Below are positions 1 through 64,000 of a stretch of 64,000 bases of DNA, piece after piece. This DNA is from Bacteroidales bacterium (lineage in GTDB: Bacteria > Bacteroidota > Bacteroidia > Bacteroidales > VadinHA17), in NCBI GenBank assembly GCA_017882305.1, contig JADGPU010000001.1:7789-71788 (forward strand), given 5' to 3'. The notes under the pieces were generated by a model. The model worked only from the letters and a program-made list of their open reading frames with translations. It made no database searches and was not told the origin of the DNA. The position numbers were made by a program, and so were the translations under genes. How positions within the stretch are numbered: the first letter of the stretch is position 1; each line of letters begins with the position of its first letter.

Positions 1-785
1 AGTCCCGTCAGTTCATTTATTCTTTTACTTAAAGATTGAGCAGCCGAACAGCTCTCCTTGAGTGGATTCCTGATACCTTCTGCAACAACAACTATTGAAT
101 ATTGTTTATTCTCACTAACCCGCCGAAGAAGATATTCCGCAACCTTCTTATCATCATACTGAATCTCAGGTATCAGTATTACATCTCCTCCACCCGCAAT
201 ACCTGAATACAATGCTATCCATCCTGCATTGTGTCCCATGAGTTCAATAATCATAATTCGTTTATGGGAGTTGGCCGTTGAGTGCAGACGATCGATAGCT
301 TCGGTTGCAATGTTTACGGCTGAATCGAAGCCGAATGTCAGATCGGTACCCCATACGTCATTATCAATTGTTTTAGGAATGCCGACAACATTAAGACCTT
401 CCTGTGAAAGAAGATGTGCTGTTTTAATAGTCCCGTTTCCTCCAATGCAAACCAGACAATCGAGACCCATTTGTTCATAATGCTCTTTTATCAGCACAGG
501 CTTGCTAATTTCATTTTTTCCTCTTCCGTTGCTCTTAAATGGTTTTTCTCTTGAGGTTCCCAGAATTGTACCCCCTACGGTTAGTATCCCTGAAAGATCT
601 GATTCGGTAAGTTCGTGGTATTCCTTATTAATCATACCTGTAAAACCATCGCTGATGCCAACCACTGTCATACCGTATTTAACAATTGCTGTCTTACCTA
701 TACCTCTGATTGCGGCATTGATACCCGGACAATCGCCTCCGGCAGTGAGAATGCCAATCCTTTGACCCCTTATTGTATTTACCAT
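1..785 (-). CDS. pfkA: 6-phosphofructokinase; C-terminus lies outside the window
   Basis: Reverse translation from ATG (785-783) reads MVNTIRGQRIGILTAGGDCPGINAAIRG...CIGGNGT...GIPKTIDNDV...ELMGHNAGWIA, the PFK family signatures. The frame stays open to position 1. Confidence 0.9.
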   Translation of the reverse strand, partial: MVNTIRGQRIGILTAGGDCPGINAAIRGIGKTAIVKYGMTVVGISDGFTGMINKEYHELTESDLSGILTVGGTILGTSREKPFKSNGRGKNEISKPVLIKEHYEQMGLDCLVCIGGNGTIKTAHLLSQEGLNVVGIPKTIDNDVWGTDLTFGFDSAVNIATEAIDRLHSTANSHKRIMIIELMGHNAGWIALYSGIAGGGDVILIPEIQYDDKKVAEYLLRRVSENKQYSIVVVAEGIRNPLKESCSAAQSLSKRINELTG

Positions 786-897
786 TTTTAAGCTTTTGGA
801 ATAATTTAAGCAAATTTAACTCTTTATAAGTATATTGAAGTTAATAAATTGTTACAATTATTTGGATTTGCTCTGTGTCCTATATATAACTTTTTTT

Positions 898-930
898 GTT
901 TCCCGCTGATCTCGCTGATTTTCGCAGATT
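898..930. repeat. Left arm of the inverted repeat flanking the GxxExxY gene; three GCWGAT words at 9-10 nt spacing (905, 914, 924)
   Basis: 901-930 (tcccgctgatctcgctgattttcgcagatt) is the reverse complement of 1425-1454 with one mismatch. Confidence 0.85.
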
Positions 931-974
931 AGGAACCGATCTAGGATAACCTTTATAACTTGCGGGAAACATAA

Positions 975-1352
975 TTATAACCCATTTACTTTTCTATAGA
1001 TTGAATGAGAAATCTCATCTGAATTAAAGTTGACAAGTATGCCAAGTTTAATACCTGTCAATTTCAAGTAAGTCAGTACTTGTTTATGATGGACTTCTGC
1101 AATGTTTTCAACAGATTTAATTTCAATAAGTACTCTCTTCTCAACTATTATGTCAGCTCTGAAACCCAAATCTAGTTTAATCTCATTATATACCACAGGA
1201 ATCGGAACTTGAGTTTCTGCCAAAAGATTCATTGCCTGTAATTCATAGACAAGAGCTGCTTCATAAACAGATTCCAGTAAACCAGGTCCCAAAGTATTAT
1301 AAACTTTGAAAATACAACCTCTGATTTTAAAAGAAATATCATTCTCTTCCAT
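975..1352 (-). CDS. GxxExxY family protein (PD-(D/E)XK nuclease-like fold)
   Basis: 125-aa ORF containing GLLESVY (GxxExxY), followed by D..VE..V.IEIK, typical of the small PD-(D/E)XK-like family. Confidence 0.85.
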   Translation of the reverse strand: MEENDISFKIRGCIFKVYNTLGPGLLESVYEAALVYELQAMNLLAETQVPIPVVYNEIKLDLGFRADIIVEKRVLIEIKSVENIAEVHHKQVLTYLKLTGIKLGILVNFNSDEISHSIYRKVNGL

Positions 1353-1388
1353 TTGAATTGATATGGGATTAGTAAATCTTTGTTTCCA

Positions 1389-1454
1389 GCAGATTATGCA
1401 GATAAACGCTGATCATTTAATTTAAATCTGCGAAAATCAGCGAGATCTGCGGGA
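1389..1454. repeat. Facing GCWGAT word arrays upstream of the GxxExxY gene; 1425-1454 is the right arm of the cassette inverted repeat
   Basis: GCAGAT (1389), GCAGAT (1398), GCTGAT (1408), a 12-nt AT spacer, then ATCTGC (1426), ATCAGC (1436), ATCTGC (1445). Word spacing is 9-10 nt. Confidence 0.8.
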
Positions 1455-1634
1455 AAAATCTTTTTTTTAAGCAACGAGACATCTAAATTAGAAAATTTAA
1501 TATAAGTAATCAACTTTTCAACCTAAGAAATGAGCCAAAATCATAAAGAATTCTTTAAACTGTTGCAAGTTTGACCAAATTGCATTTATTGCTTAACTTT
1601 ATGGAGTTCAGTTATTAATCACTAGAAAATTATT

Positions 1635-2516
1635 ATGGAACTGGATTATGTCAAATTGAAGGAGATCAAACCTGCACTTGCCGGATATATCAGAGAATCA
1701 CAGGCTTTACTGAAAAAATCTGTTATACCTGACGAAAAAGCGGTTCATGATATTCGTGTTCTGATGAAGAAATCGAGAGCATTATTGAATCTAACTGCAC
1801 CTCAGCTGGATGAGACATATCGTGTCAGGGATATCTCCGCCTTAAGGGAAGTTGGAAGAATATTGAGCTCATGGAGGGAAACATCTGTACAACGAAAAAT
1901 CCTTAAAGAGTTCAGAAAAGAATATCCGGATATCTTTATCCAACTACATGAAAATGTAATGCTCACCCTTCTTCTTGATAAACATATACCGTTAACAGAA
2001 CCTGACGAGGAGATGAAAGCAACTCTTGAACAAATTGATACGCTTTTGAATAAAACCGGTTACCGGATTAGATTTCAATCTATGAAAAGCATAGATCCCC
2101 GGCTTCTCATAAAAGAACTCGAGATCACATATACAACGATTGTGGATATTTATCTCTCTTGCAGGAATAATCCAAAACCGTCAATGTTGCATAAATTCAG
2201 AAAAAAAGCCAAGGATTTTCTCTTTCAACTTTACATTTTCAGACCATTAAACCCATCTGTAGTAAAAACCCTGGAAAAAAAACTTGATAGTATGACACAA
2301 AATCTGGGAAGGTTTAATGACCTTACTCAAATTATAAAAGCTTTGGAGTACAATTATAGAGAAGACACGAACTTGCCTGCAATGGATGAATTAATAATTA
2401 AGTTCCGTGAAGCTCAGGACCGGTATCTTGCAAAAGTATGGCCGACTGCTTATCAGGTTTTCTGTCCGGGTCAGAAACTGGTAAATGTTCTTGGATTCAA
2501 ACTGCTGGTCATTTAA
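1635..2516 (+). CDS. CHAD domain-containing protein
   Basis: 293 aa, all-helical. VHDIRVLMKKSRALL matches the CHAD HD.RV..K+.R motif, with a second basic helix FRKKAKDF. Confidence 0.7.
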   Translation: MELDYVKLKEIKPALAGYIRESQALLKKSVIPDEKAVHDIRVLMKKSRALLNLTAPQLDETYRVRDISALREVGRILSSWRETSVQRKILKEFRKEYPDIFIQLHENVMLTLLLDKHIPLTEPDEEMKATLEQIDTLLNKTGYRIRFQSMKSIDPRLLIKELEITYTTIVDIYLSCRNNPKPSMLHKFRKKAKDFLFQLYIFRPLNPSVVKTLEKKLDSMTQNLGRFNDLTQIIKALEYNYREDTNLPAMDELIIKFREAQDRYLAKVWPTAYQVFCPGQKLVNVLGFKLLVI

Positions 2517-2551
2517 AAATCTCCAGGGGAATTGAATCCTCGATCACCCCA

Positions 2552-4492
2552 CTAAAATTTCTTAGCTTCAATACCGAATTTAAAGCCAGCTTTAACCCGC
2601 TCTATCAATTCAGGTATGATATCAGTATATTCACCCACAATACCAAAATCTGCATTATGAAAAATATGCGCTTTAGGATTGTGGTCTATGGCGATAATTT
2701 TTTCAGATTCTTTCATACCGGCTAAGTGTTGAATTGCACCGGAGACTCCAACCGCAACATATACTTTTGGACGGATGGTTTTACCGGTTTGTCCGATTTG
2801 TCTGGCATACTCAACAATACCTTCGTCAACTACGGGACGGCTACAGGCCCATTCAGCATTTATTCCCTGACTTTTTAATGCTTCAGCCAGTGCTTGTATC
2901 AAACCTAGATTATCACTTGTTGTCCCTCGGCCACCCGTAATAATAATATCAGCATCAAAAAGATTCTGTAAACCTCCCTCTCCTCTGACTGTTTTAATAA
3001 TTTCTACCACGAAATCTTTATGCTCAAGTACAGGGTTAAAGCTGGAAACAATGCCTTTCCTCCCCTCAACACGTTGCGGAACTTCAAATGTTCCGGCACG
3101 TGCGGTTGAAATCTGTGGACAAACAAAACCTAGAATTGTAGCCAATTTGCTTTCACCATAAGTTGGACGTCTGGATTCAAGAATTGGAGTATAAATAACT
3201 TTTTCTTTTTTATCTATGTACTCTCCAATTTCAAGCCCTGTACAGTCTGCTGTTACTCCACTATCAGTCTTCATGCCTATCCTGGGAGCTAATTCTCGTC
3301 CTGAGGTAGTTGCAGCAAAAAGAGCAATTTCAGGTTTTCTTTCCTTAATGACTTGTGCAAAAATTGATGAAAACGGAAGAACAAGATATTCCTCAAGCTT
3401 ATCATTTTCAACGAGAATAACCTCATCTGAACCATGTTCAATCAGAGTTTGAGCCAAAGATTGAACATTCTTCCCAATTACCAATGTAAGTACTTTGGTG
3501 TCGTTTCCTAACTGTGTTGCCAGGTCTCTGGCCGGAGTTAAAAGCTCGAGTGAAGGTCTGGAGATTTTACCATTAGTTACTTCAGCCCAGGTAATAATTC
3601 CTTTTGCTCCATTTCTGTAGTCTTTTTCAGGGAAATCCGGACGTTCAATTTCTTTTTTGGCTGTTTTCTCCTTCTTTTCTAAAACATTCCCGCCTTTTTT
3701 TAAGTTAGCGATTAAACTATCGACTAATGAAGCTTCATTATGACCTTCGGACATTGTTATAGGCGGACGTTCACTTACAATATTAACTACTTTTACAACA
3801 ATAGTAGGGGAACCGTTGATACCTATTTTTTCGGTTCCTAAACCAATATCATCAATTCCAAAAGTTGTTATGTTCAAGGTGCGGGCTTTTATGGCACCGC
3901 TTAATGAAGGTTTTCGGGGAGGAATTCCGGTTGGAGTCAATGATATAACACAGGGGATAGGTAACTTCAAAATTTGATATCCCCCTTCTATGATTCTTCT
4001 TGCAATTACATTTCCAGCACCATCAGCTTTTACGCTCTCTACAAAAGTGGCCTGAGGAATTCCGATATTCTCGGCTACTTGTGACGGAACATGTGCAGTA
4101 TCACCATCGCTGGTTTGCCGTCCGGCTAAAATGATAAAGGGGTCTTTAGAATCTTTTGAGAAGCCTAAGTGCTTAAGCATGGTAGAAATTGCCAGGCCGG
4201 TAGCATAAGTATCGCTTCCGCCAAGTTTACGGTCGGATAACAGGTAAGCTTCGTCATAGCCCATTGAAATAGCTGTTCTAAGGGAAGTCTCAAACGATTT
4301 CGGACCCATCGAGCAGACGATTAATCTGGCATCGGGATGTTGTTTCCTGAGCTGCAATCCGGCTTCCAGACCAAACTGACAATCAATATTTATTATTGAT
4401 TTTGCTTTTGTGCGGTCCATTAATCCATCTTCCCCCATTCTCATTTCGCTGGGGAGTGGCACTTGTTTTATTAAACTTATTATTGTTAAAGC
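2552..4492 (-). CDS. Electron transfer flavoprotein, EtfB-EtfA fusion
   Basis: ORF 2552..4615 trimmed to the Met at 4492 (MALTIISLIKQVP), because the upstream part overlaps ETF-QO. The N-half is EtfB-like (GRQTSDGDTAHVPSQVAE), followed by a K/E-rich linker. The C-half is EtfA-like (VAVGVSGAIQHLAGM, HNADFGIVGE). Confidence 0.85.
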   Translation of the reverse strand, partial: ALTIISLIKQVPLPSEMRMGEDGLMDRTKAKSIINIDCQFGLEAGLQLRKQHPDARLIVCSMGPKSFETSLRTAISMGYDEAYLLSDRKLGGSDTYATGLAISTMLKHLGFSKDSKDPFIILAGRQTSDGDTAHVPSQVAENIGIPQATFVESVKADGAGNVIARRIIEGGYQILKLPIPCVISLTPTGIPPRKPSLSGAIKARTLNITTFGIDDIGLGTEKIGINGSPTIVVKVVNIVSERPPITMSEGHNEASLVDSLIANLKKGGNVLEKKEKTAKKEIERPDFPEKDYRNGAKGIITWAEVTNGKISRPSLELLTPARDLATQLGNDTKVLTLVIGKNVQSLAQTLIEHGSDEVILVENDKLEEYLVLPFSSIFAQVIKERKPEIALFAATTSGRELAPRIGMKTDSGVTADCTGLEIGEYIDKKEKVIYTPILESRRPTYGESKLATILGFVCPQISTARAGTFEVPQRVEGRKGIVSSFNPVLEHKDFVVEIIKTVRGEGGLQNLFDADIIITGGRGTTSDNLGLIQALAEALKSQGINAEWACSRPVVDEGIVEYARQIGQTGKTIRPKVYVAVGVSGAIQHLAGMKESEKIIAIDHNPKAHIFHNADFGIVGEYTDIIPELIERVKAGFKFGIEAKKF

Positions 4493-4515
4493 CATTATTA
4501 CCGTATATCTTAATG

Positions 4516-6174
4516 TTACATATTTTGAAAATCCGGGCCATTGCCACCATTTGGTACTACCCAGGTAATACCTTTCCCCGGGGATTTTATATCGCATGTT
4601 TTGCAATGCATACAATTTTCAGCATGAATTCTTAGCTCTTTCTGACCGGCTTTGTTGATATGAAGTTCATATACCTCCGACGAACAATAGAATTGCTCAG
4701 GTGCTCCGTATTGTTCAATGTTAACAGCATCGAAATTTTCCTTGTCGTTAATGTGAAGATGTACAACCTGCTGTTCATCATGGTATACTCCTGAATGGTA
4801 AACATCGGTAGACTTATCGAATGTCAACACTTTGTCGAACTCCAATTTACCTCTAAACCGCTCTTTAAATGGTTTCTTTTTAAATTGACTCAATTTAAGT
4901 GTTGTCTGGTAATCGGCATGAGATCTCAATCTGCCAAAGAAACCTGCTCCACCGGTTATTAATTGAGTCGCAAAATGCAATCCGCCAACAATTAGCCCTT
5001 TTGTGAATCCCTGTCTGAAATTACGAACAGCGTACATTTCTTTGTGAATAGCACTGTTATTTACCAGGGTCTCATATTGCTGAAGGCTTTTTTCTGATGT
5101 GTCGTTGTTTGACAATGCATCGGCAGTGGCTTGTGCAGCTAACATTCCGGATCTGACTGCTAAATGTACACCCTTTAAGGCTGGCATAGCAAGCAATCCT
5201 GCGCTATCTCCAACGATTAAGGCATTGTCGACATATAATTTGGGTACAGCGTAATGGCCTCCTTCGGGAAGGGTCTTGGCTCCGTATTCCACCAATTTAC
5301 CGCCTTTTAAAATTTTAGAAACAAAAGAGGTGGTTTTCCATATCTGGAAAGCGTCATGAACATCGAAAGTCGGATCCTGGTAATCAAGTCCGACAACAAG
5401 ACCAATGGCTACTTTATTATCATTTAAGCCATAAATGAATCCACCTCCAAATTCATCATTATCAAGCGGATAACCCATGGTGTGGTAAACATGGCCAGCC
5501 TTAATATTACCTTCCGGGACTGTCCATATTTCCTTGCAACCTAAAGAGTAAACCTGCTCATTTCTCTCCTTGTCCAGGTTAAATTTTTTAATAAGCATTT
5601 TGGTCAGGCTGCCTCGTGTTCCTTCAGCAAAAATGGTAAGCTTGGCTTCAATCCATGTCCCGGACTGAAAGTTTTCCAACTGGTGTCCATGATGATCCAA
5701 ACCAGTATCTTTGGTTTTGGCGCCTGTTACTTTTCCGTCTTTGTACAAAATCTCATCTACGGCAAAACCGGTATATATCTCTACCCCTTTTTCCTCTGCT
5801 TTTATTGCTAAATACCTGCATATCTGACCCAATGAGGCGGTGTAATTGCCATTATTACTCATGTAGGGCAAATGAAATGGCAGGGAGATGGCTCTTTTTA
5901 CCGTGAGCAAAATCGTTTTGTCTTTAGTTACCTTAGCATTGAATGGAATCTCTGAGAAATCCACATCGGGCAACAATTCTTTAAAAACTGATGGTTTAAT
6001 TATTGCACCTGATAAAATATGACTGCCGATTGCACGACCTTTTTCTATAAGTAATATTCTTTTATTTTGGCCTCTTCGTTTTAAGATATCAGCCAGATGA
6101 ATTGAAGCGGCTAAGCCGGACGGACCACCTCCGATTATTAACACATCCGTTGATACGGTATCAATATAACTCAT
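4516..6174 (-). CDS. Electron transfer flavoprotein-quinone oxidoreductase (ETF-QO)
   Basis: 552 aa. N-terminal DVLIIGGGPSGLAAS FAD fold; C-terminal ferredoxin-like CMHCKTCDIKSP; GDSAG motif. Confidence 0.85.
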   Translation of the reverse strand: MSYIDTVSTDVLIIGGGPSGLAASIHLADILKRRGQNKRILLIEKGRAIGSHILSGAIIKPSVFKELLPDVDFSEIPFNAKVTKDKTILLTVKRAISLPFHLPYMSNNGNYTASLGQICRYLAIKAEEKGVEIYTGFAVDEILYKDGKVTGAKTKDTGLDHHGHQLENFQSGTWIEAKLTIFAEGTRGSLTKMLIKKFNLDKERNEQVYSLGCKEIWTVPEGNIKAGHVYHTMGYPLDNDEFGGGFIYGLNDNKVAIGLVVGLDYQDPTFDVHDAFQIWKTTSFVSKILKGGKLVEYGAKTLPEGGHYAVPKLYVDNALIVGDSAGLLAMPALKGVHLAVRSGMLAAQATADALSNNDTSEKSLQQYETLVNNSAIHKEMYAVRNFRQGFTKGLIVGGLHFATQLITGGAGFFGRLRSHADYQTTLKLSQFKKKPFKERFRGKLEFDKVLTFDKSTDVYHSGVYHDEQQVVHLHINDKENFDAVNIEQYGAPEQFYCSSEVYELHINKAGQKELRIHAENCMHCKTCDIKSPGKGITWVVPNGGNGPDFQNM

Positions 6175-6246
6175 TCTATGACCTCCTTGTTAGATATTAT
6201 TTTTCTATAATAATGGATATAACAGTATTGGTTCTAATATGTTTAA

Positions 6247-7752
6247 TCATATTAATTTAAACCAGTCTACGTAACCGGAATCCTCTTTTTTTGGGAATTT
6301 GCAGTGATTGAATTCATTAGTACGTTGGTCATAGCAATAATCTTTCTTCCACTCATCCGCTTTTTCGACTGTCTGCCTGATAGCGTCAGTAATATATAAT
6401 AACTCATCATTCGTCATGGTTGGGTGAAGAGATAACCTTATCCAGCCGGGTTTCATTGAAAGATCTCCGGAGTCAATTTTATCTGTAATCTCTTTTGACA
6501 TCTTAAAATCAACATTTAAAAGGAAATGACCATAGGTGCCTGCACAGGAACACCCTCCTCTTACCTGAATCCCAAAATGGTCGTTAAGAAGGCTGGTAAA
6601 TAGGTTGTGATGTATATTATCAACATAAAAAGAGAAAACACCCAATCTATTCCTGATATCCGAAGCAAGAATGTGCAGATTTCTTATTTTTGATAACTCG
6701 CTGAAAGTTAATTCTATAAGCTCATTTTCTCTCTGATGTATCTTTCTTGTATCCATTTTTTCCTTAAGCTTAACTGCAAGGGCAGCTTTAATGCCTTGAA
6801 GGAATCCCGGAGTTCCGCCATCTTCTTTCACCTCAATATCTGTTATATAGCTGTAACCGCCCCATCGGTTCGTCCATTTTACAGTTCCTCCGCCAGGGCT
6901 ATCGGGAATATCGTTTTTATAAAGTTCTTTATTGAAAATTAAAACTCCGGGGCTTCCCGGCCCACCAAGAAACTTGTGAGGCGAGAAGAATATGGCATCA
7001 AGCTGATAAATCTTGTCAGCCGGGTGCATGTCAATGTCGACATAAGGAGCCGAAGCGGCAAAATCTATAAAACAATATCCGTTATGCTCATGCATTATCT
7101 TTGCAAGTTCATAGTATGGAGGGAAATATCCGGTTACATTGGAACACGATGTGAAAGAACCTATCAGCAATGGACGGTCTTTATACTTTACTATCTCTTT
7201 ACGCAAAGCGTCAGGATTGACTGTAAGATCAGAAGAAGGTTCTAAAACAACAACGTCAGCAAGTGTTTCAAACCAGGATGTGTGATTCGAATGATGCTCT
7301 GTATGCGTTAAAAATACAACAGGACGCTTTCCATTCGGAATATCTTTACATTTTTGATAATTTCCATCATTATAAGCACAGAATTTAATAGCCTGTTCAG
7401 GAACCTTTAATCCAAGGAGTCTTTGGAGTTTGGCAATAGCCGAAGTCATTCCGGTTCCGGTAAATATCAAAATATCATTATCATTGGCATTAACATGGTG
7501 CTTCACTATTTTCTGGGCGAGATGATAGGCATCAGTCATTGCCTTCCCTGTAGATGTTGATTCTGAATGTGTGTTCCCTACCATGGGACCAACATCTTCA
7601 GTAATCCTTTCTTCTATTGGTCTGTAAAGCCTTCCACTGGCTATCCAGTCTGCATAAACCAGTTTCCTGGTTCCATAAGGTGTTCTGATTTCTGCGTCAA
7701 TACCAATGATATTCCTCCTGTACTTTTCAAAATATATTTCAAGATCAGACAT
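6247..7752 (-). CDS. Aminotransferase class-V fold PLP enzyme (cysteine desulfurase-like)
   Basis: SPHKFLGGPGSPG (PLP lysine) and a VRGGCSCAGTYGH loop. The start is moved to the ATG at 7752 because 7753-7842 holds a terminator hairpin and a TAccTTTG box. Confidence 0.75.
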   Translation of the reverse strand: MSDLEIYFEKYRRNIIGIDAEIRTPYGTRKLVYADWIASGRLYRPIEERITEDVGPMVGNTHSESTSTGKAMTDAYHLAQKIVKHHVNANDNDILIFTGTGMTSAIAKLQRLLGLKVPEQAIKFCAYNDGNYQKCKDIPNGKRPVVFLTHTEHHSNHTSWFETLADVVVLEPSSDLTVNPDALRKEIVKYKDRPLLIGSFTSCSNVTGYFPPYYELAKIMHEHNGYCFIDFAASAPYVDIDMHPADKIYQLDAIFFSPHKFLGGPGSPGVLIFNKELYKNDIPDSPGGGTVKWTNRWGGYSYITDIEVKEDGGTPGFLQGIKAALAVKLKEKMDTRKIHQRENELIELTFSELSKIRNLHILASDIRNRLGVFSFYVDNIHHNLFTSLLNDHFGIQVRGGCSCAGTYGHFLLNVDFKMSKEITDKIDSGDLSMKPGWIRLSLHPTMTNDELLYITDAIRQTVEKADEWKKDYCYDQRTNEFNHCKFPKKEDSGYVDWFKLI

Positions 7753-7796
7753 AAAAGTAAGTTTATAACAGAAGAAATATTTAAACCAATAGACAG

Positions 7797-7804
7797 CAAA
7801 GGTA
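7797..7804 (-). promoter_or_regulatory. Bacteroidota-type -7 box, TAccTTTG
   Basis: The minus strand reads TACCTTTG about 45 nt upstream of the ATG at 7752. Confidence 0.45.
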
Positions 7805-7819
7805 ATCACTTTCAATTGT

Positions 7820-7849
7820 AAAAAAAGAGGCGCTGGATTCAACGTCTCT
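7820..7849 (-). terminator. Intrinsic terminator after the DsrE-like gene
   Basis: The minus strand reads AGAGACG-ttgaatccag-CGCCTCT followed by TTTTTT. The 7-nt stem has one mismatch. Confidence 0.55.
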
Positions 7850-7877
7850 TCTCATTATTAGCATGGAATGGAATTTT

Positions 7878-8375
7878 CTATGTAAAAATTATCTGTGCAC
7901 CTTCTCCACCTGCAAGTTCATAAAACTCACCAACAGTCAGGATCCTGCTGACATGGTCACTAAGATCTTCCTTTTTTAACTTGAACATATCCACAGCAGT
8001 CTTACAGGCATATATCTTACCACCTCCTGCGGTGATCAGATCAAGAAATTCACTCACAGGAGGAATATCAAGTTTTTCCATTTGGCCCTTCATCATCCAT
8101 GAAGTGAATGCTTCCATTCCCGGAATAATACCTAAAAGTGTTGGCATTCTCATACCTCCGGGCAGACGTAACGCAGGGTTGCCTACAACTCCGGTATGTA
8201 GCTTATCCATCCTGTTTTTTGTTATTGCATCCATACCAAAGAATGTGAAGAAAAGGTTTGCTTCAAGTCCTTCCATAACTGCACCATTTCCCAATATCAG
8301 GGTAGCATAAACATCCTCAATTGAGCCTTTGGCGCAAATGAGACTTACTTTTTTTATTGGAAATTTTTGTTCCAT
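7878..8375 (-). CDS. DsrE/DsrF/DrsH-like family protein
   Basis: 165 aa. VSLICAKGSIEDVY and GGKIYACKTAVDMF resemble the DsrE-like sulfur-relay / 'peroxiredoxin family' fold. Confidence 0.7.
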   Translation of the reverse strand: MEQKFPIKKVSLICAKGSIEDVYATLILGNGAVMEGLEANLFFTFFGMDAITKNRMDKLHTGVVGNPALRLPGGMRMPTLLGIIPGMEAFTSWMMKGQMEKLDIPPVSEFLDLITAGGGKIYACKTAVDMFKLKKEDLSDHVSRILTVGEFYELAGGEGAQIIFT

Positions 8376-8396
8376 AAGACTTAGTTTTATAATAGA

Positions 8397-8708
8397 TTAA
8401 ACGCAACTTGCTGGTTTTGGTATCCCGGCTATTTTTGTCGCTTTTTTCAGGGGTGCCCCAGGAAAAAGCTGGTAGAACGTTTTAACATCAATTACTCCTG
8501 AGTGATTAATGCTCCTGATAGATAATGCTTCACCTCCGTTAAATCTGTTACGGAGAAACTCCATGATTGCATAATGCTGTCCTGTAAGAACAATTCCTTC
8601 TTCTTTAGCAATTTCAACTGCAATTTCTTTTGTCCATTGTGAAGGATTTGTAAAATATCCCTCTTCGTTAACATCTACTTTAACGTCTGCGTAAGTTTTT
8701 TGTGCCAT
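8397..8708 (-). CDS. TusE/DsrC/DsvC family sulfur-relay protein (TusE-like, single C-terminal Cys)
   Basis: 103 aa ending GIPKPASCV, the family's penultimate-Cys arm. There is no second Cys about 10 residues upstream. Confidence 0.85.
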   Translation of the reverse strand: MAQKTYADVKVDVNEEGYFTNPSQWTKEIAVEIAKEEGIVLTGQHYAIMEFLRNRFNGGEALSIRSINHSGVIDVKTFYQLFPGAPLKKATKIAGIPKPASCV

Positions 8709-8763
8709 AATATAGAAATTAGATTATCAATTGTTAATTAACTGATTATTATTAATAAATGCT

Positions 8764-9996
8764 TTAATTCTGTATTTTGCCTTTCATCGACATGTAATTT
8801 GTTACCGGAAGTCTTCTTGCTCTCAGGAGTATATTCCAGTATATCCATTTAAATAGTAGTTTTCCGAGGTGATTTAACCTCGACTCTTTTAATAATGAGA
8901 AGGGGCCAATGTAAGGTAAAGGATATAATCCGGGAAGAGGCTCAGTTGCATAATTAAAATCAATAAGGATACCCTTGCCAAAACCTGTCTCAATATAGCA
9001 ATTGGAGTGGCCATCAAAAGAAACAGTCAATGGTCTGTTATTTATGAATTCAATGATGTTTTTCTCAAGCACATCTGCCTGGAAATGAGCAACAGAGCCT
9101 GCTTTTGATGAAGGGAAATTCCCGGCATCTCCGATTACAAAGATATTTTTATACAATACTGACTGGAGGGTATTCTTATCGGCTTTAACAAATCCGAATT
9201 CATCTCCGAGACCACTTTTTGAAATCACGGGGTCGCCTGTATGAAGAGGTATTGAAACCAGACAGTCAAAAGGAACGTCTCTGCCACCGAAATCGAGTAT
9301 TTTTTTATTAGTGTTATCAACCTCACCCAGGAAGAAATCACTTACCAGGTTTATATTTTTCCTGCCAAGAAGAGATCCAAGCTCTTTGGATGCTTTTGGT
9401 TTAGTAAACGCACCTGATAATGGCGTGACATAAGTAATATTCACTTTATCGCGCATACCTTTGCTGGTAAAATAGTAGTCAGAAAGAAAGGCGAACTCCA
9501 ACGGAGCAACAGGGCATTTGATAGGATTATCAGCTATATTAATAACAAGATTTCCTCCCTGCCACGTCTTGAAAAATCCTGCAAGAGCTTCCGCTCCCTC
9601 AATGGTATAAAAATCAAATATGTTTTTCTGCCAAAGCTCTCCTTTTAAACCAGGAGTTTCTTCGGGACTGATTCTTGTTCCGGTAGCGATAATAAGGATA
9701 TCATAACCTATTTCATTACCATTAACAAGAGTTACATTATTCTTTGCTGCATCAATCTTTTCAATCTCACTATTTATTACTTCAACTCCCTTTGGAAAGA
9801 ATTTAAGGGTAGGTTTGAGAATTTCTTTTTTCTGATAATAACCAAAAGGGATAAACAAAAAACCTGGTTGATAATAATGATTCATTTCCTTTTCCACTAC
9901 AGTCACACTCCAATCATTACCTGGCAACTCTTTTCTCATCTTATTTGCCATTATTGTTCCGGCAGTACCAGCACCAAGTATTAAAAGTTTCTTCAT
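8764..9996 (-). CDS. NAD(P)/FAD-dependent oxidoreductase, sulfide:quinone oxidoreductase-like
   Basis: LILGAGTAGT FAD-binding site, IKCPVAPLEFAF, FVIGDAG, and a C-terminal amphipathic tail. Confidence 0.75.
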   Translation of the reverse strand: MKKLLILGAGTAGTIMANKMRKELPGNDWSVTVVEKEMNHYYQPGFLFIPFGYYQKKEILKPTLKFFPKGVEVINSEIEKIDAAKNNVTLVNGNEIGYDILIIATGTRISPEETPGLKGELWQKNIFDFYTIEGAEALAGFFKTWQGGNLVINIADNPIKCPVAPLEFAFLSDYYFTSKGMRDKVNITYVTPLSGAFTKPKASKELGSLLGRKNINLVSDFFLGEVDNTNKKILDFGGRDVPFDCLVSIPLHTGDPVISKSGLGDEFGFVKADKNTLQSVLYKNIFVIGDAGNFPSSKAGSVAHFQADVLEKNIIEFINNRPLTVSFDGHSNCYIETGFGKGILIDFNYATEPLPGLYPLPYIGPFSLLKESRLNHLGKLLFKWIYWNILLRARRLPVTNYMSMKGKIQN

Positions 9997-10008
9997 ATTT
10001 CAGTTGTT

Positions 10009-10026
10009 CTGTTAATTTATTAACAG
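10009..10026. promoter_or_regulatory. Candidate Rex operator, CTGTTAA-TTTA-TTAACAG
   Basis: Perfect 7+7 palindrome with 12/14 match to TTGTTAA-N4-TTAACAA. It lies 13-30 nt upstream of the ATG at 9996. Confidence 0.65.
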
Positions 10027-10028
10027 TA

Positions 10029-10036
10029 CAAATGTA
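10029..10036 (-). promoter_or_regulatory. -7 box, TAcaTTTG
   Basis: The minus strand reads TACATTTG, 2 nt before the Rex-type palindrome. Confidence 0.5.
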
Positions 10037-10182
10037 TTTCATATATTGAACTATCTAGATATTTATGATATTTATGATGTTTTATGTTTTTTTACATGTT
10101 AAAAAACAATATTAAAAAAAACAGAGTACCTTAGGCCGTCTAAAAAATTCATTATTGTTTTTATTATTTAACTACTAAATTT

Positions 10183-10584
10183 ATGAAAAAGGTAAGCGTA
10201 ATAGTTCTTATTATGGTTCTTAGTCTACCGGTTTTAATTGCCCAAAATAATCAAGTTAAAAATGACCTTGTTGGTACCTGGAAATTTGACGCCCCATACG
10301 CACCTGAAGGATACAGCTCCGGAACAATAGTTGTCAGCATAGTTGAACAAAAACATACCACAACAATGGCATTCACAGGGAATGATTTTAAATTTCCCGG
10401 CGAAAACGTAAAAGCTGATAAAGACAGCGTATTGTTCTCTGTATACATTGATGGACAGGATGTTAAGGTGATGCTGAAGATTGAAAATGATACAATAATG
10501 TCTGGCAAAGCGATCTATTCAGAGGGAGAAATTCCTATTACGCTTACCAAAACTACTGCATCTGAAGCTGAAATAAAACAATAA
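10183..10584 (+). CDS. Secreted hypothetical protein
   Basis: 133-aa ORF with an N-terminal signal peptide (MKKVSVIVLIMVLSLPVLIAQ). I recognise no family motif. Confidence 0.6.
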   Translation: MKKVSVIVLIMVLSLPVLIAQNNQVKNDLVGTWKFDAPYAPEGYSSGTIVVSIVEQKHTTTMAFTGNDFKFPGENVKADKDSVLFSVYIDGQDVKVMLKIENDTIMSGKAIYSEGEIPITLTKTTASEAEIKQ

Positions 10585-10698
10585 CCTGATCTGTATTTTA
10601 CAGATTTCTGTTGGATTCCTGCTTAGAATTAACAAGGGAAGATTTGCTTTCCCAGGAGAAATAATCTTTTCATTTTTATTTGATTCATCTCAGAAACT

Positions 10699-12675
10699 AT
10701 GAAAAAATTTGTGATAATTATCATTGCTGGTATGCTCTATATGATTCCCGGCAGGTCACAGATTATTAATAAAGAGCCTCTGAGCATTCGTCAGACCGGT
10801 TATAAGATTGATGCAAAACTTGACCCGTTAACAAAAACCGTTACAGGTACTATGGAAGCTTTCTGGGTAAATAAGTCCGCCGATATCGTACCCGACATTC
10901 AGTTGCATCTCTACATGAATGCCTTCAGAAATAAGAAGACTACAATGTATAAAGAATCAGCCGGTTTATTGAACAGTAAAGATCAAAATTCGGGATGGAT
11001 AGATGTTAAATCATTCACTGACAGAAATGGCAGCGATTTTACTCGGGTAATGAATTTTATAAGTCCCGATGATGGGAATCCTTTTGACCAGACAGTTTTA
11101 AAGGCACTGCTTCCAAAACCTGCTTTGCCTGGTGATACTGTATTTATAAATATGGTTTTTGAAACCAGACTTCCATCAATTACAAGGAGAACGGGCTACT
11201 CCGATGATTTCTATTTTGTTGCACAGTGGTTTCCGAAATTTGGTGTGTATGAATCTGCGGGTATGCGATATGCGACAAAAGGAGCCTGGAATTGTCACCA
11301 GTTTCACGCTAACTCTGAATTTTTTTCAAATCATAGTGTGTACAATGTTAAGATCACTGTTCCAAAGGAATATGTTGTCGGAACAGGAGGAATGCTAATA
11401 GCTGAATCTGATTCTGATGCCGAAGGAAAGAATAAAACACTCACTTACCGCGCGGAGGATATTGTTGATTTTGCATGGACAGCCTGGCCGGGGTACGCCG
11501 TTTTTACTGATAAGTGGCAGCATATTAAAATTACACTTCTTCTTCCAAAGGATAGGATTGAACAGGTTGAAAGACAATTCACTGCAGTAAAACATGCAAT
11601 GGAATATTATGCTAAATATGTCGGACCTTATCCATGGCCATATCTTACTATCGTCGATCCCCCTGCAAAGGGAGCCAGAGCAGGAGGTATGGAATATACC
11701 ACTCTGTTTACCTCTTCCTCTTCCTATTTGGTACCTGCATTTATTCATTTTCCTGAAATGGTTACTATACACGAATTCGGCCATGCATATTTTATGGGCA
11801 TTCTGGCCAGTAACGAGTTTGAGGAGCCATGGCTGGATGAGGGCGTGAATTCTTTCTGGGAAGAAAGAATTGTGGATCATTATTATGGCGAGAATTCAGG
11901 ACTTATAAATCATCCTTTTCTAAAGATTGCCGACAAATCTCTTGGACGATTATCCTATGTGCATTCTGAAGGCAGGCAAGATGTCACTAATAATGAGTAT
12001 TCCTGGAATTATCCCCATCGTACTTATGGAATGATGTCATACGATAAAACTGCAACATGGCTTTACACACTTATGGGAATTATCGGAGAGGAGACAACCA
12101 ATGAGGTATTCAGGGAATATTATAAAAAATGGGCTTTTAAACATCCATCGGGAAAGGATTTTGTAAATGTTGTGAATGAGGTCGTAACAAGGATTCACGG
12201 GGATAAATTTGGACCTGATATGAACTGGTTCTTTAACCAGACTCTCTATGGTAACGGACTTTGCGATTATAAAGTTACCAATATCTATAATAAAAAACTT
12301 GAAACATTAAAAGAGAATTTGAGTGATAGTGATTCTATCAATAAAAATTTGTTGAGCATGGACCGGCAATACAAATCAGTGGTGGAACTTGAAAGGGCAG
12401 GAGAGGTAATGCTTCCTGTAGAAGTTCTAGTTCACTTTAAAAATGGCGATGAACTACTTGAATCATGGGATGGGAAAAGCAGGTTTAAAGATTTTTCATA
12501 TACAGGTAACAGGGAGATCGAATGGGTTAAAATAGATCCCGAATTCAAGATCAGGATGGATGTTAATTATATAAATAATTCAATGACACTAAATCCAGAT
12601 CGTGTTCCTTTGCGCAGATTAACTAATAAGCTAATATCATTCATGCAGTTTTTCATAAATTTTATTTCATTATAG
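10699..12675 (+). CDS. M1 family metallopeptidase
   Basis: Signal peptide, then HEFGHAYF followed 18 residues later by WLDEG (HExxH+E gluzincin). Confidence 0.85.
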   Translation: MKKFVIIIIAGMLYMIPGRSQIINKEPLSIRQTGYKIDAKLDPLTKTVTGTMEAFWVNKSADIVPDIQLHLYMNAFRNKKTTMYKESAGLLNSKDQNSGWIDVKSFTDRNGSDFTRVMNFISPDDGNPFDQTVLKALLPKPALPGDTVFINMVFETRLPSITRRTGYSDDFYFVAQWFPKFGVYESAGMRYATKGAWNCHQFHANSEFFSNHSVYNVKITVPKEYVVGTGGMLIAESDSDAEGKNKTLTYRAEDIVDFAWTAWPGYAVFTDKWQHIKITLLLPKDRIEQVERQFTAVKHAMEYYAKYVGPYPWPYLTIVDPPAKGARAGGMEYTTLFTSSSSYLVPAFIHFPEMVTIHEFGHAYFMGILASNEFEEPWLDEGVNSFWEERIVDHYYGENSGLINHPFLKIADKSLGRLSYVHSEGRQDVTNNEYSWNYPHRTYGMMSYDKTATWLYTLMGIIGEETTNEVFREYYKKWAFKHPSGKDFVNVVNEVVTRIHGDKFGPDMNWFFNQTLYGNGLCDYKVTNIYNKKLETLKENLSDSDSINKNLLSMDRQYKSVVELERAGEVMLPVEVLVHFKNGDELLESWDGKSRFKDFSYTGNREIEWVKIDPEFKIRMDVNYINNSMTLNPDRVPLRRLTNKLISFMQFFINFISL

Positions 12676-12686
12676 TTTAGTCATTT

Positions 12687-13568
12687 ATGAAGATATTCAT
12701 CTCTTTGGAAACCGGAATACTACGATCAGTGAAATCGTGGAAAGGAATCGTGATAGTATGGCTATGTTCTCTTTTGCTTGTCAGCCTGGTGGCTATTCCA
12801 ATGAAAGGTGCACTTAAATCCGGGCTTGGAAACAGCATGATAACTGAAAAGCTGGCAAATGGAATTAATGTTGAAGTCTTTGCCGATCTGGGAACAGCCT
12901 TCCGAAGCCTGTTTTCCTATTTTTCAACCGGTTTATTCATGGTTCTGTTTGTTGGATTTCTGATTAATTCGTTTCTTTCAGGGGGATTATTCGACAGCCT
13001 GAAAGGAATATCCGGTACTTTTTCTCCTGTGAAATTTTTCATAGCATCTGCAAAAAACTTCTGGTCTTTCGTTATCATTTCTTTAATTATCAGCCTGGCA
13101 GTTATATTACTTGCAATTCTAATTGTTGTCATTCCGGTTTCAATTGTCAGCCATGCTGAGTCATCATCAGAAGGAGCTGCTTTAAAAACCGGGATTATAT
13201 TAACTTCATTTTTTCTCCTGATCCTGGTTCTTCTTTTACTTGTTGCTGATTACACAAGGGCATGGCAGGTTTCGCACGATAAAAATGAATGCTTCAAAGC
13301 ATTAGGTTTTGGTTTCAGCCAGACATTCAGAACTTTCTTTTCATCTTACCCATTAATGTTAATTTTACTGGTAGTTCAGTTACTATATGGGTGGCTGGTC
13401 CTAATCGTACTCCCGGGAATAAAACCTGTTACAGAAGGGGGTATTGTTCTGCTATTCATACTATCACAGTTTCTGTTCTTCATTAAGATTCTGCTAAAAG
13501 TTTGGAGATATGGCAGTGTTACCAAGATGATGGAACTGCATTTCGAACGCCTCAACAGGGGCGTCTAA
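12687..13568 (+). CDS. Polytopic membrane protein, unknown function
   Basis: 293-aa ORF with about 6-7 hydrophobic helices, starting 12 nt after the peptidase stop. Confidence 0.6.
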   Translation: MKIFISLETGILRSVKSWKGIVIVWLCSLLLVSLVAIPMKGALKSGLGNSMITEKLANGINVEVFADLGTAFRSLFSYFSTGLFMVLFVGFLINSFLSGGLFDSLKGISGTFSPVKFFIASAKNFWSFVIISLIISLAVILLAILIVVIPVSIVSHAESSSEGAALKTGIILTSFFLLILVLLLLVADYTRAWQVSHDKNECFKALGFGFSQTFRTFFSSYPLMLILLVVQLLYGWLVLIVLPGIKPVTEGGIVLLFILSQFLFFIKILLKVWRYGSVTKMMELHFERLNRGV

Positions 13569-13582
13569 TGAGACCTTTTTAA

Positions 13583-13641
13583 CCGCAAAATAGGCTAACC
13601 TGCCTGCAAGTAGGCAGGGAAGGCGCCCCCTGGCCGTGCGG
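13583..13641 (+). other. GC-rich nested hairpin element
   Basis: CCGCA...TGCGG encloses CCTGCCT-gcaagt-AGGCAGG. This is a local GC island directly after the stop at 13568. Confidence 0.4.
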
Positions 13642-13789
13642 ATTAACTTTGATATTAACATCACAGTAGGCAAAACATTCTGTTTTTTCTTCATTTATAT
13701 TTTGCATTTCATAAAAATATGTAACTTGATAGGTGAATAATGATTAATAATTCGTCAATAAACATTTATTTACTTATATATTATCAGTT

Positions 13790-14128
13790 ATGAAAAAACT
13801 TATTTCATGTTGCGGATTGAATTGTGCCACATGTGAGGCACGAATTGCAACAGTTACCAACGATGATGAACTCAGAAAAGCAACAGCAGAAAAATGGAAA
13901 ACCATTTATAATGTTCCTGATATTTCACCGGCTATGATAAACTGCACAGGGTGCAGAGAGGAAGGGGTGAAGATAGGTCACTGGAGTACGTGTCAGATCA
14001 GAATCTGTGCCACAAAGAAAGGCTTTGCAACCTGTGGAGAATGCAAGGAGATGGACACTTGCAGTTTAATTTCGCCAGTTCATAAAAGTGTCCCGGAGGC
14101 ACTATTTAATTTGAAGAATTTGAACTGA
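13790..14128 (+). CDS. DUF3795-like Cys-rich protein
   Basis: 112 aa starting CCGLNCATCEA, with further CTGC and CGEC pairs. Confidence 0.65.
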   Translation: MKKLISCCGLNCATCEARIATVTNDDELRKATAEKWKTIYNVPDISPAMINCTGCREEGVKIGHWSTCQIRICATKKGFATCGECKEMDTCSLISPVHKSVPEALFNLKNLN

Positions 14129-14167
14129 TCTTTTCTAATACCATAACCCTGATTAAATTTTTCTTAA

Positions 14168-14599
14168 ATGGCAGAAAAAGAGAACCTTTTACTCACCGAT
14201 AAACAGATCTATCCCACTGATGAATATATCTTTTCAATAATAGGGGATATGAAGATCTTTTGGCAGAGTATTATGAACCACATGATCAATAACTATAAAG
14301 ATTCTGCCGGTGAGTGGAATTTTTATAATGACGGGAAAAGATGGCTTTTTAAGATGATCTATAAAAAGAAAACTATTTTCTGGGCCGGCATCTTAACTGA
14401 TACATTCCGGATTACCTTCTATCTTGGGAATAAGGCTGAAACTATAATTGAAAATAGTGACCTCCCTCAGAATATAAAAGAAGAATTCAGAACAGCCAAA
14501 AGATATGGTTTAATCAGACCTGTTACGTTTATTGTCAAAAACAAAACAGATGTCGATAATGTATTAAAAATGATTGATATAAAGAGTAAAATAAAATAA
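14168..14599 (+). CDS. DUF3788-like protein
   Basis: 143-aa ORF. The assignment comes from overall resemblance (WNFYNDGKRWLFKM) and is weak. Confidence 0.55.
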   Translation: MAEKENLLLTDKQIYPTDEYIFSIIGDMKIFWQSIMNHMINNYKDSAGEWNFYNDGKRWLFKMIYKKKTIFWAGILTDTFRITFYLGNKAETIIENSDLPQNIKEEFRTAKRYGLIRPVTFIVKNKTDVDNVLKMIDIKSKIK

Positions 14600-14618
14600 T
14601 TTCAATTGACGAAAAGGC

Positions 14619-14754
14619 TAATTGTCTTGTTGTCTTACAGTCCTGCGGTCTTGCAGTCTTGGAGTATCTTTTATTGTTTTGCCCCCGCCTTGCGGGATTT
14701 CGTCACTTCGTTCCTCAACTTTTGCCATTTGCCATTTGACTTTTACCTTTCAAC
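14619..14754. repeat. Composite low-complexity spacer: 8-nt-period array, hairpin element, then 7-nt-period array
   Basis: Octamers ttgttgtc/ttacagtc/ctgcggtc/ttgcagtc/ttggagta (14627-14666). Heptamers cctcaac/ttttgcc/atttgcc/atttgac/ttttacc/tttcaac (14713-14754). Confidence 0.75.
14679..14724 (+). repeat. Dispersed hairpin element, copy 1 (CCCGC-CTT-GCGGG core)
   Basis: ttgcccccgccttgcgggattt...acttcgttcctcaactttt matches the reverse complement of 40486-40542, apart from a 4-nt versus 16-nt central segment. Confidence 0.8.
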
Positions 14755-14815
14755 TACGTATAAATACCCCATATAAATAGGCTTTAAGCTTCTTTCCCTC
14801 TTTTCATTTAGGTAT

Positions 14816-14823
14816 TACCTTTG
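14816..14823 (+). promoter_or_regulatory. -7 box, TAccTTTG
   Basis: TACCTTTG abuts the Rex-type palindrome, 38 nt upstream of the ATG at 14861. Confidence 0.5.
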
Positions 14824-14840
14824 TGTTAATCTTTTAACAA
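14823..14840. promoter_or_regulatory. Candidate Rex operator, GTGTTAA-TCTT-TTAACAA
   Basis: 13/14 half-site match to TTGTTAA-N4-TTAACAA, ending 20 nt upstream of the hdrC-like start. Confidence 0.65.
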
Positions 14841-14860
14841 TTGTCACTTATTACAGGCTG

Positions 14861-15568
14861 ATGGGAAAACTATACGATTCATTATTAGAAGATGTCAGGT
14901 TTGAAGAAGGACTGAATGCGTGTATGAATTGCGGAGTCTGTACTGCTATTTGTCCGGCTGCTGAGTTTTATAATTACGATCCCAGAAAAATTGTCGATGA
15001 AGTTCAGACGAAGGATGATGATAAAATTACTGAACTTTTAAAGTCTGAAACAATTTGGTATTGCGGTGAATGTATGTCATGCAAGACACGCTGTCCCCGA
15101 GGTAATGCTCCCGGATTGATAATCATGGCATTGCGATCGCTTTCACAGGATCTTGGGTTCTTTACAGAATCCGAAAAAGGAAGACAGCAGCTTGCACTTA
15201 AAAGGACCGTTGGCCATTGGATACTTACTTATGGATACTGTCTATATCTTGAGGGTGTCGGTACATCATTACATCCTGAACAGGGGCCTGTTTGGGACTG
15301 GATTCAGGATAACTGGAGCGACCTGTTTAAAAAAATGGGAGCTAATTATAAAGGGGATGGCCCTGGAATACTCAGGAGAATACCTGAAGAGGCGATGGAT
15401 GAAATCAGGGAAATATTTAAAGTGACCGGCGGAATGAAAAGATTTGAAAATATTGAAAAATTCTCAAAGAAAAAAGCCAAGGAATTAAATATGCAATTGG
15501 ATGAAGGTATTGAGAATGAGTACTTCCGGCATATCTATAAAACTAATAATGGTTCTCATACAAGATAA
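14861..15568 (+). CDS. HdrC-like 4Fe-4S dicluster protein
   Basis: CMNCGVCTAICP and CGECMSCKTRCP, in the helical-ferredoxin arrangement of HdrC. Confidence 0.8.
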   Translation: MGKLYDSLLEDVRFEEGLNACMNCGVCTAICPAAEFYNYDPRKIVDEVQTKDDDKITELLKSETIWYCGECMSCKTRCPRGNAPGLIIMALRSLSQDLGFFTESEKGRQQLALKRTVGHWILTYGYCLYLEGVGTSLHPEQGPVWDWIQDNWSDLFKKMGANYKGDGPGILRRIPEEAMDEIREIFKVTGGMKRFENIEKFSKKKAKELNMQLDEGIENEYFRHIYKTNNGSHTR

Positions 15569-15580
15569 TATTTTCAGAAA

Positions 15581-16642
15581 ATGATACTTGAAGGTAAAAA
15601 AGCCATTTGGAATGATTATCAGAAGGAAATTGCTGACGACAAATATTATTATGTAAGAAGCTGCGTAAGACAAAATTTTTTTCCCGGATCAGAAACAGCC
15701 TTTCTCAAAATAATGCGTGAGGAGCTTAAGAAGGATGTATATGAGCATCCCTGCCATACAACGTGCACAGGAATTGGATATCATGGCGATATTGTTCCTG
15801 TTGAAACTACAATGACTGTTGTTGCACGTCAGTTTGCCATAATGACTGAAGCCGGCTATGAGAACCTTTTACCATCCTGCATTACATCTTTCGGATTATA
15901 TACAGAAATACTGGATACCTGGCATCATTTTCCCGAGGTCGAGGAAAAAGTGAGACGACAACTAAGAAAAGCAACCGGCAGAGAATTCAGGAAACCAAAG
16001 AACCTGGCACATGCAAGTGATGTGATCTATAAATTCAGAAAGGAGATCGCCTCAAAAGCAAAATATAAGCTTGTAAATAAAAATACCGGAGAACCATTGA
16101 AAGTTGTTGATCATATCGGATGTCATTATGCTAAGATGTTCCCTTCCAAAGGAATTGGTGGTGCTGAATATCCTTATGTGCTTGCCGGGATGGTTGAGGA
16201 ATGGGGTGGGAACGTAATTGATTATCCTGAAAGAAGGCACTGCTGCGGATTTGGCTTCAGGCAATACCTTGTACAGGCAAACAGAGGTTTCTCTGTTGCA
16301 TGTTCAAAAGAAAAATTTGAATCGATGAAACCTTTCAAACCAGATATGATAATTACAAACTGTCCGGGTTGCCCAATGTTCCTTGACAGATGGCAATATG
16401 TTATAAATGAGATGGAAGGCAAAAGATATGGCCAGAATGAAGAAGGAATTCCTGTCTTTACATATGAAGAAGTAGCCGGACTTGTTCTTGGCTATGATCC
16501 ATGGGAGTTAGGTCTTCAGATGCATCAGACCGATTGCGAACCAGTTCTGGACAAGATAGGCATTGACTATTCCCCGGAAGATAAATATAATCTTAAAATT
16601 ATTCCATCATATTCAGAAAGTCGCAGTTTAATAAACGTTTGA
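15581..16642 (+). CDS. HdrB-like protein with CCG domains
   Basis: HIGCHYAKMFP, RRHCCGFG and ITNCPGCPMF form a CCG domain. The N-terminal half has a degenerate copy (CHTTCTGIG). Confidence 0.8.
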   Translation: MILEGKKAIWNDYQKEIADDKYYYVRSCVRQNFFPGSETAFLKIMREELKKDVYEHPCHTTCTGIGYHGDIVPVETTMTVVARQFAIMTEAGYENLLPSCITSFGLYTEILDTWHHFPEVEEKVRRQLRKATGREFRKPKNLAHASDVIYKFRKEIASKAKYKLVNKNTGEPLKVVDHIGCHYAKMFPSKGIGGAEYPYVLAGMVEEWGGNVIDYPERRHCCGFGFRQYLVQANRGFSVACSKEKFESMKPFKPDMIITNCPGCPMFLDRWQYVINEMEGKRYGQNEEGIPVFTYEEVAGLVLGYDPWELGLQMHQTDCEPVLDKIGIDYSPEDKYNLKIIPSYSESRSLINV

Positions 16643-16648
16643 TTGTTA

Positions 16649-17677
16649 ATGAGTAAGCATGTTATAGTCATAGGTGGTGGAGTTGCAGGACTTGAAGTTG
16701 CAGGTCAGTTATCTAAAGTCGGAATTGAAGTCAGCCTGATAGAAAAGGAATCAAAAACCGGAGGACACCTGAATAATTGGTATAAACTCTTCCCCGACAG
16801 GAGGAATAGCTCCGAGGTAAAGGAATACCTCAATGGAATTACTGCAAATAATGGAATTAACCTGATGACTGATACAACGATAGAAAAGTTTAACCGGAGC
16901 AGGAGCTGTTTTTCAATTACAACAAATGGAGGAAAAGAGCTGATCGCTGATGCAATTGTTGTAGCTACAGGTTTTGATCTATTTAAAAGCGCCAGGAAAG
17001 AGGAGTATGGTTATGGTATTTATGATAACGTCATTACATCTGCTGATCTTGAGGAGATGTTCAGGAAAGGAGAAATTGTACTAACTGACGGTTCTGTTCC
17101 TGAATCGATTGGAATCATACACTGTGTTGGCTCAAGAGATGAGAAAGTCGGCAATTATTATTGCTCAAAATTATGCTGTGTCACTGCAGTTAAGCAAGCT
17201 ATAGAGTTAAGAGAACATCTTCCTGAATCGAAAGTCTTTTGTTACTATATGGATATGAGGATGGGTGGAGCCTTTTATGAAGAGCTTTATCGGGAAGCTC
17301 AGGAAAAATGGGGTGTTAACTTCATAAGAGGCAAAGTATCTGAGGCAAGCGAGACAATCGAAAAAAAACTCATGGTAAAGGTCGAGGATACTCTTGCAGG
17401 GAGACCACTTAAAATGAATCTCGATATGCTGGTTTTAATGGCAGGCATGGAAATGTCAGCAGGTGGGGAAAAAGTTGCCGGTATGAGTGGCCTTAAAACA
17501 GGCGAAAACAGGTTTTTTGCTGCAGCCGATAATCATTTTGGCAGCAACAAAAGTAATATCGAAGGGATATTCTATGCAGGTACATGCACTGCGCCAATGA
17601 ATATTACCGAAACAATTTCACATGCACGGGCAGCTTTTACCGAGGTAATGGAATGGCTTAGAAATGGTAAAAGATAA
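16649..17677 (+). CDS. HdrA-like FAD-dependent oxidoreductase (short form)
   Basis: VIVIGGGVAGLE, and CVGSRDEKVGNYYCSKLCC, the HdrA CxGSRD...CSxxCC cluster motif. About 340 aa, lacking the ferredoxin and MvhD-type domains. Confidence 0.8.
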   Translation: MSKHVIVIGGGVAGLEVAGQLSKVGIEVSLIEKESKTGGHLNNWYKLFPDRRNSSEVKEYLNGITANNGINLMTDTTIEKFNRSRSCFSITTNGGKELIADAIVVATGFDLFKSARKEEYGYGIYDNVITSADLEEMFRKGEIVLTDGSVPESIGIIHCVGSRDEKVGNYYCSKLCCVTAVKQAIELREHLPESKVFCYYMDMRMGGAFYEELYREAQEKWGVNFIRGKVSEASETIEKKLMVKVEDTLAGRPLKMNLDMLVLMAGMEMSAGGEKVAGMSGLKTGENRFFAAADNHFGSNKSNIEGIFYAGTCTAPMNITETISHARAAFTEVMEWLRNGKR

Positions 17678-18023
17678 TATGGAAAAATTCGGATTTACCA
17701 TATCAAAAGGACGGCAGATCGACTATGAGTCCAATAACCGGAGAATAGCCGAGTACATTTTTGAGAATGAACCCAGCTTCAGACTATGCTTTGAATGTGG
17801 CGGTTGCTCGGCGACTTGTACTACCGCTAATTTTACAGGTTTTAGTCTTCGGGAACTTAATATACTGATTAAACGTGGCGAAAATGATCAGGTACGCAGT
17901 ACTTTAAAAAAATGCATGCTCTGTGGTAAATGTACCCTGGTTTGTCCACGAGGAGTCAATACCAGAAATATAGTGGTTCTGGCAAAACAAGCCTTTCAAA
18001 AATCGGATGAATATGAAATTTGA
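17664..18023 (+). CDS. Small HdrC2-like 4Fe-4S dicluster protein
   Basis: CFECGGCSATC and CMLCGKCTLVCP. The start overlaps the hdrA-like stop by 14 nt. Confidence 0.75.
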   Translation: MVKDNMEKFGFTISKGRQIDYESNNRRIAEYIFENEPSFRLCFECGGCSATCTTANFTGFSLRELNILIKRGENDQVRSTLKKCMLCGKCTLVCPRGVNTRNIVVLAKQAFQKSDEYEI

Positions 18024-19911
18024 TCCTTTCATAATACCATTTAATATTGGATTATACTTCATACTCATATATGTTGTATCAAGAAGTGTAATATGGTTCC
18101 GCGACCTCTCACGACCGGATAAGCTGAGGCTGCAACGTGGGTTCTTTGGTATAGCCTTTGGCCTGAGCCTTAAAGAAATATTTATGGAGAGTTTGATACA
18201 CAGGAAGATATTTAAAACAAATATCCGCCTGGGTTATATGCATATGAGCCTGGCTTTCGGCTGGTTTTTACTTATATTATTTGGCACAATTGAAGCTGAT
18301 ATTTTTAGCGCGAAACACCTTAATGCTCCTTATAAAGCTATCTTTTTCAGGTTCTTCAATCCCGATCATGGCAGGATGGGATTTGAGGCAGCTTATGGAT
18401 TTTTAATGGATCTGATACTTGCATTTATTCTGTCAGGATTATTGGTGGCTGTTTTGAAAAGGTTTTATTCGAAAATTGTCGGTATGAAGAAGACTACCCG
18501 TCTGAAGATGTCCGACAGAATTGCCCTTACTTCACTATGGCTTATCTTCCCCAGCCGTCTCCTAGCTGAAAGTTTCACGTGTGGCGCTTATGGTACCGGC
18601 AGTTTTCTTACCGGATCACTTGGAGCCTGGTTTGCAACATTCCTTCCGGCCCAACAGATGGCCTATCCTTTCTGGTGGCTTTATTCCATCTCTTTGGGAA
18701 CTTTTTTCGTTCTTTTACCGATAACAAGGTATATGCACATACCCACTGAACTATTCCTTATTTTTATGAGAAATTCAGGAATAAAAACCGGCGACAAGAC
18801 AGGTACATATTCAGAGGTTCAAACTTACTCCTGCTCTTCATGCGGAATATGCATTGATGCATGTCAGCTTAATTTTTCAGCAGGTATTACCAATATTCAG
18901 TCAGCTTACCTAATGAAGGCTATTCGTAATAACGATGACGTTTCTGAAATCGCTGATAACTGCCTGATGTGTGGCAGGTGCGATCAGAAATGTCCCGTGG
19001 GAATAGAACTTTCTCCAATCAGGATGATCCAAAGAAGGGCAGGTGAAGCTGAAAATGATTTCAGGAACATTTATAAAGGTTATTTCAGGAGCCGGCAGCC
19101 TATTATTTCAGAAAAAGCCATTGGTTCTTCAAATTATTCTTTCCTTCATGAAACAGATCCGGAAAAAGCTGACATTTTGTATTTTGCAGGTTGTATGACC
19201 CACCTGACTCCAACTATTAAAAATTCCATGATAAAAATTCTCGATGCCTCAGGAGTGAAATACAATTTTATTGATGAGCAGGGAGGTGTCTGTTGTGGAC
19301 GTCCGTTAATGCTTGCAGGACAGGATAAGGAAGCCAGGGAACTTATTAATTATAATTCGCAGATGATCTGGAAATCGGGCGCTCACACACTAATAACATC
19401 GTGTCCAATATGTTATAAAGTTTTTAAGGAGAGCTATTATCTTGATGTTGAGGTGCTTCATCACACACAATTTATTAAGATGCTCATCGATGAAGGATCT
19501 GTGAAATTGAATTTCTTACGCAATAAAGTTGTCTATCATTCTCCTTGCGATCTTGGAAGAGGATCAGGTGTCTATGATGAACCAAAAGAGGTTCTGAATC
19601 ATGTTTCTCGCCTTCAGAAAAGCAATTTCGAAGATGGAAATTCCCTTTGTTGTGGAGGAAGTCTTGCTAACATGAAAATAAGTTCTCAGAAGAAAAAGAA
19701 AATAGCTCTCGAAGCCGCTATAGAACTGACCAAAGATAACCCCGATATCCTTGCAACCGCCTGTCCTCTTTGTAAAAAGACTTTCTCAGCTGTTACAGAA
19801 ACAAGAGTCGCAGATATTTCAGAGATTGTGGCCGAAGCTTTAATTGAGAAACCCGTGAAAAAAAATAACATCAGCAATGTCAAATCAATAAGAGAGTTGG
19901 CAAATATTTGA
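18007..19911 (+). CDS. Membrane cytochrome-b-like (NarI/HdrE/DsrM-type) domain fused to an HdrD-like Fe-S/CCG protein
   Basis: The N-terminal ~260 aa have 5-6 helices with His in YMHMS and RYMHIP. These are followed by CSSCGICIDACQ and CLMCGRCDQKCP, then two CCG domains (GGVCCGRP/ITSCPICYK and LCCGGS/TACPLCKK). Confidence 0.8.
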   Translation: MNMKFDPFIIPFNIGLYFILIYVVSRSVIWFRDLSRPDKLRLQRGFFGIAFGLSLKEIFMESLIHRKIFKTNIRLGYMHMSLAFGWFLLILFGTIEADIFSAKHLNAPYKAIFFRFFNPDHGRMGFEAAYGFLMDLILAFILSGLLVAVLKRFYSKIVGMKKTTRLKMSDRIALTSLWLIFPSRLLAESFTCGAYGTGSFLTGSLGAWFATFLPAQQMAYPFWWLYSISLGTFFVLLPITRYMHIPTELFLIFMRNSGIKTGDKTGTYSEVQTYSCSSCGICIDACQLNFSAGITNIQSAYLMKAIRNNDDVSEIADNCLMCGRCDQKCPVGIELSPIRMIQRRAGEAENDFRNIYKGYFRSRQPIISEKAIGSSNYSFLHETDPEKADILYFAGCMTHLTPTIKNSMIKILDASGVKYNFIDEQGGVCCGRPLMLAGQDKEARELINYNSQMIWKSGAHTLITSCPICYKVFKESYYLDVEVLHHTQFIKMLIDEGSVKLNFLRNKVVYHSPCDLGRGSGVYDEPKEVLNHVSRLQKSNFEDGNSLCCGGSLANMKISSQKKKKIALEAAIELTKDNPDILATACPLCKKTFSAVTETRVADISEIVAEALIEKPVKKNNISNVKSIRELANI

Positions 19912-20003
19912 TATTTAATTTCCGTATTTCAAACAATTCATATACTGAAATTGTTTTTCGCACGTTATAAGCATAGGTCTTAAGCTAATTAAAATTTTGG
20001 AAA

Positions 20004-20552
20004 ATGTGTAGGAAAACATATGGGTTGCTAATATTGTTTGGTATAGGTATATTTTGTTCATGCAAGAATACAAGCGAACAGAAGGAAGCCAAAATGATAA
20101 TTGTTCAGAACAAGATTTTACAACAGAAGGATGGCACCATTTCTTTAAAAGTTGATAAAGCAGATTGTTATCAGGATATGGTAAATCCTTCAAGCAATAC
20201 AGCTGAATGGAATGTTGTTGTTTCTAAATCAGGACGTTTCAATGTATGGTTGTCGAGCGCTACAAAAGATACTACCGATCTGAAATACAATAATTCAGTG
20301 ATGCTGAGCATTCTTGATAACAGGATTGAAGCTCATCCGGCCTGTGACAAAATAGTACATAACTCAAACGATGTTAGTTATCCCTATTTCAGAGCGGACT
20401 CATTTATAGGGTCACTTTATATTCAGGATACCGGGTTATATAATATTCAGATAATCAGTGAGAAAATTGTTAAGGATATTAAGAAGGGAGTATCTTCAGG
20501 TTTGGAGAATTCAAAACTTCTATCAGTCTTTTTAACCCCGACTACCCGTTAG
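20004..20552 (+). CDS. Hypothetical lipoprotein
   Basis: Signal peptide plus lipobox (LILFGIGIFCSC). I recognise no family motif. The 3' end overlaps the purL stop region by 11 nt (convergent). Confidence 0.6.
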   Translation: MCRKTYGLLILFGIGIFCSCKNTSEQKEAKMIIVQNKILQQKDGTISLKVDKADCYQDMVNPSSNTAEWNVVVSKSGRFNVWLSSATKDTTDLKYNNSVMLSILDNRIEAHPACDKIVHNSNDVSYPYFRADSFIGSLYIQDTGLYNIQIISEKIVKDIKKGVSSGLENSKLLSVFLTPTTR

Positions 20553-23500
20553 TTTTTATCCATTCCCAGGCGTTTACAAAAGCTTTTATCCATGGTGTAA
20601 CATCATCATTTTTTCTATCAGCAGGGTAAAAACCACATTGCCATGGAAAATATGCTCTTTCAAGGTGTGGCATCATTACCAGGTGACGTCCATCTTCTGA
20701 ACATAATCCTGCAACATCATAATCTGACCCGTTTGGATTGGCCGGATAGGTATGTCTGCTGAATTTTAATGGTATGTGGTACTTGCTTTCAGGATATGGC
20801 AGACTGAATTGTCCCTCACCATGAGCTACCCATATTCCAAGCTCCATATTTGTCATGTTCCCAAGCATCACAGAGTTATTTTCTAAAATTTTTACCCCAA
20901 AAAAACCAGATTCAAATTTGTGTGACTTATTAAGAAGCAGCTTTGGTTTATCTTTGTGATTTGGATACAATAAATCCAATTCAGCCATAAGCTGACATCC
21001 GTTACAAACACCAAGTGAAAGAGTATCAGTTCTTTTATAGAAATTATAAAGGGAAATACGTGCTTTTTCATTATATCTGAATGCTCCCGCCCACCCTTTG
21101 GCTGATCCCAACACATCGGAATTTGAAAAACCTCCGACAAAAACTATCATGCTAATTTCCTCCAGGGTTTCTCTGCCCGATATGAGGTCTGTCATATGTA
21201 TATCCTTCACATCGAAACCTGCCAGATATAGGGCATAAGCCATCTCCCTGTCACCATTTACTCCTTTTTCTCTTATTATTGCGGCCCTGGTTCCTGATTT
21301 TTCCCTTCTATCAGGAGTTATTCCCAGAGATGTAAATGTTCCGGCAAAATCAGTAAGTTTGATATTCAATTCATGGTTTTTATAATTCTGAAATCGTTCA
21401 AGTGCAAGTTCCGATCCGCATTGACGCCGGTCAAGAAGATATGAAGTAAGGAACCATTTATCACGAAGCTTATCAATATCGAATGTCATTAAATTACCAT
21501 TGTTTGTCACATACAATGTTCTTTCGTTAACAGGGTGACCAATAGAGAAATATGATATCCCGTTTTCCAGAAGGATTTCAGCTGCTTCATCTTCATCTTT
21601 TACCTGGATAATGATACCGGGGTTTTGACTGAAGAGTATCTTTATGGTATCACTTTCATCAATGGCAGATAGGTTAACTGCTATTCCCCCACCAGTGTTT
21701 GAAAAGCACATTTCCAGAAGGGTTGTCAGCATTCCACCGGCTGATATATCATGCCCTGAGAGAATCTTTCCTTTAAATATCAGATCCTGAATTGTATCAA
21801 AAACTTCTTTGAAATATGCAGGGTCAGTGACAGTTGGAACATCATCGCCAAGCCTGTTAAGAATCTGGGCAAAGCTGCTGCCTTCAGGTTTATAGCCATC
21901 ACGGCTCATATCAATATACAGAAGACTCGTATGCGGATCGTTTACAATTACAGGTTCGACAATTTTTCTTATGTCCTCAATTTCAGCTGCTGCAGAAATT
22001 ATTACTGTTCCTGGTGAATACACAACCTGATCCTTATATTTCTGGGTCATCGAGAGACTGTCTTTCCCGGTCGGAATATTGATACCAAGTGCAATTGCAA
22101 AATCGCTTGCTGCCTTTACAGCTGAATAGAGCCTTGTATCCTCACCCGGATTTTTACAGGGCCACATCCAGTTAGCTGAGAGAGAAACACTTTTTAATTT
22201 GTTTGTGAGAGGAGCCCAGATGATATTTGTAAGTGCCTCTGCAATAGATAGTACCGAACCGACCGCAGGATCAATTAGTCCTGCTGCCGGAGCATGCCCG
22301 ATGGATGTTGCCATACCCTTTTTACCCCTGTAGTCAAGTGTAACGGCTCCCAGATTATTCAAGGGTAACTGAAGCGGGCCAGCACATTGTTGTTTCGCCA
22401 GTCTGCCGGTTACCGACCTGTCAACTTTATTTGTAAGCCAGTCTTTGCAGGCAACCTCCTCAAGCTGAAGAACCTTTTCTGCATACTCTTCAATTTTCTG
22501 AATCGAGTATTCGAGCTTTTTGTAGCTGTTCCCGACAACTACATCATTCATTATTGTTTTTGGAGGGTCACCGAAAAGAGATGCAAGCGCTAAATCAATT
22601 GGTTTTTCATTCGTGACAGGGTTCTCCAGAGTAAACTGCATATCGCCTGTTATTTCGCCGATGATATAAATTGGTGCTCTTTCCCTTTCGGCAATCTTCC
22701 TTAAAGTGTCAACATCAATCTTTTTCATGATAAGCCCCATTCGTTCCTGGGACTCATTACCGATAATTTCACGGGCCGAAAGAGTGGGGTCACCAACTGG
22801 TAATTTACTTATATCAATTTTACCTCCGGTTGCTTCGACAAGTTCAGAGAGACAGTTGAGGTGCCCACCTGCTCCATGATCGTGGATTGAAATAATCGGA
22901 TTATGGTCTGATTCACTCAGGGCCCTGATTGCATTGTAGACTCTTTTCTGCATCTCAGGATTGGCCCGCTGCACGGCATTTAGCTCTATCGAGCTGTCGA
23001 ACTTGCCTGTATCAACTGATGAAACGGCTCCACCACCCATTCCTATCCTGTAATTATCTCCTCCCAGTAATACTATAATGTCGCCTTTCTCAGGAATATT
23101 TTTCTCGCTATCCTTCTTCTTCCCAATTCCTATTCCACCGGCAAGCATTATAACCTTATCATAACCGAATTTTTTGAGATTCTCAAAATGTTCGAAGGTA
23201 AAAACCGAACCACAAATAAGTGGTTGTCCGAATTTATTTCCAAAATCACTTGCCCCATTTGATGCTTTAATTAAAATATCCTCAGGTGTCTGATAAAGCC
23301 AGGGTCTTTTCTGTGTGGATTTTTCCCAGGATCGGTCTCCATCAGGACGAGGATATGAAGTCATGTAAACAGCTGTCCCTGCAAGAGGAAAAGCACCTTT
23401 GCCTCCTGCAATCCGATCTCTGATCTCACCTCCGGTACCAGTTGAAGCCCCGTTGAAAGGTTCTACCGTGGTGGGGAAATTATGTGTCTCAGCTTTAATT

Positions 23501-24228
23501 GAAAGAACAGATTCATAGTCTGTTACGTTAAAAAAATCAGATTTGTCCTGAGTCGCCGGGGCAAATTGTTCGACAACCGGACCCTGTACAAATGCACAGT
23601 TATCTTTATATGCTGAAATAACACTATTTAGATTGGTTTTTGTCGTTGACTTAATCATCTGAAATAGAGTCTTCTCCTTTTCTTCACCTGACAGAACAAA
23701 TGTTCCGTTGAAGATTTTATGACGGCAGTGTTCTGAATTAACCTGTGAAAAGCCAAATACTTCACTATCTGTTAGTTTACGTCCTAATGAATTACTTAAT
23801 TTATCAAGATATTCAACTTCTTCATCGTTGAGAGCAAGTCCCTCTCTGAAATTATATTGTTTTATATCGTCAATATAAAAAACCGGATCAGGTAGTTTGT
23901 CAATGGTGAAGATGCTCTGATCTAATCCTTTATATAGTGATTGAAGCATAGGATCATAATAAGGTTTTTTAGATGATGCCGCATGAAACTCCTCGATTCT
24001 CTTTATTCCCGTGATCCCCATGTTCTGTGTGATCTCAACAGCATTGGTGCTCCATGGTGTTATCATCTCTTTTCTTGGTCCAACGAAAACGCCTTCGCAT
24101 TTTTCTGCATTGATAAGGTTAGCTTCACCGAATAGCCAGGAAAGTTTTTCGATATCTTTTTCAGGAAGTTTTACTGTGGTGCCGACTGCAATTAAATTAA
24201 AGGAGTTACATTCAAAAAAGAGGATCAT
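20542..24228 (-). CDS. purL: Phosphoribosylformylglycinamidine synthase, single-chain
   Basis: 1228 aa with AIR-synthase-like repeats (ETHNFPT, DHGAGG) and a C-terminal glutamine amidotransferase (GVCNGCQ, HGEG). Confidence 0.95.
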   Translation of the reverse strand: MILFFECNSFNLIAVGTTVKLPEKDIEKLSWLFGEANLINAEKCEGVFVGPRKEMITPWSTNAVEITQNMGITGIKRIEEFHAASSKKPYYDPMLQSLYKGLDQSIFTIDKLPDPVFYIDDIKQYNFREGLALNDEEVEYLDKLSNSLGRKLTDSEVFGFSQVNSEHCRHKIFNGTFVLSGEEKEKTLFQMIKSTTKTNLNSVISAYKDNCAFVQGPVVEQFAPATQDKSDFFNVTDYESVLSIKAETHNFPTTVEPFNGASTGTGGEIRDRIAGGKGAFPLAGTAVYMTSYPRPDGDRSWEKSTQKRPWLYQTPEDILIKASNGASDFGNKFGQPLICGSVFTFEHFENLKKFGYDKVIMLAGGIGIGKKKDSEKNIPEKGDIIVLLGGDNYRIGMGGGAVSSVDTGKFDSSIELNAVQRANPEMQKRVYNAIRALSESDHNPIISIHDHGAGGHLNCLSELVEATGGKIDISKLPVGDPTLSAREIIGNESQERMGLIMKKIDVDTLRKIAERERAPIYIIGEITGDMQFTLENPVTNEKPIDLALASLFGDPPKTIMNDVVVGNSYKKLEYSIQKIEEYAEKVLQLEEVACKDWLTNKVDRSVTGRLAKQQCAGPLQLPLNNLGAVTLDYRGKKGMATSIGHAPAAGLIDPAVGSVLSIAEALTNIIWAPLTNKLKSVSLSANWMWPCKNPGEDTRLYSAVKAASDFAIALGINIPTGKDSLSMTQKYKDQVVYSPGTVIISAAAEIEDIRKIVEPVIVNDPHTSLLYIDMSRDGYKPEGSSFAQILNRLGDDVPTVTDPAYFKEVFDTIQDLIFKGKILSGHDISAGGMLTTLLEMCFSNTGGGIAVNLSAIDESDTIKILFSQNPGIIIQVKDEDEAAEILLENGISYFSIGHPVNERTLYVTNNGNLMTFDIDKLRDKWFLTSYLLDRRQCGSELALERFQNYKNHELNIKLTDFAGTFTSLGITPDRREKSGTRAAIIREKGVNGDREMAYALYLAGFDVKDIHMTDLISGRETLEEISMIVFVGGFSNSDVLGSAKGWAGAFRYNEKARISLYNFYKRTDTLSLGVCNGCQLMAELDLLYPNHKDKPKLLLNKSHKFESGFFGVKILENNSVMLGNMTNMELGIWVAHGEGQFSLPYPESKYHIPLKFSRHTYPANPNGSDYDVAGLCSEDGRHLVMMPHLERAYFPWQCGFYPADRKNDDVTPWIKAFVNAWEWIKTNG

Positions 24229-24323
24229 GTCTGGAATATTAAGATGTTGATAGATAGTAAATTAAGTATTGTTGTTAATTAGACTTAAGAAGAGTCAAAG
24301 ATAGTATTAATTATTATTTGATA

Positions 24324-24379
24324 ATGTTGCAAGTTGCATGTTGCGTGTCAGATATCGCTTCTTGCACCTTGCACCTGAT
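24324..24379. repeat. 7-nt-period degenerate array (8 units)
   Basis: atgttgc aagttgc atgttgc gtgtcag atatcgc ttcttgc accttgc acctgat. Confidence 0.75.
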
Positions 24380-24384
24380 CTTAT

Positions 24385-26418
24385 TTATTTCAATCCGCTT
24401 CTAATAAGAAGGGCATCGATCGAAGGTTCCTTTCCTCTGAACCTCAAATAAAGATCGTGTGGTTTATCAGTTCCTCCTTTTTCAAGAATGTTTTTCCTGA
24501 ATGCTGCTGCAGTTTCCTTATTGAATATTCCGGTTTCTGTGAAATAACTGAAAGCGTCGGCATCAAGCACTTCAGCCCATTTATATCCATAATATCCCGC
24601 TGCATATCCGCCTCCGAATATGTGTCCGAAAGAGGAACTCATATTTAACCCGACAATTGGCGGAAACAACTCGGTTTTTGCCATAGCTACAGATTCAAAA
24701 TCAGAAATATTTGTATCAACCGGTCTGGTTATTGTATGCCATGCCATATCAAGAAAACCGAAGCCTAACTGACGATAACATGAATAACCCTCATTAAATG
24801 TTGAAGCTTCTTTTATCTTACCTATGATTTCAGCAGGAATTTTTTCTCCTGAGAGATAATGTGAAGCCCAAGTATCAAGCCACTCTTTTTCGAAAGCAAA
24901 ATTCTCCATGAACTGCGATGGAAGTTCAACGAAATCATGTGCGACATTTGTGCCTGACAGACTCTCGTAAGTGCATTTGGTAAGCATCGCATGCAGTGAA
25001 TGTCCAAACTCATGAAGCAAGGTGGTCAACTCATTAAATGACAAGAGTGAAGGTCTTGTCTCAGATGGCCTTGTAAAGTTGGCAACTATTGAGATTAGTG
25101 GTCTTACTTCATTTCCATTCTCATTCTTCTGATCTCTGTAACTGGTCATCCAGGCTCCACCATTCTTTCCAGCGCGAGGATGGTAATCGATATAGAGAAT
25201 TGAAAGAAAGGTGCCTTCGTAGTCATATACCTCAAAGGTTTTGACTTCGGGGTGGTAAACAGGTATTGTGATGTTTCTGATAAACCTGATACCATATAGT
25301 ATAGTAGCAAGACCCAGAACGGCGGTTTCAACTTTTTCAAGACTGAAATATGGTTTAAGTATTTCATCGTCAATATCATAAAGCTTTTTCTTAAGCTTCT
25401 CCGAATAGTAGGCCCAGTCGTACCTTTCGATTGCACCTGTATGTCCCAGACTCTCAGCAAAACTCCTGATACGTTCAAAGTCCCGTAAGGCCGCCGGCTT
25501 TGATGCCTGGTAAAGCTCTTCCTGAAATTTTTCGACTTTTTCAGGGGTATCAGCCATACGATCACCTAGTATCATTTCAGCAAATGTGCTGAATCCCAGC
25601 ATTTTGGCAATTTCGAGACGAAAGTTTGCTATTTTAATAGCATTTTGACTGTTATCAAAATCATTGGCTCTGAAAGCTCTGGAAGAATAGGCTTTTAACA
25701 TCTTCTCACGCAGGCCTCTTCTCTCAGAGTATTGCATAAATGGAACATAACTCGGAAAATGCAGAGTGAAAATCCATCCCTCTTTTTTTCTCCTTTCAGC
25801 TTCCATGGAAGCCATTTCAATTAAACTTTCAGGAAGTCCGGCAAGATCCTCTTTGTCAGTAATATGAAGCTCAAAAGAATTTGTCTCTTCAAGAACATTC
25901 TCTTCAAATTTAAGTGAGAGTGTTGACAGTTCCTCGGATATCGTCCTGAACCGTATTCTCTCTTCATCTTTTAAGGCCGCACCCCCCAGTATGAAATTTC
26001 TGAATTTCCTCTCTGTCAGGATCTTTTGTTCTGTGTTAAGTCTTAAGGTATCTTTTGATTCGAATACAATTTTTATCCTTTCAAAAAGTTTTTCATTAAG
26101 AGTAATATCATTTGAGAAGCGTGTGAGGAGAGGAGAAACTTCCTGAGCAACTTTCTGAAGAGATTTATTGGTATCAGCACTGTTCAGGTTGAAGAGAATT
26201 GATGTTATTCTCCCAAGAGTTTCCCCTGCTCTGTCAAGTGATGCGATGGTGTTTTCAAAATCCGGAGGTTGATTATTATCTGTAATGACTTTTATTTCTT
26301 CAGATGCAGACTTAATAGCCTTCTCAACTGCAGGTTTGAAATGAATTGTCTCAATAAGATGAAATGGAGGAGTTCCGAAAGGAGTATTCCATTCCTTAAG
26401 CAATGGGTTATTCATCAT
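24385..26418 (-). CDS. dcp: M3 family peptidyl-dipeptidase
   Basis: 677 aa with an HEFGHSLH zinc site; the length and N-terminus are typical of Dcp/oligopeptidase A. Confidence 0.85.
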   Translation of the reverse strand: MMNNPLLKEWNTPFGTPPFHLIETIHFKPAVEKAIKSASEEIKVITDNNQPPDFENTIASLDRAGETLGRITSILFNLNSADTNKSLQKVAQEVSPLLTRFSNDITLNEKLFERIKIVFESKDTLRLNTEQKILTERKFRNFILGGAALKDEERIRFRTISEELSTLSLKFEENVLEETNSFELHITDKEDLAGLPESLIEMASMEAERRKKEGWIFTLHFPSYVPFMQYSERRGLREKMLKAYSSRAFRANDFDNSQNAIKIANFRLEIAKMLGFSTFAEMILGDRMADTPEKVEKFQEELYQASKPAALRDFERIRSFAESLGHTGAIERYDWAYYSEKLKKKLYDIDDEILKPYFSLEKVETAVLGLATILYGIRFIRNITIPVYHPEVKTFEVYDYEGTFLSILYIDYHPRAGKNGGAWMTSYRDQKNENGNEVRPLISIVANFTRPSETRPSLLSFNELTTLLHEFGHSLHAMLTKCTYESLSGTNVAHDFVELPSQFMENFAFEKEWLDTWASHYLSGEKIPAEIIGKIKEASTFNEGYSCYRQLGFGFLDMAWHTITRPVDTNISDFESVAMAKTELFPPIVGLNMSSSFGHIFGGGYAAGYYGYKWAEVLDADAFSYFTETGIFNKETAAAFRKNILEKGGTDKPHDLYLRFRGKEPSIDALLIRSGLK

Positions 26419-29047
26419 CTACATCACTTTTACCACCTGCAAATTTTGCGGGGTAAGGTGTATTCCCTTTCGCAGCAAACCAGAGTATTCTGTTCAACAG
26501 ATCATCATCGCCGGAGTCAACTGCATCGAACTCAGGAAGCATGCTTTTTTTTGCATAGTAAAGTGCGTTTCCTTTTAGAGATATGATCTGTGGATTCATT
26601 TCATCGATCGGAATCTTATTTGCAATAGCCTCATATGGAGTTTTATCAGGTTTGGTTCCGAAGCAATCTGCCATTGGATTCGCGATTGCATCCTGAATAT
26701 TCATCGGGGGTAAACCCAACATCTGCTCAATCGTACGAACCATACTTGGCTGTGTATAGTAATTATGAACTGTCTTTTTTAATCGTGAATAAGGACTTAT
26801 TACCAGTGCAACCGTCCGATAAGCAGAAACATGATCCCACCCACTTTGTGAGTCATCCTCTACGACAAATATGACCGTGTTTTCCCAGAACCGGCTTTTT
26901 GAAAATGCCTCAACAATTCGTCCGAGGGCATAATCATTATCTGCAATCATTGCCCTTGGTGTTGGAGATCCGGGTCTTACCCCGGCAGTATGATCATTAG
27001 GCAATGCAACAATCATAAGCTCCGGAAGCTTATCACCTGGTATCGCACTATAGTCATGCAACTCTTTGATCAATGCATCGGCCCGCATTGCATCAGAAAA
27101 TTCGTGGTTACCAAATGAAGGATATGTCTGGCTCAGTATTTTTTTTACAGGTTCAATTGTGGTGAAGTTTGTGAATTCAACTTTCTCACCATTTTTATAT
27201 TTCTTATAAATGTCGGCCCATTTAAGTTTATTGTCCATTTTTGGAACTGACGCCTCACCATATATCCGGACTGACTTTTTATGACTGATAGCATTATCCC
27301 AGAGGAATCCAGTCGGGGCATAGACAAGTGCGTCGGTTTGAACATGGGCATAACTTCTGAACCAGGCTCTCATGTTCTTCTCGATATAATCAGTGACAAT
27401 TGAAGCATCTGTCCACTGATGTCCTTCTGCAGAACATTTTCCTGAAGCATAGAAATTATCCAGAAGCATAAATTCTTCAGCTAACTTGTGCGTATTTGGA
27501 GTAATTTCAGCTCCATATGTACACAAACCGGGATCTCCATTTCCCTTCTTCATATCACCAAGAACCTGGTCGTAAGTCCTGTTCTCCTTAATAATATAAA
27601 CCACATGTTTAAACAAAGATGGTTCTCCTATTCTATCCGGAACAGGTTTTGGCTGAACGGATTCCCTTGGTTTTTCCCTTGAAGCTGTTGCTCTCGAGAG
27701 GTTATTAACTGCAATAACAGTATCTGTGTAGGCAGTAAGATCTTGTTTATCAGGAACAGGGATCACTGATATTGAAGCTTGCATATTATGCGAGTTATAA
27801 ATCAGGTTTCTGGTAGCAGCATGATGAATTCCCCAACGGGCACCTTCAGCTTCCAGGTTCGAAACATAAATATTTCCTTTATTTGATATAGTTACAGCTG
27901 AAGGATAAGCTCCGGTAGGTATAAATCCGGTAACAACGCTTTTTTCGTTCGAGGCCTTTGCATATTCATTTTTCCCAAGTTCAATTACAGCAAGTGCATT
28001 ATCCATTCCATTTGCGACATAAAGATATTTGCCATCGAGAGAGAGACAAAGACCATCAGGTGAATCACCGAAAAACGGATTTATTTCAGGCTGAAGTCTG
28101 ACGCTTATTGTTTCAGCGATCTCATCTTTTACTGTATTTATAACAGTCACATTATCGCTGTTAGAATTGGTGACATAAACAAATTTTCCGGTTTTATCAC
28201 TTATTATTTCATTTGGATGAAGTCCGACCACCAACTCCTTTATAATTTTCCCATTTGCCGGATCAATTACCGTAACGCTGCCTTCTCTTGTGGCGCCTCC
28301 GGCTGTGGTGTTATTAACCCGTGCAAGTCCCCATGGAACTCCTGCGACCTCTTTATCATCAGCTTCAGGAGTTCTGCCGGCCCAGTTTGTAACATATAGT
28401 TTTCCGGAAGCTATGGTCAGTCCATAAGGAGCAACACCCGGTCTGGCTACCCATATTGTGTCACCGGAGATAAGATCCTGTTTTATTACCATATTATTGC
28501 CGTTGAGCACAACATACATGTACTCTTTAGATGATTCTTTTGTTATCAGAATTTCATTGGGCAGCGCTTTGTCGGCTTCTGGTACAGCTTTATATTCAAA
28601 CAGACGACTGAATTCTGCCCTTGTACCATCCCACTTAGCTGATACGACAAATGACCAGTCATTTATACCAATTACGCTCCAGAATACTTCAGGGCCCTCT
28701 TTGCTCATATGCCATATAATTCCTGAATAAGTGTTCATTCCTCCTCTGAGAGACATCTGATCACCATTCCTGAGTATGAATTTCTTATTATTATCTGATG
28801 TACTGATAAATACAATGCTTTCCCTTTCTTCTACTGCCAGCCATTTTCCATCAGGAGATAATGCAACATCGAGTGCATGATTTTCCGTGGACACATCACC
28901 AAAGGATATCTGAATACCTGCAGGTTGTATCAGTCTGTTGTACGGAAGCTGTATCTGGCGTGGGTTCGATGGAGACGGATTTAATGAAACCTGTGCCTGA
29001 CTGAATACAGATGCGAAAGCAAAAATTACTGGTAAAAGATATTTCAT
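26408..29047 (-). CDS. Secreted bifunctional YncE-type beta-propeller / phosphoesterase-family protein
   Basis: Signal peptide. The N-half has repeated YVTN/YVAN/YVSN propeller motifs. The C-half is phosphoesterase-family (YIIKENRTYDQVLGD, VVEDDSQSGWDHV). Confidence 0.8.
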   Translation of the reverse strand: MKYLLPVIFAFASVFSQAQVSLNPSPSNPRQIQLPYNRLIQPAGIQISFGDVSTENHALDVALSPDGKWLAVEERESIVFISTSDNNKKFILRNGDQMSLRGGMNTYSGIIWHMSKEGPEVFWSVIGINDWSFVVSAKWDGTRAEFSRLFEYKAVPEADKALPNEILITKESSKEYMYVVLNGNNMVIKQDLISGDTIWVARPGVAPYGLTIASGKLYVTNWAGRTPEADDKEVAGVPWGLARVNNTTAGGATREGSVTVIDPANGKIIKELVVGLHPNEIISDKTGKFVYVTNSNSDNVTVINTVKDEIAETISVRLQPEINPFFGDSPDGLCLSLDGKYLYVANGMDNALAVIELGKNEYAKASNEKSVVTGFIPTGAYPSAVTISNKGNIYVSNLEAEGARWGIHHAATRNLIYNSHNMQASISVIPVPDKQDLTAYTDTVIAVNNLSRATASREKPRESVQPKPVPDRIGEPSLFKHVVYIIKENRTYDQVLGDMKKGNGDPGLCTYGAEITPNTHKLAEEFMLLDNFYASGKCSAEGHQWTDASIVTDYIEKNMRAWFRSYAHVQTDALVYAPTGFLWDNAISHKKSVRIYGEASVPKMDNKLKWADIYKKYKNGEKVEFTNFTTIEPVKKILSQTYPSFGNHEFSDAMRADALIKELHDYSAIPGDKLPELMIVALPNDHTAGVRPGSPTPRAMIADNDYALGRIVEAFSKSRFWENTVIFVVEDDSQSGWDHVSAYRTVALVISPYSRLKKTVHNYYTQPSMVRTIEQMLGLPPMNIQDAIANPMADCFGTKPDKTPYEAIANKIPIDEMNPQIISLKGNALYYAKKSMLPEFDAVDSGDDDLLNRILWFAAKGNTPYPAKFAGGKSDVDDE

Positions 29048-29062
29048 TTTTAAAATATTATT

Positions 29063-29093
29063 AAAAGGCTGCCCGAAATTGGAACAGCCTTTT
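29063..29093 (-). terminator. Hairpin terminator (usable on either strand)
   Basis: AAAAGGCTG-13 nt-CAGCCTTTT, located between the DUF3127 stop and the next minus-strand start. Confidence 0.5.
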
Positions 29094-29104
29094 AATTATT
29101 ATTC

Positions 29105-29485
29105 TTAGAATGGTAAATCACTTAACTCATCGTTTTCTGGTGGAATATCTTCCAAAGTTGTATGTGATGGAACATTCTGATCCTTTATATCAGAAGATGT
29201 TTTTTCTATCTTCCATGCATCAAGGTTGGTAAAGTAATTAATTTTACCGTCGCGTTCCCATTTATTACCTTTAAGGTTGAACCATATCCTGACATCTTCG
29301 TTAAGAAATGATTCATTGATAAGTTCACATTTATCCTGTATCAGCTGGAATTTGATGTAGTCAATAAATACAACTGCTCCACCTGACTCTTTTTTCTCGA
29401 TGACAAATTCGCGTTTTTTAAATTTGTCGCTTACCTGATTTACAGGAGAGATATCAATTACTTTTCCAATGATTTCAAATGCCAT
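29105..29485 (-). CDS. DUF3127 protein with an SSB-like acidic C-terminal tip
   Basis: 126 aa with an OB-like N-terminal part. The C-terminus is PPENDELSDLPF. Confidence 0.75.
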   Translation of the reverse strand: MAFEIIGKVIDISPVNQVSDKFKKREFVIEKKESGGAVVFIDYIKFQLIQDKCELINESFLNEDVRIWFNLKGNKWERDGKINYFTNLDAWKIEKTSSDIKDQNVPSHTTLEDIPPENDELSDLPF

Positions 29486-29491
29486 CTCAGT

Positions 29492-29950
29492 TTATTCTTC
29501 GTAAATAATTACTTTTTCAATTTTGTCACCCTGACGTATTTTATCAATAACATCGAGCCCTTCGAACACTTTTCCGAAGCACGTATGTTGTCTGTCAAGG
29601 TGTTTTGTATTTGTGCGGCTGTGGCAGATAAAAAACTGTGACCCGCCTGTATTTCTGCCTGCATGAGCCATAGAAAGAACTCCTCTGTCGTGGTATTGAT
29701 TATCACCTGTTAATTCACATTTTATTTTATATCCAGGACCACCGGTACCGACTCTGGGATCACTCATATCCTTTGAAAGCGGGCAACCTCCCTGAATAAC
29801 AAAATCCGGAATAACCCTGTGAAAAGTAAGTCCGTCATAGAACCCTTTTTTCGCAAGCATGATAAAGTTCTCCACTGTACCAGGTGCGTCAACTTCATAG
29901 AAGCTGACTTTCATTGTACCTTTGGGAGTTTGTATTTCGGCCTTAGTCAT
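29492..29950 (-). CDS. Cyclophilin-type peptidyl-prolyl cis-trans isomerase
   Basis: [13 protein letters not shown] and GSQFFI motifs. Confidence 0.9.
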
Positions 29951-29951
29951 G

Positions 29952-30674
29952 TTATTTTACAATTTCCAGAAGTTCAACTTCGAAAACAAGTGTTGAAAAT
30001 GGTTTGATAACTTCACCAGCTCCTGTTGCTCCATAGGCAATTGATGAAGGAAGACAGAGTTTGAATTTTGAACCAACAGGCATCAGCTCTAAAGCCTCTG
30101 TCCAACCTGGGATAACTCCGGATACAGGATAAATTGCAGGTTGCTTTCTTTTAACAGATGAGTCAAATTCGGTACCGTCGATGAGAGTTCCTACATAATG
30201 GACTTTTACAGTATTCTGAGCAGTTGGTTTTGGCCCTGTACCCATTTTAATTACTTCATATTGAAGTCCGCTGGCGGTAGTAGTTACACCGGCTTTCCCT
30301 TTATTCTTAGCCAGAAATGCCTCATTCTGATCTTTGTAATCTTTATACTTTACCTTATTGACTTCTGCCTTTTTTGCAGTCTTCACAGCTTCACGCTTAT
30401 TGATAAATACCATTATATATGAACGAGCAATATCATCAGCCATCAATGGTTTTCCCTCTTTTCCATCAATCATAGCTTTTGCTACAATCATAGGATCGAG
30501 CATAAGACTGTCTGCCTTCAGCTGGTTATAATTTACAATACCGAAAGCATAGGATAATGAATCTTCTTTACTTTTAAGGTTTGTACTTTTAAGAGAACTC
30601 TTTCCGCAAGAGCCAAGCATTAAAGCTATTACACCGGTCAATACAATTAATCCCCTGATTTTCATACGATACAT
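29952..30674 (-). CDS. FKBP-type peptidyl-prolyl isomerase, lipoprotein
   Basis: Lipobox LGSCG, followed by a C-terminal FKBP domain ([32 protein letters not shown]). Confidence 0.9.
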
Positions 30675-30743
30675 TTTTAAATTTTAAATTTCCGCTAAGA
30701 TAATACTTTAGGTAAAGCAAAAAAGCCATGCAAAAAATAAATT

Positions 30744-31400
30744 TTAAATTTTAACTGCCCTGATCATCTGCCTTTTCCCCGGAGGCCCTGGAAGCAGAGT
30801 TACATTAAACCCACATGCTTTAAGACTTCTTTTCACTTCCCCTTTGGCTGAATAAGTGACAAGGATGCCATTTCTATTTGTAACAGCAGAAATTCCTGTA
30901 AACATTTCCCTGGTCCACATTTCCGGTTGTTTATCCGGCCCGAACGCATCAAAATATATAAGATCATACTTGCCTGATGGTCGTGATTTTGTGAAATCTG
31001 TTTCAATTTTTTTCAGATTGAAATTTCTGCAGATATTCACACTTACATTCCATGGGGATGAATGAATTAAATGAAAAATCTCCTTGCCATTTTCACCGGC
31101 AAATTCATGATGATTCAGGGAAAGGATGATTTTATTGTCAAGCGGATGATTTTCGAGTGAAGTATAATTGACTTCTCTTGATCCTGCCCTGCTTCTGATA
31201 GCAGTCAGAAGTGCATTTAGCCCTGTGCCGAAGCCAACTTCAAGAATAGAAAGAGGATCAGCTTCACAAAAATCAAAGCCATTCCTAATGAATATAAAAG
31301 TTGATTCCTGGAAGGCACCGTGTACGGAATGATAGTGCTCATCTATTTCAGGAACATAGATAGTATGCGAACCGTCGGAAGTTTTTAACAGCTTAATCAA
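30744..31400 (-). CDS. mnmD: tRNA 5-methylaminomethyl-2-thiouridine methyltransferase (MnmC methyltransferase-domain homolog)
   Basis: TSDGSHT...YHSVHGAFQES, a SAM site EVGFGTGLN, and DAFGPDKQPEMW. The start appears to be TTG. Confidence 0.75.
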   Translation of the reverse strand: MIKLLKTSDGSHTIYVPEIDEHYHSVHGAFQESTFIFIRNGFDFCEADPLSILEVGFGTGLNALLTAIRSRAGSREVNYTSLENHPLDNKIILSLNHHEFAGENGKEIFHLIHSSPWNVSVNICRNFNLKKIETDFTKSRPSGKYDLIYFDAFGPDKQPEMWTREMFTGISAVTNRNGILVTYSAKGEVKRSLKACGFNVTLLPGPPGKRQMIRAVKI

Positions 31401-31429
31401 TTATATTAGCTTAATTGTTATTATGTTAC

Positions 31430-31576
31430 AGGATGCATGGTGCATGGTCGATGTTAGATACACTGTGTACATTGCATCCAGCACCTTGCAACTTTCTTCA
31501 GTGGATTCAAAGTTACTTTTATCTTTTTACTTTTGTCTTTTTACTTTTATCTTTTTACTTTTGTCTTTTGTCTTAT
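31430..31576. repeat. 7-nt-period array, 21 units in one register
   Basis: aggatgc atggtgc atggtcg ... ttgcaac ... then a crisp tactttt atctttt tactttt gtctttt x2 with 14/28-nt higher order. Confidence 0.8.
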
Positions 31577-31597
31577 ATAATATTTATTGTTCTTGCC

Positions 31598-32536
31598 ATG
31601 AAAACAAAACAATCAAGAAGGGAATTCCTAAGATTATCTGCCACAGGTGTATTAGGAGCAGTTATTATTTCAAAGAGTGAATGGAGAACGGTCGGAAGAG
31701 CTGCCTCAGAATTAGTTGTTGCTGACCCAAAGACTTTCGGAGTAGGATTACAGTTGTATACCATACGTGATGCTATGGCAGAAGATGTTCCGGGCTCCTT
31801 GAAAAAAGTTTCTGATATCGGATATAAATACCTGGAACTTGCAAGTTATGAAAATGGGAAATTTTATGGTTATCTGCCGGGTGACTTCAAAAAGATGGTA
31901 AATGACCTGGGAATGGAAATCATTAGTAGTCACGCAGGGGTTAATCCGAAGGGTATTACAACTGACGAAGCTAAGAAAATGGCTGAAGACCATGCAAAGC
32001 TAGGTGCAAAGTATTGTATGCAGCCCTTTATAGTTGATGCAGACCGCAAATCAATTGCAGGTTATCAGAGAATGGTAGCCGAGTGGAACAAAGTAGGCAA
32101 GATTATGAAAGAAAACGGCGTTCAATTCGGATACCATAATCATAATTTCGAATTCGATACTGTAGAAGGAAAAGTTCCTTATTTCGATGTTTTCCTGGCA
32201 GAAATGGACAAAGACCTCATGACCATGGAAATTGATCTTTTCTGGACAACTAAAGCCGGTCAAAATCCTGTTAAGCTTTTCAAAAAATACCCAGGCAGAT
32301 TCCAGCTTTTCCACATGAAGGATATGTATACCAAAGAAGCTCCATTCTTCAAAACTGAAAGTAAAGATTTTGCTCCTGTCGGTGCCGGTATTATAAATTT
32401 CAAGAAAATTCTTGCTGCCAAAGAAAAAGCAGGAATGAAATATATGTTTGTTGAACAGGACAGAACCAGAGATGGAAAGCCATTTGATGCTATTAAGACC
32501 AGTATTACAAATTTGACTACAAAGATTCTGGTATAG
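31598..32536 (+). CDS. TAT-exported sugar phosphate isomerase/epimerase (xylose isomerase-like TIM barrel)
   Basis: The start is moved to MKTKQSRREFLRLSATG (twin-arginine signal). HNHNFEF, FHMKD and VEQD motifs are present. The upstream part of ORF 31415.. runs through the heptamer array. Confidence 0.8.
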   Translation: MKTKQSRREFLRLSATGVLGAVIISKSEWRTVGRAASELVVADPKTFGVGLQLYTIRDAMAEDVPGSLKKVSDIGYKYLELASYENGKFYGYLPGDFKKMVNDLGMEIISSHAGVNPKGITTDEAKKMAEDHAKLGAKYCMQPFIVDADRKSIAGYQRMVAEWNKVGKIMKENGVQFGYHNHNFEFDTVEGKVPYFDVFLAEMDKDLMTMEIDLFWTTKAGQNPVKLFKKYPGRFQLFHMKDMYTKEAPFFKTESKDFAPVGAGIINFKKILAAKEKAGMKYMFVEQDRTRDGKPFDAIKTSITNLTTKILV

Positions 32537-32562
32537 TTATCAGATTGATCAACAATAATGAC

Positions 32563-32589
32563 CCGGCAAAATTACATGCCGGTTTTTTT
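32563..32589 (+). terminator. Rho-independent terminator
   Basis: CCGGCA-aaattaca-TGCCGG followed by TTTTTTT, 27 nt after the stop. Confidence 0.85.
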
Positions 32590-32612
32590 AACTTTTATGC
32601 CAATAGAGACTA

Positions 32613-32647
32613 CACTGAACACTAAACGCTGAACGATTGACGCTCAA
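32613..32647. repeat. 7-nt-period array (5 units)
   Basis: cactgaa cactaaa cgctgaa cgattga cgctcaa. Confidence 0.65.
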
Positions 32648-32653
32648 TGAGTT

Positions 32654-33253
32654 TTACCAGCTCGAATCATACCATGTTCTCACATCCGTAGCAGCCATTC
32701 CGGCATTTAATGCAGCTTCGATGCCCAGATCACCGTCTTCAAAGACTTCAATGAATTCTGGCTCGATTTTCATCAGGGCTGCGCATTTGAGAAAGGTTTC
32801 CGGGTGAGGTTTGAAATTTTCTACGTCGTTGGCCGTAATAATAATATCAAAATATTTCCGGAGGTCCGTGATTTCCAGAGTCCGTTCAACAGCTTCCCTG
32901 TGACCACCTGTTCCAATAGCCATAGGTAGTTTTCCCCAATATTTTTTTACTATATCAACTACTGGTATGATGGGCTTGACCATATGTTGTTCTTTATAGA
33001 ACTCAATAAGCTTTTCATCTATTATCTGATCAATTGTAACACTACCATTTAGTTTACATTTCTTTATAATCTCATCAGCAATTATCCATCCTGGTGTACC
33101 AGTATGTTTCTTTAGAAAAGCTGTATCAATATCGGCACCAAATTTCTGACAAGCCATTCGCCATCCTTTAAAGTGGTATGGCATTGTATCGGCAAGTGTT
33201 CCGTCAAGATCAAAAATCAGGCCTTTAATACCGGGCTTTATATCGTATTGCAT
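32654..33253 (-). CDS. HAD-superfamily hydrolase (beta-phosphoglucomutase-like subfamily)
   Basis: LIFDLDGTLADT (motif I), GTGG, and FEDGDLG (motif IV). ATG at 33253 is chosen over the TTG at 33274. Confidence 0.8.
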   Translation of the reverse strand: MQYDIKPGIKGLIFDLDGTLADTMPYHFKGWRMACQKFGADIDTAFLKKHTGTPGWIIADEIIKKCKLNGSVTIDQIIDEKLIEFYKEQHMVKPIIPVVDIVKKYWGKLPMAIGTGGHREAVERTLEITDLRKYFDIIITANDVENFKPHPETFLKCAALMKIEPEFIEVFEDGDLGIEAALNAGMAATDVRTWYDSSW

Positions 33254-33315
33254 TTTTTTATTTCGTTGCGGCAAATGTAGTAAGAAAATGTTAAAAAATT
33301 GAAAGGGTCGAGAGA

Positions 33316-33396
33316 GTTGAAAGAGTTGAAAAAGTTGAAGAAGTTGAAAAGTTGAATGAGTTTAATCTCATATTCAACCCATTCGACTCATTCATC
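33316..33396. repeat. Mirrored 9-nt-period arrays: 5x GTTGAA then 3x TTCRAC
   Basis: GTTGAA at 33316, 33325, 33334, 33343 and 33351. TTCAAC/TTCGAC/TTCATC at 33373, 33382 and 33391. The centre forms gttgaatgag-ttta-atctcatattcaac. Confidence 0.75.
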
Positions 33397-33495
33397 CATT
33401 TGGCCCGTAAGAATAAGTCCGGTGTAACTCTTGTTAAATCAGCCTATCTACATGAAATTTCGTATCTTGTGGTTTATTGAAAAAGGGGAATTTGT

Positions 33496-35220
33496 ATGAA
33501 GACTGAGGAAAAAACACAAGCAGAACTCCTAAAAGAGCTCAGAGATTTGCAGCAAAAATATAATTCAATGAAAGTATTATATGAGAAAAAGATCAATGGA
33601 CTCAAACAGGCAGAAGAAGCTCTGGCCAAAGAACAATTCCTGATTAACGCCCTGATGAATAATCTTACTGATCATGTTTATTTCAAAGACCTGGAAAGCA
33701 GGTTTATCAGAAATAACAGAGCTCATGCACTTTCGTTCGGATTAGTTGATCCTGAACAGGTAATTGGCAAATCAGATTTTGATTTTTTTACTGAACAGGC
33801 TGCACGTCAGGCATTTGAGGATGAACAGACAATTATCAGAACCGGACAACCAATTCAAAAGGAAGAGAAACTTACCCGGAAGGATCATTCTGATGCCTGG
33901 TTTTCTGCAATAAAAATGCCTCTTCGAGATAACGATGGGACTATCATAGGTACTTTCGGGATATCCAGAGACATAACGGACCGTAAGCGAAGTGAGTTGG
34001 AAAGTCACGCTTTATTTGAGATTACAGAAGGGATTACTTCAACCGATAATCTTGACGAATTACTCAAATTGATCCATCACTCACTGGGGAAAGTTGTTTA
34101 TGCAGAGAATTGCTTCGTCGCTCTTTATAATCAAAAATCCGGTCTCTTCAGCTTCCCGTATTTTGTTGACCAGGTTGATACAACTCCTTTTCCGACATCT
34201 ATGGGCAAAAGTTGTTCAGCCTATGTCATTCGGACTGTTAAACCACTTCTTTTGACACAACAAACATTCGACATGCTCGTCGAACAAAATGAAGTAGAAT
34301 TAATTGGCTCAAATTCACCCTCGTGGATAGGGATTCCGTTACAAGCGCCTTCAAGAGTAATCGGAGTATTGGTTCTGCAACATTATGAAAAAGAAAATGT
34401 TTATTCGGAAAACGATGTAAAGTTTCTGGTTTCAATTGGAAGTCAGATTGCAATTTCTATTGAGCGAAAAATGTCGGAGGAAGAAATAAAGATGAAAAAT
34501 GAGCTTCTTCAGGCTATAAATGCAGAGAAAGATAAATTCTTTTCAATTATTGCTCACGACCTCCGGGGACCATTAAGTGCATTTGTTGCTGCTACCCAGA
34601 TAATTACCGAGGAAATTCAGACTATGAGCATTGAGGAGATACGGGATATTACTGACAGCATGAAGACGTCTGCTACAAACATCTACAGTCTTCTCGAAAA
34701 CCTGCTTGAATGGTCACGACTGAAACGCGGTGGAATGGATTTCATTCCCGAAAAGATTAATCTGAAGAAGAATATTGATGAATGTATAGATATTCTTTCA
34801 GAATCTGCAAGAAAAAAGGGAATTGAAATAGAGGTTACTATTCCGGATAAATTGGAAGTTATCGCTGACAATCATATGTTTGAAGCAATTATCCGAAACC
34901 TGGTTTCAAATGCAATAAAATTTAGTGCTAACAGAGGAAAAGTTTATGTGACTGCTGGTTATAATAATGAACATTTAATTGAAATTAAAATCAGTGATTC
35001 CGGTATTGGAATGGCAGCTGAATTGAAAAACAAGCTATTCCAGATAGATGAAAAGACCAGCAGACCTGGTACGGAAGGTGAACCGAGTACCGGGCTCGGA
35101 TTATTGTTATGTAAAGAATTCATTGAAAAGCATGGTGGAAGAATTTGGGTGGAGAGCGAGGTTGGGAAAGGAAGTACTTTCGCATTTTCAATCCAGCAAT
35201 TTGAAAATCTGAAGAACTGA
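33496..35220 (+). CDS. PAS/GAF sensor histidine kinase
   Basis: PAS ending SRDITDRK, a GAF-like middle, H-box FFSIIAHDLRGPL, and an ATPase domain (DSGIGM, GLGLLLCKEF). Confidence 0.85.
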   Translation: MKTEEKTQAELLKELRDLQQKYNSMKVLYEKKINGLKQAEEALAKEQFLINALMNNLTDHVYFKDLESRFIRNNRAHALSFGLVDPEQVIGKSDFDFFTEQAARQAFEDEQTIIRTGQPIQKEEKLTRKDHSDAWFSAIKMPLRDNDGTIIGTFGISRDITDRKRSELESHALFEITEGITSTDNLDELLKLIHHSLGKVVYAENCFVALYNQKSGLFSFPYFVDQVDTTPFPTSMGKSCSAYVIRTVKPLLLTQQTFDMLVEQNEVELIGSNSPSWIGIPLQAPSRVIGVLVLQHYEKENVYSENDVKFLVSIGSQIAISIERKMSEEEIKMKNELLQAINAEKDKFFSIIAHDLRGPLSAFVAATQIITEEIQTMSIEEIRDITDSMKTSATNIYSLLENLLEWSRLKRGGMDFIPEKINLKKNIDECIDILSESARKKGIEIEVTIPDKLEVIADNHMFEAIIRNLVSNAIKFSANRGKVYVTAGYNNEHLIEIKISDSGIGMAAELKNKLFQIDEKTSRPGTEGEPSTGLGLLLCKEFIEKHGGRIWVESEVGKGSTFAFSIQQFENLKN

Positions 35221-35287
35221 TAATTCTGAAGTAAAACTTTGCAAATAATTTTTACAGTGGACCGGAACCTTGTTAAAAGTAAGAAAT

Positions 35288-37339
35288 ATGCAAAAAATTA
35301 TTGAAATTCAGTTTTCCGACTTATTCGATTTAAAGGATATCCAACATATTCAGGACCTCTTTGCAGATGCTACAGGTGTTGCATCAATAATAACACATCC
35401 AGATGGTACCCCAATAACCCGGCCAAGTAATTTCTGCAGATTATGCAATGAAATAATCAGAAAAACAGAAGTTGGACTTACAAATTGCTTCAAATCTGAT
35501 GCTGAAATTGGACGACCTAATCCTTCAGGTCCAGTTGTACAACCATGTCTGAGTGGTGGTTTATGGGATGCAGGTTCAAGTATTATTGTCGGGGGTAAAC
35601 ATATTGCCAACTGGTTAATCGGTCAGGTAAAAAATGAAGAACTGGATCTTAAGCAAATGCTTCTGTATTCTGAAGAGATTGGAGCTGATCAGGAAACTTT
35701 TATGAGTGCTCTGAAAGAGGTGCCGGTAATGTCAAAAGAAAAGTTTGAAAAAGTGGCTAAAATGTTATTTTCCTTTGCCAGCGAATTATCCATAAAAGCC
35801 TATCAGAATATTTTGCTTAAACAATCAATAGATGACCGTGATCGTGCTGAAAAAAAGTTGACTTTTGAACAATATCTGATTACCAGTCTATTGGATAACC
35901 TTCCGGACCATGTCTATTTTAAAGACCGGGAAAGCCGTTTCATCAGGGTCAATAAGGCTATGGCTCAATTCCTTGGTTTAAATGATCCTGACCAGGCTAT
36001 TGGAAAGACAGACTTTGACTTTTTTACCGGAGAACATGCACAGCAGGCATATGAAGATGAACAGAATATAATCAGGACCAGGCAACTGTTGAGTATTGAA
36101 GAGAAGGAGACATATCCCGATCGTTCCGACACCAGGGTTTCAACTATTAAAATGCCTTTGCAGGATAAAGATGGAAATATCATAGGTACATTCGGAATCT
36201 CAAGAGACATCACCAATGCGAAGCTGGCGGAAGAGGAGATAATGAAAAGTGAAATCTTAAACCGGACTTTAATCAAGCACCTTCCGCAGCGAATTTTTAT
36301 TAAAGACCTTGATTCAAAATATATATTATGCAACGACATTTATTCAAGGGATTTAGGAATAAATCCGAAAGAGATTGTCGGTAAAGACGACTTTGCTTTT
36401 TTCTCCCGTGAATTAGCCGAAAAATATCGCAGAGACGATCAAGAGGTTATATCGGATGGGATTCAAAAAGAATTTGAAGAAAAATATTCGATTTCAGGCC
36501 GGGAGCGATGGACACATGTTAATAAAGTTCCATATCGTGATACGAATGATCAGATTGTGGGAGTACTAGGCATATTTGAAGACATCACCGAGCGTAAAGT
36601 AGTGGAAGAAGAAATTAAACATAAGAATGAACTGCTCCAGGCAATGAATGCGGAAAAAGACAAATTCTTTTCAATAATTTCACATGACCTGCGTAGCCCT
36701 TTAAGTGCATTTGTTGCAGCTACACAGATACTTGCCACTGAAATTCAGACAATGAATATTGAAGAGATCAGAGAAATTACTCAGAGTATGAAGTCATCAG
36801 CAACAAATATCTATACCCTGCTTGAAAACCTTCTAGAATGGTCACGTCTGAGACGGGGTGGGATGGATTTTGTTCCTGAAAAACTTAATCTAAAAGAAAA
36901 AATCGATGATTGTATTGATGTTCTTTCTGAATCCGCAAGGAAAAAAGAGATTCAAATAAATGTTTCCATTCCTGGTGAAGTTGAAATTTGGGCTGATAAC
37001 CATATGTTCGATGCTGTAGTCCGGAATCTGGTTTCTAATGCAATAAAATTTACCCATGTTGGCGGCAAAGTCACTGTGGAAGCTTTTTACAAAAATGACC
37101 GTCTGGTGGAAGTGAAAGTCACCGATTCAGGTATCGGAATAACCCCCGAATTGAAAGATAAACTGTTTCTTCTGAGTGAGAAGACCAGTCGTCCGGGTAC
37201 AGAAGGTGAATCCAGTACCGGACTAGGATTATTGTTATGTAAAGAATTCATTGAAAAGAATGATGGTAAAATATGGGTGGAAAGCGAGGTTGGAAAGGGA
37301 AGTACTTTTAGTTTTACAATAAGAGGAAAGAGCAAATAG
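35288..37339 (+). CDS. PocR-like/PAS sensor histidine kinase (paralog of 33496..35220)
   Basis: Cys-rich N-terminal sensor (FCRLCNE, CFKSD, QPCLSGG), two PAS domains, H-box FFSIISHDLRSPL, and an ATPase domain. ATG at 35288. Confidence 0.85.
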   Translation: MQKIIEIQFSDLFDLKDIQHIQDLFADATGVASIITHPDGTPITRPSNFCRLCNEIIRKTEVGLTNCFKSDAEIGRPNPSGPVVQPCLSGGLWDAGSSIIVGGKHIANWLIGQVKNEELDLKQMLLYSEEIGADQETFMSALKEVPVMSKEKFEKVAKMLFSFASELSIKAYQNILLKQSIDDRDRAEKKLTFEQYLITSLLDNLPDHVYFKDRESRFIRVNKAMAQFLGLNDPDQAIGKTDFDFFTGEHAQQAYEDEQNIIRTRQLLSIEEKETYPDRSDTRVSTIKMPLQDKDGNIIGTFGISRDITNAKLAEEEIMKSEILNRTLIKHLPQRIFIKDLDSKYILCNDIYSRDLGINPKEIVGKDDFAFFSRELAEKYRRDDQEVISDGIQKEFEEKYSISGRERWTHVNKVPYRDTNDQIVGVLGIFEDITERKVVEEEIKHKNELLQAMNAEKDKFFSIISHDLRSPLSAFVAATQILATEIQTMNIEEIREITQSMKSSATNIYTLLENLLEWSRLRRGGMDFVPEKLNLKEKIDDCIDVLSESARKKEIQINVSIPGEVEIWADNHMFDAVVRNLVSNAIKFTHVGGKVTVEAFYKNDRLVEVKVTDSGIGITPELKDKLFLLSEKTSRPGTEGESSTGLGLLLCKEFIEKNDGKIWVESEVGKGSTFSFTIRGKSK

Positions 37340-37372
37340 TAAAAAGTACGGAGCAAGGTGTGAGGAGTAAAA
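37338..37372. repeat. 7-nt-period array (5 units)
   Basis: agtaaaa agtacgg agcaagg tgtgagg agtaaaa. Confidence 0.6.
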
Positions 37373-37400
37373 AAATATTCATCATTTAAACCCTTATAAA

Positions 37401-38159
37401 ATGATTCAAAAGAATCTCCTGAAAATCCTTTTTGTAGAGTATCTACCTTCAGATGTCGATCTGGCTGTTCTGGAATTGCGGAAGGAGAAAATAGAATTTG
37501 AATATATTACCGTTTGTACCAGGATTGATATGGTATCAGCACTTAAGAAATTCAATCCCGATCTGATTATTTCTGATTATATGATGCCTTCATTTAATGG
37601 CTTGCTGGCTCTGAAAGAAGCAAAGGAATTCAACTCTGAAATTCCATTTATTCTTTATACCGGATCAGTTAATGAAGAGACGGCCGTTGCATGTCTTAAA
37701 GCAGGAGCACAGGATTATATTATCAAAGAACACATGACAAGATTACCTTATGCGGTAAAGGAGGCGGTGGAACAGGTAAGGAGAAATAAGGAAAAAAGAG
37801 CTTCAGAACTACTTTTAAAGGAAAACGAGGAAAAACTTCAGAGCATTTTCAGTGTTGCTCCGGTGGGTATAGGACTTGTGGTTGACAGGGTTCTTATAGA
37901 AGTGAATGATACTTTCTGCAATATGACCGGATATACCAGAAGAGAATTAATTGGGAAATCTTCTGAGATTATATATTCATCAAGGGAAGAATATATAAAA
38001 GCCGGGGAAGAGAAATACAGGCAGATAAAAAAAAAAGGAACAGGGTCTGTTGAGACATCTTTTAAGTGCAAAGACGGTAAGCTTCTAAATGTTTTACTAA
38101 GTTCAGCACCTCTTGATAAAAATGATCATTCAAAAGGAGTAACTATTTACAGTTCTTGA
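37401..38159 (+). CDS. Response-regulator receiver + PAS; 5' fragment of a frameshifted hybrid kinase
   Basis: REC domain (LIISDYMMPSFNG) followed by a PAS domain. The ORF stops at 38157-38159 inside what should be the PAS-terminal DITxRK motif. Confidence 0.8.
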   Translation: MIQKNLLKILFVEYLPSDVDLAVLELRKEKIEFEYITVCTRIDMVSALKKFNPDLIISDYMMPSFNGLLALKEAKEFNSEIPFILYTGSVNEETAVACLKAGAQDYIIKEHMTRLPYAVKEAVEQVRRNKEKRASELLLKENEEKLQSIFSVAPVGIGLVVDRVLIEVNDTFCNMTGYTRRELIGKSSEIIYSSREEYIKAGEEKYRQIKKKGTGSVETSFKCKDGKLLNVLLSSAPLDKNDHSKGVTIYSS

Positions 38160-40473
38160 CATAACGGCAAGAAAACTTGCTGAAACAGCTCTCCATGAAA
38201 GTGAAGAAAGGTTTCGTACGCTCTACAATGATGCAGTTGTCGGCCTTTACAGAACTAACGCGCAAGGACAAATATTGCTTGCAAATTGGGCATTGGTCAA
38301 AATGCTTGGTTTTCAATCTTTTGAAGAATTGGCTGAAATAAACCTTAATACTTCCGCAATTGGTACAACAGGTACTTCAAATGACCGCCAGAAATTTATA
38401 ACAGAGATTGAAGGAAAAGGTGAGATAAAGGATCTTGAAGCAATTTGGATTTGTCGTGATGGCAGAGAAATATTTGTCAGAGAAAGTGCAAAAGCTTTTT
38501 ATGATTCTGATGGAAATATTCTCTGGTATGATGGAACAGTGGAAGACATAACTCACCGTAAGAATATGGAGGAGGCTCTGAGAGAGAGTCAGCAGTTGTT
38601 TGAAACCCTTGCAATAACCTCCCCTGTTGGGATTTTCAGAACGAATCCGGATGGACAAACCACGTATGTGAATCCAAGATGGTTGGAATTATCAGGCTTA
38701 ACAGCCGTTGAAGCCATGGGTTTCGGATGGTTAAAAGCAGTATACCCTGATGACCGGAAACAATTAGATATAAAATGGAAATCAGATGTTCAATCACTAA
38801 TGTCCTCTGCTGCTGAATACCGTTTTGTAAGACCTGATGGTAGTATTGTTTGGGTCATGGGAAATGCAGTTCCAGAATGGATTGGTGACAGGGTTGCCGG
38901 TTATATAGGTACTATTACTGACATTACAGAGAGAAAACAAGCTGAGTTAGCTTTGAGAAAAAGTGAAGAAAAATACCGCAGCATTTTTGAAAATGTTCAG
39001 GATGTTTATTATGAGACCTCAATCAATGGGACAATTCTTGAAGTCAGCCCTTCCATTAATATTTTGTCAAAAGGACAATATCAAATGCATGATCTTATCG
39101 GAAAAAAGATGTCCGATTTCTATGCTGAACCTGAAGAGCGGCAAGTTATCCTGTCAGAACTACAAGCGAAAGGTGCTGTCACTGATTTTGAAGTTACTCT
39201 TAAAAACTGCGATGGTTCGTTTGTACCTTGTTCAATTTCAGCAAAACTCGTCTTTAATCTAGACGGACATCCTGAAAAAATCATCGGGAGCATGCACGAC
39301 ATTACCGACCGTAAGAATGTGACTGAAGCGCTTAAACTTGCTAAGGAGAAAGCCGAGGCAAGCGATAAGCTTAAAACTGAATTTTTAAATAATATCTCCC
39401 ATGAAGTACGTACACCACTCAATGGAATTATTGGTTTTGCTGAGATAATTTCTATGCAGGATTTGTCAGAAGAAGCGAAAAAAGAAACCACTGCAATGCT
39501 ATTTGAAAGTAGCAACCGGTTGTTGAACACAATTACAAACTATATGGATATTTCTTTGATAACATCAGGGAATCTGTCTGTCAATAAAAAGGACTTTATT
39601 GCCACCTCGATTCTCAAAAAAATCTTTAATAATTTTGAATATGTATGTCTGAACAGGAGGCTGGAATTATTCCTGGAAATCCCTGACCAGTCAGAAGACT
39701 ATTACATCAATTCGGATCCTGAAATATGCAAGAAAATTCTTAGTCATTTTCTTGACAATGCTGTCAAATTTACAGAAAAAGGAAGCATACATTTTGGTTT
39801 TAATCGTAAGGCTGAACAACTTGAGTTTTATGTAAAAGACACTGGAATAGGAATAGGTCCGGATTCTTTTAGTACTATTTTTGACCGGTTTGCTAAAGAG
39901 AATCAGGGTCAGCATAAAGTTACTGAAGGGAGCGGACTGGGATTATCTATTGCACAAGGGATGGCTGAAGCTATCGGAGGGGTAATAAGGTTAGAATCCG
40001 AACCAGGCATCGGGTCATGTTTCTTTCTCACAATTCCGGTAAAGCAACCCTCTGGAGTATCTTCACCACAATCTCCTGTCAGGGATCTAAAGAAGTCTAA
40101 AAGCGGATCTCTGATACTTGTCGCTGAAGATGATGAAACAAATTTCTACTACCTTAATGCCGTGCTGACAAAGGAAACAGGAGCAAAAGTCCTATATGCA
40201 TCAAATGGGAGGGAAGCTATCGAACTTTTCAAAGCCAATCCGGATATTAAGTTGATCCTGATGGACATGAAGATGCCGGAGATTGACGGATTTGAAGCTA
40301 CTCGACAAATAAAGCTGATTGAACCGGATGTTACTATTATTGCCATAACGGCACACGCTATGTCGGGAGATGAGGAAAGAATAATTGCTGCAGGTTGTGA
40401 TGGGTATCTCAGTAAGCCGATAAACAAAAAGAGTCTTCTGGAGAAAATGGCAGAGTTTGTTAGCATAAGATAA
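38143..40473 (+). CDS. PAS-PAS-PAS-HisKA-HATPase-REC; 3' fragment of the same hybrid kinase (the ORF track starts it at 38275)
   Basis: The second reading frame is open from 38143 and reads LFTVLDITARKLAETALHESEERFRTLY. H-box ISHEVRTPLNG, ATPase GSGLGLSI, C-terminal REC LMDMKMPEIDG. Confidence 0.8.
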   Translation, partial: LFTVLDITARKLAETALHESEERFRTLYNDAVVGLYRTNAQGQILLANWALVKMLGFQSFEELAEINLNTSAIGTTGTSNDRQKFITEIEGKGEIKDLEAIWICRDGREIFVRESAKAFYDSDGNILWYDGTVEDITHRKNMEEALRESQQLFETLAITSPVGIFRTNPDGQTTYVNPRWLELSGLTAVEAMGFGWLKAVYPDDRKQLDIKWKSDVQSLMSSAAEYRFVRPDGSIVWVMGNAVPEWIGDRVAGYIGTITDITERKQAELALRKSEEKYRSIFENVQDVYYETSINGTILEVSPSINILSKGQYQMHDLIGKKMSDFYAEPEERQVILSELQAKGAVTDFEVTLKNCDGSFVPCSISAKLVFNLDGHPEKIIGSMHDITDRKNVTEALKLAKEKAEASDKLKTEFLNNISHEVRTPLNGIIGFAEIISMQDLSEEAKKETTAMLFESSNRLLNTITNYMDISLITSGNLSVNKKDFIATSILKKIFNNFEYVCLNRRLELFLEIPDQSEDYYINSDPEICKKILSHFLDNAVKFTEKGSIHFGFNRKAEQLEFYVKDTGIGIGPDSFSTIFDRFAKENQGQHKVTEGSGLGLSIAQGMAEAIGGVIRLESEPGIGSCFFLTIPVKQPSGVSSPQSPVRDLKKSKSGSLILVAEDDETNFYYLNAVLTKETGAKVLYASNGREAIELFKANPDIKLILMDMKMPEIDGFEATRQIKLIEPDVTIIAITAHAMSGDEERIIAAGCDGYLSKPINKKSLLEKMAEFVSIR

Positions 40474-40560
40474 AAGACAAAAGTAAAAAGTTGAGGAACG
40501 AAGTGGAGCTCGGCGTAGCCAAATCCCGCAAGGCGGGGACAAAAGTAAAGAATCGCCTTT
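40472..40560. repeat. Heptamer array (AAAAGAC AAAAGTA AAAAGTT GAGGAAC GAAGTGG) plus dispersed hairpin element copy 2 (40486-40542, inverted)
   Basis: aaaagttgaggaacgaagtgg...aaatcccgcaaggcggggacaa is the reverse complement of 14679-14724 with an extra 12 nt. It fills the convergent gap between the kinase and tkt. Confidence 0.8.
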
Positions 40561-40561
40561 T

Positions 40562-42604
40562 TTAACCTTTAACCTTATCGAGATATTCATTTACCCTTTT
40601 GTAAACATTTTCGGCCGTGAACCCTAATTTTTCATCGAGGACCTTATACGGGGCTGAATAGCCAAAACTATTCATTCCCCAAACAACTCCATTTTGTCCA
40701 ACGAGTCCCTGAAGTGTGACCGATAATCCTGCTGTCAGACCAAATATTGGAACATTCTCCGGTATGATTGATTTCTTATAGCTTTCCGGCTGCTTCCTGA
40801 ACAATCCTTCTGATGGAGCAGAAATGATCCGAACATTCAGATTGTCTTTTGTTAAAAGCTGAGCTCCCTCAATGAGTGTTGCTACTTCCGAACCACTGGC
40901 AATCAAAATTATGTCAGGTCTTCCATTACAATCCTGGACAATATAGGCACCTTTTTCCATTTGTAATGCCTCAGTATACCTGTTATTGTCTTCTGAAGGC
41001 AGATCTTTAATATTTTGTCGTGAGAGTATCAGAGCTGTCGGCGTTTTTTTGTTCTCCATCGCCATTTTCCAGGCAACTGTTGTTTCAGCAGAATCAGCTG
41101 GTCGTAATACAACCATACTGTTCTCACCATGATGGTTTTTAAGATGCTCCATTAGTCTCAGCTGAGCTTCCTGTTCTATTGGCTGGTGAGTTGGTCCGTC
41201 TTCTCCTACACGGAAAGCATCATGAGTCCAGATGTATTTTACCGGCAATCCCATCAGACATGCCAATCTTACTGCCGGTTTCATAAAATCTGAAAAAACA
41301 AAGAATGTCCCGCATGCGGGTATAATACCACCATGAAGAGCCATTCCATTAATAACAGCTGCCATTGTCAGTTCTGAAACCCCAGCCTGAAGAAAAGCTC
41401 CTGTAAAATCATCCTTAATGAAGGCATGAGTATTTTTCAGGAAACCGTCAGTTTTATCGGAGTTTGAAAGATCGGCTGAAGCGACAATCATATTATCAAT
41501 TTTTTTTGCGAGGAGACCAAGAACAGTTGCTGATGCGGCCCTTGTAGCAGACCCTTCCTTTTGAATAACAGATTTGTAATCAATCTCCGGAACTTCCTGT
41601 GAATAAAAGGAGTGAAGTTTTTTAGCCTGTTCCATGTTTTTGTCAGCCCATTCATTTTTAGCCTTTTTCCATGCTGAAGAAGTTTTCTTCTTGATTTCAA
41701 GTACTTTTCCATAGTATTCATTAACTTCTTCAAAGATCTGGAATGGATCTGAAATGTTTCCACCAAGATTAACAAGTGATTTTTCAAATGATCCACCGGC
41801 TTCACTTACAGGCATTCCATGTGTTGATGTCTTCCTTTCAAAGCTCTTTCCTTCATTGTCAAGAAGCCCTTTCCCCATAATGGTTTTTCCGATAATAATC
41901 GTGGGTTTATCCTTTTGATTGATGGCAGATGTGAGTGCTGTCCTGATCTGTTTATGATCATTTCCGTCAATTCTAATGACATTCCATCCCCACGCTGTGT
42001 ATTTCATGCCGGTGTCTTCAATTGTAACGGCTTTTGTTTCACTTGAAAGCTGGATGTCATTTGAATCGTAAAACATGATCAGATTGCCAAGACCAAGAAA
42101 ACCGGCCAGACGGCCCGCCCCCTGCGAAATCTCTTCCTGAACACCTCCATCTGAAATGTAAGTAAATATCTTATGAGCAAATAGTACTCCGAACCTTGCT
42201 ACAAGAAAACGTTCTGCAATTGCTGCGCCAACAGCCATGGTATGACCCTGTCCGAGAGGCCCTGATGTATTTTCAATTCCTTTCAGGATATTAAGTTCCG
42301 GATGACCCGGTGTCGGACTGCCCCATTGGCGGAAATTCTTTAATTCCTCAACAGTAAAGTGACCCGTTAGAGTAAGGATCGAATAGAGCATAGGCGACAT
42401 ATGTCCGGGATCGAGAAAGAACCGGTCGCGATTAATCCATGAAGGATCAGATGGATCAAAATTCAGGAACTCTGAAAAAAGTATATGAATATAATCGGCC
42501 CCTCCCATAGCACCACCGGGATGACCTGATTTCGATTTTTCCACCATCGCCATAGCAAGAATGCGGATGTTATCAGCAGCTCTTTGATTTATATCAATAT
42601 TCAT
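40562..42604 (-). CDS. tkt: Transketolase
   Basis: 680 aa with SGHPGGAMG, the ThDP motif GDGGVQEG-like (SDGGVQEEISQGA), and GEDGPTHQPIE. Confidence 0.95.
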   Translation of the reverse strand: MNIDINQRAADNIRILAMAMVEKSKSGHPGGAMGGADYIHILFSEFLNFDPSDPSWINRDRFFLDPGHMSPMLYSILTLTGHFTVEELKNFRQWGSPTPGHPELNILKGIENTSGPLGQGHTMAVGAAIAERFLVARFGVLFAHKIFTYISDGGVQEEISQGAGRLAGFLGLGNLIMFYDSNDIQLSSETKAVTIEDTGMKYTAWGWNVIRIDGNDHKQIRTALTSAINQKDKPTIIIGKTIMGKGLLDNEGKSFERKTSTHGMPVSEAGGSFEKSLVNLGGNISDPFQIFEEVNEYYGKVLEIKKKTSSAWKKAKNEWADKNMEQAKKLHSFYSQEVPEIDYKSVIQKEGSATRAASATVLGLLAKKIDNMIVASADLSNSDKTDGFLKNTHAFIKDDFTGAFLQAGVSELTMAAVINGMALHGGIIPACGTFFVFSDFMKPAVRLACLMGLPVKYIWTHDAFRVGEDGPTHQPIEQEAQLRLMEHLKNHHGENSMVVLRPADSAETTVAWKMAMENKKTPTALILSRQNIKDLPSEDNNRYTEALQMEKGAYIVQDCNGRPDIILIASGSEVATLIEGAQLLTKDNLNVRIISAPSEGLFRKQPESYKKSIIPENVPIFGLTAGLSVTLQGLVGQNGVVWGMNSFGYSAPYKVLDEKLGFTAENVYKRVNEYLDKVKG

Positions 42605-42622
42605 TCAGGCTAAAATTAGAGT

Positions 42623-42637
42623 TTGATGCATTATCAA
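42623..42637. promoter_or_regulatory. Palindrome TTGAT-N5-ATCAA upstream of tkt
   Basis: ttgatgcattatcaa, 19-33 nt upstream of the ATG at 42604. The same 5+5 palindrome recurs at 58936-58950. Confidence 0.35.
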
Positions 42638-42717
42638 CAAAAATATGATTATTCGACGAGAGAAAAAACAATTTTTTTTTTGTACTTTTAACCTGAATAG
42701 TCTAAACTGCCTGAAAC

Positions 42718-43458
42718 ATGGAACATAAGCTGAATGCTTTAATCGTTGATGATGAAGAGAATGCCAGATTATTACTTAATACGTTATTAGAGGAAACTTT
42801 TTTATTCAACGATATCAGATTAGCTCAGTCAGTCGACGCTGCTTACACTGAGATGAACCGTTTTGAACCGGATATTATCTTTCTCGATATTAAAATGCCC
42901 GGGAAAGACGGTTTTGCATTCATTCAGGATCTGCCTCATGGATACAAATTACAGAAAATTGTTTTTGTGACAGCCTATGATCAGTATGCTATTAAAGCAA
43001 TTAAAAACCAGGCCTTTGATTATCTTCTTAAACCGGTTAACCGCAAGGAATTAGAACAATGTTTATCAAGGTTTATTGAGAAGAAAAACGAAGAAACTGA
43101 TATTGAACGTACTGTAAAAATTATTGAAGCACATGATCGTATAACCAGGATAAGGGTCAATACCCGGACCGGAACATTATTTATTAATCCTTCTGATATA
43201 TTATTCTGTAAAGCTGAAGGTAATTATACAACAGTATGTACAGGTAAGAAACATCATCTCTGTTCAATGAACCTTGGAAGGGTGGCGGAATTGCTTCCCA
43301 AGAATGGGTTTGTAAGAGTGGGGCGGTCATACATTGTTAATTTTGAGTATATTACGATGTTAGATCGCAAGGAATGCACAATCATACTTGTGAGAGACGG
43401 GGAGTCAGTGACAGTTAAAATACCCAGACAGCATCTGAAGGATCTTGATATTATATAA
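42718..43458 (+). CDS. LytR/AlgR-family response regulator (REC + LytTR)
   Basis: REC domain (IFLDIKMPGKDG) and a C-terminal LytTR domain (ILFCKAEGNYT, RVGRSYIVN). Confidence 0.9.
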   Translation: MEHKLNALIVDDEENARLLLNTLLEETFLFNDIRLAQSVDAAYTEMNRFEPDIIFLDIKMPGKDGFAFIQDLPHGYKLQKIVFVTAYDQYAIKAIKNQAFDYLLKPVNRKELEQCLSRFIEKKNEETDIERTVKIIEAHDRITRIRVNTRTGTLFINPSDILFCKAEGNYTTVCTGKKHHLCSMNLGRVAELLPKNGFVRVGRSYIVNFEYITMLDRKECTIILVRDGESVTVKIPRQHLKDLDII

Positions 43459-43461
43459 ACA

Positions 43462-45546
43462 ATGAAAGGTGGTTCCATTTTTAAAAAAATCATCTATTCT
43501 TCCGTTTTTCTGGCAGGTATCCCTGCCATTTTAATTATATTGTTTCTCCCACCATTAGGTACCAAGTCCAGATTGCAGATTGAACCTGTGGATAAAAACT
43601 CCTCTGTCAATGTTTATACTGATCTGAATTCAGACACCATTTCGGAAGTTGTCCGTTCAGGGAAAGGAGTTCCATATTTCCATATCCTCGTACTGAATAA
43701 TGATATGCGGGTTTACGATCAGTGGAACTTACAGGACAGTATGGACCTGGATATGTCAGACTTTTTCTTTAGTAATTTTGATCACGATCGTTATAAAGAA
43801 ATTTACGTTTTCACTTACAAAGACGATTCACTATTTCTTAATATTAATGAGTTTTTTGATCCCGCAGGAACAAAATTGGATCGTATTTATATTACAAAAA
43901 TCAGGGTTATAAATAAAAAGGTAACCTCTGTTATCTGGCCTGCAGGTTTTTTTGATACGAATGGTGATGGAAAAGATGAACTTTTTTTCAGCATTCAGAC
44001 AGGTTTTGGTGTCGAACCACGACGGCTTTATTCTTTTGATATTGTTCACAAGGAATTGAAATCAAGTCAGCTGACCGGTGAGATCTGTCAATTTCCAAAG
44101 ATGGTTGATTCTGATGGAGATGGCAGACCGGAAATTTTTGGATTAATGGGTGCATCCGGAAATTCCAAAACATGGTTCCCCTTCAGTGACTGGAGTACAT
44201 GGCTGATGGTATTTAATGACAGCTTAAAATTTAAATTTCCACCAGTTGAGTTTCCGGGACTTACAAATCTCCTGGAAATAAACTCTTACACAAATGGTGG
44301 ATTTAAGGGATACATAGTATCACATAATACCGGGTCAGCCGATACAACAGTGATTAAACCGAGAATAATGTTTTATTCGTTAGATGGAAAAAAGATACGG
44401 GAACGCCTTTTCAGCGATTTAGGCTTTAATACCCTCACACGGTTGGTGGTTTTGAAAAGCAGGAATGCAGACCGAATTTATCTTTTAGGTAAAGAATTTT
44501 TCGAACTCAATGATCAAATTTCGGTTATAAACAGGGTCAAATCTCCATTCAATTCATTATTCACTTATTCCTACATTGAAGACATTGATTTTGACGGTGA
44601 ACCTGAGTTACTTCTTTATTCTTTAAGTGAGGAAAAGCTGGTTATTTATACTGCAGCTTTACAAAAGATTGGTGAAACCAAACTTAAAGGTACTCAACAA
44701 TTATTCAGATTTTCTCATTATTCATCAAAGGATCATGAAAATAAAACATTTCTAAATGCAGGAGGGGGGTACGGTTACTTTCTGAAGCTAAGAAGTAACA
44801 GCTACTATTACCTCGGATATATGGCATATGCAGGCATTTACCTGTTATTCTTCGGGTTCATAATTCTGATAAAAAGAATTAATACTCTTCAGGTAGTACA
44901 AAAAGAGAGTTTAAACCGCCGGTTGGTAACGCTTCAGTTACAGGGCATTAAGTCACAACTTGATCCGCATTTCACTTTTAATACACTGAATTCTATTGCC
45001 TCTCTGATTTACCTTGAGGATCGTCAGTTAGCTTATGACTATATGAATAAGTTCACTCAACTGCTCAGGGGTCTGATTAACGATGCCGAACGGATTTACA
45101 GGAGTCTTGGGGAAGAACTGGAGTTTGTAACCACATACCTTGATCTGGAAAAATTAAGGTTTGGCGATAAATTTAATTATGAGATAATTATCGGGGAGAA
45201 CGTAAGCCAACGAGAGCAAGTACCAAAGCTTGTCTTGCATACATTTGCAGAAAATGCTATAAAACATGGTATCATGTCGCGTACTGAAGGAGGAATTCTG
45301 AAAATAAGAGCTGAAAAGGATAAGGATTATCTGATACTTTCTATTGAAGATAATGGCATTGGAAGAGAAAAATCTGAAGGTCAAAGTACATCTACGGGCA
45401 AAGGTCTGAGACTTACAAGAGAATTTTATGATATTCTTAATCAGATCAATAAAAAGCCGATACGACACTTTATTATTGATTTACATGATGAAACCGGGGA
45501 TTCTATTGGAACGAGGGTAGAGGTATGGGTGCCGATTGAAGAGTAA
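43462..45546 (+). CDS. LytS/YehU-type sensor histidine kinase with a large FG-GAP-like extracytoplasmic domain
   Basis: TM helix, repeats DTNGDGKDELF / DSDGDGRPEIF / DIDFDGEPELL, a second TM, His_kinase motif LDPHFTFNTLNSI, and an ATPase domain (EDNGIG, GKGLRL). Confidence 0.85.
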   Translation: MKGGSIFKKIIYSSVFLAGIPAILIILFLPPLGTKSRLQIEPVDKNSSVNVYTDLNSDTISEVVRSGKGVPYFHILVLNNDMRVYDQWNLQDSMDLDMSDFFFSNFDHDRYKEIYVFTYKDDSLFLNINEFFDPAGTKLDRIYITKIRVINKKVTSVIWPAGFFDTNGDGKDELFFSIQTGFGVEPRRLYSFDIVHKELKSSQLTGEICQFPKMVDSDGDGRPEIFGLMGASGNSKTWFPFSDWSTWLMVFNDSLKFKFPPVEFPGLTNLLEINSYTNGGFKGYIVSHNTGSADTTVIKPRIMFYSLDGKKIRERLFSDLGFNTLTRLVVLKSRNADRIYLLGKEFFELNDQISVINRVKSPFNSLFTYSYIEDIDFDGEPELLLYSLSEEKLVIYTAALQKIGETKLKGTQQLFRFSHYSSKDHENKTFLNAGGGYGYFLKLRSNSYYYLGYMAYAGIYLLFFGFIILIKRINTLQVVQKESLNRRLVTLQLQGIKSQLDPHFTFNTLNSIASLIYLEDRQLAYDYMNKFTQLLRGLINDAERIYRSLGEELEFVTTYLDLEKLRFGDKFNYEIIIGENVSQREQVPKLVLHTFAENAIKHGIMSRTEGGILKIRAEKDKDYLILSIEDNGIGREKSEGQSTSTGKGLRLTREFYDILNQINKKPIRHFIIDLHDETGDSIGTRVEVWVPIEE

Positions 45547-45556
45547 TTTATTAGTC

Positions 45557-45973
45557 TTATAAATATTTCCTGTCTTCCTCGGGTATGTCAAAATATTTAT
45601 TATAGGTTTTAACATCAGGACCACTCTTTTCTTCTATTTTATTTCCCCTGATCTTATAAGTACACTTTTCTCCTGCAATACCTGAAAAATAAATGTTGTA
45701 CTCTTTTCCATCGTCATCAATCATTATAATCCTTACCAGATGATTGTACTTGGCACTGTTTAATTGTGAGTGACAGATAGGACACGTATAAATATATTCT
45801 TCACCTTCTTTTATATGGAAAGAAGGATGTGTTGTGGTTGTGTAGTTCCCGATCTCAGGATTCAAAAAAATCAATCCTCTTGCAGGACTGTTGGTTTTTG
45901 AGGCAGCAAGTACAATTGAAGTTTTAACTTTGAGATGTCCCCTGCATACTTTACAAAGATATTCTACAGCCAT
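45557..45973 (-). CDS. Hypothetical CxxC...CxxC protein, last gene of the hydrogenase operon
   Basis: 138-aa ORF with CKVCRGH and CPICHSQ about 60 residues apart. Its start overlaps the protease gene by 23 nt. Confidence 0.6.
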   Translation of the reverse strand: MAVEYLCKVCRGHLKVKTSIVLAASKTNSPARGLIFLNPEIGNYTTTTHPSFHIKEGEEYIYTCPICHSQLNSAKYNHLVRIIMIDDDGKEYNIYFSGIAGEKCTYKIRGNKIEEKSGPDVKTYNKYFDIPEEDRKYL

Positions 45974-46430
45974 GATGCACCTCCTGCTTGTTTATTAGTT
46001 TAATAATCTTATCTGCAACATTCTTTACAAGGTACGACAAATTTTCACCAAAGTCAATTTTTTCAGGTTGGATTCCGAGTACATAAACAGGCATCGTGAA
46101 GAATTCCGATAACCGTCTCAATGAAATATTATGAGTATTAAAAGTCAGATCCTGTATCTGCCTTAGTGATAGTAGTTTAAATGTTCCCGTAATGGCCTTC
46201 AAATCCACACAGTCAATAAGTATCAGTATATCGGGATTCAGACTAACTATTTTCCCGATATAATTTTCAATGCTTGCCTCTACGGTGAGCGATAATATTG
46301 AATCGTTTGTCCTTATTCTTTTGCTTATATATACACCGACACCATCATCCATTTTGAGAAGATTTCCGATTCCTACAAAAAGCTTTTTTTTATCTTTTTG
46401 GAACAGGATTTTATTTAGGTCATCATGCAT
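45951..46430 (-). CDS. hycI: Hydrogenase maturation endopeptidase (HycI/HyaD family)
   Basis: VGIGNLLKMDDGVGVY (GxGNxxxxDDGxG), LIDCVD, and FNTHNISL. Confidence 0.85.
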   Translation of the reverse strand: MHDDLNKILFQKDKKKLFVGIGNLLKMDDGVGVYISKRIRTNDSILSLTVEASIENYIGKIVSLNPDILILIDCVDLKAITGTFKLLSLRQIQDLTFNTHNISLRRLSEFFTMPVYVLGIQPEKIDFGENLSYLVKNVADKIIKLINKQEVHHGCRISL

Positions 46431-47043
46431 CCCTGAATAAGTATTTTATCTGGATTTGTCTCAGACAGTTAGGGCATATAATATTGAACATATCTTTTCT
46501 TTTCAGGTTATCTGTAATTTCAGAAGCAATGGACTGCCCTTCGGCCAGCTTTAGTTTCTCATTTAGCAGATTCAGATTCAGGATGGAAGAAAATGCTTTC
46601 GGACCAAGTTTCCTATGCATAAAATGAAGATGCTCCTTAGTTGTTATTACTGCATGGCAACTTTTACAAATGAGGAGTTCTTTTTCCTGGAATTCAACAT
46701 TTTTTTGTCTGTCAAACACAGCCAGGTCAAAAATTTTATCCGATAGTTTCACTCCTTTGCCGGTAATACAATGATCCTGACACTGCCCACAAAAGATACA
46801 CTTCCCGTAATCTCTTTTTATTGTCCTGATTCCCTTTTCTTTATCATCGACAAATGTTATAGCCTCTGGTGGACAAACATTTGCGCAGGTTTCACAACCA
46901 ACACAGTTCTCATCATCGACAACAGGCTTACCTCTGAAGTTTTCGAAAGGGACATGAGGTTCCTTCGGGAACTTCGATGTGTACGCAGGTGTGAAAAGAG
47001 AAACGAGTGCCTCTTTAACTTCTCTTACTTTAGGATACTTCAT
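46423..47043 (-). CDS. NuoI/MbhN-like 2x[4Fe-4S] subunit with a Cys-containing C-terminal extension
   Basis: CVGCETCANVCPP and CIFCGQCQDHC, with additional CKSCH ... CPNCL pairs in the last ~90 aa. Confidence 0.8.
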   Translation of the reverse strand: MKYPKVREVKEALVSLFTPAYTSKFPKEPHVPFENFRGKPVVDDENCVGCETCANVCPPEAITFVDDKEKGIRTIKRDYGKCIFCGQCQDHCITGKGVKLSDKIFDLAVFDRQKNVEFQEKELLICKSCHAVITTKEHLHFMHRKLGPKAFSSILNLNLLNEKLKLAEGQSIASEITDNLKRKDMFNIICPNCLRQIQIKYLFRDA

Positions 47044-47366
47044 TTTACAGCATCTTTATAATCATCTTTAACACTTTTATCTCCAAGTTTGATCCCGAAA
47101 TGGTAGGTCCCTCTGATAAGTGCATGAGCTGCAACAGTAGATCCAAAGAAAAGTATCGGTATCGCTATCAGAGCTTTTGTACTTGCGTCGCTAAGTCCGA
47201 AATGGAAGACCACTCCAAGCAGTATGCTGCAGCATCCCAGTGTTACGGCTTTTGTTGCTGCCTGGAGTCTATTGTAAGTATCAGGAAGTCTTATTATTCC
47301 AATACAACCCAGGAGGTTGAAGATAATTCCGATTGTTATAAAAATCAGGCTGATCATATTACTCAT
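47040..47366 (-). CDS. mrpG: Mrp/Mnh antiporter subunit G (MbhC-like)
   Basis: LLGCIGIIRLPDTYNRLQAATKAVTLG matches the MnhG signature. Confidence 0.85.
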   Translation of the reverse strand: MSNMISLIFITIGIIFNLLGCIGIIRLPDTYNRLQAATKAVTLGCCSILLGVVFHFGLSDASTKALIAIPILFFGSTVAAHALIRGTYHFGIKLGDKSVKDDYKDAVK

Positions 47367-47625
47367 TTAGTTTTTTACCCGTAAGATATTTGGCAAGCGT
47401 CAATGTGCCGATAAAACTCAGAATAATCCAGGCAATTCCGATGTCGAGAATAAATGACCTTTCTGTTTGAATGGAGATAATAGCACAAACCCCGACTACC
47501 AGTATTCCGAAAATATCTGCTCCTACCATCCTGTCGGGGATTGTAGGTCCTCTGATAATTCTGTACATGCAAATCCCGCTAAGACCTATCTGAACCCAAA
47601 GCAGTATATTAAGCCAGGTACTCAT
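47359..47625 (-). CDS. mrpF: Mrp/Mnh antiporter subunit F (MbhB-like)
   Basis: 88 aa with YRIIRGPTIPDRMVGADIFG. Confidence 0.85.
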   Translation of the reverse strand: MSTWLNILLWVQIGLSGICMYRIIRGPTIPDRMVGADIFGILVVGVCAIISIQTERSFILDIGIAWIILSFIGTLTLAKYLTGKKLNE

Positions 47626-48107
47626 TCTATTATTCTTTTAATATATTTTTCAAATGCTCCGGTTATAATTCCTGTGTAAACTTCAGGATCATCTGAGCTT
47701 ATATAGATCCAATGAATATACAGGTAGTCATCTATAATGTCGACAGAAATAGTCCCCGGTGTCATCGTAATCGAATTTGCAAGCAGCATTTTTGCCATAT
47801 CAGACTTTAATGTGGTTTTCACTTTCACAATACCTGGCCTGATCGGCATTGACGGATGAAGTACCCTGTAAGCGACATCTATATTTGCTTTTATACACTC
47901 CCAGATAAAAACTACCAGATAGACAAGAAACCAGAAATATCGGTGAGGTTGAATAAGTTTATATACATTTTTTACAAAAAACCTGGTGAATAATGCAGCA
48001 GTAATGAGAGAAGCTACCACTCCGACAATAAGATTGGGAATGGTAAATTCGAATGTTAACATTATCCAAAAGATCATTGATAATATAAAGACTGTAATGT
48101 ATCTCAT
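47622..48107 (-). CDS. mrpE: Mrp/Mnh antiporter subunit E (MbhA-like)
   Basis: ANIDVAYRVLHP and NSITMTPGTISVD. Confidence 0.85.
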   Translation of the reverse strand: MRYITVFILSMIFWIMLTFEFTIPNLIVGVVASLITAALFTRFFVKNVYKLIQPHRYFWFLVYLVVFIWECIKANIDVAYRVLHPSMPIRPGIVKVKTTLKSDMAKMLLANSITMTPGTISVDIIDDYLYIHWIYISSDDPEVYTGIITGAFEKYIKRIIE

Positions 48108-48108
48108 T

Positions 48109-49647
48109 TCATTGAACTAATATTGATGTTGAATATTTTACAGGATCAGTCAGAATATTGATTGCTGGAGTGAGAATTGCATCTCTGATTTCAGGTATAA
48201 CAAGAAGGCTTAGAAGAACACAGATAATGCTCAATACAACCATGCTGAACACCATCGGAAACGGTACTTCTCTGATATTATGATTCTTAGAATTATTTGA
48301 TCTGTTGAAAAAAGCATATCTCTGGAATTTAAGAAATGAAGCCAGAGTAATTATGCTGACTATTACTGCCAGTGCGGCAAGCAGATAAAACTTAGCCATG
48401 ACAGCGGCAATTATGATTATCAGCTTGCTGAAAAAGCCATTGAAAGGGGGAACTCCTGAAATAGACATTGATGCAATAAATGATGTTGCAGATGTTACCG
48501 GCATTGACTTCGCCAGTCCCCCCATCTCCTTAAGGTTACGGGTTCCAATGGTATATTCAATAGCACCTGCATTAAGAAATAAAAGTCCTTTAAATGCCGC
48601 ATGGTTAACAAGGTGGAAAAGGCCACCGGCAATTGCAAGCGAGGCAATCTCCGGTTTAGTTCCTCTGGAGACAAGGATCATCCCAATTCCAACCGACATT
48701 ACCACATAACCCATCTGGCTGATACTGTGATATGCAAGAAGTCTTTTAATGTCCCATTGCCCGATCGCCAGGAATACTCCAATTACCATAGACACAGTTC
48801 CAAGGGCTGTGATCAGTACTGCCATACCTTCGCTGATGGCGAACATGTTAAAAAATAATCTGATAATTACATAGATTCCGACAGCTTTAATAAATACACC
48901 TGACAGCATAGCTGAAATAGGTGAAGGAGCTGATGAGTGAGCGTCAGGCAGCCATGCATGAAAAGGAATTATGGCAGCTTTCAGACCAAAGCCGCTTAAT
49001 ATCAGAATCTGAATGAAGAGATAAGTTGTTTTATTATAACCGCTGCTGAAGGATGCTTTTATATCGGCAATATTCAGCGTTTTGGTTTTCCAGTAAATGA
49101 ATCCGATCCCGAAAAGAATTAAAAATGAGGCAAGCCCGCCAAGTATCTGATATTTAAATGAGGCCTCAAGTTCATTACTTTCAACTCCGAATGCTACCAA
49201 AGCATAGGATGAAATAACGGAAATTTCAAGGAATACGAAAATATTGAAAAGATCACCACTGAGAACTACTCCGTTCATCCCCCCGATCAAAAGACAGAAT
49301 AATGCGTAGAAATAGTTTCCGGCAGTATATCTTTTAATATAAGAAATTGAATAAAAAGCCGATAAGAAACCAATCAGGTTTATTATGCAAACTACAATTA
49401 CAGAAAATCCATCCATAACCATATAGATACCGATTGGAAGACTGTTTATTGGTTCCCAGCCACCAACTTTATATACAAATATTTTTTCTCCGGTTGTGAA
49501 AAGGAAATAGAAACTGATACAGGTCAGTAAGAGAAGGACAAGCGAGGTGAAGTATTTGTTAAACTCTTCTATAAACCTTCCGATAATCATTATCAGGAAA
49601 GCTCCAGCCAGAGGAATAATAACAAATAGTGGTATCAATGGATTCAT
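48109..49647 (-). CDS. mrpD: MrpD/NuoM-N-like antiporter-type subunit (second of two)
   Basis: 512 aa, polytopic. WLPDAHSSAPSPISAMLSG and LAYHSISQMGY. Confidence 0.9.
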   Translation of the reverse strand: MNPLIPLFVIIPLAGAFLIMIIGRFIEEFNKYFTSLVLLLLTCISFYFLFTTGEKIFVYKVGGWEPINSLPIGIYMVMDGFSVIVVCIINLIGFLSAFYSISYIKRYTAGNYFYALFCLLIGGMNGVVLSGDLFNIFVFLEISVISSYALVAFGVESNELEASFKYQILGGLASFLILFGIGFIYWKTKTLNIADIKASFSSGYNKTTYLFIQILILSGFGLKAAIIPFHAWLPDAHSSAPSPISAMLSGVFIKAVGIYVIIRLFFNMFAISEGMAVLITALGTVSMVIGVFLAIGQWDIKRLLAYHSISQMGYVVMSVGIGMILVSRGTKPEIASLAIAGGLFHLVNHAAFKGLLFLNAGAIEYTIGTRNLKEMGGLAKSMPVTSATSFIASMSISGVPPFNGFFSKLIIIIAAVMAKFYLLAALAVIVSIITLASFLKFQRYAFFNRSNNSKNHNIREVPFPMVFSMVVLSIICVLLSLLVIPEIRDAILTPAINILTDPVKYSTSILVQ

Positions 49648-49650
49648 ATT

Positions 49651-49989
49651 TTATCCTCTTAAGTTTTTTATCTCTCTTATATCGAAAGTCCCATACTTTC
49701 TGTAAAGCCTTATAATGACGGCCATGAGCATCGCAGTCGTTGCCAGTCCGATAACAATGGCTGTAAGCACCAGTGCCTGTGGTAAAGGATCAACATATAC
49801 TTTCACAGGATCAGTCGGATCTACGATTGGTGCAACTCCGCCATCAATATAACCTATAAGTGTGAAGAACAAAAAGGTACTTATTTCCATTATCGAAAGT
49901 GAAACAGCAATCTTAATCAGGTTTCTCCTGGTTATTACGCCGTATAATCCGACCAGAAACAATATGAAACACATTATATAAGCAATCAT
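49651..49989 (-). CDS. mrpC: MrpC/NuoK-like subunit (MbhG-like)
   Basis: 112 aa with 3 TM helices and LTAIVIGLATTAMLMAV. Confidence 0.85.
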   Translation of the reverse strand: MIAYIMCFILFLVGLYGVITRRNLIKIAVSLSIMEISTFLFFTLIGYIDGGVAPIVDPTDPVKVYVDPLPQALVLTAIVIGLATTAMLMAVIIRLYRKYGTFDIREIKNLRG

Positions 49990-50423
49990 TCTTTAGACTC
50001 CTCCTTAAAGATTATCAATGAAAGAAATATTATAAATATTGATGCAGCGACCTCAGTTCCAACAAAAATATTGTAAAGAGGTAATACACCTGCACTTACA
50101 AGATGTCCGACAATTCCTTTCGGAAGAAAATTGTTAAAGAAGATTTTAGTCCCGAATATAAAACCGGAAACGGCAACGAGTATAACCAGGATCGTAGCTA
50201 AACTTTCGATTATGGTAGTTCCTGATTCTTCTTTTATGAGTTTCATAAAATCGCCACCATTAGAAAGCGTAATCAGTATGAGAGAGCCTGCAATAACGAC
50301 TCCGCCTGCAAATCCTCCTCCCGGAGTAAGATGACCATGTACTATAACATAAATCCCGTACATAAAAATCATACCTGCAATAAGCTGGGTGGTTTTTTTT
50401 ACTATTAGTGTCATCCCTTTCAT
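49986..50423 (-). CDS. mrpB: MrpB-like subunit (MbhF-like)
   Basis: GHLTPGGGFAGGVVIA. ATG at 50423 is chosen; the track's TTG at 50438 lies inside the heptamer array. Confidence 0.8.
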   Translation of the reverse strand: MKGMTLIVKKTTQLIAGMIFMYGIYVIVHGHLTPGGGFAGGVVIAGSLILITLSNGGDFMKLIKEESGTTIIESLATILVILVAVSGFIFGTKIFFNNFLPKGIVGHLVSAGVLPLYNIFVGTEVAASIFIIFLSLIIFKEESKE

Positions 50424-50429
50424 AAAGCA

Positions 50430-50504
50430 AAAAGTCAAAATTCAAAAGTCAAAACTCAAAACTCAATATTCAATCTGCACCCTGCATCCTGCACCCTGCA
50501 ACTC
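50430..50504. repeat. 7-nt-period array (11 units) filling an intra-operon gap
   Basis: aaaagtc aaaattc aaaagtc aaaactc aaaactc aatattc aatctgc accctgc atcctgc accctgc aactcct. Confidence 0.85.
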
Positions 50505-51032
50505 CTATTTCTTCCCTCTTAATCTTAAAATAGTCAGCACTCCCAATACTGCTGTTACAAGTACGACCGCTTCCCCCATCGTATCGTAACCCCTGAAATC
50601 AAAAACAACACCTGTTACAAGATTAGCACTACCGGTTTTTTGTGCAGCACCTTCTATATAATGTTTTGCCATTCTTAACGAACTTTTCCCAAGAACATCA
50701 AGCGACTGAATTGAAACAGTATAAAAATAAAGGAGTAGCAAGCCCAGGAAAATTGCGGTTACTGCAGAAATATATCCCTGGGTATCAAGTTTTAAATATG
50801 ATTCCTCGCGGGAGCTGTCGAGGACAACAGCAACCATAATTATCAGAGTTATTGTATCAACTACGATCTGAACAATTGCGAGGTCGGGTGCTTTCAGAAG
50901 TAAAAAACATATTACCAGACTATATCCTACAAGACCACAAGCTATTACTGAAGAAAGCAAATCCCTGGCATGGATAGCATACAATGCCCCGAAAATCATG
51001 AATCCTACTATTATAGATATGGTCAGGTCCAT
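50505..51032 (-). CDS. MrpA C-terminal-domain / MbhD-E-like subunit (DUF4040 + MnhB-related segment)
   Basis: 175 aa. [17 protein letters not shown], with a C-terminal [22 protein letters not shown]. Confidence 0.75.
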
Positions 51033-51047
51033 TTCAGCTTTAATTAT

Positions 51048-52907
51048 TTATATCATAATAAGTAGCATAACTATTAATCCTGCAAAAACCCAGATGACAT
51101 AACCAGGTAATACTCCAGCATGAGCTTCACTCAACTGGTGACTAAGCCAGAGTACAAACTTTTTTGACAGGTCATAAATGTCAAACCATCGTTCTTCAGC
51201 TTTTTTATAGATCCATGAAAACAACCGGAATTCACCAATTGTTTTATAGAATTCCGTAGTGGAATAACTTGTCTGATCCTGAATTTTTTCTCCTCCGATA
51301 AAGCTATCTTCAGTTCTGAATTTCTTAAGATTGAATGCCAGATAGAGAATTATTCCAAGAATTATTGAGGTTAGAACAAGCAACGATACAAATGATGAAT
51401 TCCAGAATCCCTTGAATTGAAATGCACCTGAAACAGGCATGAATAGTTTTGGTACAATGAAATTTGTGGCAAATACACCAAAAAAGATACAGAATAAAGC
51501 AAGGATAACCAGTGGTACCAACATCATAACTGGTACTTCCCTGACCTTTTCAAACTCTGGCCTCCGTCGGCCCAGGAAGATTCCACCTATTAATTTAATA
51601 AAGCTTGCAAGAGTAAGCGCTGATCCAAGCACTGCCAATCCAAGCCATAATACCCAAAGTTTATTAGCCAAACCTGATCCGGTTCCAAAATCAATTATTC
51701 CCTGGTATATCATCCATTTTGAAGCAAAACCGTTTAATGGAGGTACTCCTGAAATAGACATGGCAAAAATCAGAGCTGCAAAGAATGTAACAGGCATTGC
51801 TTTTGACAGACCACCAAGGTTGTCGATATCTTCTTCCCCGGTACGAAATTCCACGCATCCGGCAGAGAGGAAAAGCCCGCTTTTATATAAGGCATTATTT
51901 ATCATATGGAACAGACCTGCTGCCACACCTATCATCGAACCAAGTCCGAATCCGAGAATCATATAACCCACCTGCGAAACTGCATGAAATCCGAGCAACC
52001 GTTTGTAATTATGCTGAACCAGAGCCATCATTACAGCAGTGATAATTGAAATCGTTCCAAGAGATAACAGAAGAATCCTCATCCATTCATTCAGGACGAA
52101 TATACAAGTGGTTAACCTGGCAAGAAAGTAAATACCCAGAAGCTTATCAAGGGAAGCAGGAAGATAAGCAGATGAAGAGGCCGGTGCACTCTTTGCATAA
52201 TCCGGAACCCATGTATGAAACGGGAAAGCGCCCGCTTTAGTGAAACTCCCAATAAGTAAAGCCAGAAAAGCAACAACTGACAATACATTTGTGGTTGGTA
52301 ACGATATACCTCCCATACTTAAAGAACCGGTAAGCTTCCACAGGATTGCGATCCCGATTATCATAATACTATCGGAAGCTCCAATAAGAATGAGAGTTTT
52401 CTTGGCAGTTGCGGAGCTTTCCTCATCAGTGCCTTGTATCAGCTTATATAAAGTTATTCCAAGAATACCCCAGAATAAAATGAATAAAAGCAGGTTATCA
52501 GATACAACGGCACCATATGCACAACCAAGAGTAATAAGAAAATACGGATAATAGTTTCTGACTCTTCCATCTTTAATATAAGCCAGTGAATATATTAGGA
52601 TTAAAAAGCTAAAAAGACTGATAAACATGATAATAAGTCTGCTAAGGTTATCGCAGTTGAATGCCATATACCTTCCGGCATCATGAAGAAAGTCAAAACC
52701 AAAAACAAACATTGTTGAACCGGATGAAAGCTCATTCAGATGATGAAGCTGACTACCTGAACTGTAAATTACAATTGTAAGATAACCTGTAACGATACTT
52801 ACCAGCAGAGCAATAATACCTTTGACGGTTCTGAATTTTTCCGGAACGAAAAAAAGTAAAAGGCCGATAAAAACAGGCAGGGCAATTATGCTGATGATCT
52901 CTGTCAT
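51048..52907 (-). CDS. MrpA-N/NuoL/MbhH-like antiporter-type subunit (first of two)
   Basis: 619 aa, polytopic. WVPDYAKSAPASSSAYL and LGFHAVSQVGYM. Confidence 0.9.
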   Translation of the reverse strand: MTEIISIIALPVFIGLLLFFVPEKFRTVKGIIALLVSIVTGYLTIVIYSSGSQLHHLNELSSGSTMFVFGFDFLHDAGRYMAFNCDNLSRLIIMFISLFSFLILIYSLAYIKDGRVRNYYPYFLITLGCAYGAVVSDNLLLFILFWGILGITLYKLIQGTDEESSATAKKTLILIGASDSIMIIGIAILWKLTGSLSMGGISLPTTNVLSVVAFLALLIGSFTKAGAFPFHTWVPDYAKSAPASSSAYLPASLDKLLGIYFLARLTTCIFVLNEWMRILLLSLGTISIITAVMMALVQHNYKRLLGFHAVSQVGYMILGFGLGSMIGVAAGLFHMINNALYKSGLFLSAGCVEFRTGEEDIDNLGGLSKAMPVTFFAALIFAMSISGVPPLNGFASKWMIYQGIIDFGTGSGLANKLWVLWLGLAVLGSALTLASFIKLIGGIFLGRRRPEFEKVREVPVMMLVPLVILALFCIFFGVFATNFIVPKLFMPVSGAFQFKGFWNSSFVSLLVLTSIILGIILYLAFNLKKFRTEDSFIGGEKIQDQTSYSTTEFYKTIGEFRLFSWIYKKAEERWFDIYDLSKKFVLWLSHQLSEAHAGVLPGYVIWVFAGLIVMLLIMI

Positions 52908-54109
52908 ATCTGACTATTAAAAGTGTTCTTTATTTCATTAGTCTTCTTTGCTGATTCATTAATCAATTCATTAGCGTTCATTATTCTTTCTCCTGAATTT
53001 ATATCATAAGCTACAGCCATCCTTTCGGTACAACAGTAACAAGGATCAACGGCTGCAAGGGAAATTGTGGCATCAGCAATTGTCTGCCCGATACACGATT
53101 TTTTAAATGTGGCAATATTGACATAGCTGGGAGCCCTTATCTTATGTCTGACCGGAGAACTGGAACCATCTGATTGCACAAAATGGAATACTTCACCTCG
53201 TGGAGCTTCAGCACGGCCATTCCCAATACCTTCAGGTATCTCTTTCACTTTAATTGTAATATCACCCTCTTTTTCTTTATTAAGACCATCGAGACATTGT
53301 TCAATTATTGAGATTGATTCATACATCTCAAGCAATCTGACCTCTGCTTTAGCAAAAACATCACCGGATTCTGCTGTTATCACTTTCCAGTTAACAAGCG
53401 GATAGGCTGCATACGGATCATCTTTACGTACATCAATAGCCACACCCGACGCACGCGCAGTTGGTCCAACTGCACCATAATCAATAATATCCTGCTTTGT
53501 AAGAATACCAACCCCTTTGGTTCTGGCATGAATTACCGGATCATCCATTATTGCTCCTGTCAGTAAATCGGTCTTTTTCTTAATATCATCCAGAACCTTA
53601 TGAATAGCAGGAATTTTAATCGCTTCAATATCTCTTCTGACGCCACCCACCCTGAACATTGCATAGCTGTTCCTGTTTCCTGATATCATCTCAAAAAGAT
53701 CGAGAACAGGTTCACGATATTTCCATGCCCACATGAAAACAGTATTATAACCCAGGAAATGTCCTGCAAGTCCAACCCAGAGGAGATGACTGTGAAGACG
53801 CTCCAGTTCACCGATTATTGATCTTATATATTTTGCCCTGTTTGTAATTTCGATATCTGCAATTTCTTCGACAGCATTAGCAAAAGCAAAAGGATGAGAA
53901 TTTGAACATATACCGCATATTCGTTCAACAAGGAAAAAAATCTGTTCGTAAGTTTTTGATTCACTTAGTTTCTCTATACCACGATGATTATATCCGGTCT
54001 CCCATTTTATGTCTTTTACAATCTCACCGTCACAGTAAAGCTTGAACAATTCTGGTTCTTCCTGAAGTGGATGATAAGGTCCGATCGGTATGAGTGTTTT
54101 TTTGCTCAT
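52904..54109 (-). CDS. Group-4 [NiFe]-hydrogenase large subunit (MbhL/NuoD-like)
   Basis: N-terminal RICGICSNSH and C-terminal DPCYCCTER supply all four Ni-Fe Cys ligands. A 38-aa tail follows the C-terminal motif. Confidence 0.92.
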   Translation of the reverse strand: MSKKTLIPIGPYHPLQEEPELFKLYCDGEIVKDIKWETGYNHRGIEKLSESKTYEQIFFLVERICGICSNSHPFAFANAVEEIADIEITNRAKYIRSIIGELERLHSHLLWVGLAGHFLGYNTVFMWAWKYREPVLDLFEMISGNRNSYAMFRVGGVRRDIEAIKIPAIHKVLDDIKKKTDLLTGAIMDDPVIHARTKGVGILTKQDIIDYGAVGPTARASGVAIDVRKDDPYAAYPLVNWKVITAESGDVFAKAEVRLLEMYESISIIEQCLDGLNKEKEGDITIKVKEIPEGIGNGRAEAPRGEVFHFVQSDGSSSPVRHKIRAPSYVNIATFKKSCIGQTIADATISLAAVDPCYCCTERMAVAYDINSGERIMNANELINESAKKTNEIKNTFNSQI

Positions 54110-54128
54110 AATGGATAATCTCCGTATA

Positions 54129-54566
54129 TTATTTAAACTCTTTCCTTAAAGGATAAACACCTTCAGCCCAGTTGCCTTCCGAGATAAGTTTTTCCTGGTT
54201 GGGGTGATTCAGAAAATTTATCCCAAGAAGCTCGTGCATCTCCCTTTCTATCCAGTTTGAAGCATTGAACATGTTCGAAAGTGAGGCAATCTGTGGATTA
54301 CTCCTGTCAAGCACCACATGTACGTTCAGTATAAGTCCTGAAATATCTTTACTGAAATGATAATGAATCTCAAACCCTCTTTTAGTATGTAATGCTGAAG
54401 CAATAATAAACCTGAACCCAGCTATCCTGTATAAATATTCGGCAACATTTACAATTGAATCCGGATTGACAGTAATAATCATCCGCTTCTGATTCTTTAC
54501 CCTTATCTCCAGAATGTCAGATTTGAATTCCTCTTTGAATTTTTCTATGGTCAACTCTGAATCCAT
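54129..54566 (-). CDS. NuoC/MbhK-like subunit
   Basis: 145 aa with NWIEREMHELLGINFLNHPN. Confidence 0.85.
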   Translation of the reverse strand: MDSELTIEKFKEEFKSDILEIRVKNQKRMIITVNPDSIVNVAEYLYRIAGFRFIIASALHTKRGFEIHYHFSKDISGLILNVHVVLDRSNPQIASLSNMFNASNWIEREMHELLGINFLNHPNQEKLISEGNWAEGVYPLRKEFK

Positions 54567-54574
54567 TTTATATT

Positions 54575-54988
54575 TTATGAGTTCTGTACAAGCTTAATAA
54601 TACCGGCAATAATAGCTTCGGGTTTAGGTGGACATCCCGGCACGTAAGCATTAACCGGAATTATTTTATCAACAGGACCTGCAAATGTGTAGCTTTCAGT
54701 AAAGTATCCTCCTGTACAACCGCAAGCACCAATTGCAACAACCAGTATAGGTTTTGGAGCCTGGTTGTAAACCTCTATCAGTCTCTCCTTATCACGCGTA
54801 TTTATTGAACCATTGACAAGCAATACATCCGCATGCCTGATACTTCCGACCAGCAAAATTCCAAAACGTTCAAGATCGTGTCTTGGTGTTAGGCAATCAA
54901 GTATCTCAATATCACAATTATTGCAGGAAGCTCCTCCAAAATGAAAGACCCAGAGAGATTTTTTAAAGCAATAATTTTTGAAACCCAC
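54575..54988 (-). CDS. Hydrogenase small subunit, NuoB/MbhJ-like
   Basis: GGASCNNCDIE, IGACGCTGG and PGCPP ligate the proximal 4Fe-4S cluster. The likely GTG start at 54988 comes just after the upstream stop; the track ORF extends to 55054. Confidence 0.85.
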   Translation of the reverse strand: MGFKNYCFKKSLWVFHFGGASCNNCDIEILDCLTPRHDLERFGILLVGSIRHADVLLVNGSINTRDKERLIEVYNQAPKPILVVAIGACGCTGGYFTESYTFAGPVDKIIPVNAYVPGCPPKPEAIIAGIIKLVQNS

Positions 54989-54999
54989 GTTAATAAATT

Positions 55000-55932
55000 T
55001 TAGTAGCCAAATGCAATCAATACCAATGCGATGATGGCAATCAGGTTCATCCACACAACGAAGAAGCTGATAGCCTGCTTAATCTTTACCCTTGGATTTG
55101 TGTTCCGTATCAGAGTCAGGATTAGTACTACGGCAAAAATCTTCAGTAATGCCCATAAAATATGAATTCCCTCAAACCTGAAGCCGTTCATTAACAGCGC
55201 AACCAGAAAAGCAGGGAGGATAAAAAACATGATATATTTTGTAAGCTTTATCATTGCGTAAGCTGCACCGGAATATTCAATGAAAATCCCTTCAGTAATT
55301 TCAGCCTCTGCTTCAGGCATATCAAATGGTACAAGTGCCAGTTTTGCCTGGATGCAAAAAATACCTACAACGAATAGTAGTACTCCTGAAATACTACCTA
55401 TGAACGGAGATCCTGCCTTTTGTGCCTGTATAATTGAATATAAATCAAAATGTTGCCCACATTTCATAATGATCCCGGCAATAAACAGGAGAAAGGTCAG
55501 CTCATAACTTAGGATTAGTTTCATCTCTCTTGATCCGCCGACCGCAGCCAGAGGATTGCCGGAAGCGAGTGCACCTATAATATATGAGAATGAAGGGATA
55601 GTAAGGAGGTAAAAAATTACTATCAGATCACCCCTGAATCCTGTCGTGATATTCAGCAGGGGAAGGAGTATGAATACCCCTGCCATAGTCGCGCCAAATA
55701 CTGCAAAGATGGGAGCAACGAGAAATATTAACGGTGATCCATGTTTAGGCAGTATTGTTTCCTTGACTAATAATAATTTGAAGAAATCGTAGAATGGCTG
55801 TAATATTGGAGGCCCATTGCGAAATTGTACCCTGGCAGTTATTTTCCTGTCGAACCACGAAAGGAATGCTCCCGTTACTGCTGCAAAGAGCAGTCCGGGG
55901 AAGACAAGAAAATAAAAGAGATTAACTGCCAT
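55000..55932 (-). CDS. NuoH/MbhM-like membrane subunit
   Basis: 310 aa with FDRKITARVQFRNGPP and 8 predicted TM helices. Confidence 0.88.
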   Translation of the reverse strand: MAVNLFYFLVFPGLLFAAVTGAFLSWFDRKITARVQFRNGPPILQPFYDFFKLLLVKETILPKHGSPLIFLVAPIFAVFGATMAGVFILLPLLNITTGFRGDLIVIFYLLTIPSFSYIIGALASGNPLAAVGGSREMKLILSYELTFLLFIAGIIMKCGQHFDLYSIIQAQKAGSPFIGSISGVLLFVVGIFCIQAKLALVPFDMPEAEAEITEGIFIEYSGAAYAMIKLTKYIMFFILPAFLVALLMNGFRFEGIHILWALLKIFAVVLILTLIRNTNPRVKIKQAISFFVVWMNLIAIIALVLIAFGY

Positions 55933-55943
55933 ATTACTGGTAT

Positions 55944-56441
55944 TTAATGTTTTTCAGTGATATATAAAAGATCTCTTACAAGTACTTTTTCATTAAGGCA
56001 ATAAATATTCTTATCCGGAGATTCATCTTCATCAGTAAGAGTTACTGTTCCCACAGGACAAGCCTTGATGAATTTTTCCATCTCCTTTTCATCTTTCAGA
56101 TCATAGAAGAGGTCTTTATTCCTGTGGTGTTTAAAGAAATCAGTCATCATTGTTCCGAAGGGACAAATTGTAACACACGATTTGCATGAAACACAAAGAT
56201 TTGTATATCGTACAACGATTCCATTTTCATCTTTTTCCAGGGCATCTGCAGGACAAACGCTGATACAGGGGGCATCTTCACATTTTCTACATGTAAATCT
56301 GAAAGTAGCAAGCTCACGGATTGTCTTTAACCCGTTTATATTAAGTGTCGGATAGAAATAAGCCTCAGGTACTGCAGTACTTGAGTCTTCAATCATGGCT
56401 GAACGCAGCTTGATCATATCTATCAGGATCTTACGGGTCAT
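55944..56441 (-). CDS. CooF/HycB-like 4Fe-4S electron-transfer protein
   Basis: CRKCEDAPCISVCP, CVSCKSCVTICP, and a third Cys group CPVG. Confidence 0.8.
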   Translation of the reverse strand: MTRKILIDMIKLRSAMIEDSSTAVPEAYFYPTLNINGLKTIRELATFRFTCRKCEDAPCISVCPADALEKDENGIVVRYTNLCVSCKSCVTICPFGTMMTDFFKHHRNKDLFYDLKDEKEMEKFIKACPVGTVTLTDEDESPDKNIYCLNEKVLVRDLLYITEKH

Positions 56442-56495
56442 TTTATATACTTTTAAAAAGAGCTGTATGCCATTGTTTTTACGTTAATTAATTTA

Positions 56496-56951
56496 TTATA
56501 AAGTCAACTGGTTCATCAACTGGAACCTTGTATCGCTCAGACGGTAAGAAATTGTCTGGGCGATTTTTGACATTGTTTTAAACCCGAATTCACAGTTTTT
56601 TTCAAACTCCAGAATGAGTTTTTTAGAGTCAATAGCCATGACTTTTGTAGGGCATGTGGCTTTTACCCAGGCTGTTGAGATGTAAGGGCTGAAAACTGCC
56701 GACCATGAGAAGAGCTGACCCTCCTCTAATGTGCCGAGATGGATTCTCTTTTCCTTAGCCAGGCTTATTCCCAGTGATAAACATCCGGTAAGCAATACAT
56801 AAATCTCGTTAAGCTCATCATACTGTTCAAACAAAATATCTTTTACTTTGAATTCTTTTATGGAGCTTATACCAATAAATATATTCAATTGTTTATCCGT
56901 ATAATTGTCAAAAAACCTGACATTTTTCAAATCATTAATTGTAAGTTCCAT
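56496..56951 (-). CDS. Cyclic-nucleotide-binding-like domain protein without a DNA-binding domain
   Basis: 151 aa with a Crp/FNR effector-domain beta-barrel pattern (FEQYDELNEIYVLLTG, GTLEEGQLFSWSAV). No HTH follows. Confidence 0.7.
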   Translation of the reverse strand: MELTINDLKNVRFFDNYTDKQLNIFIGISSIKEFKVKDILFEQYDELNEIYVLLTGCLSLGISLAKEKRIHLGTLEEGQLFSWSAVFSPYISTAWVKATCPTKVMAIDSKKLILEFEKNCEFGFKTMSKIAQTISYRLSDTRFQLMNQLTL

Positions 56952-57008
56952 AGTCTGTTAAATATTAATTTTAAAAAGAACGAGATAATATGTTGAATTC
57001 TGATATGC

Positions 57009-57836
57009 TTATTTCCATATTTCAGGATTATGTTTTATCTCATTATATGTAAAAACAGGGCCGTCTCTGCAAACGAAGAATTCACCCATCATACAATGCC
57101 CGCATTTACCTAAGCCGCACGACATGTTCTTTTCCATCGAAAGGTAAATCTGATCATCTTTATATCCCATTTCCAGTAGTCTGATAGTTCCGAATTTCAT
57201 CATGACCGGTGGGCCACAAACTACAGCAACAGAATTCTCTATATTAATTTTGATTTTATTAAGAAGAGTCGTTGCAACTCCTACTGAACCATCCCAGTCT
57301 TCATCTGCTTTATCTACAGTACGATATGCTTCAAACTTTTCTGTCCTGTTTAACCGGTCAAAAAGGGGTTTGTAGATACAATCGGAAGGAGACTTGGATC
57401 CATAACAAAGGATAACCTTGACCAGTTTATCTTTAATACTTTCGAGCGCATAAAGAAGCGATCGAATGGGAGCAAGACCGCAACCACCACCCAGGATTAG
57501 CACTTCTTTGCCAAAGAACGATTCGACAGGATAACCTCTTCCATAAGGACCTCTTATTCCCATATAAACTCCGGGTTTCAGCATATGCATATACTCTGTA
57601 ACGTATCCTGTTTTCATTACAGTAACTTCGAGTTTTTCTGTAATCAAAGGTGAAGAAGAGGGTGTAAAGGGAGCTTCCCCTATTCCATCAACAGATAATT
57701 CGATAAACTGACCAGTTTTAAAAGAGAACTTGTTTTCAGGTACCATTACAAATGTTTTAATAGATGGTGATTCCTCAATAACATCTGTAAGCCTTGCCTT
57801 TATAGGACTGTATATGTTCCTGTCATCCTTCATCAA
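57009..57836 (-). CDS. FAD/NAD(P)-binding + [2Fe-2S] oxidoreductase (AsrB / sulfhydrogenase-gamma / PyrK-like)
   Basis: FTPSS (RxxS-type FAD site), GGGCGLAPIRS (NAD(P) site), and a C-terminal CGLGKCGHCMMGEFFVCRDGP. Confidence 0.85.
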   Translation of the reverse strand: MMKDDRNIYSPIKARLTDVIEESPSIKTFVMVPENKFSFKTGQFIELSVDGIGEAPFTPSSSPLITEKLEVTVMKTGYVTEYMHMLKPGVYMGIRGPYGRGYPVESFFGKEVLILGGGCGLAPIRSLLYALESIKDKLVKVILCYGSKSPSDCIYKPLFDRLNRTEKFEAYRTVDKADEDWDGSVGVATTLLNKIKINIENSVAVVCGPPVMMKFGTIRLLEMGYKDDQIYLSMEKNMSCGLGKCGHCMMGEFFVCRDGPVFTYNEIKHNPEIWK

Positions 57837-58831
57837 TGGCTATTTTCAAGTTCCATAAATATTTCGTTTTTATTGATCTTTCCTATACAGGCTTCAATGC
57901 ATCTGCCACACCCCGTACAAGCGAGGGAACTGAATTTTCCGGGTTTCCATACATATTTGCACATGTATCTGTTTCTAAATCGATTGTGAAGTTCATACAA
58001 TGCATCTTCTCCTCCTGCAACCCTTTCAAATCCTGGATACTGGCATGCATCCATTTGTTTTACCTTCTCAAAACCTGGCTTGTCAATAAGAAGAAAACAC
58101 GTACATGTCGGGCAGATTGTGGTACAGGCTCCGCAGGAGACACACCTGGCAGAATATTTTTCCCATATATCACCTTTCGCGCTCGTCGTGAGATCACCCG
58201 TCTTTTTATAATCAGGCAATCCTTTATTTGATTTTGTAAGCAACGTTTCTGTTGCAAGATGTTCCTTTTCAATTACCGCAATTAAATTTTTATCTACCTG
58301 TGATGTAAATGCAGGGATCTTCCTGACAAACTCTTCCCCTTTTACGGACAATATTCTCAGCACAATTGTTCCATCAAGGTTTATAACTGCCAGGTCAGCA
58401 TGCTTTTCAGAATATGGCTTAACGTTATATGATAAACAGTGGCAATGTTCCTGAATTCCAAAACAATCAGATGCTATAAGAAGAGTGTTCTCGCGACGCT
58501 TCGAGTAAAATAAATCACTAAACTCCTTGTCGAGATAAATATCGTCAGGAAGACATAGTCCTTCAATATCGCAATTGGGGATACCAATAATGATCCTTGG
58601 CTTTTCCTCAGCCTTCATGGATGATACATTTTCTTTAACAGGAAGAAAGAAGCTTTTAAGTGGGGTAGACGGTTTAGGTTTATTATAGGTAATTTTTGCA
58701 ATATCTTCAGACCTGATCAATTCATAATCAATGCCAAATTCATTCTCAACACTTGCAAAAATGGTATAGGATAACAACAAATGCTCTAATGTCTTATCCC
58801 ACTCTTCCTTTTTTATGCAATTATACTGCAT
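57833..58831 (-). CDS. 4Fe-4S protein (AsrA / sulfhydrogenase-beta-like), first gene of the operon
   Basis: CVSCGACTTICPTCTCF and CTGCGRCIEAC. Confidence 0.8.
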   Translation of the reverse strand: MQYNCIKKEEWDKTLEHLLLSYTIFASVENEFGIDYELIRSEDIAKITYNKPKPSTPLKSFFLPVKENVSSMKAEEKPRIIIGIPNCDIEGLCLPDDIYLDKEFSDLFYSKRRENTLLIASDCFGIQEHCHCLSYNVKPYSEKHADLAVINLDGTIVLRILSVKGEEFVRKIPAFTSQVDKNLIAVIEKEHLATETLLTKSNKGLPDYKKTGDLTTSAKGDIWEKYSARCVSCGACTTICPTCTCFLLIDKPGFEKVKQMDACQYPGFERVAGGEDALYELHNRFRNRYMCKYVWKPGKFSSLACTGCGRCIEACIGKINKNEIFMELENSH

Positions 58832-58838
58832 TTAATTT

Positions 58839-58856
58839 ATGTGAGAAGTTTCACAG
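58839..58856. promoter_or_regulatory. Candidate Rex operator; the minus strand reads CTGTGAA-ACTT-CTCACAT
   Basis: Contains TGTGA-N6-TCACA, with 11/14 half-site match to TTGTGAA-N4-TTCACAA. It lies 8-25 nt upstream of the ATG at 58831. Confidence 0.6.
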
Positions 58857-58857
58857 A

Positions 58858-58865
58858 TAAAATTA
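58858..58865 (-). promoter_or_regulatory. -7-like box, TAatTTTa
   Basis: The minus strand reads TAATTTTA, 1 nt before the palindrome. The placement matches that at 10029 and 14816. Confidence 0.4.
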
Positions 58866-58935
58866 AAATCTAGTAAAATAAAATCAACAGACATTTTATC
58901 TGTTTTTACTGTTTAAATATTAACAAAACACGTAT

Positions 58936-58950
58936 TTGATTGTATATCAA
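58936..58950. promoter_or_regulatory. Palindrome TTGAT-N5-ATCAA in the divergent hydrogenase/rex region
   Basis: ttgattgtatatcaa. Confidence 0.35.
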
Positions 58951-59021
58951 TATTATAAAAATATATTTTTAATTAATAAATTATTAATTAACTTGCAAAT
59001 TGAAAATATAAAGATGAATTG

Positions 59022-59039
59022 ATGTGAAACAAATCACAA
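59022..59039. promoter_or_regulatory. Candidate Rex operator, ATGTGAA-ACAA-ATCACAA, overlapping the rex start codon
   Basis: 12/14 half-site match to TTGTGAA-N4-TTCACAA. The GTG start of rex is at 59024. Confidence 0.5.
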
Positions 59040-59707
59040 AAAACATCATTAAAAACAGTCTGAAAAGGATTTTTCTTTACAGGGCATGCCTTGTGAGGCT
59101 AAAATTAATGGGAGTTGAAAAAGTCTTTTCTTATACTCTTGCAAATGAAACAGGTGTCACCTCTGACCAGGTAAGAAAAGATTTTTCTGAATTCTGTATA
59201 AAGGGAAATAAGCGTGGCGGATATAATATTAATGATCTGCTTGAAAAGATGGAAAAGTTATTCCACCGCAACAAAGATAATAATATTGTGCTAATCGGCA
59301 TGGGGAATATGGGTCTTGCACTTTCGAAGTACAGTAAATTTGTACAGCGTCATATGAATATTGTTGCAACCTTCGACATTGATCCTTTCAAACAGAAAAT
59401 GAGATCCGGTATACCGGTATATTCAATGAGCCGTTTGAAAGAAATCATTGACAGGTTCAGTGTTAAAGTGGCTATCGTTGCCGTACCTGAGATTTCTGCC
59501 CAGGAAGTTACCGATGAACTTATTCGGCATGGCATATCCGGAATAGTGAATTTTGCACCTGTACTATTAAAAGTGTCGCCGGATGTGATCATAAATAACG
59601 TAAACCTTTGCGATGAACTTGAAAGCGTTATTTATTATGTTCATAAACAAATTAAAGTTAATGGACTTAAAAACCTGGAGCTATTATACAGGGATATGAA
59701 ATATTGA
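59024..59707 (+). CDS. rex: Redox-sensing transcriptional repressor Rex
   Basis: N-terminal winged helix (LKRIFLYRACL...VTSDQVRKDFSEF...KRGGYNI) followed by a Rossmann fold (VLIGMGNMGLAL). Confidence 0.9.
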   Translation: MKQITKNIIKNSLKRIFLYRACLVRLKLMGVEKVFSYTLANETGVTSDQVRKDFSEFCIKGNKRGGYNINDLLEKMEKLFHRNKDNNIVLIGMGNMGLALSKYSKFVQRHMNIVATFDIDPFKQKMRSGIPVYSMSRLKEIIDRFSVKVAIVAVPEISAQEVTDELIRHGISGIVNFAPVLLKVSPDVIINNVNLCDELESVIYYVHKQIKVNGLKNLELLYRDMKY

Positions 59708-61938
59708 TCAGGGGGCTGGTTCAGGGTGTCGGATTCCGCCCTTTTATATGCAGAATGGCCTCGAAACACGGTCTGTTTGGAGAAGTGGATAACAGATCTG
59801 ATGGTGTTTCTGTAATTGTTCAGGGTGATCTTAAAACAATTGACCTGTTTGGTAACGATATCCTTCAGTATGCTCCTCCTGCATCACAGATAAAATCTAT
59901 AGAGATAAAGTCCACACAAATCGGCATTTATAACAGTTTCAGAATAACTGGTAGCAAAACAATTGAAAATCAGATTACTGAAATCAGTCCTGATATTGCT
60001 GTATGCAACGATTGCCTGGAAGATATGGAAAGTGATCCTGATAGAATAGATTACCCATTTGTCAATTGTACCAATTGCGGTCCCCGGTTTACCATTATTG
60101 AAGGATTGCCTTACGACAGGCAAAAAACCACTATGAAAAGCTTCAGAATGTGTGAGAGTTGTAATTCAGAATATAATGACATTCTCAATCGCCGCTTTCA
60201 TGCCCAGCCAATTGCATGTAACTCATGCGGACCTTTTTACCACTACAAAGACTCCTTAAAAAGACTGACGGATATCAGGCTTATACTTCAGGAAGTTTCT
60301 CTGCAGATAGCTTCAGGTAAGACAGTTGCAATTAAAGGTCTCGGGGGATATCACTTGATGTGTGACGCATTGAATGACAATGCGGTAAGCGAAATGAGAC
60401 AAAAGAAACAAAGGGATTCAAAGCCATTTGCCGTAATGTTCAGGGATATCCCTGCAGCAAAAAAATATTGTTATATCGATGAAGCGGAAGAAAAAGAGAT
60501 AAAATCCTGGCGCAGACCCATCCTGATCCTGAAACAGAGGGAGAATCTATCTCCATCAGTGAACAAAGGACTTAACACAATCGGAGCAATGCTCCCGTAT
60601 ATGCCTGTCCATTATATGCTTTTCAAGTCTCTGAGAACACCTGCAGTTGTACTGACCAGCGGTAACATTTCAGATGAACCAATTATCACTGATGATCAGA
60701 TGGCTGAGAGACAATTGATGTCAATTGCTGATTCTTTTTTATCCTACAACAGGCAGATTTTCAACAGAACCGACGATTCTGTTATAAGAATTATAAACCA
60801 AAAAGTTAGTGTTTTCCGTCGTTCAAGAGGATTTGTACCACGACCTGTTGATCTGAAATACAGTGTTGAAGGTATAATTGCGTTTGGAGCCGAACAGAAA
60901 AATAGTTTTTGTATCGGGAAGGGTAATCAGGCAGTTATGAGTCAGTATATCGGAGATCTGAAAAATCCTGCAACCTACAATTTTTTTTGTGAGACAATTG
61001 ACAGGTTTTCAGATATTTTCAGGTTCAGACCTGAATTGATTGCTTGTGATCTTCATCCTCAGTATCTGTCAACACATTATGCTGAATTATTTGAAAATGA
61101 ATTAAATATACCTCTCATCAGGGTGCAGCATCACCATGCTCATATTGCATCTTGTATGGCTGAGCACGGATTAGATGAGGAGATAATCGGAGTTAGCCTG
61201 GACGGTACTGGCTTCGGTTCGGATGGGAATATATGGGGTGGTGAATTCCTGATAGCTGATCTGAAAGGATTTACTCGTTTTAAATATTTCGATTACGTTC
61301 CTATGCCTGGTGGCGAGAAAGCAGTTGATGAGCCATGGAGAATGGCATATTCATATATTTTCAAATACTTTGGTGAAAGTTTTGATTATGAATCAGTATC
61401 TCTCTTTAAATCAATTGATAAAAAAAAGTTATCAGTGATTAAGGAGATGCTGGTAAACAAGATAAATACCCCATTGACTTCGGGTGCAGGTCGACTTTTT
61501 GATGCGGTATCGGCAATTATCGGACTTTGCCCTGAGGCGATATTCGATTCTGAGGCACCCATGAGGCTTGAATCTGCAATAGACTGTGAGACAAATGATT
61601 TTTATCCGTTCCAGACCGATAATACCATTGTCTTTGCTGATACAATAAAGGCAATTATTGAAGATTTGCCCAAACAAAAAAAATCTGTAATTTCAGCAAA
61701 ATTTCACAACACAGTTGCACAAGCTATTCTTGAAGTCTCAAAACAGATCAGAAAAGAAAAATCCCTGAATAAGGTCATCCTTTCGGGTGGTGTCTTTCAG
61801 AATAAGTACCTTCTGGAAAAATCTCAGTATCTTTTAAGCCGGAACAGGTTTAAGGTCTTCACAAATCACCTTGTGCCTGCTAATGATGGAGGAATTTCCC
61901 TGGGACAAATAGTAATTGCTTCAAAAATGAGAAAATAA
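59704..61938 (+). CDS. hypF: Carbamoyltransferase HypF
   Basis: Acylphosphatase motif VQGVGFRP, two zinc fingers (CNDCLEDM...CTNCGPRF and CESCNSEY...CNSCGP), and YrdC and Kae1-like domains. The TTG start overlaps the rex stop. Confidence 0.92.
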   Translation: MIRGLVQGVGFRPFICRMASKHGLFGEVDNRSDGVSVIVQGDLKTIDLFGNDILQYAPPASQIKSIEIKSTQIGIYNSFRITGSKTIENQITEISPDIAVCNDCLEDMESDPDRIDYPFVNCTNCGPRFTIIEGLPYDRQKTTMKSFRMCESCNSEYNDILNRRFHAQPIACNSCGPFYHYKDSLKRLTDIRLILQEVSLQIASGKTVAIKGLGGYHLMCDALNDNAVSEMRQKKQRDSKPFAVMFRDIPAAKKYCYIDEAEEKEIKSWRRPILILKQRENLSPSVNKGLNTIGAMLPYMPVHYMLFKSLRTPAVVLTSGNISDEPIITDDQMAERQLMSIADSFLSYNRQIFNRTDDSVIRIINQKVSVFRRSRGFVPRPVDLKYSVEGIIAFGAEQKNSFCIGKGNQAVMSQYIGDLKNPATYNFFCETIDRFSDIFRFRPELIACDLHPQYLSTHYAELFENELNIPLIRVQHHHAHIASCMAEHGLDEEIIGVSLDGTGFGSDGNIWGGEFLIADLKGFTRFKYFDYVPMPGGEKAVDEPWRMAYSYIFKYFGESFDYESVSLFKSIDKKKLSVIKEMLVNKINTPLTSGAGRLFDAVSAIIGLCPEAIFDSEAPMRLESAIDCETNDFYPFQTDNTIVFADTIKAIIEDLPKQKKSVISAKFHNTVAQAILEVSKQIRKEKSLNKVILSGGVFQNKYLLEKSQYLLSRNRFKVFTNHLVPANDGGISLGQIVIASKMRK

Positions 61939-62162
61939 TGTGTCTGAGTATTCCAGCAAAGATTGTATCCATCGACGGTAATATGGCAGAGGTATCAGCC
62001 GGAGGTGCAATATTTAGTGCAGGTCTGCATATGATCGAAAATGCCAGGGTCGGAGACTATGTCCTTTTACATGCCGGGTTTGCAATCCAGAAGATAAGTG
62101 ATAAGGAGGCTGAAGAAACTATAAGATTACTTGAAGAGATGAATAATTCTCTGAATGAATAA
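61938..62162 (+). CDS. hypC: Hydrogenase assembly chaperone HypC
   Basis: 74 aa beginning MCLSIPAKIV. Confidence 0.92.
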   Translation: MCLSIPAKIVSIDGNMAEVSAGGAIFSAGLHMIENARVGDYVLLHAGFAIQKISDKEAEETIRLLEEMNNSLNE

Positions 62163-62167
62163 TATGT

Positions 62168-63253
62168 ATGAAGTACATTGATGAGTTCAGAAATAAAGAT
62201 CTGGTCACGAAACTTGCTGATCTTATCCATAAGACAGCCATACGTGATTATGTCTTTATGGAAGTGTGCGGAGGACATACGGCTGCGATACACAGGTTTG
62301 GCATTCCGTATTTACTTCCGGAGAATGTGAAGCTGATCTCTGGTCCGGGATGTCCCGTATGTGTTACAGGAACAGATTTCATTGATAAGGCTATCGCTTA
62401 TTCAAAAATGGAAGATATTATAATTACAACTTATGGAGATTTAATTAAAGTACCAGGTTCATCTTCATCACTCGAAAAAGAAAAAGCAGCTGGGGCGGAT
62501 ATAAGAATTGTTCTTTCAGGGCTTGATGCGCTTGAGATCGCCATGATAAATTCTGGTAAAAAAATCATTTTTCTGGGCATAGGATTTGAAACAACTGCTC
62601 CAGGCACTGCTGTCACAATAAAAGAGGCTAAAAGGGAGAATGTTAAGAATTTTTTTCTCTTAAATGCACATAAACTGATGCCTCCTGCAATGGAGGCCAT
62701 TATAAGAGAAGGAGTCAGGCTTGATGGTTTTATTTGTCCGGGGCATGTCGCCACCATTACTGGTTCTTCAATATTTAATTTCATTCCTGAGAAGTTTAAT
62801 CTGGCATGTGTAGTAACAGGTTTTGAACCTTTGGATATATTGCAATCAATTCTGATGCTGATAAAAATGGTAAACAAAGATGCTCCAAAAGTGGAGATTC
62901 AATATAACCGCGCAGTTACATTGTATGGCAACTCAATAGCACAGAAGCATCTGTCAGAAGTCTTCAAACCGTGTGATGCTCCCTGGAGAGGCTTTGGAGT
63001 AATTCCTTTAAGCGGACTTACGTTAAGAAAGGATTTTGAGAAGTTTAATATAGAGAATGAAATACCGGTAGAAATTAGTTATCAGGAAGACAATGAACTT
63101 TGTATCTGTGGAAAGATCCTTACGGGACTGGAAACGCCAGAGGATTGTCCGCTTTTCGCAGAAATATGCTTTCCGGAAAATCCAGTGGGAGCATGTATGG
63201 TTTCCAGTGAAGGGACCTGCAACAGCTGGTATAAATACAGAATGGTTAAATGA
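62168..63253 (+). CDS. hypD: Hydrogenase formation protein HypD
   Basis: EVCGGHT, SGPGCPVCV, GFETTAP, and CPGHV motifs. Confidence 0.92.
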   Translation: MKYIDEFRNKDLVTKLADLIHKTAIRDYVFMEVCGGHTAAIHRFGIPYLLPENVKLISGPGCPVCVTGTDFIDKAIAYSKMEDIIITTYGDLIKVPGSSSSLEKEKAAGADIRIVLSGLDALEIAMINSGKKIIFLGIGFETTAPGTAVTIKEAKRENVKNFFLLNAHKLMPPAMEAIIREGVRLDGFICPGHVATITGSSIFNFIPEKFNLACVVTGFEPLDILQSILMLIKMVNKDAPKVEIQYNRAVTLYGNSIAQKHLSEVFKPCDAPWRGFGVIPLSGLTLRKDFEKFNIENEIPVEISYQEDNELCICGKILTGLETPEDCPLFAEICFPENPVGACMVSSEGTCNSWYKYRMVK

Positions 63254-64000
63254 ATGATTTTGTCTCTTTGAATCATGGTAGTGGCGGGAAGCTTACCCAC
63301 GAACTTATTGAAAAAATGTTTGTGAAAAGGTTTGCGATGTCAGAGCCTTTGACAGATTCTTTCATTCTTAAAGAATCAGGATTGGCACTTGCTTTTACTA
63401 CTGATTCATATGTTGTGGATCCTCTTTTCTTTCCCGGAGGCAACATTGGTAAACTAGCCATATGCGGTACCGTAAATGACCTGGCAGTATCTGGTGCCAT
63501 TCCTGGTTATATTTCAGCCTCTTTTATCATTGAAGAGGGTTTCCCTATGAATGACCTTGTTTTGATTGCAGAATCGATGGCTGAAGAGGCTGCGAAAGCA
63601 GGAGTGAAGATTGTCACAGGAGATACGAAAGTTGTTGATAAGGGGAAATGCGATAAGTTATTTATTACAACTTCCGGGACAGGCATTCTTAGACCGGATC
63701 TGGATTACATAAGCACAGGCAAAAGGATTAAACCCGGAGATAAGCTTATCATCAATGGGCCTCTGGGTAATCATGCCATAGCGGTTCTCGGTGCCCGAAA
63801 CAAGCTGACTTTCAGGACTACAGTTACTTCGGACTGTGCATCATTAAACCATTTGATTCACAAAGTAATGAAAAACTGCACAGAAATACTTTTTATGCGC
63901 GATGTGACCAGGGGTGGGCTTGCAACAGTTTTGAACGAGCTTGCAAGGATGATAAGGTCGGGTATCATAGTAAACGAAGCATTAATTCCGATCGATGATC
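63250..64000 (+). CDS. hypE: Hydrogenase expression/formation protein HypE; 3' end lies outside the window
   Basis: Not in the ORF track because no stop falls inside the window. The ATG at 63250 overlaps the hypD stop (ATGA). It reads MNDFVSLNHGSGGKLTHELIE...DSYVVDPLFFPGGNIGKLAICGTVNDLAVSGA. Confidence 0.9.
   Translation, partial: MNDFVSLNHGSGGKLTHELIEKMFVKRFAMSEPLTDSFILKESGLALAFTTDSYVVDPLFFPGGNIGKLAICGTVNDLAVSGAIPGYISASFIIEEGFPMNDLVLIAESMAEEAAKAGVKIVTGDTKVVDKGKCDKLFITTSGTGILRPDLDYISTGKRIKPGDKLIINGPLGNHAIAVLGARNKLTFRTTVTSDCASLNHLIHKVMKNCTEILFMRDVTRGGLATVLNELARMIRSGIIVNEALIPIDD

Follow-up and report, generated by a model that had tools for sequence, protein, structure and literature searches.

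A predicted Rex-type operator over the start of a type III sulfide:quinone oxidoreductase operon in a Bacteroidales genome

The window analysed here, a stretch of 64,000 nt of Bacteroidales DNA, carries directly in front of a three-gene sulfur-handling operon a short palindrome that is probably an operator placed over the transcription start and bound by a winged-helix repressor acting as a dimer, for which the product of the rex gene at 59024-59707 is the most likely candidate. We infer Rex as the binder, as well as the direction of the regulation and the NADH signal. Both the motif and the Rex family are already known; the host phylum and the predicted targets, namely the type III sulfide:quinone oxidoreductase (SQR), TusE, DsrE and Hdr-like genes, appear to be new for Rex in the literature that we searched. 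Searches on Rex in Bacteroidetes or Bacteroides and on the TTGTTAA motif returned no characterisation of a Rex regulon for Bacteroidota. The promoter contains the following features.

10009 to 10026, no strand: operator palindrome with the arms CTGTTAA and TTAACAG around TTTA, a predicted Rex box over the start of the SQR operon (sequence; weight-matrix score of 28.9, the best in the window; orthologous promoters).
10029 to 10036, minus strand: Bacteroidetes -7 box TACATTTG, consensus TAnnTTTG (sequence; nearly invariant in alignment A1 of 22 orthologous promoters; consensus from PMC7366714).
10065 to 10078, minus strand: second kept upstream element ATCATAAATATCAT, about 30-45 nt 5' of the -7 box (invariant or nearly invariant columns in the 22 orthologous promoters).

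The letters of 10009-10026 are CTGTTAATTTATTAACAG. The two arms are fully complementary and the TTTA spacer is asymmetric. Each arm agrees with TTGTTAA at six of seven positions, which gives 12/14 in total, and the initial annotation, which had described a 7+7 palindrome with a 12/14 match to TTGTTAA-N4-TTAACAA, was correct in both the letters and the arm counts. The plus-strand CAAATGTA at 10029-10036 is TACATTTG on the minus strand, and 10027-10028 are the only bases between it and the palindrome, in agreement with the minus-strand TAcaTTTG box that had been placed 2 nt away. Towards the gene, 12 nt (9997-10008) separate the palindrome from the ATG (9996-9994) of a 410-aa minus-strand ORF. 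The closeness to this ATG had also been recognized, and only the figure of 13 nt needs amending, as it was an offset count.

The primary sigma factor of Bacteroidetes uses TAnnTTTG as its -7 box (PMC7366714), and the promoter carrying the palindrome is, as judged from its sequence, of the sigma-ABfr type. A start 5-7 nt past the -7 box would lie within the left arm of the palindrome and would give a leader of about 26-28 nt; the modal 5' UTR of B. thetaiotaomicron is 23 nt (PMC7366714). A sigma-70 promoter scan of the window (39 matches, 35.5 expected) was uninformative, the host promoters being of the TAnnTTTG type. The second upstream element, ATCATAAATATCAT, has a single exact match within the window and is missing at the Hdr-like and hydrogenase promoters. 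A further regulator may bind it, or it may form part of the divergent promoter of the gene at 10183.

Palindromy alone is no evidence of function, because perfect 7+7/N4 inverted repeats occur in the window at the chance rate (7, with 6.75 expected from Markov shuffles). The specific sequence, on the other hand, recurs far above expectation: TGTTAA-N4-TTAACA with at most one mismatch is found at three sites against 0.38 expected, and none of 100 shuffles reached three. These T-type sites, at 10010, 14824 and 58910, are all intergenic and located in promoter regions, those of the SQR operon and of an Hdr-like operon and the intergenic region between a hydrogenase operon and rex. A weight matrix trained on orthologous sites of other genomes only scored them at 28.9, 20.7 and 17.2, with the next best site at 7.3, and shuffled sequence gave 0.24 matches of at least 12 per window. 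The weight-matrix scan that the initial annotation had proposed as a check thus sets the three sites clearly apart. The more permissive motif TGTKAA-N4-TTMACA has eight sites in the window against 1.07 expected.

The operator is also conserved. Homologues of the SQR at 72-87% identity belong to uncultured Bacteroidales from fens, peat and sediments. The same palindrome stands directly after a -7 box, with 5-17 nt left to the SQR ATG, in about 21 species-level genomes whose SQR is at least 72% identical; orthologous SQR genes thus show the upstream conservation on which the original proposal had been made to depend. In 80 SQR loci comprising 968 kb, we found 44 matches with at most one mismatch, nearly all at two orthologous places, 5-17 nt before the SQR ATG and 16-26 nt before the hdrC1-like ATG. 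Alignment A1 is invariant at the half-sites, at a single T within the -7 box and in the upstream element ATCATAAnTATCAT; the spacer varies (TAAA, TTAA, TTTA, TAAT or AAAA) and the leader drifts. TGTTAA is the sequence of 40 of the 44 SQR half-sites, and the outermost base of the palindrome is C, G or A, as compared to T in the TTGT consensus. A second Bacteroidales clade, with SQR at about 65% identity, lacks the proximal site and has a site about 80-90 nt upstream of the ATG. One locus labelled as a Chloroflexota MAG (L012) shows Bacteroidales-like synteny, the -7 box, the T-type palindrome and 75% SQR identity, and this contig is probably mis-binned.

Two simpler accounts of the inverted repeat can be set against these data. 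That it is a functionless AT-rich repeat arisen by chance would fit the chance rate of perfect repeats, but the recurrence of the specific sequence, the gap in the weight-matrix scores and the conservation in about 21 species-level genomes with drifting flanks rule this out, and we give it a negligible probability. The repeat could instead form a hairpin in the 5' leader of the SQR mRNA and influence how stable the message is or how it is translated. The fully transcribed leader does fold, with 7 bp of the palindrome and 3 flanking bp (-7.4 kcal/mol, z = -3.5). However, all four asymmetric orthologous sites carry uncompensated changes and none of the 22 sites shows a compensatory double change; the bases are conserved, and not the pairing alone. 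Furthermore, an unrelated promoter has the same sequence, equally placed with respect to its -7 box, and a start 5-7 nt past this box would probably lie inside the left arm. The RNA hairpin was rejected on the uncompensated changes and the base conservation, and we consider it very improbable.

The genes behind the operator and the elements that delimit them are the following.

8764 to 9996, minus strand: type III sulfide:quinone oxidoreductase of 410 aa, first gene (NCBIfam NF049943; Pfam Pyr_redox_2).
8397 to 8708, minus strand: TusE/DsrC-family sulfur carrier of 103 aa (TIGR03342 at 75 bits, cutoff 53.5; Pfam DsrC; translation).
7878 to 8375, minus strand: DsrE-family (DsrE2-like) sulfur transferase of 165 aa, last gene (Pfam DrsE_2 at 87 bits).
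7820 to 7853, minus strand: intrinsic-terminator-like hairpin and U-run (fold; terminator scan).
7797 to 7804, minus strand: separate -7 box TACCTTTG for the next gene (sequence).

The SQR matches NF049943 over residues 2-407 with 613.1 bits (cutoff 525), which identifies it as a type III SQR. The matched family is designated a 'selenoprotein subtype'; the ORF has no in-frame stop, and therefore no in-frame UGA (Sec) codon. The TusE/DsrC-family protein ends in KIAGIPKPASCV (PASCV) and has the penultimate cysteine only, in place of the two cysteines of DsrC sensu stricto; because of this single C-terminal cysteine we call it TusE-like. The DsrE-like protein scores 96.8 bits against the DsrE2 equivalog NF047629, below the cutoff of 210, and is therefore named DsrE-family or DsrE2-like. 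The family matches to NF049943, TIGR03342 and Pfam DrsE_2 agree with the SQR-like, TusE and DsrE assignments made initially from the letters.

The terminator-like hairpin begins 25 nt past the stop codon of the DsrE-like gene at 7878. On the minus strand it folds at 7853-7822 (centroid energy -13.7 kcal/mol, z = -2.66), with a U-run directly behind the fold. The initial report of a T-run hairpin at 7820-7849 is thus confirmed. The next gene is cysteine-desulfurase-like, and its true start is taken as the ATG at 7752 because the orthologue is called as 501 aa. Across 80 loci from many phyla, SQR, TusE and DsrE are kept together and the genes downstream vary. The three-gene unit that had been proposed is well supported, because of the terminator hairpin, the separate promoter and start of the next gene, and this synteny. 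An extended operon was considered and rejected: the cysteine-desulfurase-like, ETF-QO-like and EtfBA genes fall outside the predicted unit, and the weight matrix found no T-type motif upstream of them. In many of the more distant loci (L018, L020, L022-L031 and L033-L039), an extra gene occupies the roughly 700 nt between SQR and the TusE-like gene; the window is without it.

The second T-type site belongs to an Hdr-like operon on the opposite strand.

14824 to 14839, no strand: second predicted T-type operator TGTTAATCTTTTAACA (weight-matrix score of 20.7; orthologous loci).
14861 to 19911, plus strand: Hdr-like operon encoding HdrC1-like, HdrB1-like and HdrA-like proteins, a small ferredoxin and a fused HdrC/B-like protein (Pfam, NCBIfam).

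TGTTAATCTTTTAACA adjoins the -7 box TACCTTTG at 14816-14823 and is located 21 nt upstream of the hdrC1-like ATG at 14861. The palindrome abuts the -7 box in nine of the 12 loci that have the hdrC1-like gene, and the other three have degenerate versions. In the type II sHdr system, shdrC1B1AHB3-etfAB-emo with LbpA, the core genes are clustered with etfAB, and a lipoate-binding protein accompanies them (PMC11094781). The gene order at 14861-19911 (HdrC1, HdrB1, HdrA, ferredoxin, fused C-B) together with the fused EtfBA and the ETF-QO-like protein at 2552-6174 resembles this set. As compared to it, the Hdr-like and Etf groups are here about 8.7 kb apart, with the SQR cassette and unrelated genes between them, and no LbpA was seen among the scanned ORFs of at least 100 aa (about 50 of 71 in the window). 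EtfB and EtfA are fused in one minus-strand ORF of 687 aa (2552-4615; the ETF-QO-like gene is at 4516-6174). The real start of EtfBA is probably later than listed, since translation from the listed TTG would begin about 100 nt inside the upstream ETF-QO-like gene.

The candidate regulator is encoded beside the hydrogenase genes.

59024 to 59707, plus strand: rex, redox-sensing repressor of 227 aa (NF003996; PF06971 and PF02629).
45557 to 58831, minus strand: group-4 (Mbh/Mrp-like) [NiFe]-hydrogenase operon (Pfam).
58840 to 58855, no strand: G-type palindrome TGTGAGAAGTTTCACA with the arms TGTGAG and TTCACA around AAGT (68 of 77 related rex loci).
58910 to 58925, no strand: T-type site with one mismatch, TGTTTAAATATTAACA, in the hydrogenase/rex intergenic region (weight-matrix score of 17.2).
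59023 to 59038, no strand: G-type palindrome TGTGAAACAAATCACA over the GTG start codon of rex, a candidate autoregulatory site (76 of 77 loci).

The rex product scores 205.8 bits against NCBIfam NF003996 (cutoff 138) and aligns to solved Rex structures with E = 5e-35, with the Q-V-R-K recognition helix and the GMGNMG motif present; it thus has the winged-helix domain, the base-reading Arg/Lys pair and the Rossmann GxGxxG of a Rex protein. The homologue search with rex gave at least 120 matches, and all of those listed were at least 89% identical. The gene diverges from the Mbh/Mrp-type [NiFe]-hydrogenase operon, with hypF and hypD as its downstream neighbours. The first genes of the hydrogenase operon (57009-58831, minus strand) encode a Fer4_22 iron-sulfur protein and a FAD/NAD-binding flavoprotein, similar to sulfhydrogenase beta and gamma subunits or to AsrAB, which hints at an NAD(P)H-linked membrane hydrogenase. 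Also encoded within this operon, at 56496-56951 on the minus strand, is a protein of 151 aa with nothing but a cyclic-nucleotide-binding domain; it lacks a helix-turn-helix and is kept in a relative (L161).

The minus-strand sequence of the hydrogenase promoter is TAATTTTA-tc-TGTGAAACTTCTCACA, and a further 8 nt lead to the ATG. The layout of a -7 box, 0-2 nt and a palindrome is thus common to the SQR, Hdr-like and hydrogenase promoters. Of 77 related rex loci, 68 have TGTGA[G/T]-N4-TTCACA directly before the hydrogenase ATG and 76 have TGTGAA-N4-nTCACA over the rex start codon; neither box is T-type in any of them. The third positions of rex codons 1-6 are 94-100% identical among 66 unique sequences, as compared to a mean of roughly 0.65 (0.45-0.98) in later codons, and it is this strong conservation that suggests an autoregulatory operator within the coding start. 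Conservation of the T-type site at 58910 is limited to a subclade, in which G/T hybrids such as TGTGAATATATTAACA are frequent. The initial annotation had proposed a site shared with the Hdr-like and hydrogenase operons; this stands for the Hdr-like operon, and for the hydrogenase operon it applies mainly through the G-type variant. Upstream of the hydrogenase region, one related rex locus carries two further classical boxes that are near-perfect, TTGTGAAATATATCACAA and ATGTGAAATATCTCACAA (L136:2865-2885 and 3169-3189).

The SQR palindrome corresponds to a known form of Rex operator. TTGTTAANNNNTTAACAA is the Clostridiaceae-type Rex consensus, as attributed to Ravcheev et al. (2012) in two later papers (PMC5367854, PMC8457756), and in C. 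thermocellum it has been confirmed by DAP-seq and EMSA. In T. saccharolyticum, the 16-mer core TGTTAATAAATTAACA (gene strand) is predicted upstream of adhE and hfs, and a Rex site is also predicted at asrABC, so that links between Rex and sulfur genes are not unprecedented. The classical Rex box is TTGTGAANNNNTTCACAA (S. coelicolor, S. aureus, B. subtilis and C. bescii; PMC2883068, PMC6391272), and the rex gene and hydrogenase operon of C. bescii are EMSA-verified Rex targets. With a rex gene in the window and a match to TTGTTAANNNNTTAACAA, the designation of the palindrome as Rex-type, made at the outset, is supported. Against the general operator form of 16-18 bp, TTGTKAA-N4-TTMACAA with an AT-rich 4-nt spacer, the palindrome agrees at 12 of 14 positions, and sites of this form are also present at rex and the hydrogenase operon (58840, 58910 and 59023), mostly as the G-type.

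The palindrome shares with the Clostridiaceae-type operator the TGTTAA half-site core, the AT-rich 4-nt spacer and the location in the promoter of a redox operon. It differs in the Bacteroidales host, the putative sigma-ABfr-type promoter, the outermost base (C instead of T) and the predicted target, which is a sulfur-handling operon and not fermentation genes. With the classical box it has in common the geometry, the G at position 3 and the A at position 6. The G-type hydrogenase and rex boxes match this classical form, whereas position 4 of TGTKAA is T and not G at the SQR and Hdr-like promoters. G/T swaps at this position recur at orthologous sites, namely the SQR sites of L006, L010, L059 and L020, the hdr site of L016, L024 as compared to L023, and the -115 site upstream of rex. 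These swaps indicate that the binder tolerates both the T- and the G-form, and they give a lineage motif, TGTKAA-N4-TTMACA, that spans both published forms of the Rex consensus. In the structure of T. maritima Rex bound to DNA, the conserved G is recognised by Arg48, and both the variable G and the next A by Lys49; the window Rex shares this Q-x-R-K helix. Comparison of the recognition helix with solved Rex proteins gave no prediction of a preference for G or T.

Across about 25 genomes, the SQR or Hdr cluster is not accompanied by any syntenic regulator gene, and within the window a LytTR response regulator is the one other DNA-binding protein that we found. The search for a local dedicated regulator gave, as neighbours of the cluster, a CHAD-domain protein, an M1 peptidase, DUF3795 and DUF3788 proteins and a secreted protein, and such a regulator was rejected. 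The lack of a dedicated regulator nearby favours a global one. Between the sulfur island and the hydrogenase operon lies a sensor kinase cluster, with PAS/GAF/PocR sensor histidine kinases and response regulators and then a LytTR two-component pair (33496-40473 and 42718-45546).

The main competitor to Rex is that the operator is real and belongs to a different dimeric regulator encoded elsewhere, for example one responsive to sulfur or sulfide, with Rex acting on the G-type boxes only. That protein would control only the SQR-TusE-DsrE2 and Hdr-like operons. The two types of site are almost segregated by locus: the two best-kept sites of the rex locus are always TGTGA-type and, as described above, in none of the 77 loci T-type, in contrast to the 40 of 44 SQR half-sites that read TGTTAA, and outside one subclade the T-type site near rex is not kept. 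Since the site types are so strongly bimodal, two proteins of related specificities could yield this pattern. Moreover, known sqr and shdr operons elsewhere are under dedicated persulfide-sensing repressors, such as SqrR, CstR and sHdrR. Other dedicated regulators of such genes are BigR and FisR, and in Hyphomicrobium SoxR beside sHdrR. Such persulfide- or sulfide-responsive regulators are usually encoded beside their targets and sense sulfane sulfur directly. The predicted targets here are likewise sulfur genes of the sqr and sHdr type, but, as compared to the SqrR/CstR-type systems, there is no adjacent regulator gene and the operator is Rex-like, which would imply control by NADH/NAD+ rather than by sulfur species.

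Several observations speak against a second protein. The position-4 swaps at orthologous sites show that both forms are tolerated, a T-type or hybrid site is present in the rex upstream region itself, no regulator gene travels with the cluster in the approximately 25 genomes, and 6-7-nt arms around an AT-rich 4-nt spacer are the exact geometry of a Rex box. We therefore regard a different regulator as a serious though rather unlikely candidate. A Crp/Fnr-type protein deserves mention as well: the G-type sites at 58840 and 59023 fit the CRP/FNR box (TGTGA-N6-TCACA) exactly, whereas the T-type SQR site, with TGTTA in place of TGTGA, does not. The window contains no Crp/Fnr-family protein with a helix-turn-helix, only the 151-aa cyclic-nucleotide-binding-domain protein described above.

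With Rex as the binder, the arrangement suggests simple repression. The palindrome begins 2 nt past the -7 box and would span roughly -3 to +15 of the SQR-TusE-DsrE2 promoter, the start being placed by its distance from this box, so that RNA polymerase would be blocked by a Rex dimer on the site. If it behaves like the Rex proteins characterised elsewhere, Rex would occupy the DNA at a low NADH/NAD+ ratio, and a rise in NADH would release it and de-repress the operon. The Hdr-like operon, with the same T-type box in the same position, and the hydrogenase operon and rex, with their G-type boxes, would then be co-regulated with the sulfur relay.

A single NADH-sensing Rex regulon that joins the SQR-TusE-DsrE2 relay, the type-II-sHdr-like complex and the Mbh-type hydrogenase in these anaerobic peat and wetland Bacteroidales is a more speculative proposal, which we hold to be unlikely on the present evidence. 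If it were true, the 'sulfur oxidation' genes would serve redox balancing and would be set by the redox state and not by a sulfur sensor. Sulfur or persulfide might then act as an electron sink alongside H2, or sulfide might raise NADH and thereby trigger its own detoxification indirectly. Apart from this proposal, the conserved Rex-type operator at both the SQR-TusE-DsrE2 and the Hdr-like operon raises the hypothesis that peatland Bacteroidales, which are abundant, may switch cytoplasmic sulfur handling by NADH/NAD+ together with hydrogen production, and such control would bear on cryptic sulfur cycling in wetlands and on fermentative redox balance. For the reconstruction of Bacteroidales regulons, TGTKAA-N4-TTMACA directly past a -7 box offers a usable motif.

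A similar arrangement was seen in a distant genome. An Acidimicrobiia MAG (L064:6940-7000), an actinobacterial genome with a GC content as high as 66%, has an AT-rich classical Rex-like box, TGTGAACTAGATCACA, and a second similar box about 40-55 nt before its SQR orthologue. These boxes may represent independent Rex- or CRP-type control of the SQR cassette, and the first of them hints that a link between Rex and this cassette may have arisen more than once.

Follow-up and report, generated by a model that had tools for sequence, protein, structure and literature searches.

Rex operators have been described in a general form, TTGTGAANNNNTTCACAA, and in a Clostridial/Thermoanaerobacterales form, TTGTTAANNNNTTAACAA. 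The Rex protein of Thermus thermophilus, which carries an Arg-Lys recognition helix, is a binder of TGTGA sites. For the Rex protein of Thermotoga maritima, also of the Arg-Lys kind, Lys49 bonds O6 of the second G of the half-site (PMC8836258), and T. ethanolicus Rex, a structurally characterised TTGTTA binder, binds ATTGTTA-N6-TAACAAT (PMC5886521). The sHdrR and SoxR proteins of Hyphomicrobium denitrificans hold off sqr- and shdr-type genes as repressors that detach upon loading with sulfur (sulfane sulfur) (PMC11582611). Type II sHdr clusters are given in passages of PMC11094781 as shdrC1B1AHB3-etfAB-emo, and no regulator was found described for them in the literature searched. The same literature, with a full-text motif search included, yielded no description of a Bacteroidota Rex regulon or of the motif TGTTAA-N4-TTAACA. 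In Bacteroidetes the primary sigma factor has TAnnTTTG as its -7 consensus, and the median length of Bacteroides 5' UTRs is 32 nt (PMC7366714).

We analysed a stretch of 64,000 nt from a Bacteroidales genome, hereafter the window, which encodes an Hdr-like complex, a sulfide:quinone reductase (SQR) operon and a Rex protein (Table 1). The closest homologues of its HdrC, Rex and SQR came from metagenome-assembled genomes of fens, lakes and sediments, and the neighbours of hdr loci in relatives include rhodanese, YeeE-type sulfur transporters and PsrBC-like genes. Judged by gene content, the Hdr-like operon and the SQR operon jointly resemble a type II sHdr gene set for sulfur oxidation.

Table 1. 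Coordinates of the promoter elements, palindromes and genes discussed in the text.
Feature	Position	Strand	Remarks
Operator core TGTTAA-TCTT-TTAACA	14824..14839	.	Hdr-like operon promoter; 18-mer at 14823-14840
-7 box TACCTTTG	14816..14823	+	Fits Bacteroidetes primary-sigma consensus TAnnTTTG
-33-like TTTC	14793..14796	+	19 nt 5' of -7 box; nearly invariant T columns; assigned from spacing only
Element E, GTATAAATAC-CCC-N4-AAATAGGCTTTAAGCTT	14758..14791	+	Second conserved upstream element; candidate activator site
Hdr-like operon	14861..19911	+	Pfam and NCBIfam; order kept in 29-33 loci
HdrC1-like, 235-aa 4Fe-4S protein	14861-15568	+	Pfam/NCBIfam
HdrB1-like	15581-16642	+	Pfam/NCBIfam
Short HdrA-like, 344 aa	16643-17677	+	Pfam/NCBIfam
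Fer4 (ferredoxin-like) protein, 119 aa	17664-18023	+	Pfam/NCBIfam
Fer4 + 2xCCG fusion (fused HdrC/B-like), 634 aa	18007-19911	+	Pfam/NCBIfam
SQR operon, six genes	2552..9996	-	Same gene order in L163-L165
Type III SQR (sulfide:quinone reductase)	8764-9996	-	
DsrC/TusE-like	8397-8708	-	
DsrE-like	7878-8375	-	
Class-V aminotransferase (desulfurase-like)	6247-7842	-	
ETF:quinone oxidoreductase (ETF:QO)	4516-6174	-	
ETF beta-alpha fusion	2552-4615	-	
Second operator copy TGTTAATTTATTAACA	10010..10025	.	SQR operon promoter; perfect core
-7 box TACATTTG of SQR operon	10029..10036	-	
rex gene, recognition helix QVRKDFSEF	59024..59707	+	PF06971 + PF02629; NCBIfam Rex equivalog NF003996
TGTGAGAAGTTTCACA, hydrogenase-operon promoter	58840..58855	.	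Probable true Rex operator (predicted)
TGTGAAACAAATCACA over rex GTG start codon	59023..59038	.	Probable autoregulatory Rex operator (predicted)
TGTTTAAATATTAACA, decayed remnant of hybrid site	58910..58925	.	Absent from most Rex loci

Palindrome and promoter of the Hdr-like operon

The 18-mer GTGTTAATCTTTTAACAA occupies positions 14823-14840, sharing the G at 14823 with the -7 box TACCTTTG, and ends 20 nt before the ATG of the hdrC-like gene (14861). It matches TTGTTAA-N4-TTAACAA, a Clostridial Rex consensus applied here to a Bacteroidales host, at 13 of 14 positions. An earlier note on this DNA had given the same position, match, shared base and distance to the ATG, all of which we confirmed from the sequence, and had called the palindrome the best match in the window. 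It was indeed the single match with at most one mismatch, against 0.03 expected, and at least one such match arose in 3 of 100 shuffles. With up to two mismatches there were three matches in the window (1.16 expected), and with up to three there was no enrichment (12 matches, 11 expected). Perfect copies of the 16-bp core TGTTAA-N4-TTAACA numbered two in the window (14824-14839 and 10010-10025) against 0.01 expected, a count that none of 100 shuffles reached.

The second of these copies belongs to the SQR promoter, which reads on the minus strand (10009-10036) as TACATTTG-TAC-TGTTAATAAATTAACA, followed by 13 nt and the SQR ATG. The promoter of a hydrogenase operon, likewise on the minus strand (58839-58865), has the layout TAATTTTA-TC-TGTGAAACTTCTCACA-TAAATTAA-ATG. 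A -7 box with a palindrome behind it had been reported to recur at both places, and it does, but the palindrome at 58839-58865 is TGTGA-N6-TCACA and not of the TGTTAA type.

The transcription start of the Hdr-like operon is predicted at about 14827-14831, inside the palindrome, which makes repression by occlusion the natural reading; the predicted 5' UTR of about 31-34 nt is near the Bacteroides median of 32 nt. The proposal that the operator covers the start thus stood up to comparison: core promoter and predicted start both lie under the palindrome, the footprint recurs in about 25 species fused to an invariant TAnnTTTG, and the leader length fits. For this palindrome the statistics within the window carry much less weight than its conservation, and the observation is far stronger than could be seen from the window sequence alone.

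Conservation of the site and the genes that it marks

We compared hdrC loci from about 79-80 other species (HdrC identity 60-95%), about 34 of which form a clade defined by a common upstream element and a downstream lipoprotein gene. Within this clade TGTTAA-N4-TTAACA was perfect in 18 species, had one mismatch in 6-7 and two mismatches in 2, and was degenerate in 7. The earlier note had named the presence of the site in relatives with the same operon as a point to check, and within the clade the site was largely kept. The core always lay 20-45 nt 5' of the hdrC ATG and was fused to TAnnTTTG, and the offset between box and core shifted from -2 to +3 bp among relatives, a sliding that favours steric occlusion over phased contact. 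The N4 spacer, the outer flanks and the leader were free to vary, and the outer T and A of the 18-mer were not kept. In an alignment of 25 species (A3), the T, the A and the TTTG of the -7 box were invariant columns, and element E had more invariant columns than the palindrome. Element E was also retained at five loci where the palindrome was lost (L002, L003, L008, L010 and L078).

All deviations from the core were one-sided, with no compensatory pair among 27 orthologous sites. A perfect core with a free spacer and flanks and with uncompensated one-sided changes points to a protein-binding operator rather than an RNA structure. Judging from these alignments, the palindrome is a real conserved operator that bears the signature of protein binding, and not a chance occurrence.

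The 1.24 Mb around the hdrC loci, together with the window, contained 23 perfect cores, comprising 19 at hdrC promoters and four at SQR promoters; the latter four have the form CTGTTAA...TTAACAG-(A/T)ACAAA. The looser core TGTTA-N6-TAACA was found 33 times in 1.79 Mb, almost always at hdrC or SQR promoters, and when further SQR loci were added, all nine distinct SQR promoters carried the core with at most one mismatch. No other promoter in the 1.79 Mb had a TGTTAA motif behind a -7 box, and at the hydrogenase promoters of the Rex loci no site of this type was conserved. At a locus from which SQR, DsrC and DsrE have been lost (L002), the hdrC site is degenerate and no site precedes what is now the first gene of the remaining operon. 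As far as the 1.79 Mb were sampled, the TGTTAA regulon would thus coincide exactly with the sulfur module, that is, the Hdr-like and SQR operons.

A further TGTTA-type site, at L093:9095 and L115:6378, does not lie behind a -7 box.

The SQR promoter has an upstream element of its own, different from element E of the hdrC promoter, so each of the two promoters seems to pair a promoter-specific upstream site with the common operator.

These results suggest a mechanism in which TGTTAA-N4-TTAACA (14824-14839) would be the operator of a dimeric transcriptional repressor. Because the operator begins between -2 and +3 bp from where the -7 box ends, the predicted start is covered, and a bound protein would block RNA polymerase. 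The same operator is at the same position on the SQR operon, so the two halves of the sHdr-like module would be switched together. The signal may be sulfide or sulfane sulfur, as proposed purely by analogy with CstR, SqrR and sHdrR/SoxR and from the content of the regulon.

The rex locus and the identity of the binder

The rex ORF of the window scored 205.8 bits against NCBIfam NF003996 (cutoff 138). A long operon transcribed divergently from the gene encodes a group-4 membrane-bound [NiFe] hydrogenase with sulfhydrogenase-like beta and gamma subunits, and hypF and hypD are found downstream of rex. Among the 80 Rex loci compared (Rex identity 84-95%), the rex-hydrogenase intergenic region was poorly conserved except for two elements of the TGTGA type. 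One is the TGTGA-N6-TCACA of the hydrogenase promoter, which 69 of 70 Rex loci retain 3-8 nt 5' of the ATG and behind a TAAyTTTA box; the only locus without a perfect site was L149. The other, TGTGAAACAA(A/G)TCACA, lies over the GTG start of rex and was perfect in all 59 unique contexts. Taken over the 80 relatives, essentially every one keeps the two elements. Coding constraint may add to conservation at the rex start.

Perfect copies of TGTGA-N6-TCACA occur twice in the window (58840-58855 and 59023-59038; 0.05 expected), and 149 of the 150 in the 1.79 Mb lay either between rex and the hydrogenase operon or across the start of rex. The remaining copy, from L059 (Lentimicrobiaceae), is a perfect TTGTGAATCTTTTCACAA fused to a -7 box 5' of an aldehyde-oxidoreductase-like gene. 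By the usual logic of comparative genomics, sites confined almost solely to rex loci give the Rex motif of the lineage, and TGTGA-N6-TCACA, which equals the general Rex consensus, is probably that motif. The close relatives L117, L118, L123 and L140, the subclade closest to the window, have a hybrid TGTGAAATTATTAACA behind a TATTTTTA box facing rex. Another hybrid site, at L019:5661, falls within a 633-aa ORF and was treated as a chance occurrence.

Of the 12 core positions, 10 are identical between the TGTTAA and TGTGA classes, the sole difference being position 4 of each half-site. This position was T in 53 of the 54 half-sites from hdrC promoters, and at the hydrogenase promoter (46 unique contexts) and the rex start (59 unique contexts) it was always G. 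The substitutions in deviant T-type sites were spread over several positions, with G at position 4 appearing only in L007 (hdrC) and L169 (SQR). The hdrC site has three mismatches to the general Rex consensus TTGTGAANNNNTTCACAA and carries T/A at the discriminating positions, where it does not match the rex-linked motif. A single protein preferring G would leave sites weakened by any mismatch, not by the same T in both halves across diverged species, and a single protein accepting both bases would let the two classes mix. Two proteins with different preferences would therefore be the simplest reading of the partition. The sampled Rex loci are close relatives (84-95%), so G has stayed invariant over a smaller divergence than T.

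The recognition helices were considered in a comparison of five structures. The QVRKD of the window's Rex has Arg-Lys, as do the Thermus and Thermotoga proteins, and T. ethanolicus Rex (3wg9) has IRQD, or Arg-Gln. The nearest Rex subfamily was uniformly Arg-Lys in a HMMER search of 1.84 billion representative proteins; Arg-Gln Rex clusters were also found by this search, none of them tied to Bacteroidales. No second rex was present in 1.8 Mb of sampled loci. The Arg-Lys helix agrees weakly with a Rex that prefers TGTGA, an argument that is only suggestive because Lys could in principle bond thymine O4 as well.

Given that T is preferred at the TGTTAA sites and G is found at 58840-58855 and 59023-59038, the binder is most likely not the Rex encoded at 59024-59707. 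We lean, by a little, towards a separate T-preferring repressor at the TGTTAA sites of the sulfur module, a term that here includes a possible Rex-like paralogue; such a paralogue with a Gln helix is one possible binder. Two proposals of the earlier note, namely that Rex occludes the hdrC promoter and that the Hdr-like operon belongs to the regulon of the hydrogenase, were not supported. The conserved rex-linked sites are TGTGA and the helix is Arg-Lys, and the TGTTAA sites mark only the Hdr-like and SQR operons, the hydrogenase carrying TGTGA.

We searched for a local regulator by clustering all ORFs in 33 loci of the palindrome clade and annotating the recurrent unknown ones. Among the conserved neighbours at 33 hdr and 7 sqr loci (about 40 in all), no DNA-binding regulator adjoined hdr or sqr. 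The recurrent neighbours were rhodanese, YeeE-type transporter halves, PsrB/C-like proteins, PAP2, glutathione peroxidase, ABC/FtsX and M3 peptidase, none of them DNA-binding, and orf182 (20004-20552) was set aside as a lipoprotein by its sequence. Comparison of DUF3795 and DUF3788 with solved structures gave no informative match. Rex and a LytTR response regulator were the only DNA-binding regulators found when the annotated window ORFs of 100 aa or longer were considered.

The main alternative, which we consider rather unlikely, is that the window's Rex binds the TGTTAA sites as well as the TGTGA sites and at low NADH represses the Hdr-like, SQR and hydrogenase operons, with T for G only tuning its affinity. 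Several observations count for Rex in this role and against a separate repressor. Rex is encoded in the window, where no other palindrome-type regulator was found, and neither operon has an adjoining regulator gene in the roughly 40 loci. Both motifs are placed alike with respect to the -7 box and agree at the 10 core positions, as one protein would give. Hybrid half-sites occur at real regulatory positions, at one hdrC promoter (L007), at one SQR promoter (L169) and upstream of rex in the L117 type, of which the window retains the decayed TGTTTAAATATTAACA. Furthermore, rex and hdrC, to judge by contigs of matching length, share one contig in several relatives, and ETF- and Hdr-like complexes are plausible NADH-linked electron sinks. 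The 13/14 match to the Clostridial Rex consensus, the possible bond of Lys to thymine O4 and the lower divergence of the Rex loci also fit a single Rex. Work by Ravcheev in 2012 reportedly predicted that Rex controls the Hdr-like Qmo and sulfate-reduction genes in Desulfovibrionales, which likewise counts against a separate repressor.

Against Rex as the common binder stands the strictness of the partition, since T is held in both half-sites across hdrC loci with HdrC identities of 60-95% and G at all hydrogenase and rex-start sites. If G were optimal, weaker sites should have arisen through any mismatch and not through a constant T. The Arg-Lys helix is that of TGTGA binders and the known TTGTTA binder is Arg-Gln (PMC8836258; PMC5886521). 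The only TGTTAA-type site near rex is the decayed hybrid of one subclade, and the hydrogenase promoter has none that is conserved.

The assignments could also be exchanged, such that TGTTAA-N4-TTAACA would be the Rex motif of the lineage and the TGTGA-N6-TCACA beside rex and the hydrogenase would be read by a regulator of the CRP/FNR type. In favour of this, the 6-4-6 architecture and invariant AA/TT of the hdr and sqr sites are those typical of Rex logos, conservation at the rex-locus sites mainly follows a 5-6-5 pattern, as in CRP sites, and a cNMP-binding protein is encoded within the hydrogenase operon (56496-56951). However, this protein has 151 aa and matches no DNA-binding family, every rex-locus site has one canonical TGTGAA or TTCACA 6-mer half, and a perfect TTGTGAATCTTTTCACAA sits on the promoter of the aldehyde-oxidoreductase-like gene of L059. 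With the Arg-Lys helix and the position beside rex both pointing to TGTGA for Rex, we regard the exchange as highly improbable.

That the palindrome is no protein operator at all, being instead a leader RNA or DNA hairpin, an extended part of the promoter or chance, is extremely unlikely, since the 6-bp hairpin that the RNA can form (-5.2 kcal/mol for the 40-nt leader including it) folds no better than shuffles (z = -1.26) and would not be fully transcribed from a start inside the repeat, the region 14500-14950 has no Rfam match, the 27 orthologous sites show no compensatory change among their one-sided deviations, and recurrence at orthologous promoters in about 25 species rules out chance.

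Returning to a separate repressor, the wider arrangement that would follow is put forward tentatively, as something we find possible. In this arrangement, two palindromes differing by one base pair per half, and placed alike over the transcription start, would serve separate regulons: TGTGA would be read by Rex at the NAD(P)H-linked membrane hydrogenase and rex, and TGTTAA by a new sulfur- or redox-sensing repressor at a split type II sHdr-like set and SQR.

Comparison with known systems

The site shares the 5-6-5 frame of CRP/FNR sites (TGTGA-N6-TCACA), since TGTTA-N6-TAACA differs from them by one base per half. Unlike CRP/FNR sites, it is centred on the predicted transcription start and not near -41.5, and no CRP/FNR protein with a DNA-binding domain is encoded in the window.

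With Rex operators, both general and Clostridial/Thermoanaerobacterales, the site has in common a palindrome of 16-18 bp, the TGT...ACA frame, the 6-4-6 arrangement with an A/T-rich centre, the overlap with the core promoter and a rex gene in the same genome. In contrast to the Clostridial operators, the lineage here is Bacteroidales, its Rex is Arg-Lys and its rex-linked sites are TGTGA. Furthermore, the TGTTAA sites mark only sulfur genes, and not rex, hydrogenase or fermentation genes. This case advises caution in the transfer of motifs, because the Clostridial Rex consensus found a real Bacteroidales site that probably belongs to another protein. The conserved sites at rex and the hydrogenase themselves give the lineage's own Rex motif directly. 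Should a single base pair per half-site separate two regulons, the pair would be a compact natural system for operator discrimination.

The likeness to CstR, SqrR/BigR and sHdrR/SoxR lies in the targets, an sqr operon and an sHdr-type operon, and in an operator that overlaps the promoter and fits repression relieved by sulfur. Regulators of the CstR/SqrR/sHdrR type are normally encoded beside their targets, and none is beside hdr or sqr here in about 40 loci. To our knowledge, published operators of this type do not resemble TGTTAA-N4-TTAACA.

The genes themselves resemble the type II sHdr clusters of PMC11094781, in the passages of that paper on which we draw. HdrC1-, HdrB1- and short HdrA-like proteins, a small protein and a fused HdrC/HdrB-like protein are common to both, in an order corresponding to shdrC1-B1-A-H-B3, although the equivalence of the 119-aa protein to sHdrH is uncertain because of its Fer4 domain. 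ETF, ETF:quinone oxidoreductase and DsrE- and DsrC/TusE-type proteins are also shared. Unlike the type II clusters in those passages, the set is divided between two operons about 5 kb apart and in opposite directions, and it is joined to a type III SQR. The ETF fusion and ETF:QO lie 8.7-12.3 kb upstream of the hdrC-like start within the co-marked SQR operon, which leaves the sHdr-like set split over two operons. The annotated window ORFs of 100 aa or more included neither a lipoate-binding protein LbpA nor any lipoate-maturation gene. The cited passages do not list Bacteroidota among the phyla with type II sHdr, and in these anaerobes the Bacteroidales set may run towards either oxidation or reduction.

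The shared site ties the Hdr-like complex to SQR, the sulfur carriers, ETF and ETF:QO as one unit, a regulatory link that is testable, and is independent evidence for a type II-sHdr-like sulfur pathway in uncultured Bacteroidales of fens, lakes and sediments. In sum, set beside these known systems, the palindrome is an object of a familiar kind, a promoter-borne repressor operator, in a setting not previously described.

Elements upstream of the hdrC and SQR promoters

In the hdrC promoter, a conserved element lies immediately 5' of the -33 position (see table). It contains more invariant columns than the TGTTAA-N4-TTAACA palindrome of this promoter, and is retained in loci from which the palindrome has gone. 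The element is a candidate activator site and encloses a pair of short inverted repeats (GTAT..ATAC; AGGCTT.AAGCCT). The sulfide:quinone reductase (SQR) promoter has a conserved element of its own, which was common to all SQR loci examined and bears no relation to that of hdrC.

The region 60–300 nt 5' of hdrC also carries short tandem repeats with a unit of 7–8 nt in 3–16 copies, the unit differing from species to species. Such repeats were detected in 25 of the 73 hdrC upstream regions versus 27 of 730 random windows drawn from the same loci, and are likewise carried by loci lacking the palindrome.

Coordinates of the regulatory elements and hydrogenase genes in the window and in homologous loci of other species (L numbers)
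Feature	Location	Strand	Details
hdrC-promoter upstream element	window 14758-14791		GTATWWATAC-CCC-N4/5-AAATAGGYTTTAAGCYT; conserved
SQR-promoter upstream element	window ~10040-10080	minus	CATCATAAWTATCATAWATATCTAGATARTTCAATATAT; conserved
hdrC-upstream tandem repeats	window 14624-14665 and 14721-14738		units GTCTTGCA x5 and TTTGCCA x2.6
hdrC-upstream tandem repeats, other loci	L004, L006, L008, L019, L020, L021, L029, L033, L055, L060, L066, L079		e.g. L008 TCTCTGA x9; L079 CTTCCTC x16
Palindrome at rex start	window 59023-59038		TGTGAAACAAATCACA, perfect; rex GTG start codon embedded
General-consensus Rex site	L059 6042-6059		TTGTGAATCTTTTCACAA, perfect; fused to TACTTTTG; Lentimicrobiaceae genome
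Hydrogenase operon	window 45557-58831	minus	
First hydrogenase operon genes	window 57833-58831 and 57009-57836	minus	sulfhydrogenase/AsrAB-like beta and gamma subunits
cNMP-binding protein	window 56496-56951	minus	151 aa; next after beta/gamma subunit genes

SQR and its loss in a relative

The window SQR (8764-9996) scored 613 bits against the NCBIfam model 'type III SQR, selenoprotein subtype' (cutoff 525). Despite this match, its ORF is uninterrupted over 410 aa, and the protein is presumably the Cys form. In the homologous locus L002 (fen_946, about 3100-10000) of a 94% identical relative, the ETF operon has lost SQR, DsrC and DsrE, no site was found 5' of the gene now heading the remaining operon, and the hdrC palindrome is degenerate. 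Targets and operator appear to have been lost jointly.

Rex and the hydrogenase operon

The perfect palindrome enclosing the rex GTG start codon was kept in every Rex locus, which suggests that rex is autoregulated at its translation start; the DNA site may constrain the first rex codons to the same extent as the protein does. The wing of the window Rex (59024-59707) and its nearest subfamily is divergent, with DFSEFCIKGNKRGGY replacing the usual DLSYFGxxGxxGxGY, and this may go with A instead of T as the outermost operator base (ATGTGA...TCACAT). In L059, a 717-aa aldehyde:ferredoxin-oxidoreductase-like ORF begins 27 nt downstream of the end of the general-consensus site.

Within the hydrogenase operon, the cNMP-binding protein matched no DNA-binding family, and its gene is followed by NuoH/B/C/D-like, Mrp-type and HycI genes. 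The operon is an unusual combination of an NAD(P)H module with Mbh/Mrp.

Follow-up and report, generated by a model that had tools for sequence, protein, structure and literature searches.

What would a set of Hdr-like genes that ends in a membrane protein do in an anaerobic member of the Bacteroidota? Within the window, the whole 64,000-nucleotide stretch of Bacteroidales DNA analysed here, five tightly packed genes at 14861-19911 of the + strand follow one another in the order C1-B1-A-C2-TMD, with 12 nt between C1 and B1, 0-6 nt between B1 and A, and overlaps of 14 nt (A/C2) and 17 nt (C2/TMD). All five open reading frames of the original prediction were recovered (Table 1), and from their sequences the products appear to form an uncharacterised iron-sulfur/flavin complex whose last subunit seems to join the membrane quinone pool. 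The gene order is kept in 115 of 117 assessable related loci, which range in GC content from 0.31 to 0.63 and in TMD identity down to 34%, so that a chance juxtaposition of five genes can be dismissed. The named loci that carry the order are all from Bacteroidota, the cultured Alistipes communis among them, and as far as sampled the five-gene complex is limited to this group. C2 accompanies TMD wherever the available sequence is long enough to tell; variant locus L082 has A-C2-TMD without C1B1, while L137 and L141 have C1-C2-TMD-B1 with A missing. C2 and TMD are the invariant core of the system, and the flavin is dispensable.

Table 1 Features of the hdr operon and of related genes and sites in the window
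Feature	Coordinates	Strand	Evidence or context
DsrE2-like protein	7878-8375	-	PF13686; NF047629 below cut-off
TusE/DsrC-family protein	8397-8708	-	TIGR03342, 75 bits (cut-off 53.5)
Type III SQR	8764-9996	-	NF049943, 613 bits (cut-off 525)
Apparently co-regulated SQR operon	7878..9996	-	SQR, TusE/DsrC-family and DsrE2-like genes
Second Rex-box-like operator copy	10010..10025		14-29 nt 5' of SQR start codon
Candidate Bacteroidetes-type -7 element, TACCTTTG	14816..14823	+	read from sequence
Rex-box-like operator, TGTTAAtcttTTAACA	14824..14839	+	abuts -7 element; 22-37 nt 5' of C1 start codon
C1, HdrC-like, 235 aa	14861..15568	+	two CxxCxxCxxxCP, i.e. two [4Fe-4S] motifs
B1, HdrB-like putative catalytic subunit, 353 aa	15581..16642	+	HdrB models 139 bits, below cut-off
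A, short HdrA-type flavoprotein (FAD, one [4Fe-4S]), 342 aa	16649..17677	+	alignment to sHdrA
C2, small ferredoxin-like subunit, 119 aa	17664..18023	+	two [4Fe-4S] motifs; Pfam Fer4 families
TMD, membrane fusion subunit, 634 aa	18007..19911	+	NarI-like five-helix membrane domain (residues ~1-260), HdrC-like part, HdrB/HdrD-like double CCG
Predicted lipoprotein, 182 aa, possible accessory gene	20004..20552	+	93 nt 3' of TMD
Rex-family repressor, candidate regulator	59024..59707	+	Pfam Put_DNA-bind_N and CoA_binding

The last subunit had been described as a fusion of cytochrome b and HdrD, and this was borne out: the protein has five predicted transmembrane helices as well as two cubane and two complete CCG motifs. 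Its AF2 model (pLDDT 87.9) has as best Foldseek match, over the whole chain, 9OJN (E 4e-20, TMq 0.67), the EtfD/EMO of M. smegmatis; EMO/EtfD is the ETF:(methyl)menaquinone oxidoreductase, also described from Syntrophus aciditrophicus (SaEMO). Like these enzymes, TMD joins NarI-like, two-cubane HdrC-like and HdrB-like non-cubane domains in one chain. H65, H79, H244, the eight cubane cysteines and the ten CCG cysteines are invariant, and H79 and H244 align with H87 and H251, the ligands of the proximal heme bP in SaEMO, in keeping with the heme-ligand conservation predicted for this domain. In contrast, an invariant tyrosine, Y226, occupies the position of the distal-heme histidine of EMO-like proteins, and TMD probably carries a single heme b, as does mycobacterial EtfD. 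Taken together, the NarI-like/HdrD-like fusion, the invariant histidine pair and the whole-chain match make the predicted direct link to quinone the best reading. TMD is nevertheless set apart from EMO/EtfD by an identity of only about 16-25%, by the family-specific invariant residues H65, R184, Y242 and E248, by the position of C2 always 5' of it (with HdrA, B1 and C1 too in the loci of conserved order), and by the lack of any linkage to etfAB or acyl-CoA dehydrogenase genes. It also has all ten CCG cysteines where the solved EMOs are one short, although many EMO-like outgroup proteins keep ten as well and the full set is therefore not diagnostic. The expectation that the operon's proteins would lie outside families of non-sulfur function thus held with respect to the Lut, Glc and Glp proteins, while the nearest solved relative of TMD is a non-sulfur enzyme.

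The open reading frame of A opens at TTG 16643, and its start is probably ATG 16649, since the databases contain an identical protein of 342 aa. The motif CVGSRD...CSKLCC is present as predicted, the protein aligns over its full length with sHdrA (PDB 6TJR; E 1e-58) and through its core with methanogen HdrA (E 1e-60), and C159, C172, C176 and C177 are invariant. The HCVGSRD segment, a ligand of the [4Fe-4S] cluster, fills the position of the second dinucleotide-binding (Rossmann) glycine motif, and neither the sequence nor the alignments contain an NAD(P)H motif or N-terminal, inserted or C-terminal ferredoxin domains. The proposed NAD(H) or ferredoxin end at the flavin is unsupported for this reason, and because a variant operon is without HdrA, the flavin seems to be a hub in the middle of an electron wire and not the place where a substrate enters. 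Of the original prediction, the gene order, membrane fusion and quinone link are supported, and the flavin end is not.

Both predicted HdrC-like subunits were recovered. C1 matches Fer4_8 and Fer4_17 (Fer4 dicluster) and reaches 83 bits with HdrC models, below cut-off, and each of its eight cysteines is kept in at least 96% of sequences; the eight cubane cysteines of C2 are all invariant. B1 had been credited with CCG domains, but its only canonical motif of this kind lies in the C-terminal half; alignment of the N-terminal half to methanogen HdrB leaves three of the five cysteines (C28, C62 and C100) together with an invariant H68. This pattern recurs in a cyanobacterial C1-B1-A-C2-B2-SQR-like cluster and in an A. 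ferrooxidans HdrB-like protein encoded four genes 3' of a GcvH/LbpA-like gene. B1 is moreover the best-conserved subunit, with a median identity of 70% against 44-46% for A, C2 and TMD (44% for TMD). As the most conserved subunit, with a modified N-terminal motif common to sHdrB1-like proteins, B1 is the subunit in which we infer the catalytic site to lie. Its modified distal cluster also resembles the degenerate, transfer-only clusters of EMOs, and by that analogy B1 could be an electron-entry port instead.

The operon shares features with several described systems. Known sHdr clusters are of type I (shdrC1B1AHC2B2) or type II (shdrC1B1AHB3-etfAB-emo). It has in common with both the C1-B1-A order and the short HdrA (FAD, one [4Fe-4S] cluster), as predicted, as well as a B1 with a non-classical N-terminal motif; with type I it shares a separate C2, and with type II an EMO-type membrane protein. 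Unlike either, it has no sHdrH, soluble B2/B3 or etfAB, places the EMO-like protein directly after C2, lacks LbpA, lipoate-maturation and TusA genes nearby, and occurs in anaerobic Bacteroidota rather than in known sulfur oxidisers. Methanosarcina HdrDE and DsrMK, the latter found in sulfate reducers and sulfur oxidisers, connect a quinone or phenazine pool in the membrane with a disulfide or trisulfide in the cytoplasm, and they too combine a NarI-type cytochrome b with an HdrD-type protein whose two cubanes are accompanied by two complete CCG motifs. There, however, the two are separate subunits without HdrA, C1B1 or C2 partners, and their substrates, CoM-S-S-CoB and the DsrC trisulfide, are absent here. 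In QmoABC, an HdrC-like domain likewise connects HdrA-type flavoproteins with an HdrE-like cytochrome b and the menaquinone pool, but Qmo has two HdrA paralogues and no CCG/HdrB module, and serves AprAB, for which no genes are present here. The closest annotated relatives (C1 47%, B1 40%, A 44%, C2 31%) belong to an uncharacterised C1-B1-A-C2-B2 cluster on a plasmid of Picosynechococcus sp. PCC 7003, which likewise shows the B1 motif and has no sHdrH gene; its last gene encodes a soluble HdrB/SdhE-like B2 in place of the membrane fusion, and a gene for an SQR-like flavoprotein comes next.

The window also encodes TusE-, DsrE2-, SQR-, ETF- and ETF-QO-like genes 2.5-10 kb from the operon, all overlooked in the first reading. 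The first three lie 5-7 kb 5' of the hdr operon, and the ETF gene is a fused EtfB-EtfA with its own ETF-QO adjacent. Upstream of C1 the sequence TACCTTTG, a candidate -7 element by the consensus TAnnTTTG, runs into an operator that recurs, at a distance from C1 of about 35-37 nt, in 60 of 127 loci, with conserved arms and a variable spacer, against a background of 0.006 matches per 150 nt. This operator, TGTTAAtcttTTAACA, fits the published Rex consensus TTGTTAANNNNTTAACAA; the window holds three matches where 0.38 would be expected, and the copy 5' of SQR is present in 15 of 18 related loci. These matches suggest that Rex binds the hdr operator and that the Rex-family protein of the window is the regulator, so that in this lineage the hdr and SQR-TusE-DsrE2 operons would appear to be under Rex control, and hence that of NADH/NAD+. 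The third operator-like site (58910-58925, one mismatch) lies in the rex/hydrogenase region, and the two operons might therefore be co-regulated as members of a broad redox regulon and not because they serve one pathway. Their closeness and common operator suggest a functional link between them in this lineage only, and to this extent the predicted sulfur-relay linkage holds. Elsewhere it does not: SQR, TusE and DsrE2-like genes are absent from the hdr neighbourhood in all distant lineages, outside the window's lineage the operon has no linked gene for a substrate, carrier or sulfur transferase, and in Alistipes communis housekeeping genes surround it; both observations count against the reading favoured below. 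None of 169 loci (2.47 Mb in total) yielded an LbpA/GcvH or TusA gene, and within the window tblastn with GcvH/LbpA queries gave only E > 0.4, as predicted.

We tentatively favour, with somewhat less than even confidence, a five-subunit membrane-anchored complex that would carry electrons from a thiol- or persulfide-type substrate through B1, C1, A, C2 and TMD to menaquinone. The substrate, for which a thiol, a persulfide or another form of sulfane sulfur is most probable, would be bound at B1, whose cluster site would open a continuous one-electron wire leading over the two cubanes of C1 to HdrA, probably a dimeric hub as in sHdrA. From there electrons would pass the two cubanes of C2 and the non-cubane and cubane clusters of TMD, and leave by what is probably a single cytoplasm-side heme b. 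Because the proximal-heme ligands are the only ones conserved, the reaction with quinone probably proceeds without coupling to proton-motive force, and such uncoupling has already been proposed for mycobacterial EtfD. Flow from a low-potential sulfur substrate to menaquinone would be thermodynamically favoured, with menaquinol re-oxidised by fumarate reductase or a similar enzyme. The pairing of C1B1A with an EMO in type II sHdr clusters provides a precedent.

Other readings share much of this evidence. The operon might be a third type of sHdr, oxidising protein-bound sulfane sulfur to sulfite with electrons passed straight to menaquinone by an EMO-like subunit in place of C2B2 or B3-EtfAB-EMO. 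The C1-B1-A core, short HdrA and B1 motif agree with sHdr-like clusters, as do the emo gene of type II, the SQR-like gene after the cyanobacterial homologue and, in this lineage, the nearby SQR, TusE and DsrE2-like genes with their common operator; a clade of five loci moreover has, directly 3' of the operon, genes resembling those for cysteate synthase and SPT, whose products could consume sulfite. We nonetheless regard this reading as unlikely: in published sHdr systems LbpA, lipoate-maturation genes and sulfur transferases are never missing, against none of 169 loci with LbpA or TusA here, sHdrH is missing (A and C2 overlap), all distant lineages are without sulfur genes near the operon, and the operon occurs in fermentative anaerobes, Alistipes for example. 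It is likewise improbable that the complex runs in reverse, as a menaquinol-dependent reductase resembling HdrDE/DsrMK, with a disulfide, polysulfide or protein trisulfide reduced at B1, at the complete CCG site of TMD or at both. The ten cysteines that distinguish TMD from structurally characterised EMOs, its HdrE-HdrD fusion architecture, the TusE-family protein encoded nearby and the frequent inclusion of electron-disposal enzymes in Rex regulons would suit such a role. But many EMO-like outgroup proteins have the ten cysteines, most disulfides, like polysulfide, are hard to reduce with menaquinol (about -74 mV) unless proton-motive force drives the reaction, and conservation of the proximal-heme ligands alone argues against transmembrane coupling. 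Furthermore, the TusE homologue has a single cysteine, so that no DsrC-type trisulfide is possible, and Pfam scans of open reading frames of at least 150 aa found no dsrAB in the window.

A non-sulfur role, in which B1 and/or TMD would take electrons from a separate flavoprotein such as an ETF or dehydrogenase and pass them to quinone, seems to us quite unlikely. CCG proteins of EMO, LutA, GlcF, GlpC and SdhE do accept electrons from flavoprotein partners, EtfD/EMO is the nearest solved structure, its non-cubane clusters serve electron transfer only, B1 has a similarly degenerate distal motif, and a fused EtfB-EtfA is at hand. However, that ETF already has its adjacent ETF-QO, and etfAB, LutBC, GlcDE or GlpAB-type partners are never next to the operon in the 169 loci, whereas a Halobellus EMO-like gene (22% identical) adjoins etfAB; the best HMM matches of B1 and A are to Hdr subunits, and so extreme a conservation of B1 points to a substrate site. 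HdrA could finally be the NAD(H) or ferredoxin substrate end, possibly bifurcating or confurcating electrons between menaquinone and the sulfur substrate, given that methanogen HdrA is a bifurcating flavoprotein, that the Rex-like control may point to a connection with NADH/NAD+ and that something must feed or drain the flavin of L082, which is without C1B1. This we hold to be very improbable, as the missing motifs and ferredoxin domains of A and the operon without HdrA stand against it, and C1B1 of L082 may be encoded elsewhere in that genome.

The favoured membrane-anchored complex may have one further member, the 182-aa predicted lipoprotein, which matches no Pfam or NCBIfam family. Its gene adjoins the operon in 66 of 80 related genomes and in 31 metagenome loci, only within the lineage with TMD identity of at least about 62%. 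The hdr operon is common among the Bacteroidota of peat, sediment and the human gut.

The hdr-like operon fits neither the definition of the sulfur-oxidising Hdr-like (sHdr) complexes nor that of the ETF:(methyl)menaquinone oxidoreductases (EMO/EtfD), yet would work like a hybrid of both. Its five ORFs run in one direction, with gaps of 12 nt between C1 and B1 and 0-6 nt between B1 and A, and overlaps of 14 nt between A and C2 and 17 nt between C2 and TMD; a 260-nt intergenic region lies 5' of C1. Residues 5-335 of A align with the crystallised sHdrA of Hyphomicrobium denitrificans (6TJR, E 1e-58), and its alignment to methanogen HdrA is limited to the thioredoxin-reductase-like core (E 1e-60), with the N-terminal, inserted and C-terminal ferredoxin domains all absent. 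The ORF positions, motifs and family matches confirm the five-gene operon of the original prediction, and the gene order and 6TJR alignment bear out a short HdrA in an sHdr-like C1-B1-A order.

Features of the hdr-like operon, its 5' region and its neighbourhood (positions in the window unless a locus is named)
Feature	Position	Strand	Size or place	Description
hdr-like operon	14861-19911	+		C1-B1-A-C2-TMD
C1 (HdrC-like)		+	235 aa	two CxxCxxCxxxCP motifs; matches dicluster ferredoxin families and HdrC models, all under equivalog cut-offs
B1 (HdrB-like)		+	353 aa	HdrB model 139 bits (cut-off 450); single Pfam CCG domain, in C-terminal half
A (short HdrA-type flavoprotein)		+		identical 342-aa protein on record begins at ATG 16649
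C2 (small ferredoxin-like)		+	119 aa	ferredoxin, two cubane motifs
TMD (membrane fusion protein)		+	634 aa	first 260 residues hydrophobic, followed by two cubane motifs and two CCG domains
Putative -7 box	14816-14823		5' of C1	TACCTTTG; fits the Bacteroidetes -7 promoter consensus
Palindrome, copy 1	14824-14839			abuts putative -7 box of hdr operon
Palindrome, copy 2	10010-10025			14 nt 5' of SQR start codon
Palindrome, copy 3	58910-58925			one mismatch; between hydrogenase-associated operon and Rex-family gene
Type III SQR	8764-9996	-		NCBIfam 'type III SQR, selenoprotein subtype', 613 bits (cut-off 525)
TusE/DsrC-family	8397-8708	-		TIGR03342 75 bits (cut-off 53.5); single C-terminal Cys
DsrE2-like	7878-8375	-		Pfam PF13686
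Cysteine-desulfurase-like	6247-7842	-	531 aa	class-V aminotransferase, long N-terminal extension
ETF-QO/FixCX-like	4516-6174	-	552 aa	Pfam ETF-QO domains
Fused EtfB-EtfA	2552-4615	-	687-aa ORF	Pfam ETF domains
Two-component pair	L105 (distant related locus) 4982-6629		directly 5' of operon	HisKA_3-type small membrane histidine kinase and NarL/LuxR-type regulator

All eight cubane cysteines are invariant in C2 and in TMD, and at least 96% of C1 sequences keep them. In A, C159, C172, C176 and C177 are invariant; the CVGSRD...CSxxCC motif to which they belong aligns with the cluster ligands of 6TJR and occupies the second Rossmann glycine-motif position of NAD(P)H-dependent relatives, and no NAD(P)H site is seen in A when its sequence is read beside established HdrA and sHdrA structures. 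Compared with Methanothermococcus HdrB, B1 has a complete C-terminal CCG motif (C181, C221, C222 and the NCPGC pair) and an N-terminal motif of C28, C62 and C100 only, the equivalents of HdrB C41 and C81 being Thr and Ser; of the CCG domains originally read in B1, one is thus canonical and the second reduced. Histidines H68, H144, H178, H182 and H315 of B1 are invariant. The reduced pattern recurs in B1 of a cyanobacterial (Picosynechococcus) cluster and in an HdrB-like protein of an A. ferrooxidans plasmid, encoded four genes 3' of a GcvH/LbpA-like gene. Because the N-terminal CCG motif of M. smegmatis EtfD also lacks one Cys, and the variable cluster of EMOs is the distal one, the N-terminal motif of B1 would represent the distal cluster. 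In TMD all ten CCG cysteines are invariant alongside the cubane set. This ten-Cys set is weakened as a mark separating TMD from EMOs and is not diagnostic, since most EMO-like outgroup proteins of ~30% identity keep it.

An AlphaFold2 model of TMD, built on 39 sequences (pLDDT 87.9, pTM 0.84), contains five long helices, of which I and IV are followed by short connecting helices, a layout equal to the topology described for EMO. The sole whole-chain match of TMD in a Foldseek search of the PDB is M. smegmatis EtfD (9OJN, E 4e-20, TMq 0.67), and the next matches, LutA and HdrB, cover the CCG domain only. The model, this match and the Cys motifs agree with the predicted fusion of a membrane domain to HdrD, and the anticipated conservation of heme-ligand histidines is found in the putative ligands H79 and H244, which together with H65 are invariant in the 39 sequences. 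H79 is placed where helix II begins on the cytoplasmic side, and H244 directly after helix V. S. aciditrophicus EMO (SaEMO) has its heme bP ligands, H87 and H251, at the equivalent positions, and H79 and H244 align with the His pair of the EMO-like outgroup proteins. The position of the SaEMO distal-heme ligand H233 is His in eight of ten EMO-like outgroup proteins and an invariant Tyr226 in the TMD family, whose own invariant residues also include R184, S227, Y242 and E248. By analogy with mycobacterial EtfD, for which an uncoupled quinone site has been proposed, we infer that TMD would carry one cytoplasm-side heme b and a quinone site of this kind.

Published sHdr clusters are of type I, C1B1AHC2B2, or type II, C1B1AHB3-etfAB-emo (PMC11094781), and are always accompanied by LbpA and sulfur transferases. 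Judged by these cluster definitions and one sHdr sequence, sHdrA 6TJR, the operon has in common with them the C1B1A core, a short single-cluster HdrA, a separate C2 and an EMO-type protein. In sHdr clusters, however, sHdrH ('hyp') stands between A and the next subunit, whereas the A/C2 overlap leaves no room for such an ORF here, nor in related loci. Where sHdr systems have a soluble B2, or B3 with etfAB, a membrane fusion follows C2 in the operon, and the linked LbpA and lipoate maturation genes of sHdr have no linked counterpart in the window or in 169 related loci. With EMO/EtfD, TMD shares a single chain combining a five-helix NarI-like membrane part with cubane and non-cubane domains, and a proximal-heme His pair on TM II and after TM V. 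It differs in the distal His on TM V, replaced by Tyr226, and in the EtfAB partnership, which TMD lacks: in the 169 loci etf genes never adjoin TMD and no etfAB lies in the operon, while a Halobellus EMO-like gene, 22% identical, adjoins etfAB. The fused EtfB-EtfA of the window lies 10 kb from the hdr operon, on the opposite strand and in a separate operon; its true start is probably later than the TTG of the ORF, which overlaps the upstream gene.

HdrDE and DsrMK likewise combine a cytochrome b with an HdrD-type protein bearing two complete CCG motifs, but as separate parts that are fused in TMD. They work with CoM/CoB or with a two-Cys DsrC and DsrAB, whereas the TusE-family protein near the operon has the penultimate Cys only, and the annotated window contains neither dsrAB nor methanogenesis genes. 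A function of the Lut/Glc/Glp type, which would have placed the proteins in a LutAB/GlcF-type family, was rejected: B1 scores 139 bits with HdrB against 16-41 bits with the GlpC and LdhH models, and the operon holds no LutB/C, GlcD/E or GlpA/B homologues as partners. The closest annotated relative of C1, B1, A and C2 is on Picosynechococcus sp. PCC 7003 plasmid NZ_CP016476.1 (L169, 8242-13982), an uncharacterised C1-B1-A-C2-B2 cluster followed by an SQR-like flavoprotein and with no sHdrH or LbpA gene nearby. A plasmid search for reference sHdr clusters returned only this cluster and the orphan A. ferrooxidans HdrB-like gene.

The system occurs widely, has a cultured gut bacterium among its hosts, and is not described in the literature that we searched. 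The closest relatives of the window (GC 36-42%) come from fens, peat, lake sediment and soil and are MAGs of uncultured Bacteroidales, and TMD occurs at 63-92% identity in 80 GTDB species. A full HMMER search of 1.84 billion representatives added ~30 clusters (drawn at 50% identity) of homologues that span the whole of TMD and are 34-52% identical, beyond which identity falls to ~30%; for two TM::HdrD outgroup proteins at that level (P0182, P0196) the contigs are short or uninformative on context. A metagenome scan with the TMD-homologue alignment gave at least 600 matches, with at least 80 loci and a GC range of 0.31-0.63 among the matches listed. Homologues number in the thousands in peat, fen, lake-sediment, digester and human-gut metagenomes. 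The protein homologue lists cover relatives of at least 80% identity. By exact sequence match, members are assigned to Alistipes communis, which is in culture (WP_278564110.1), to several Candidatus Alistipes species, and to MAGs of Bacteroidia and Sphingobacteriales. All taxonomically named members are Bacteroidota, and the A. communis copy appears in 1464 indexed blocks of the assembly collection. Public annotations are generic ('(Fe-S)-binding protein', 'FAD-dependent oxidoreductase', 'HdrA family protein'), no paper found by full-text search describes the Bacteroidota operon, and mentions of Hdr in Alistipes and cockroach-gut studies concern methanogens or Desulfobacterota.

Among the 117 loci with at least 3.5 kb 5' of TMD, 115 keep the order C1-B1-A-C2-TMD. 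The exceptions are L082 (8612-11785; an NCBI MAG, TMD 34% identical), which has A-C2-TMD without C1B1, and L137 (9019-12853) with its relative L141, which read C1-C2-TMD-B1 with no HdrA gene in the 21-kb locus. From these variants, C2 and TMD are the invariant core, and C1B1 and A behave as modules. In L137 and L141 the gene directly 5' of the variant operon belongs to the ElbB/DJ-1 family. Where TMD is less than 55% identical, median identity to the window is 70% for B1, 58% for C1, 46% for A, 46% for C2 and 44% for TMD; on these sequence comparisons B1 appears to be under the strongest constraint, as expected of a catalytic subunit.

For the sulfur-relay linkage that had been proposed as a check, the picture is mixed: DsrE2-like and TusE genes lie 5-7 kb 5' of the hdr operon, with SQR and with an operator in common, in the window's lineage only. 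In related Bacteroidales loci the SQR-TusE-DsrE2 and desulfurase-ETFQO-ETF modules come and go independently, and neither is near the operon where TMD falls below about 62% identity. Sulfur-relay linkage was rejected as a general property of the system, since SQR, TusE, DsrE2 and the desulfurase-like gene accompany the operon only where TMD is at least about 64% identical to that of the window. In A. communis the operon is flanked by housekeeping genes. The SQR ORF is uninterrupted although the NCBIfam model that it passes is named for a selenoprotein subtype; the Sec of the model family is presumably a Cys in this copy. The originally stated lack of a lipoate-binding protein gene in the window was upheld, since tblastn found nothing GcvH/LbpA-like (E > 0.4); nor did it find TusA there, or a homologue of either in the 169 loci (2.47 Mb in all, at E ≤ 1e-3). 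As queries it used TusA and GcvH of E. coli and GcvH of A. ferrooxidans.

In one clade (L093, L094, L110, L123, L132; TMD 58-78% identical within it) four same-strand genes lie directly 3' of the operon, encoding an SPT/KBL-like acyltransferase, a threonine-synthase/cysteate-synthase-like PLP enzyme, an SDR and a 366-aa protein (L110, 11842-16311). By sequence the set resembles the capnine/sulfonolipid genes capB/capA/capC, with all HMM scores under cut-off. It is absent from the window and the remaining loci, and a sulfonolipid linkage was set aside as a feature of the system.

The palindrome TGTTAA-N4-TTAACA has three copies in the window against 0.38 expected, all in 5' regions, and equals the published Rex box TTGTTAANNNNTTAACAA. 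Across the 169 loci it has 102 matches. Of these, 62 lie 5' of C1, in most cases 33-42 nt before the ATG, and have arms that are conserved and spacers that vary freely; the palindrome also precedes SQR in 15 of the 18 loci that have this gene. These sites suggest that, in the window's lineage, the hdr and SQR operons are regulated together and by Rex. As Rex regulons are broad, the site supports a redox or respiratory role more firmly than a sulfur-specific one. The operator was not found in distant lineages. Eight distant loci (L089, L090, L091, L095, L097, L100, L105, L159) instead have a NarL-type two-component system directly 5' of the operon, suggesting different, lineage-specific control.

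We tentatively propose, as the best explanation overall, that the operon encodes a membrane-anchored Hdr-like electron wire to menaquinone, probably with a thiol or persulfide substrate. Electrons would pass linearly from B1 through C1, A, C2 and the clusters of TMD to heme b and menaquinone, with A probably forming a dimeric hub as in sHdrA. B1 is taken as the putative catalytic site from its conservation and sHdrB1-like motif, and it may catalyse or merely accept electrons. Flow toward menaquinone is favoured thermodynamically for thiol or persulfide donors, and is the direction favoured here; we consider reverse, quinol-driven reduction unlikely. The flavin would not serve as a substrate port, given the HdrA-less variant and the lack of NAD(P)H or ferredoxin modules. 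The original structural reading largely stands, except for the NAD(H)/ferredoxin-linked end that it had assigned to the flavoprotein A: with no NAD(P)H motif, no ferredoxin domains and a variant that dispenses with HdrA, such an end is very improbable.

Classical sHdr chemistry would account for the shared C1B1A core and short HdrA; the missing sHdrH and lipoate proteins set the operon apart from sHdr, and this reading is unlikely. A non-sulfur electron-input module would suit the whole-chain match of TMD to EtfD and the reduced N-terminal motif of B1; against it stand the lack of adjoining etf genes, the Hdr subunits that are the best HMM matches of B1 and A, and the strong conservation of B1, and we think it distinctly unlikely. 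A bolder scheme, and one that we rate as unlikely, is a lipoate-independent, directly quinone-coupled 'type III' sHdr. In it SQR would supply persulfide, with TusE and DsrE2 as its carriers and B1 as the site of its oxidation, and menaquinone and fumarate would take up the electrons. The product sulfite could then feed cysteate/sulfonolipid synthesis, an idea that derives from the cysteate-synthase-like and SPT-like genes of the one clade.

Non-cubane Fe-S enzymes of the Hdr type are known from methanogens, where they are soluble or phenazine-linked, from sulfur oxidisers as the lipoate-dependent sHdr, and from fatty-acid oxidisers as the ETF-dependent EMO. The operon joins an sHdr catalytic core to an EMO-type membrane module in what would be a single wire that needs no ETF and, apparently, no lipoate proteins. 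A structure would reveal how HdrA-type hubs dock on non-cubane domains, and the effect of exchanging His for Tyr at the distal heme site. Were the 'type III' scheme true, strictly anaerobic Bacteroidota, including gut Alistipes, would be able to oxidise sulfide-derived sulfane sulfur anaerobically. Should the substrate of the membrane-anchored wire be a sulfur species, it would constitute an unrecognised anaerobic sulfur- or thiol-oxidising respiratory input to Bacteroidota, and would matter for the cryptic sulfur cycle of peat and for the way in which sulfide is handled in the gut. The cultured gut host A. communis makes the question directly testable.

Several further features of the window were noted. 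In the long hdr leader, some five GTCTTGNN-like octamers stand in tandem, and there is also a TTTGCCATTTGCCATTTGAC repeat (14624-14665 and 14721-14750). Directly 5' of the operon, genes for a Cys-rich DUF3795 protein (112 aa) and a DUF3788 protein (143 aa) at 13790-14599 are probably unrelated passengers, being present in only 23 and 36 of 80 related genomes, respectively. Genes for PAS/GAF/PocR sensor histidine kinases and for response regulators are densely packed at 33496-40473 and 42718-45546, together with a LytTR-type two-component pair. A group-4 membrane-bound [NiFe] hydrogenase/Mrp-type cluster (46423-58831, minus strand) encodes NuoD/B/H-like, MnhB/E, MbhD/E and antiporter subunits, AsrA/AsrB-like Fer4_22 and NAD_binding_1 proteins and a cNMP-binding protein; it is followed by Rex, HypF and HypD genes (59024-63253, plus strand), and a CRP/FNR-like box, TGTGA-N6-TCACA, lies at 58840-58855, just 5' of its start codon at 58831.
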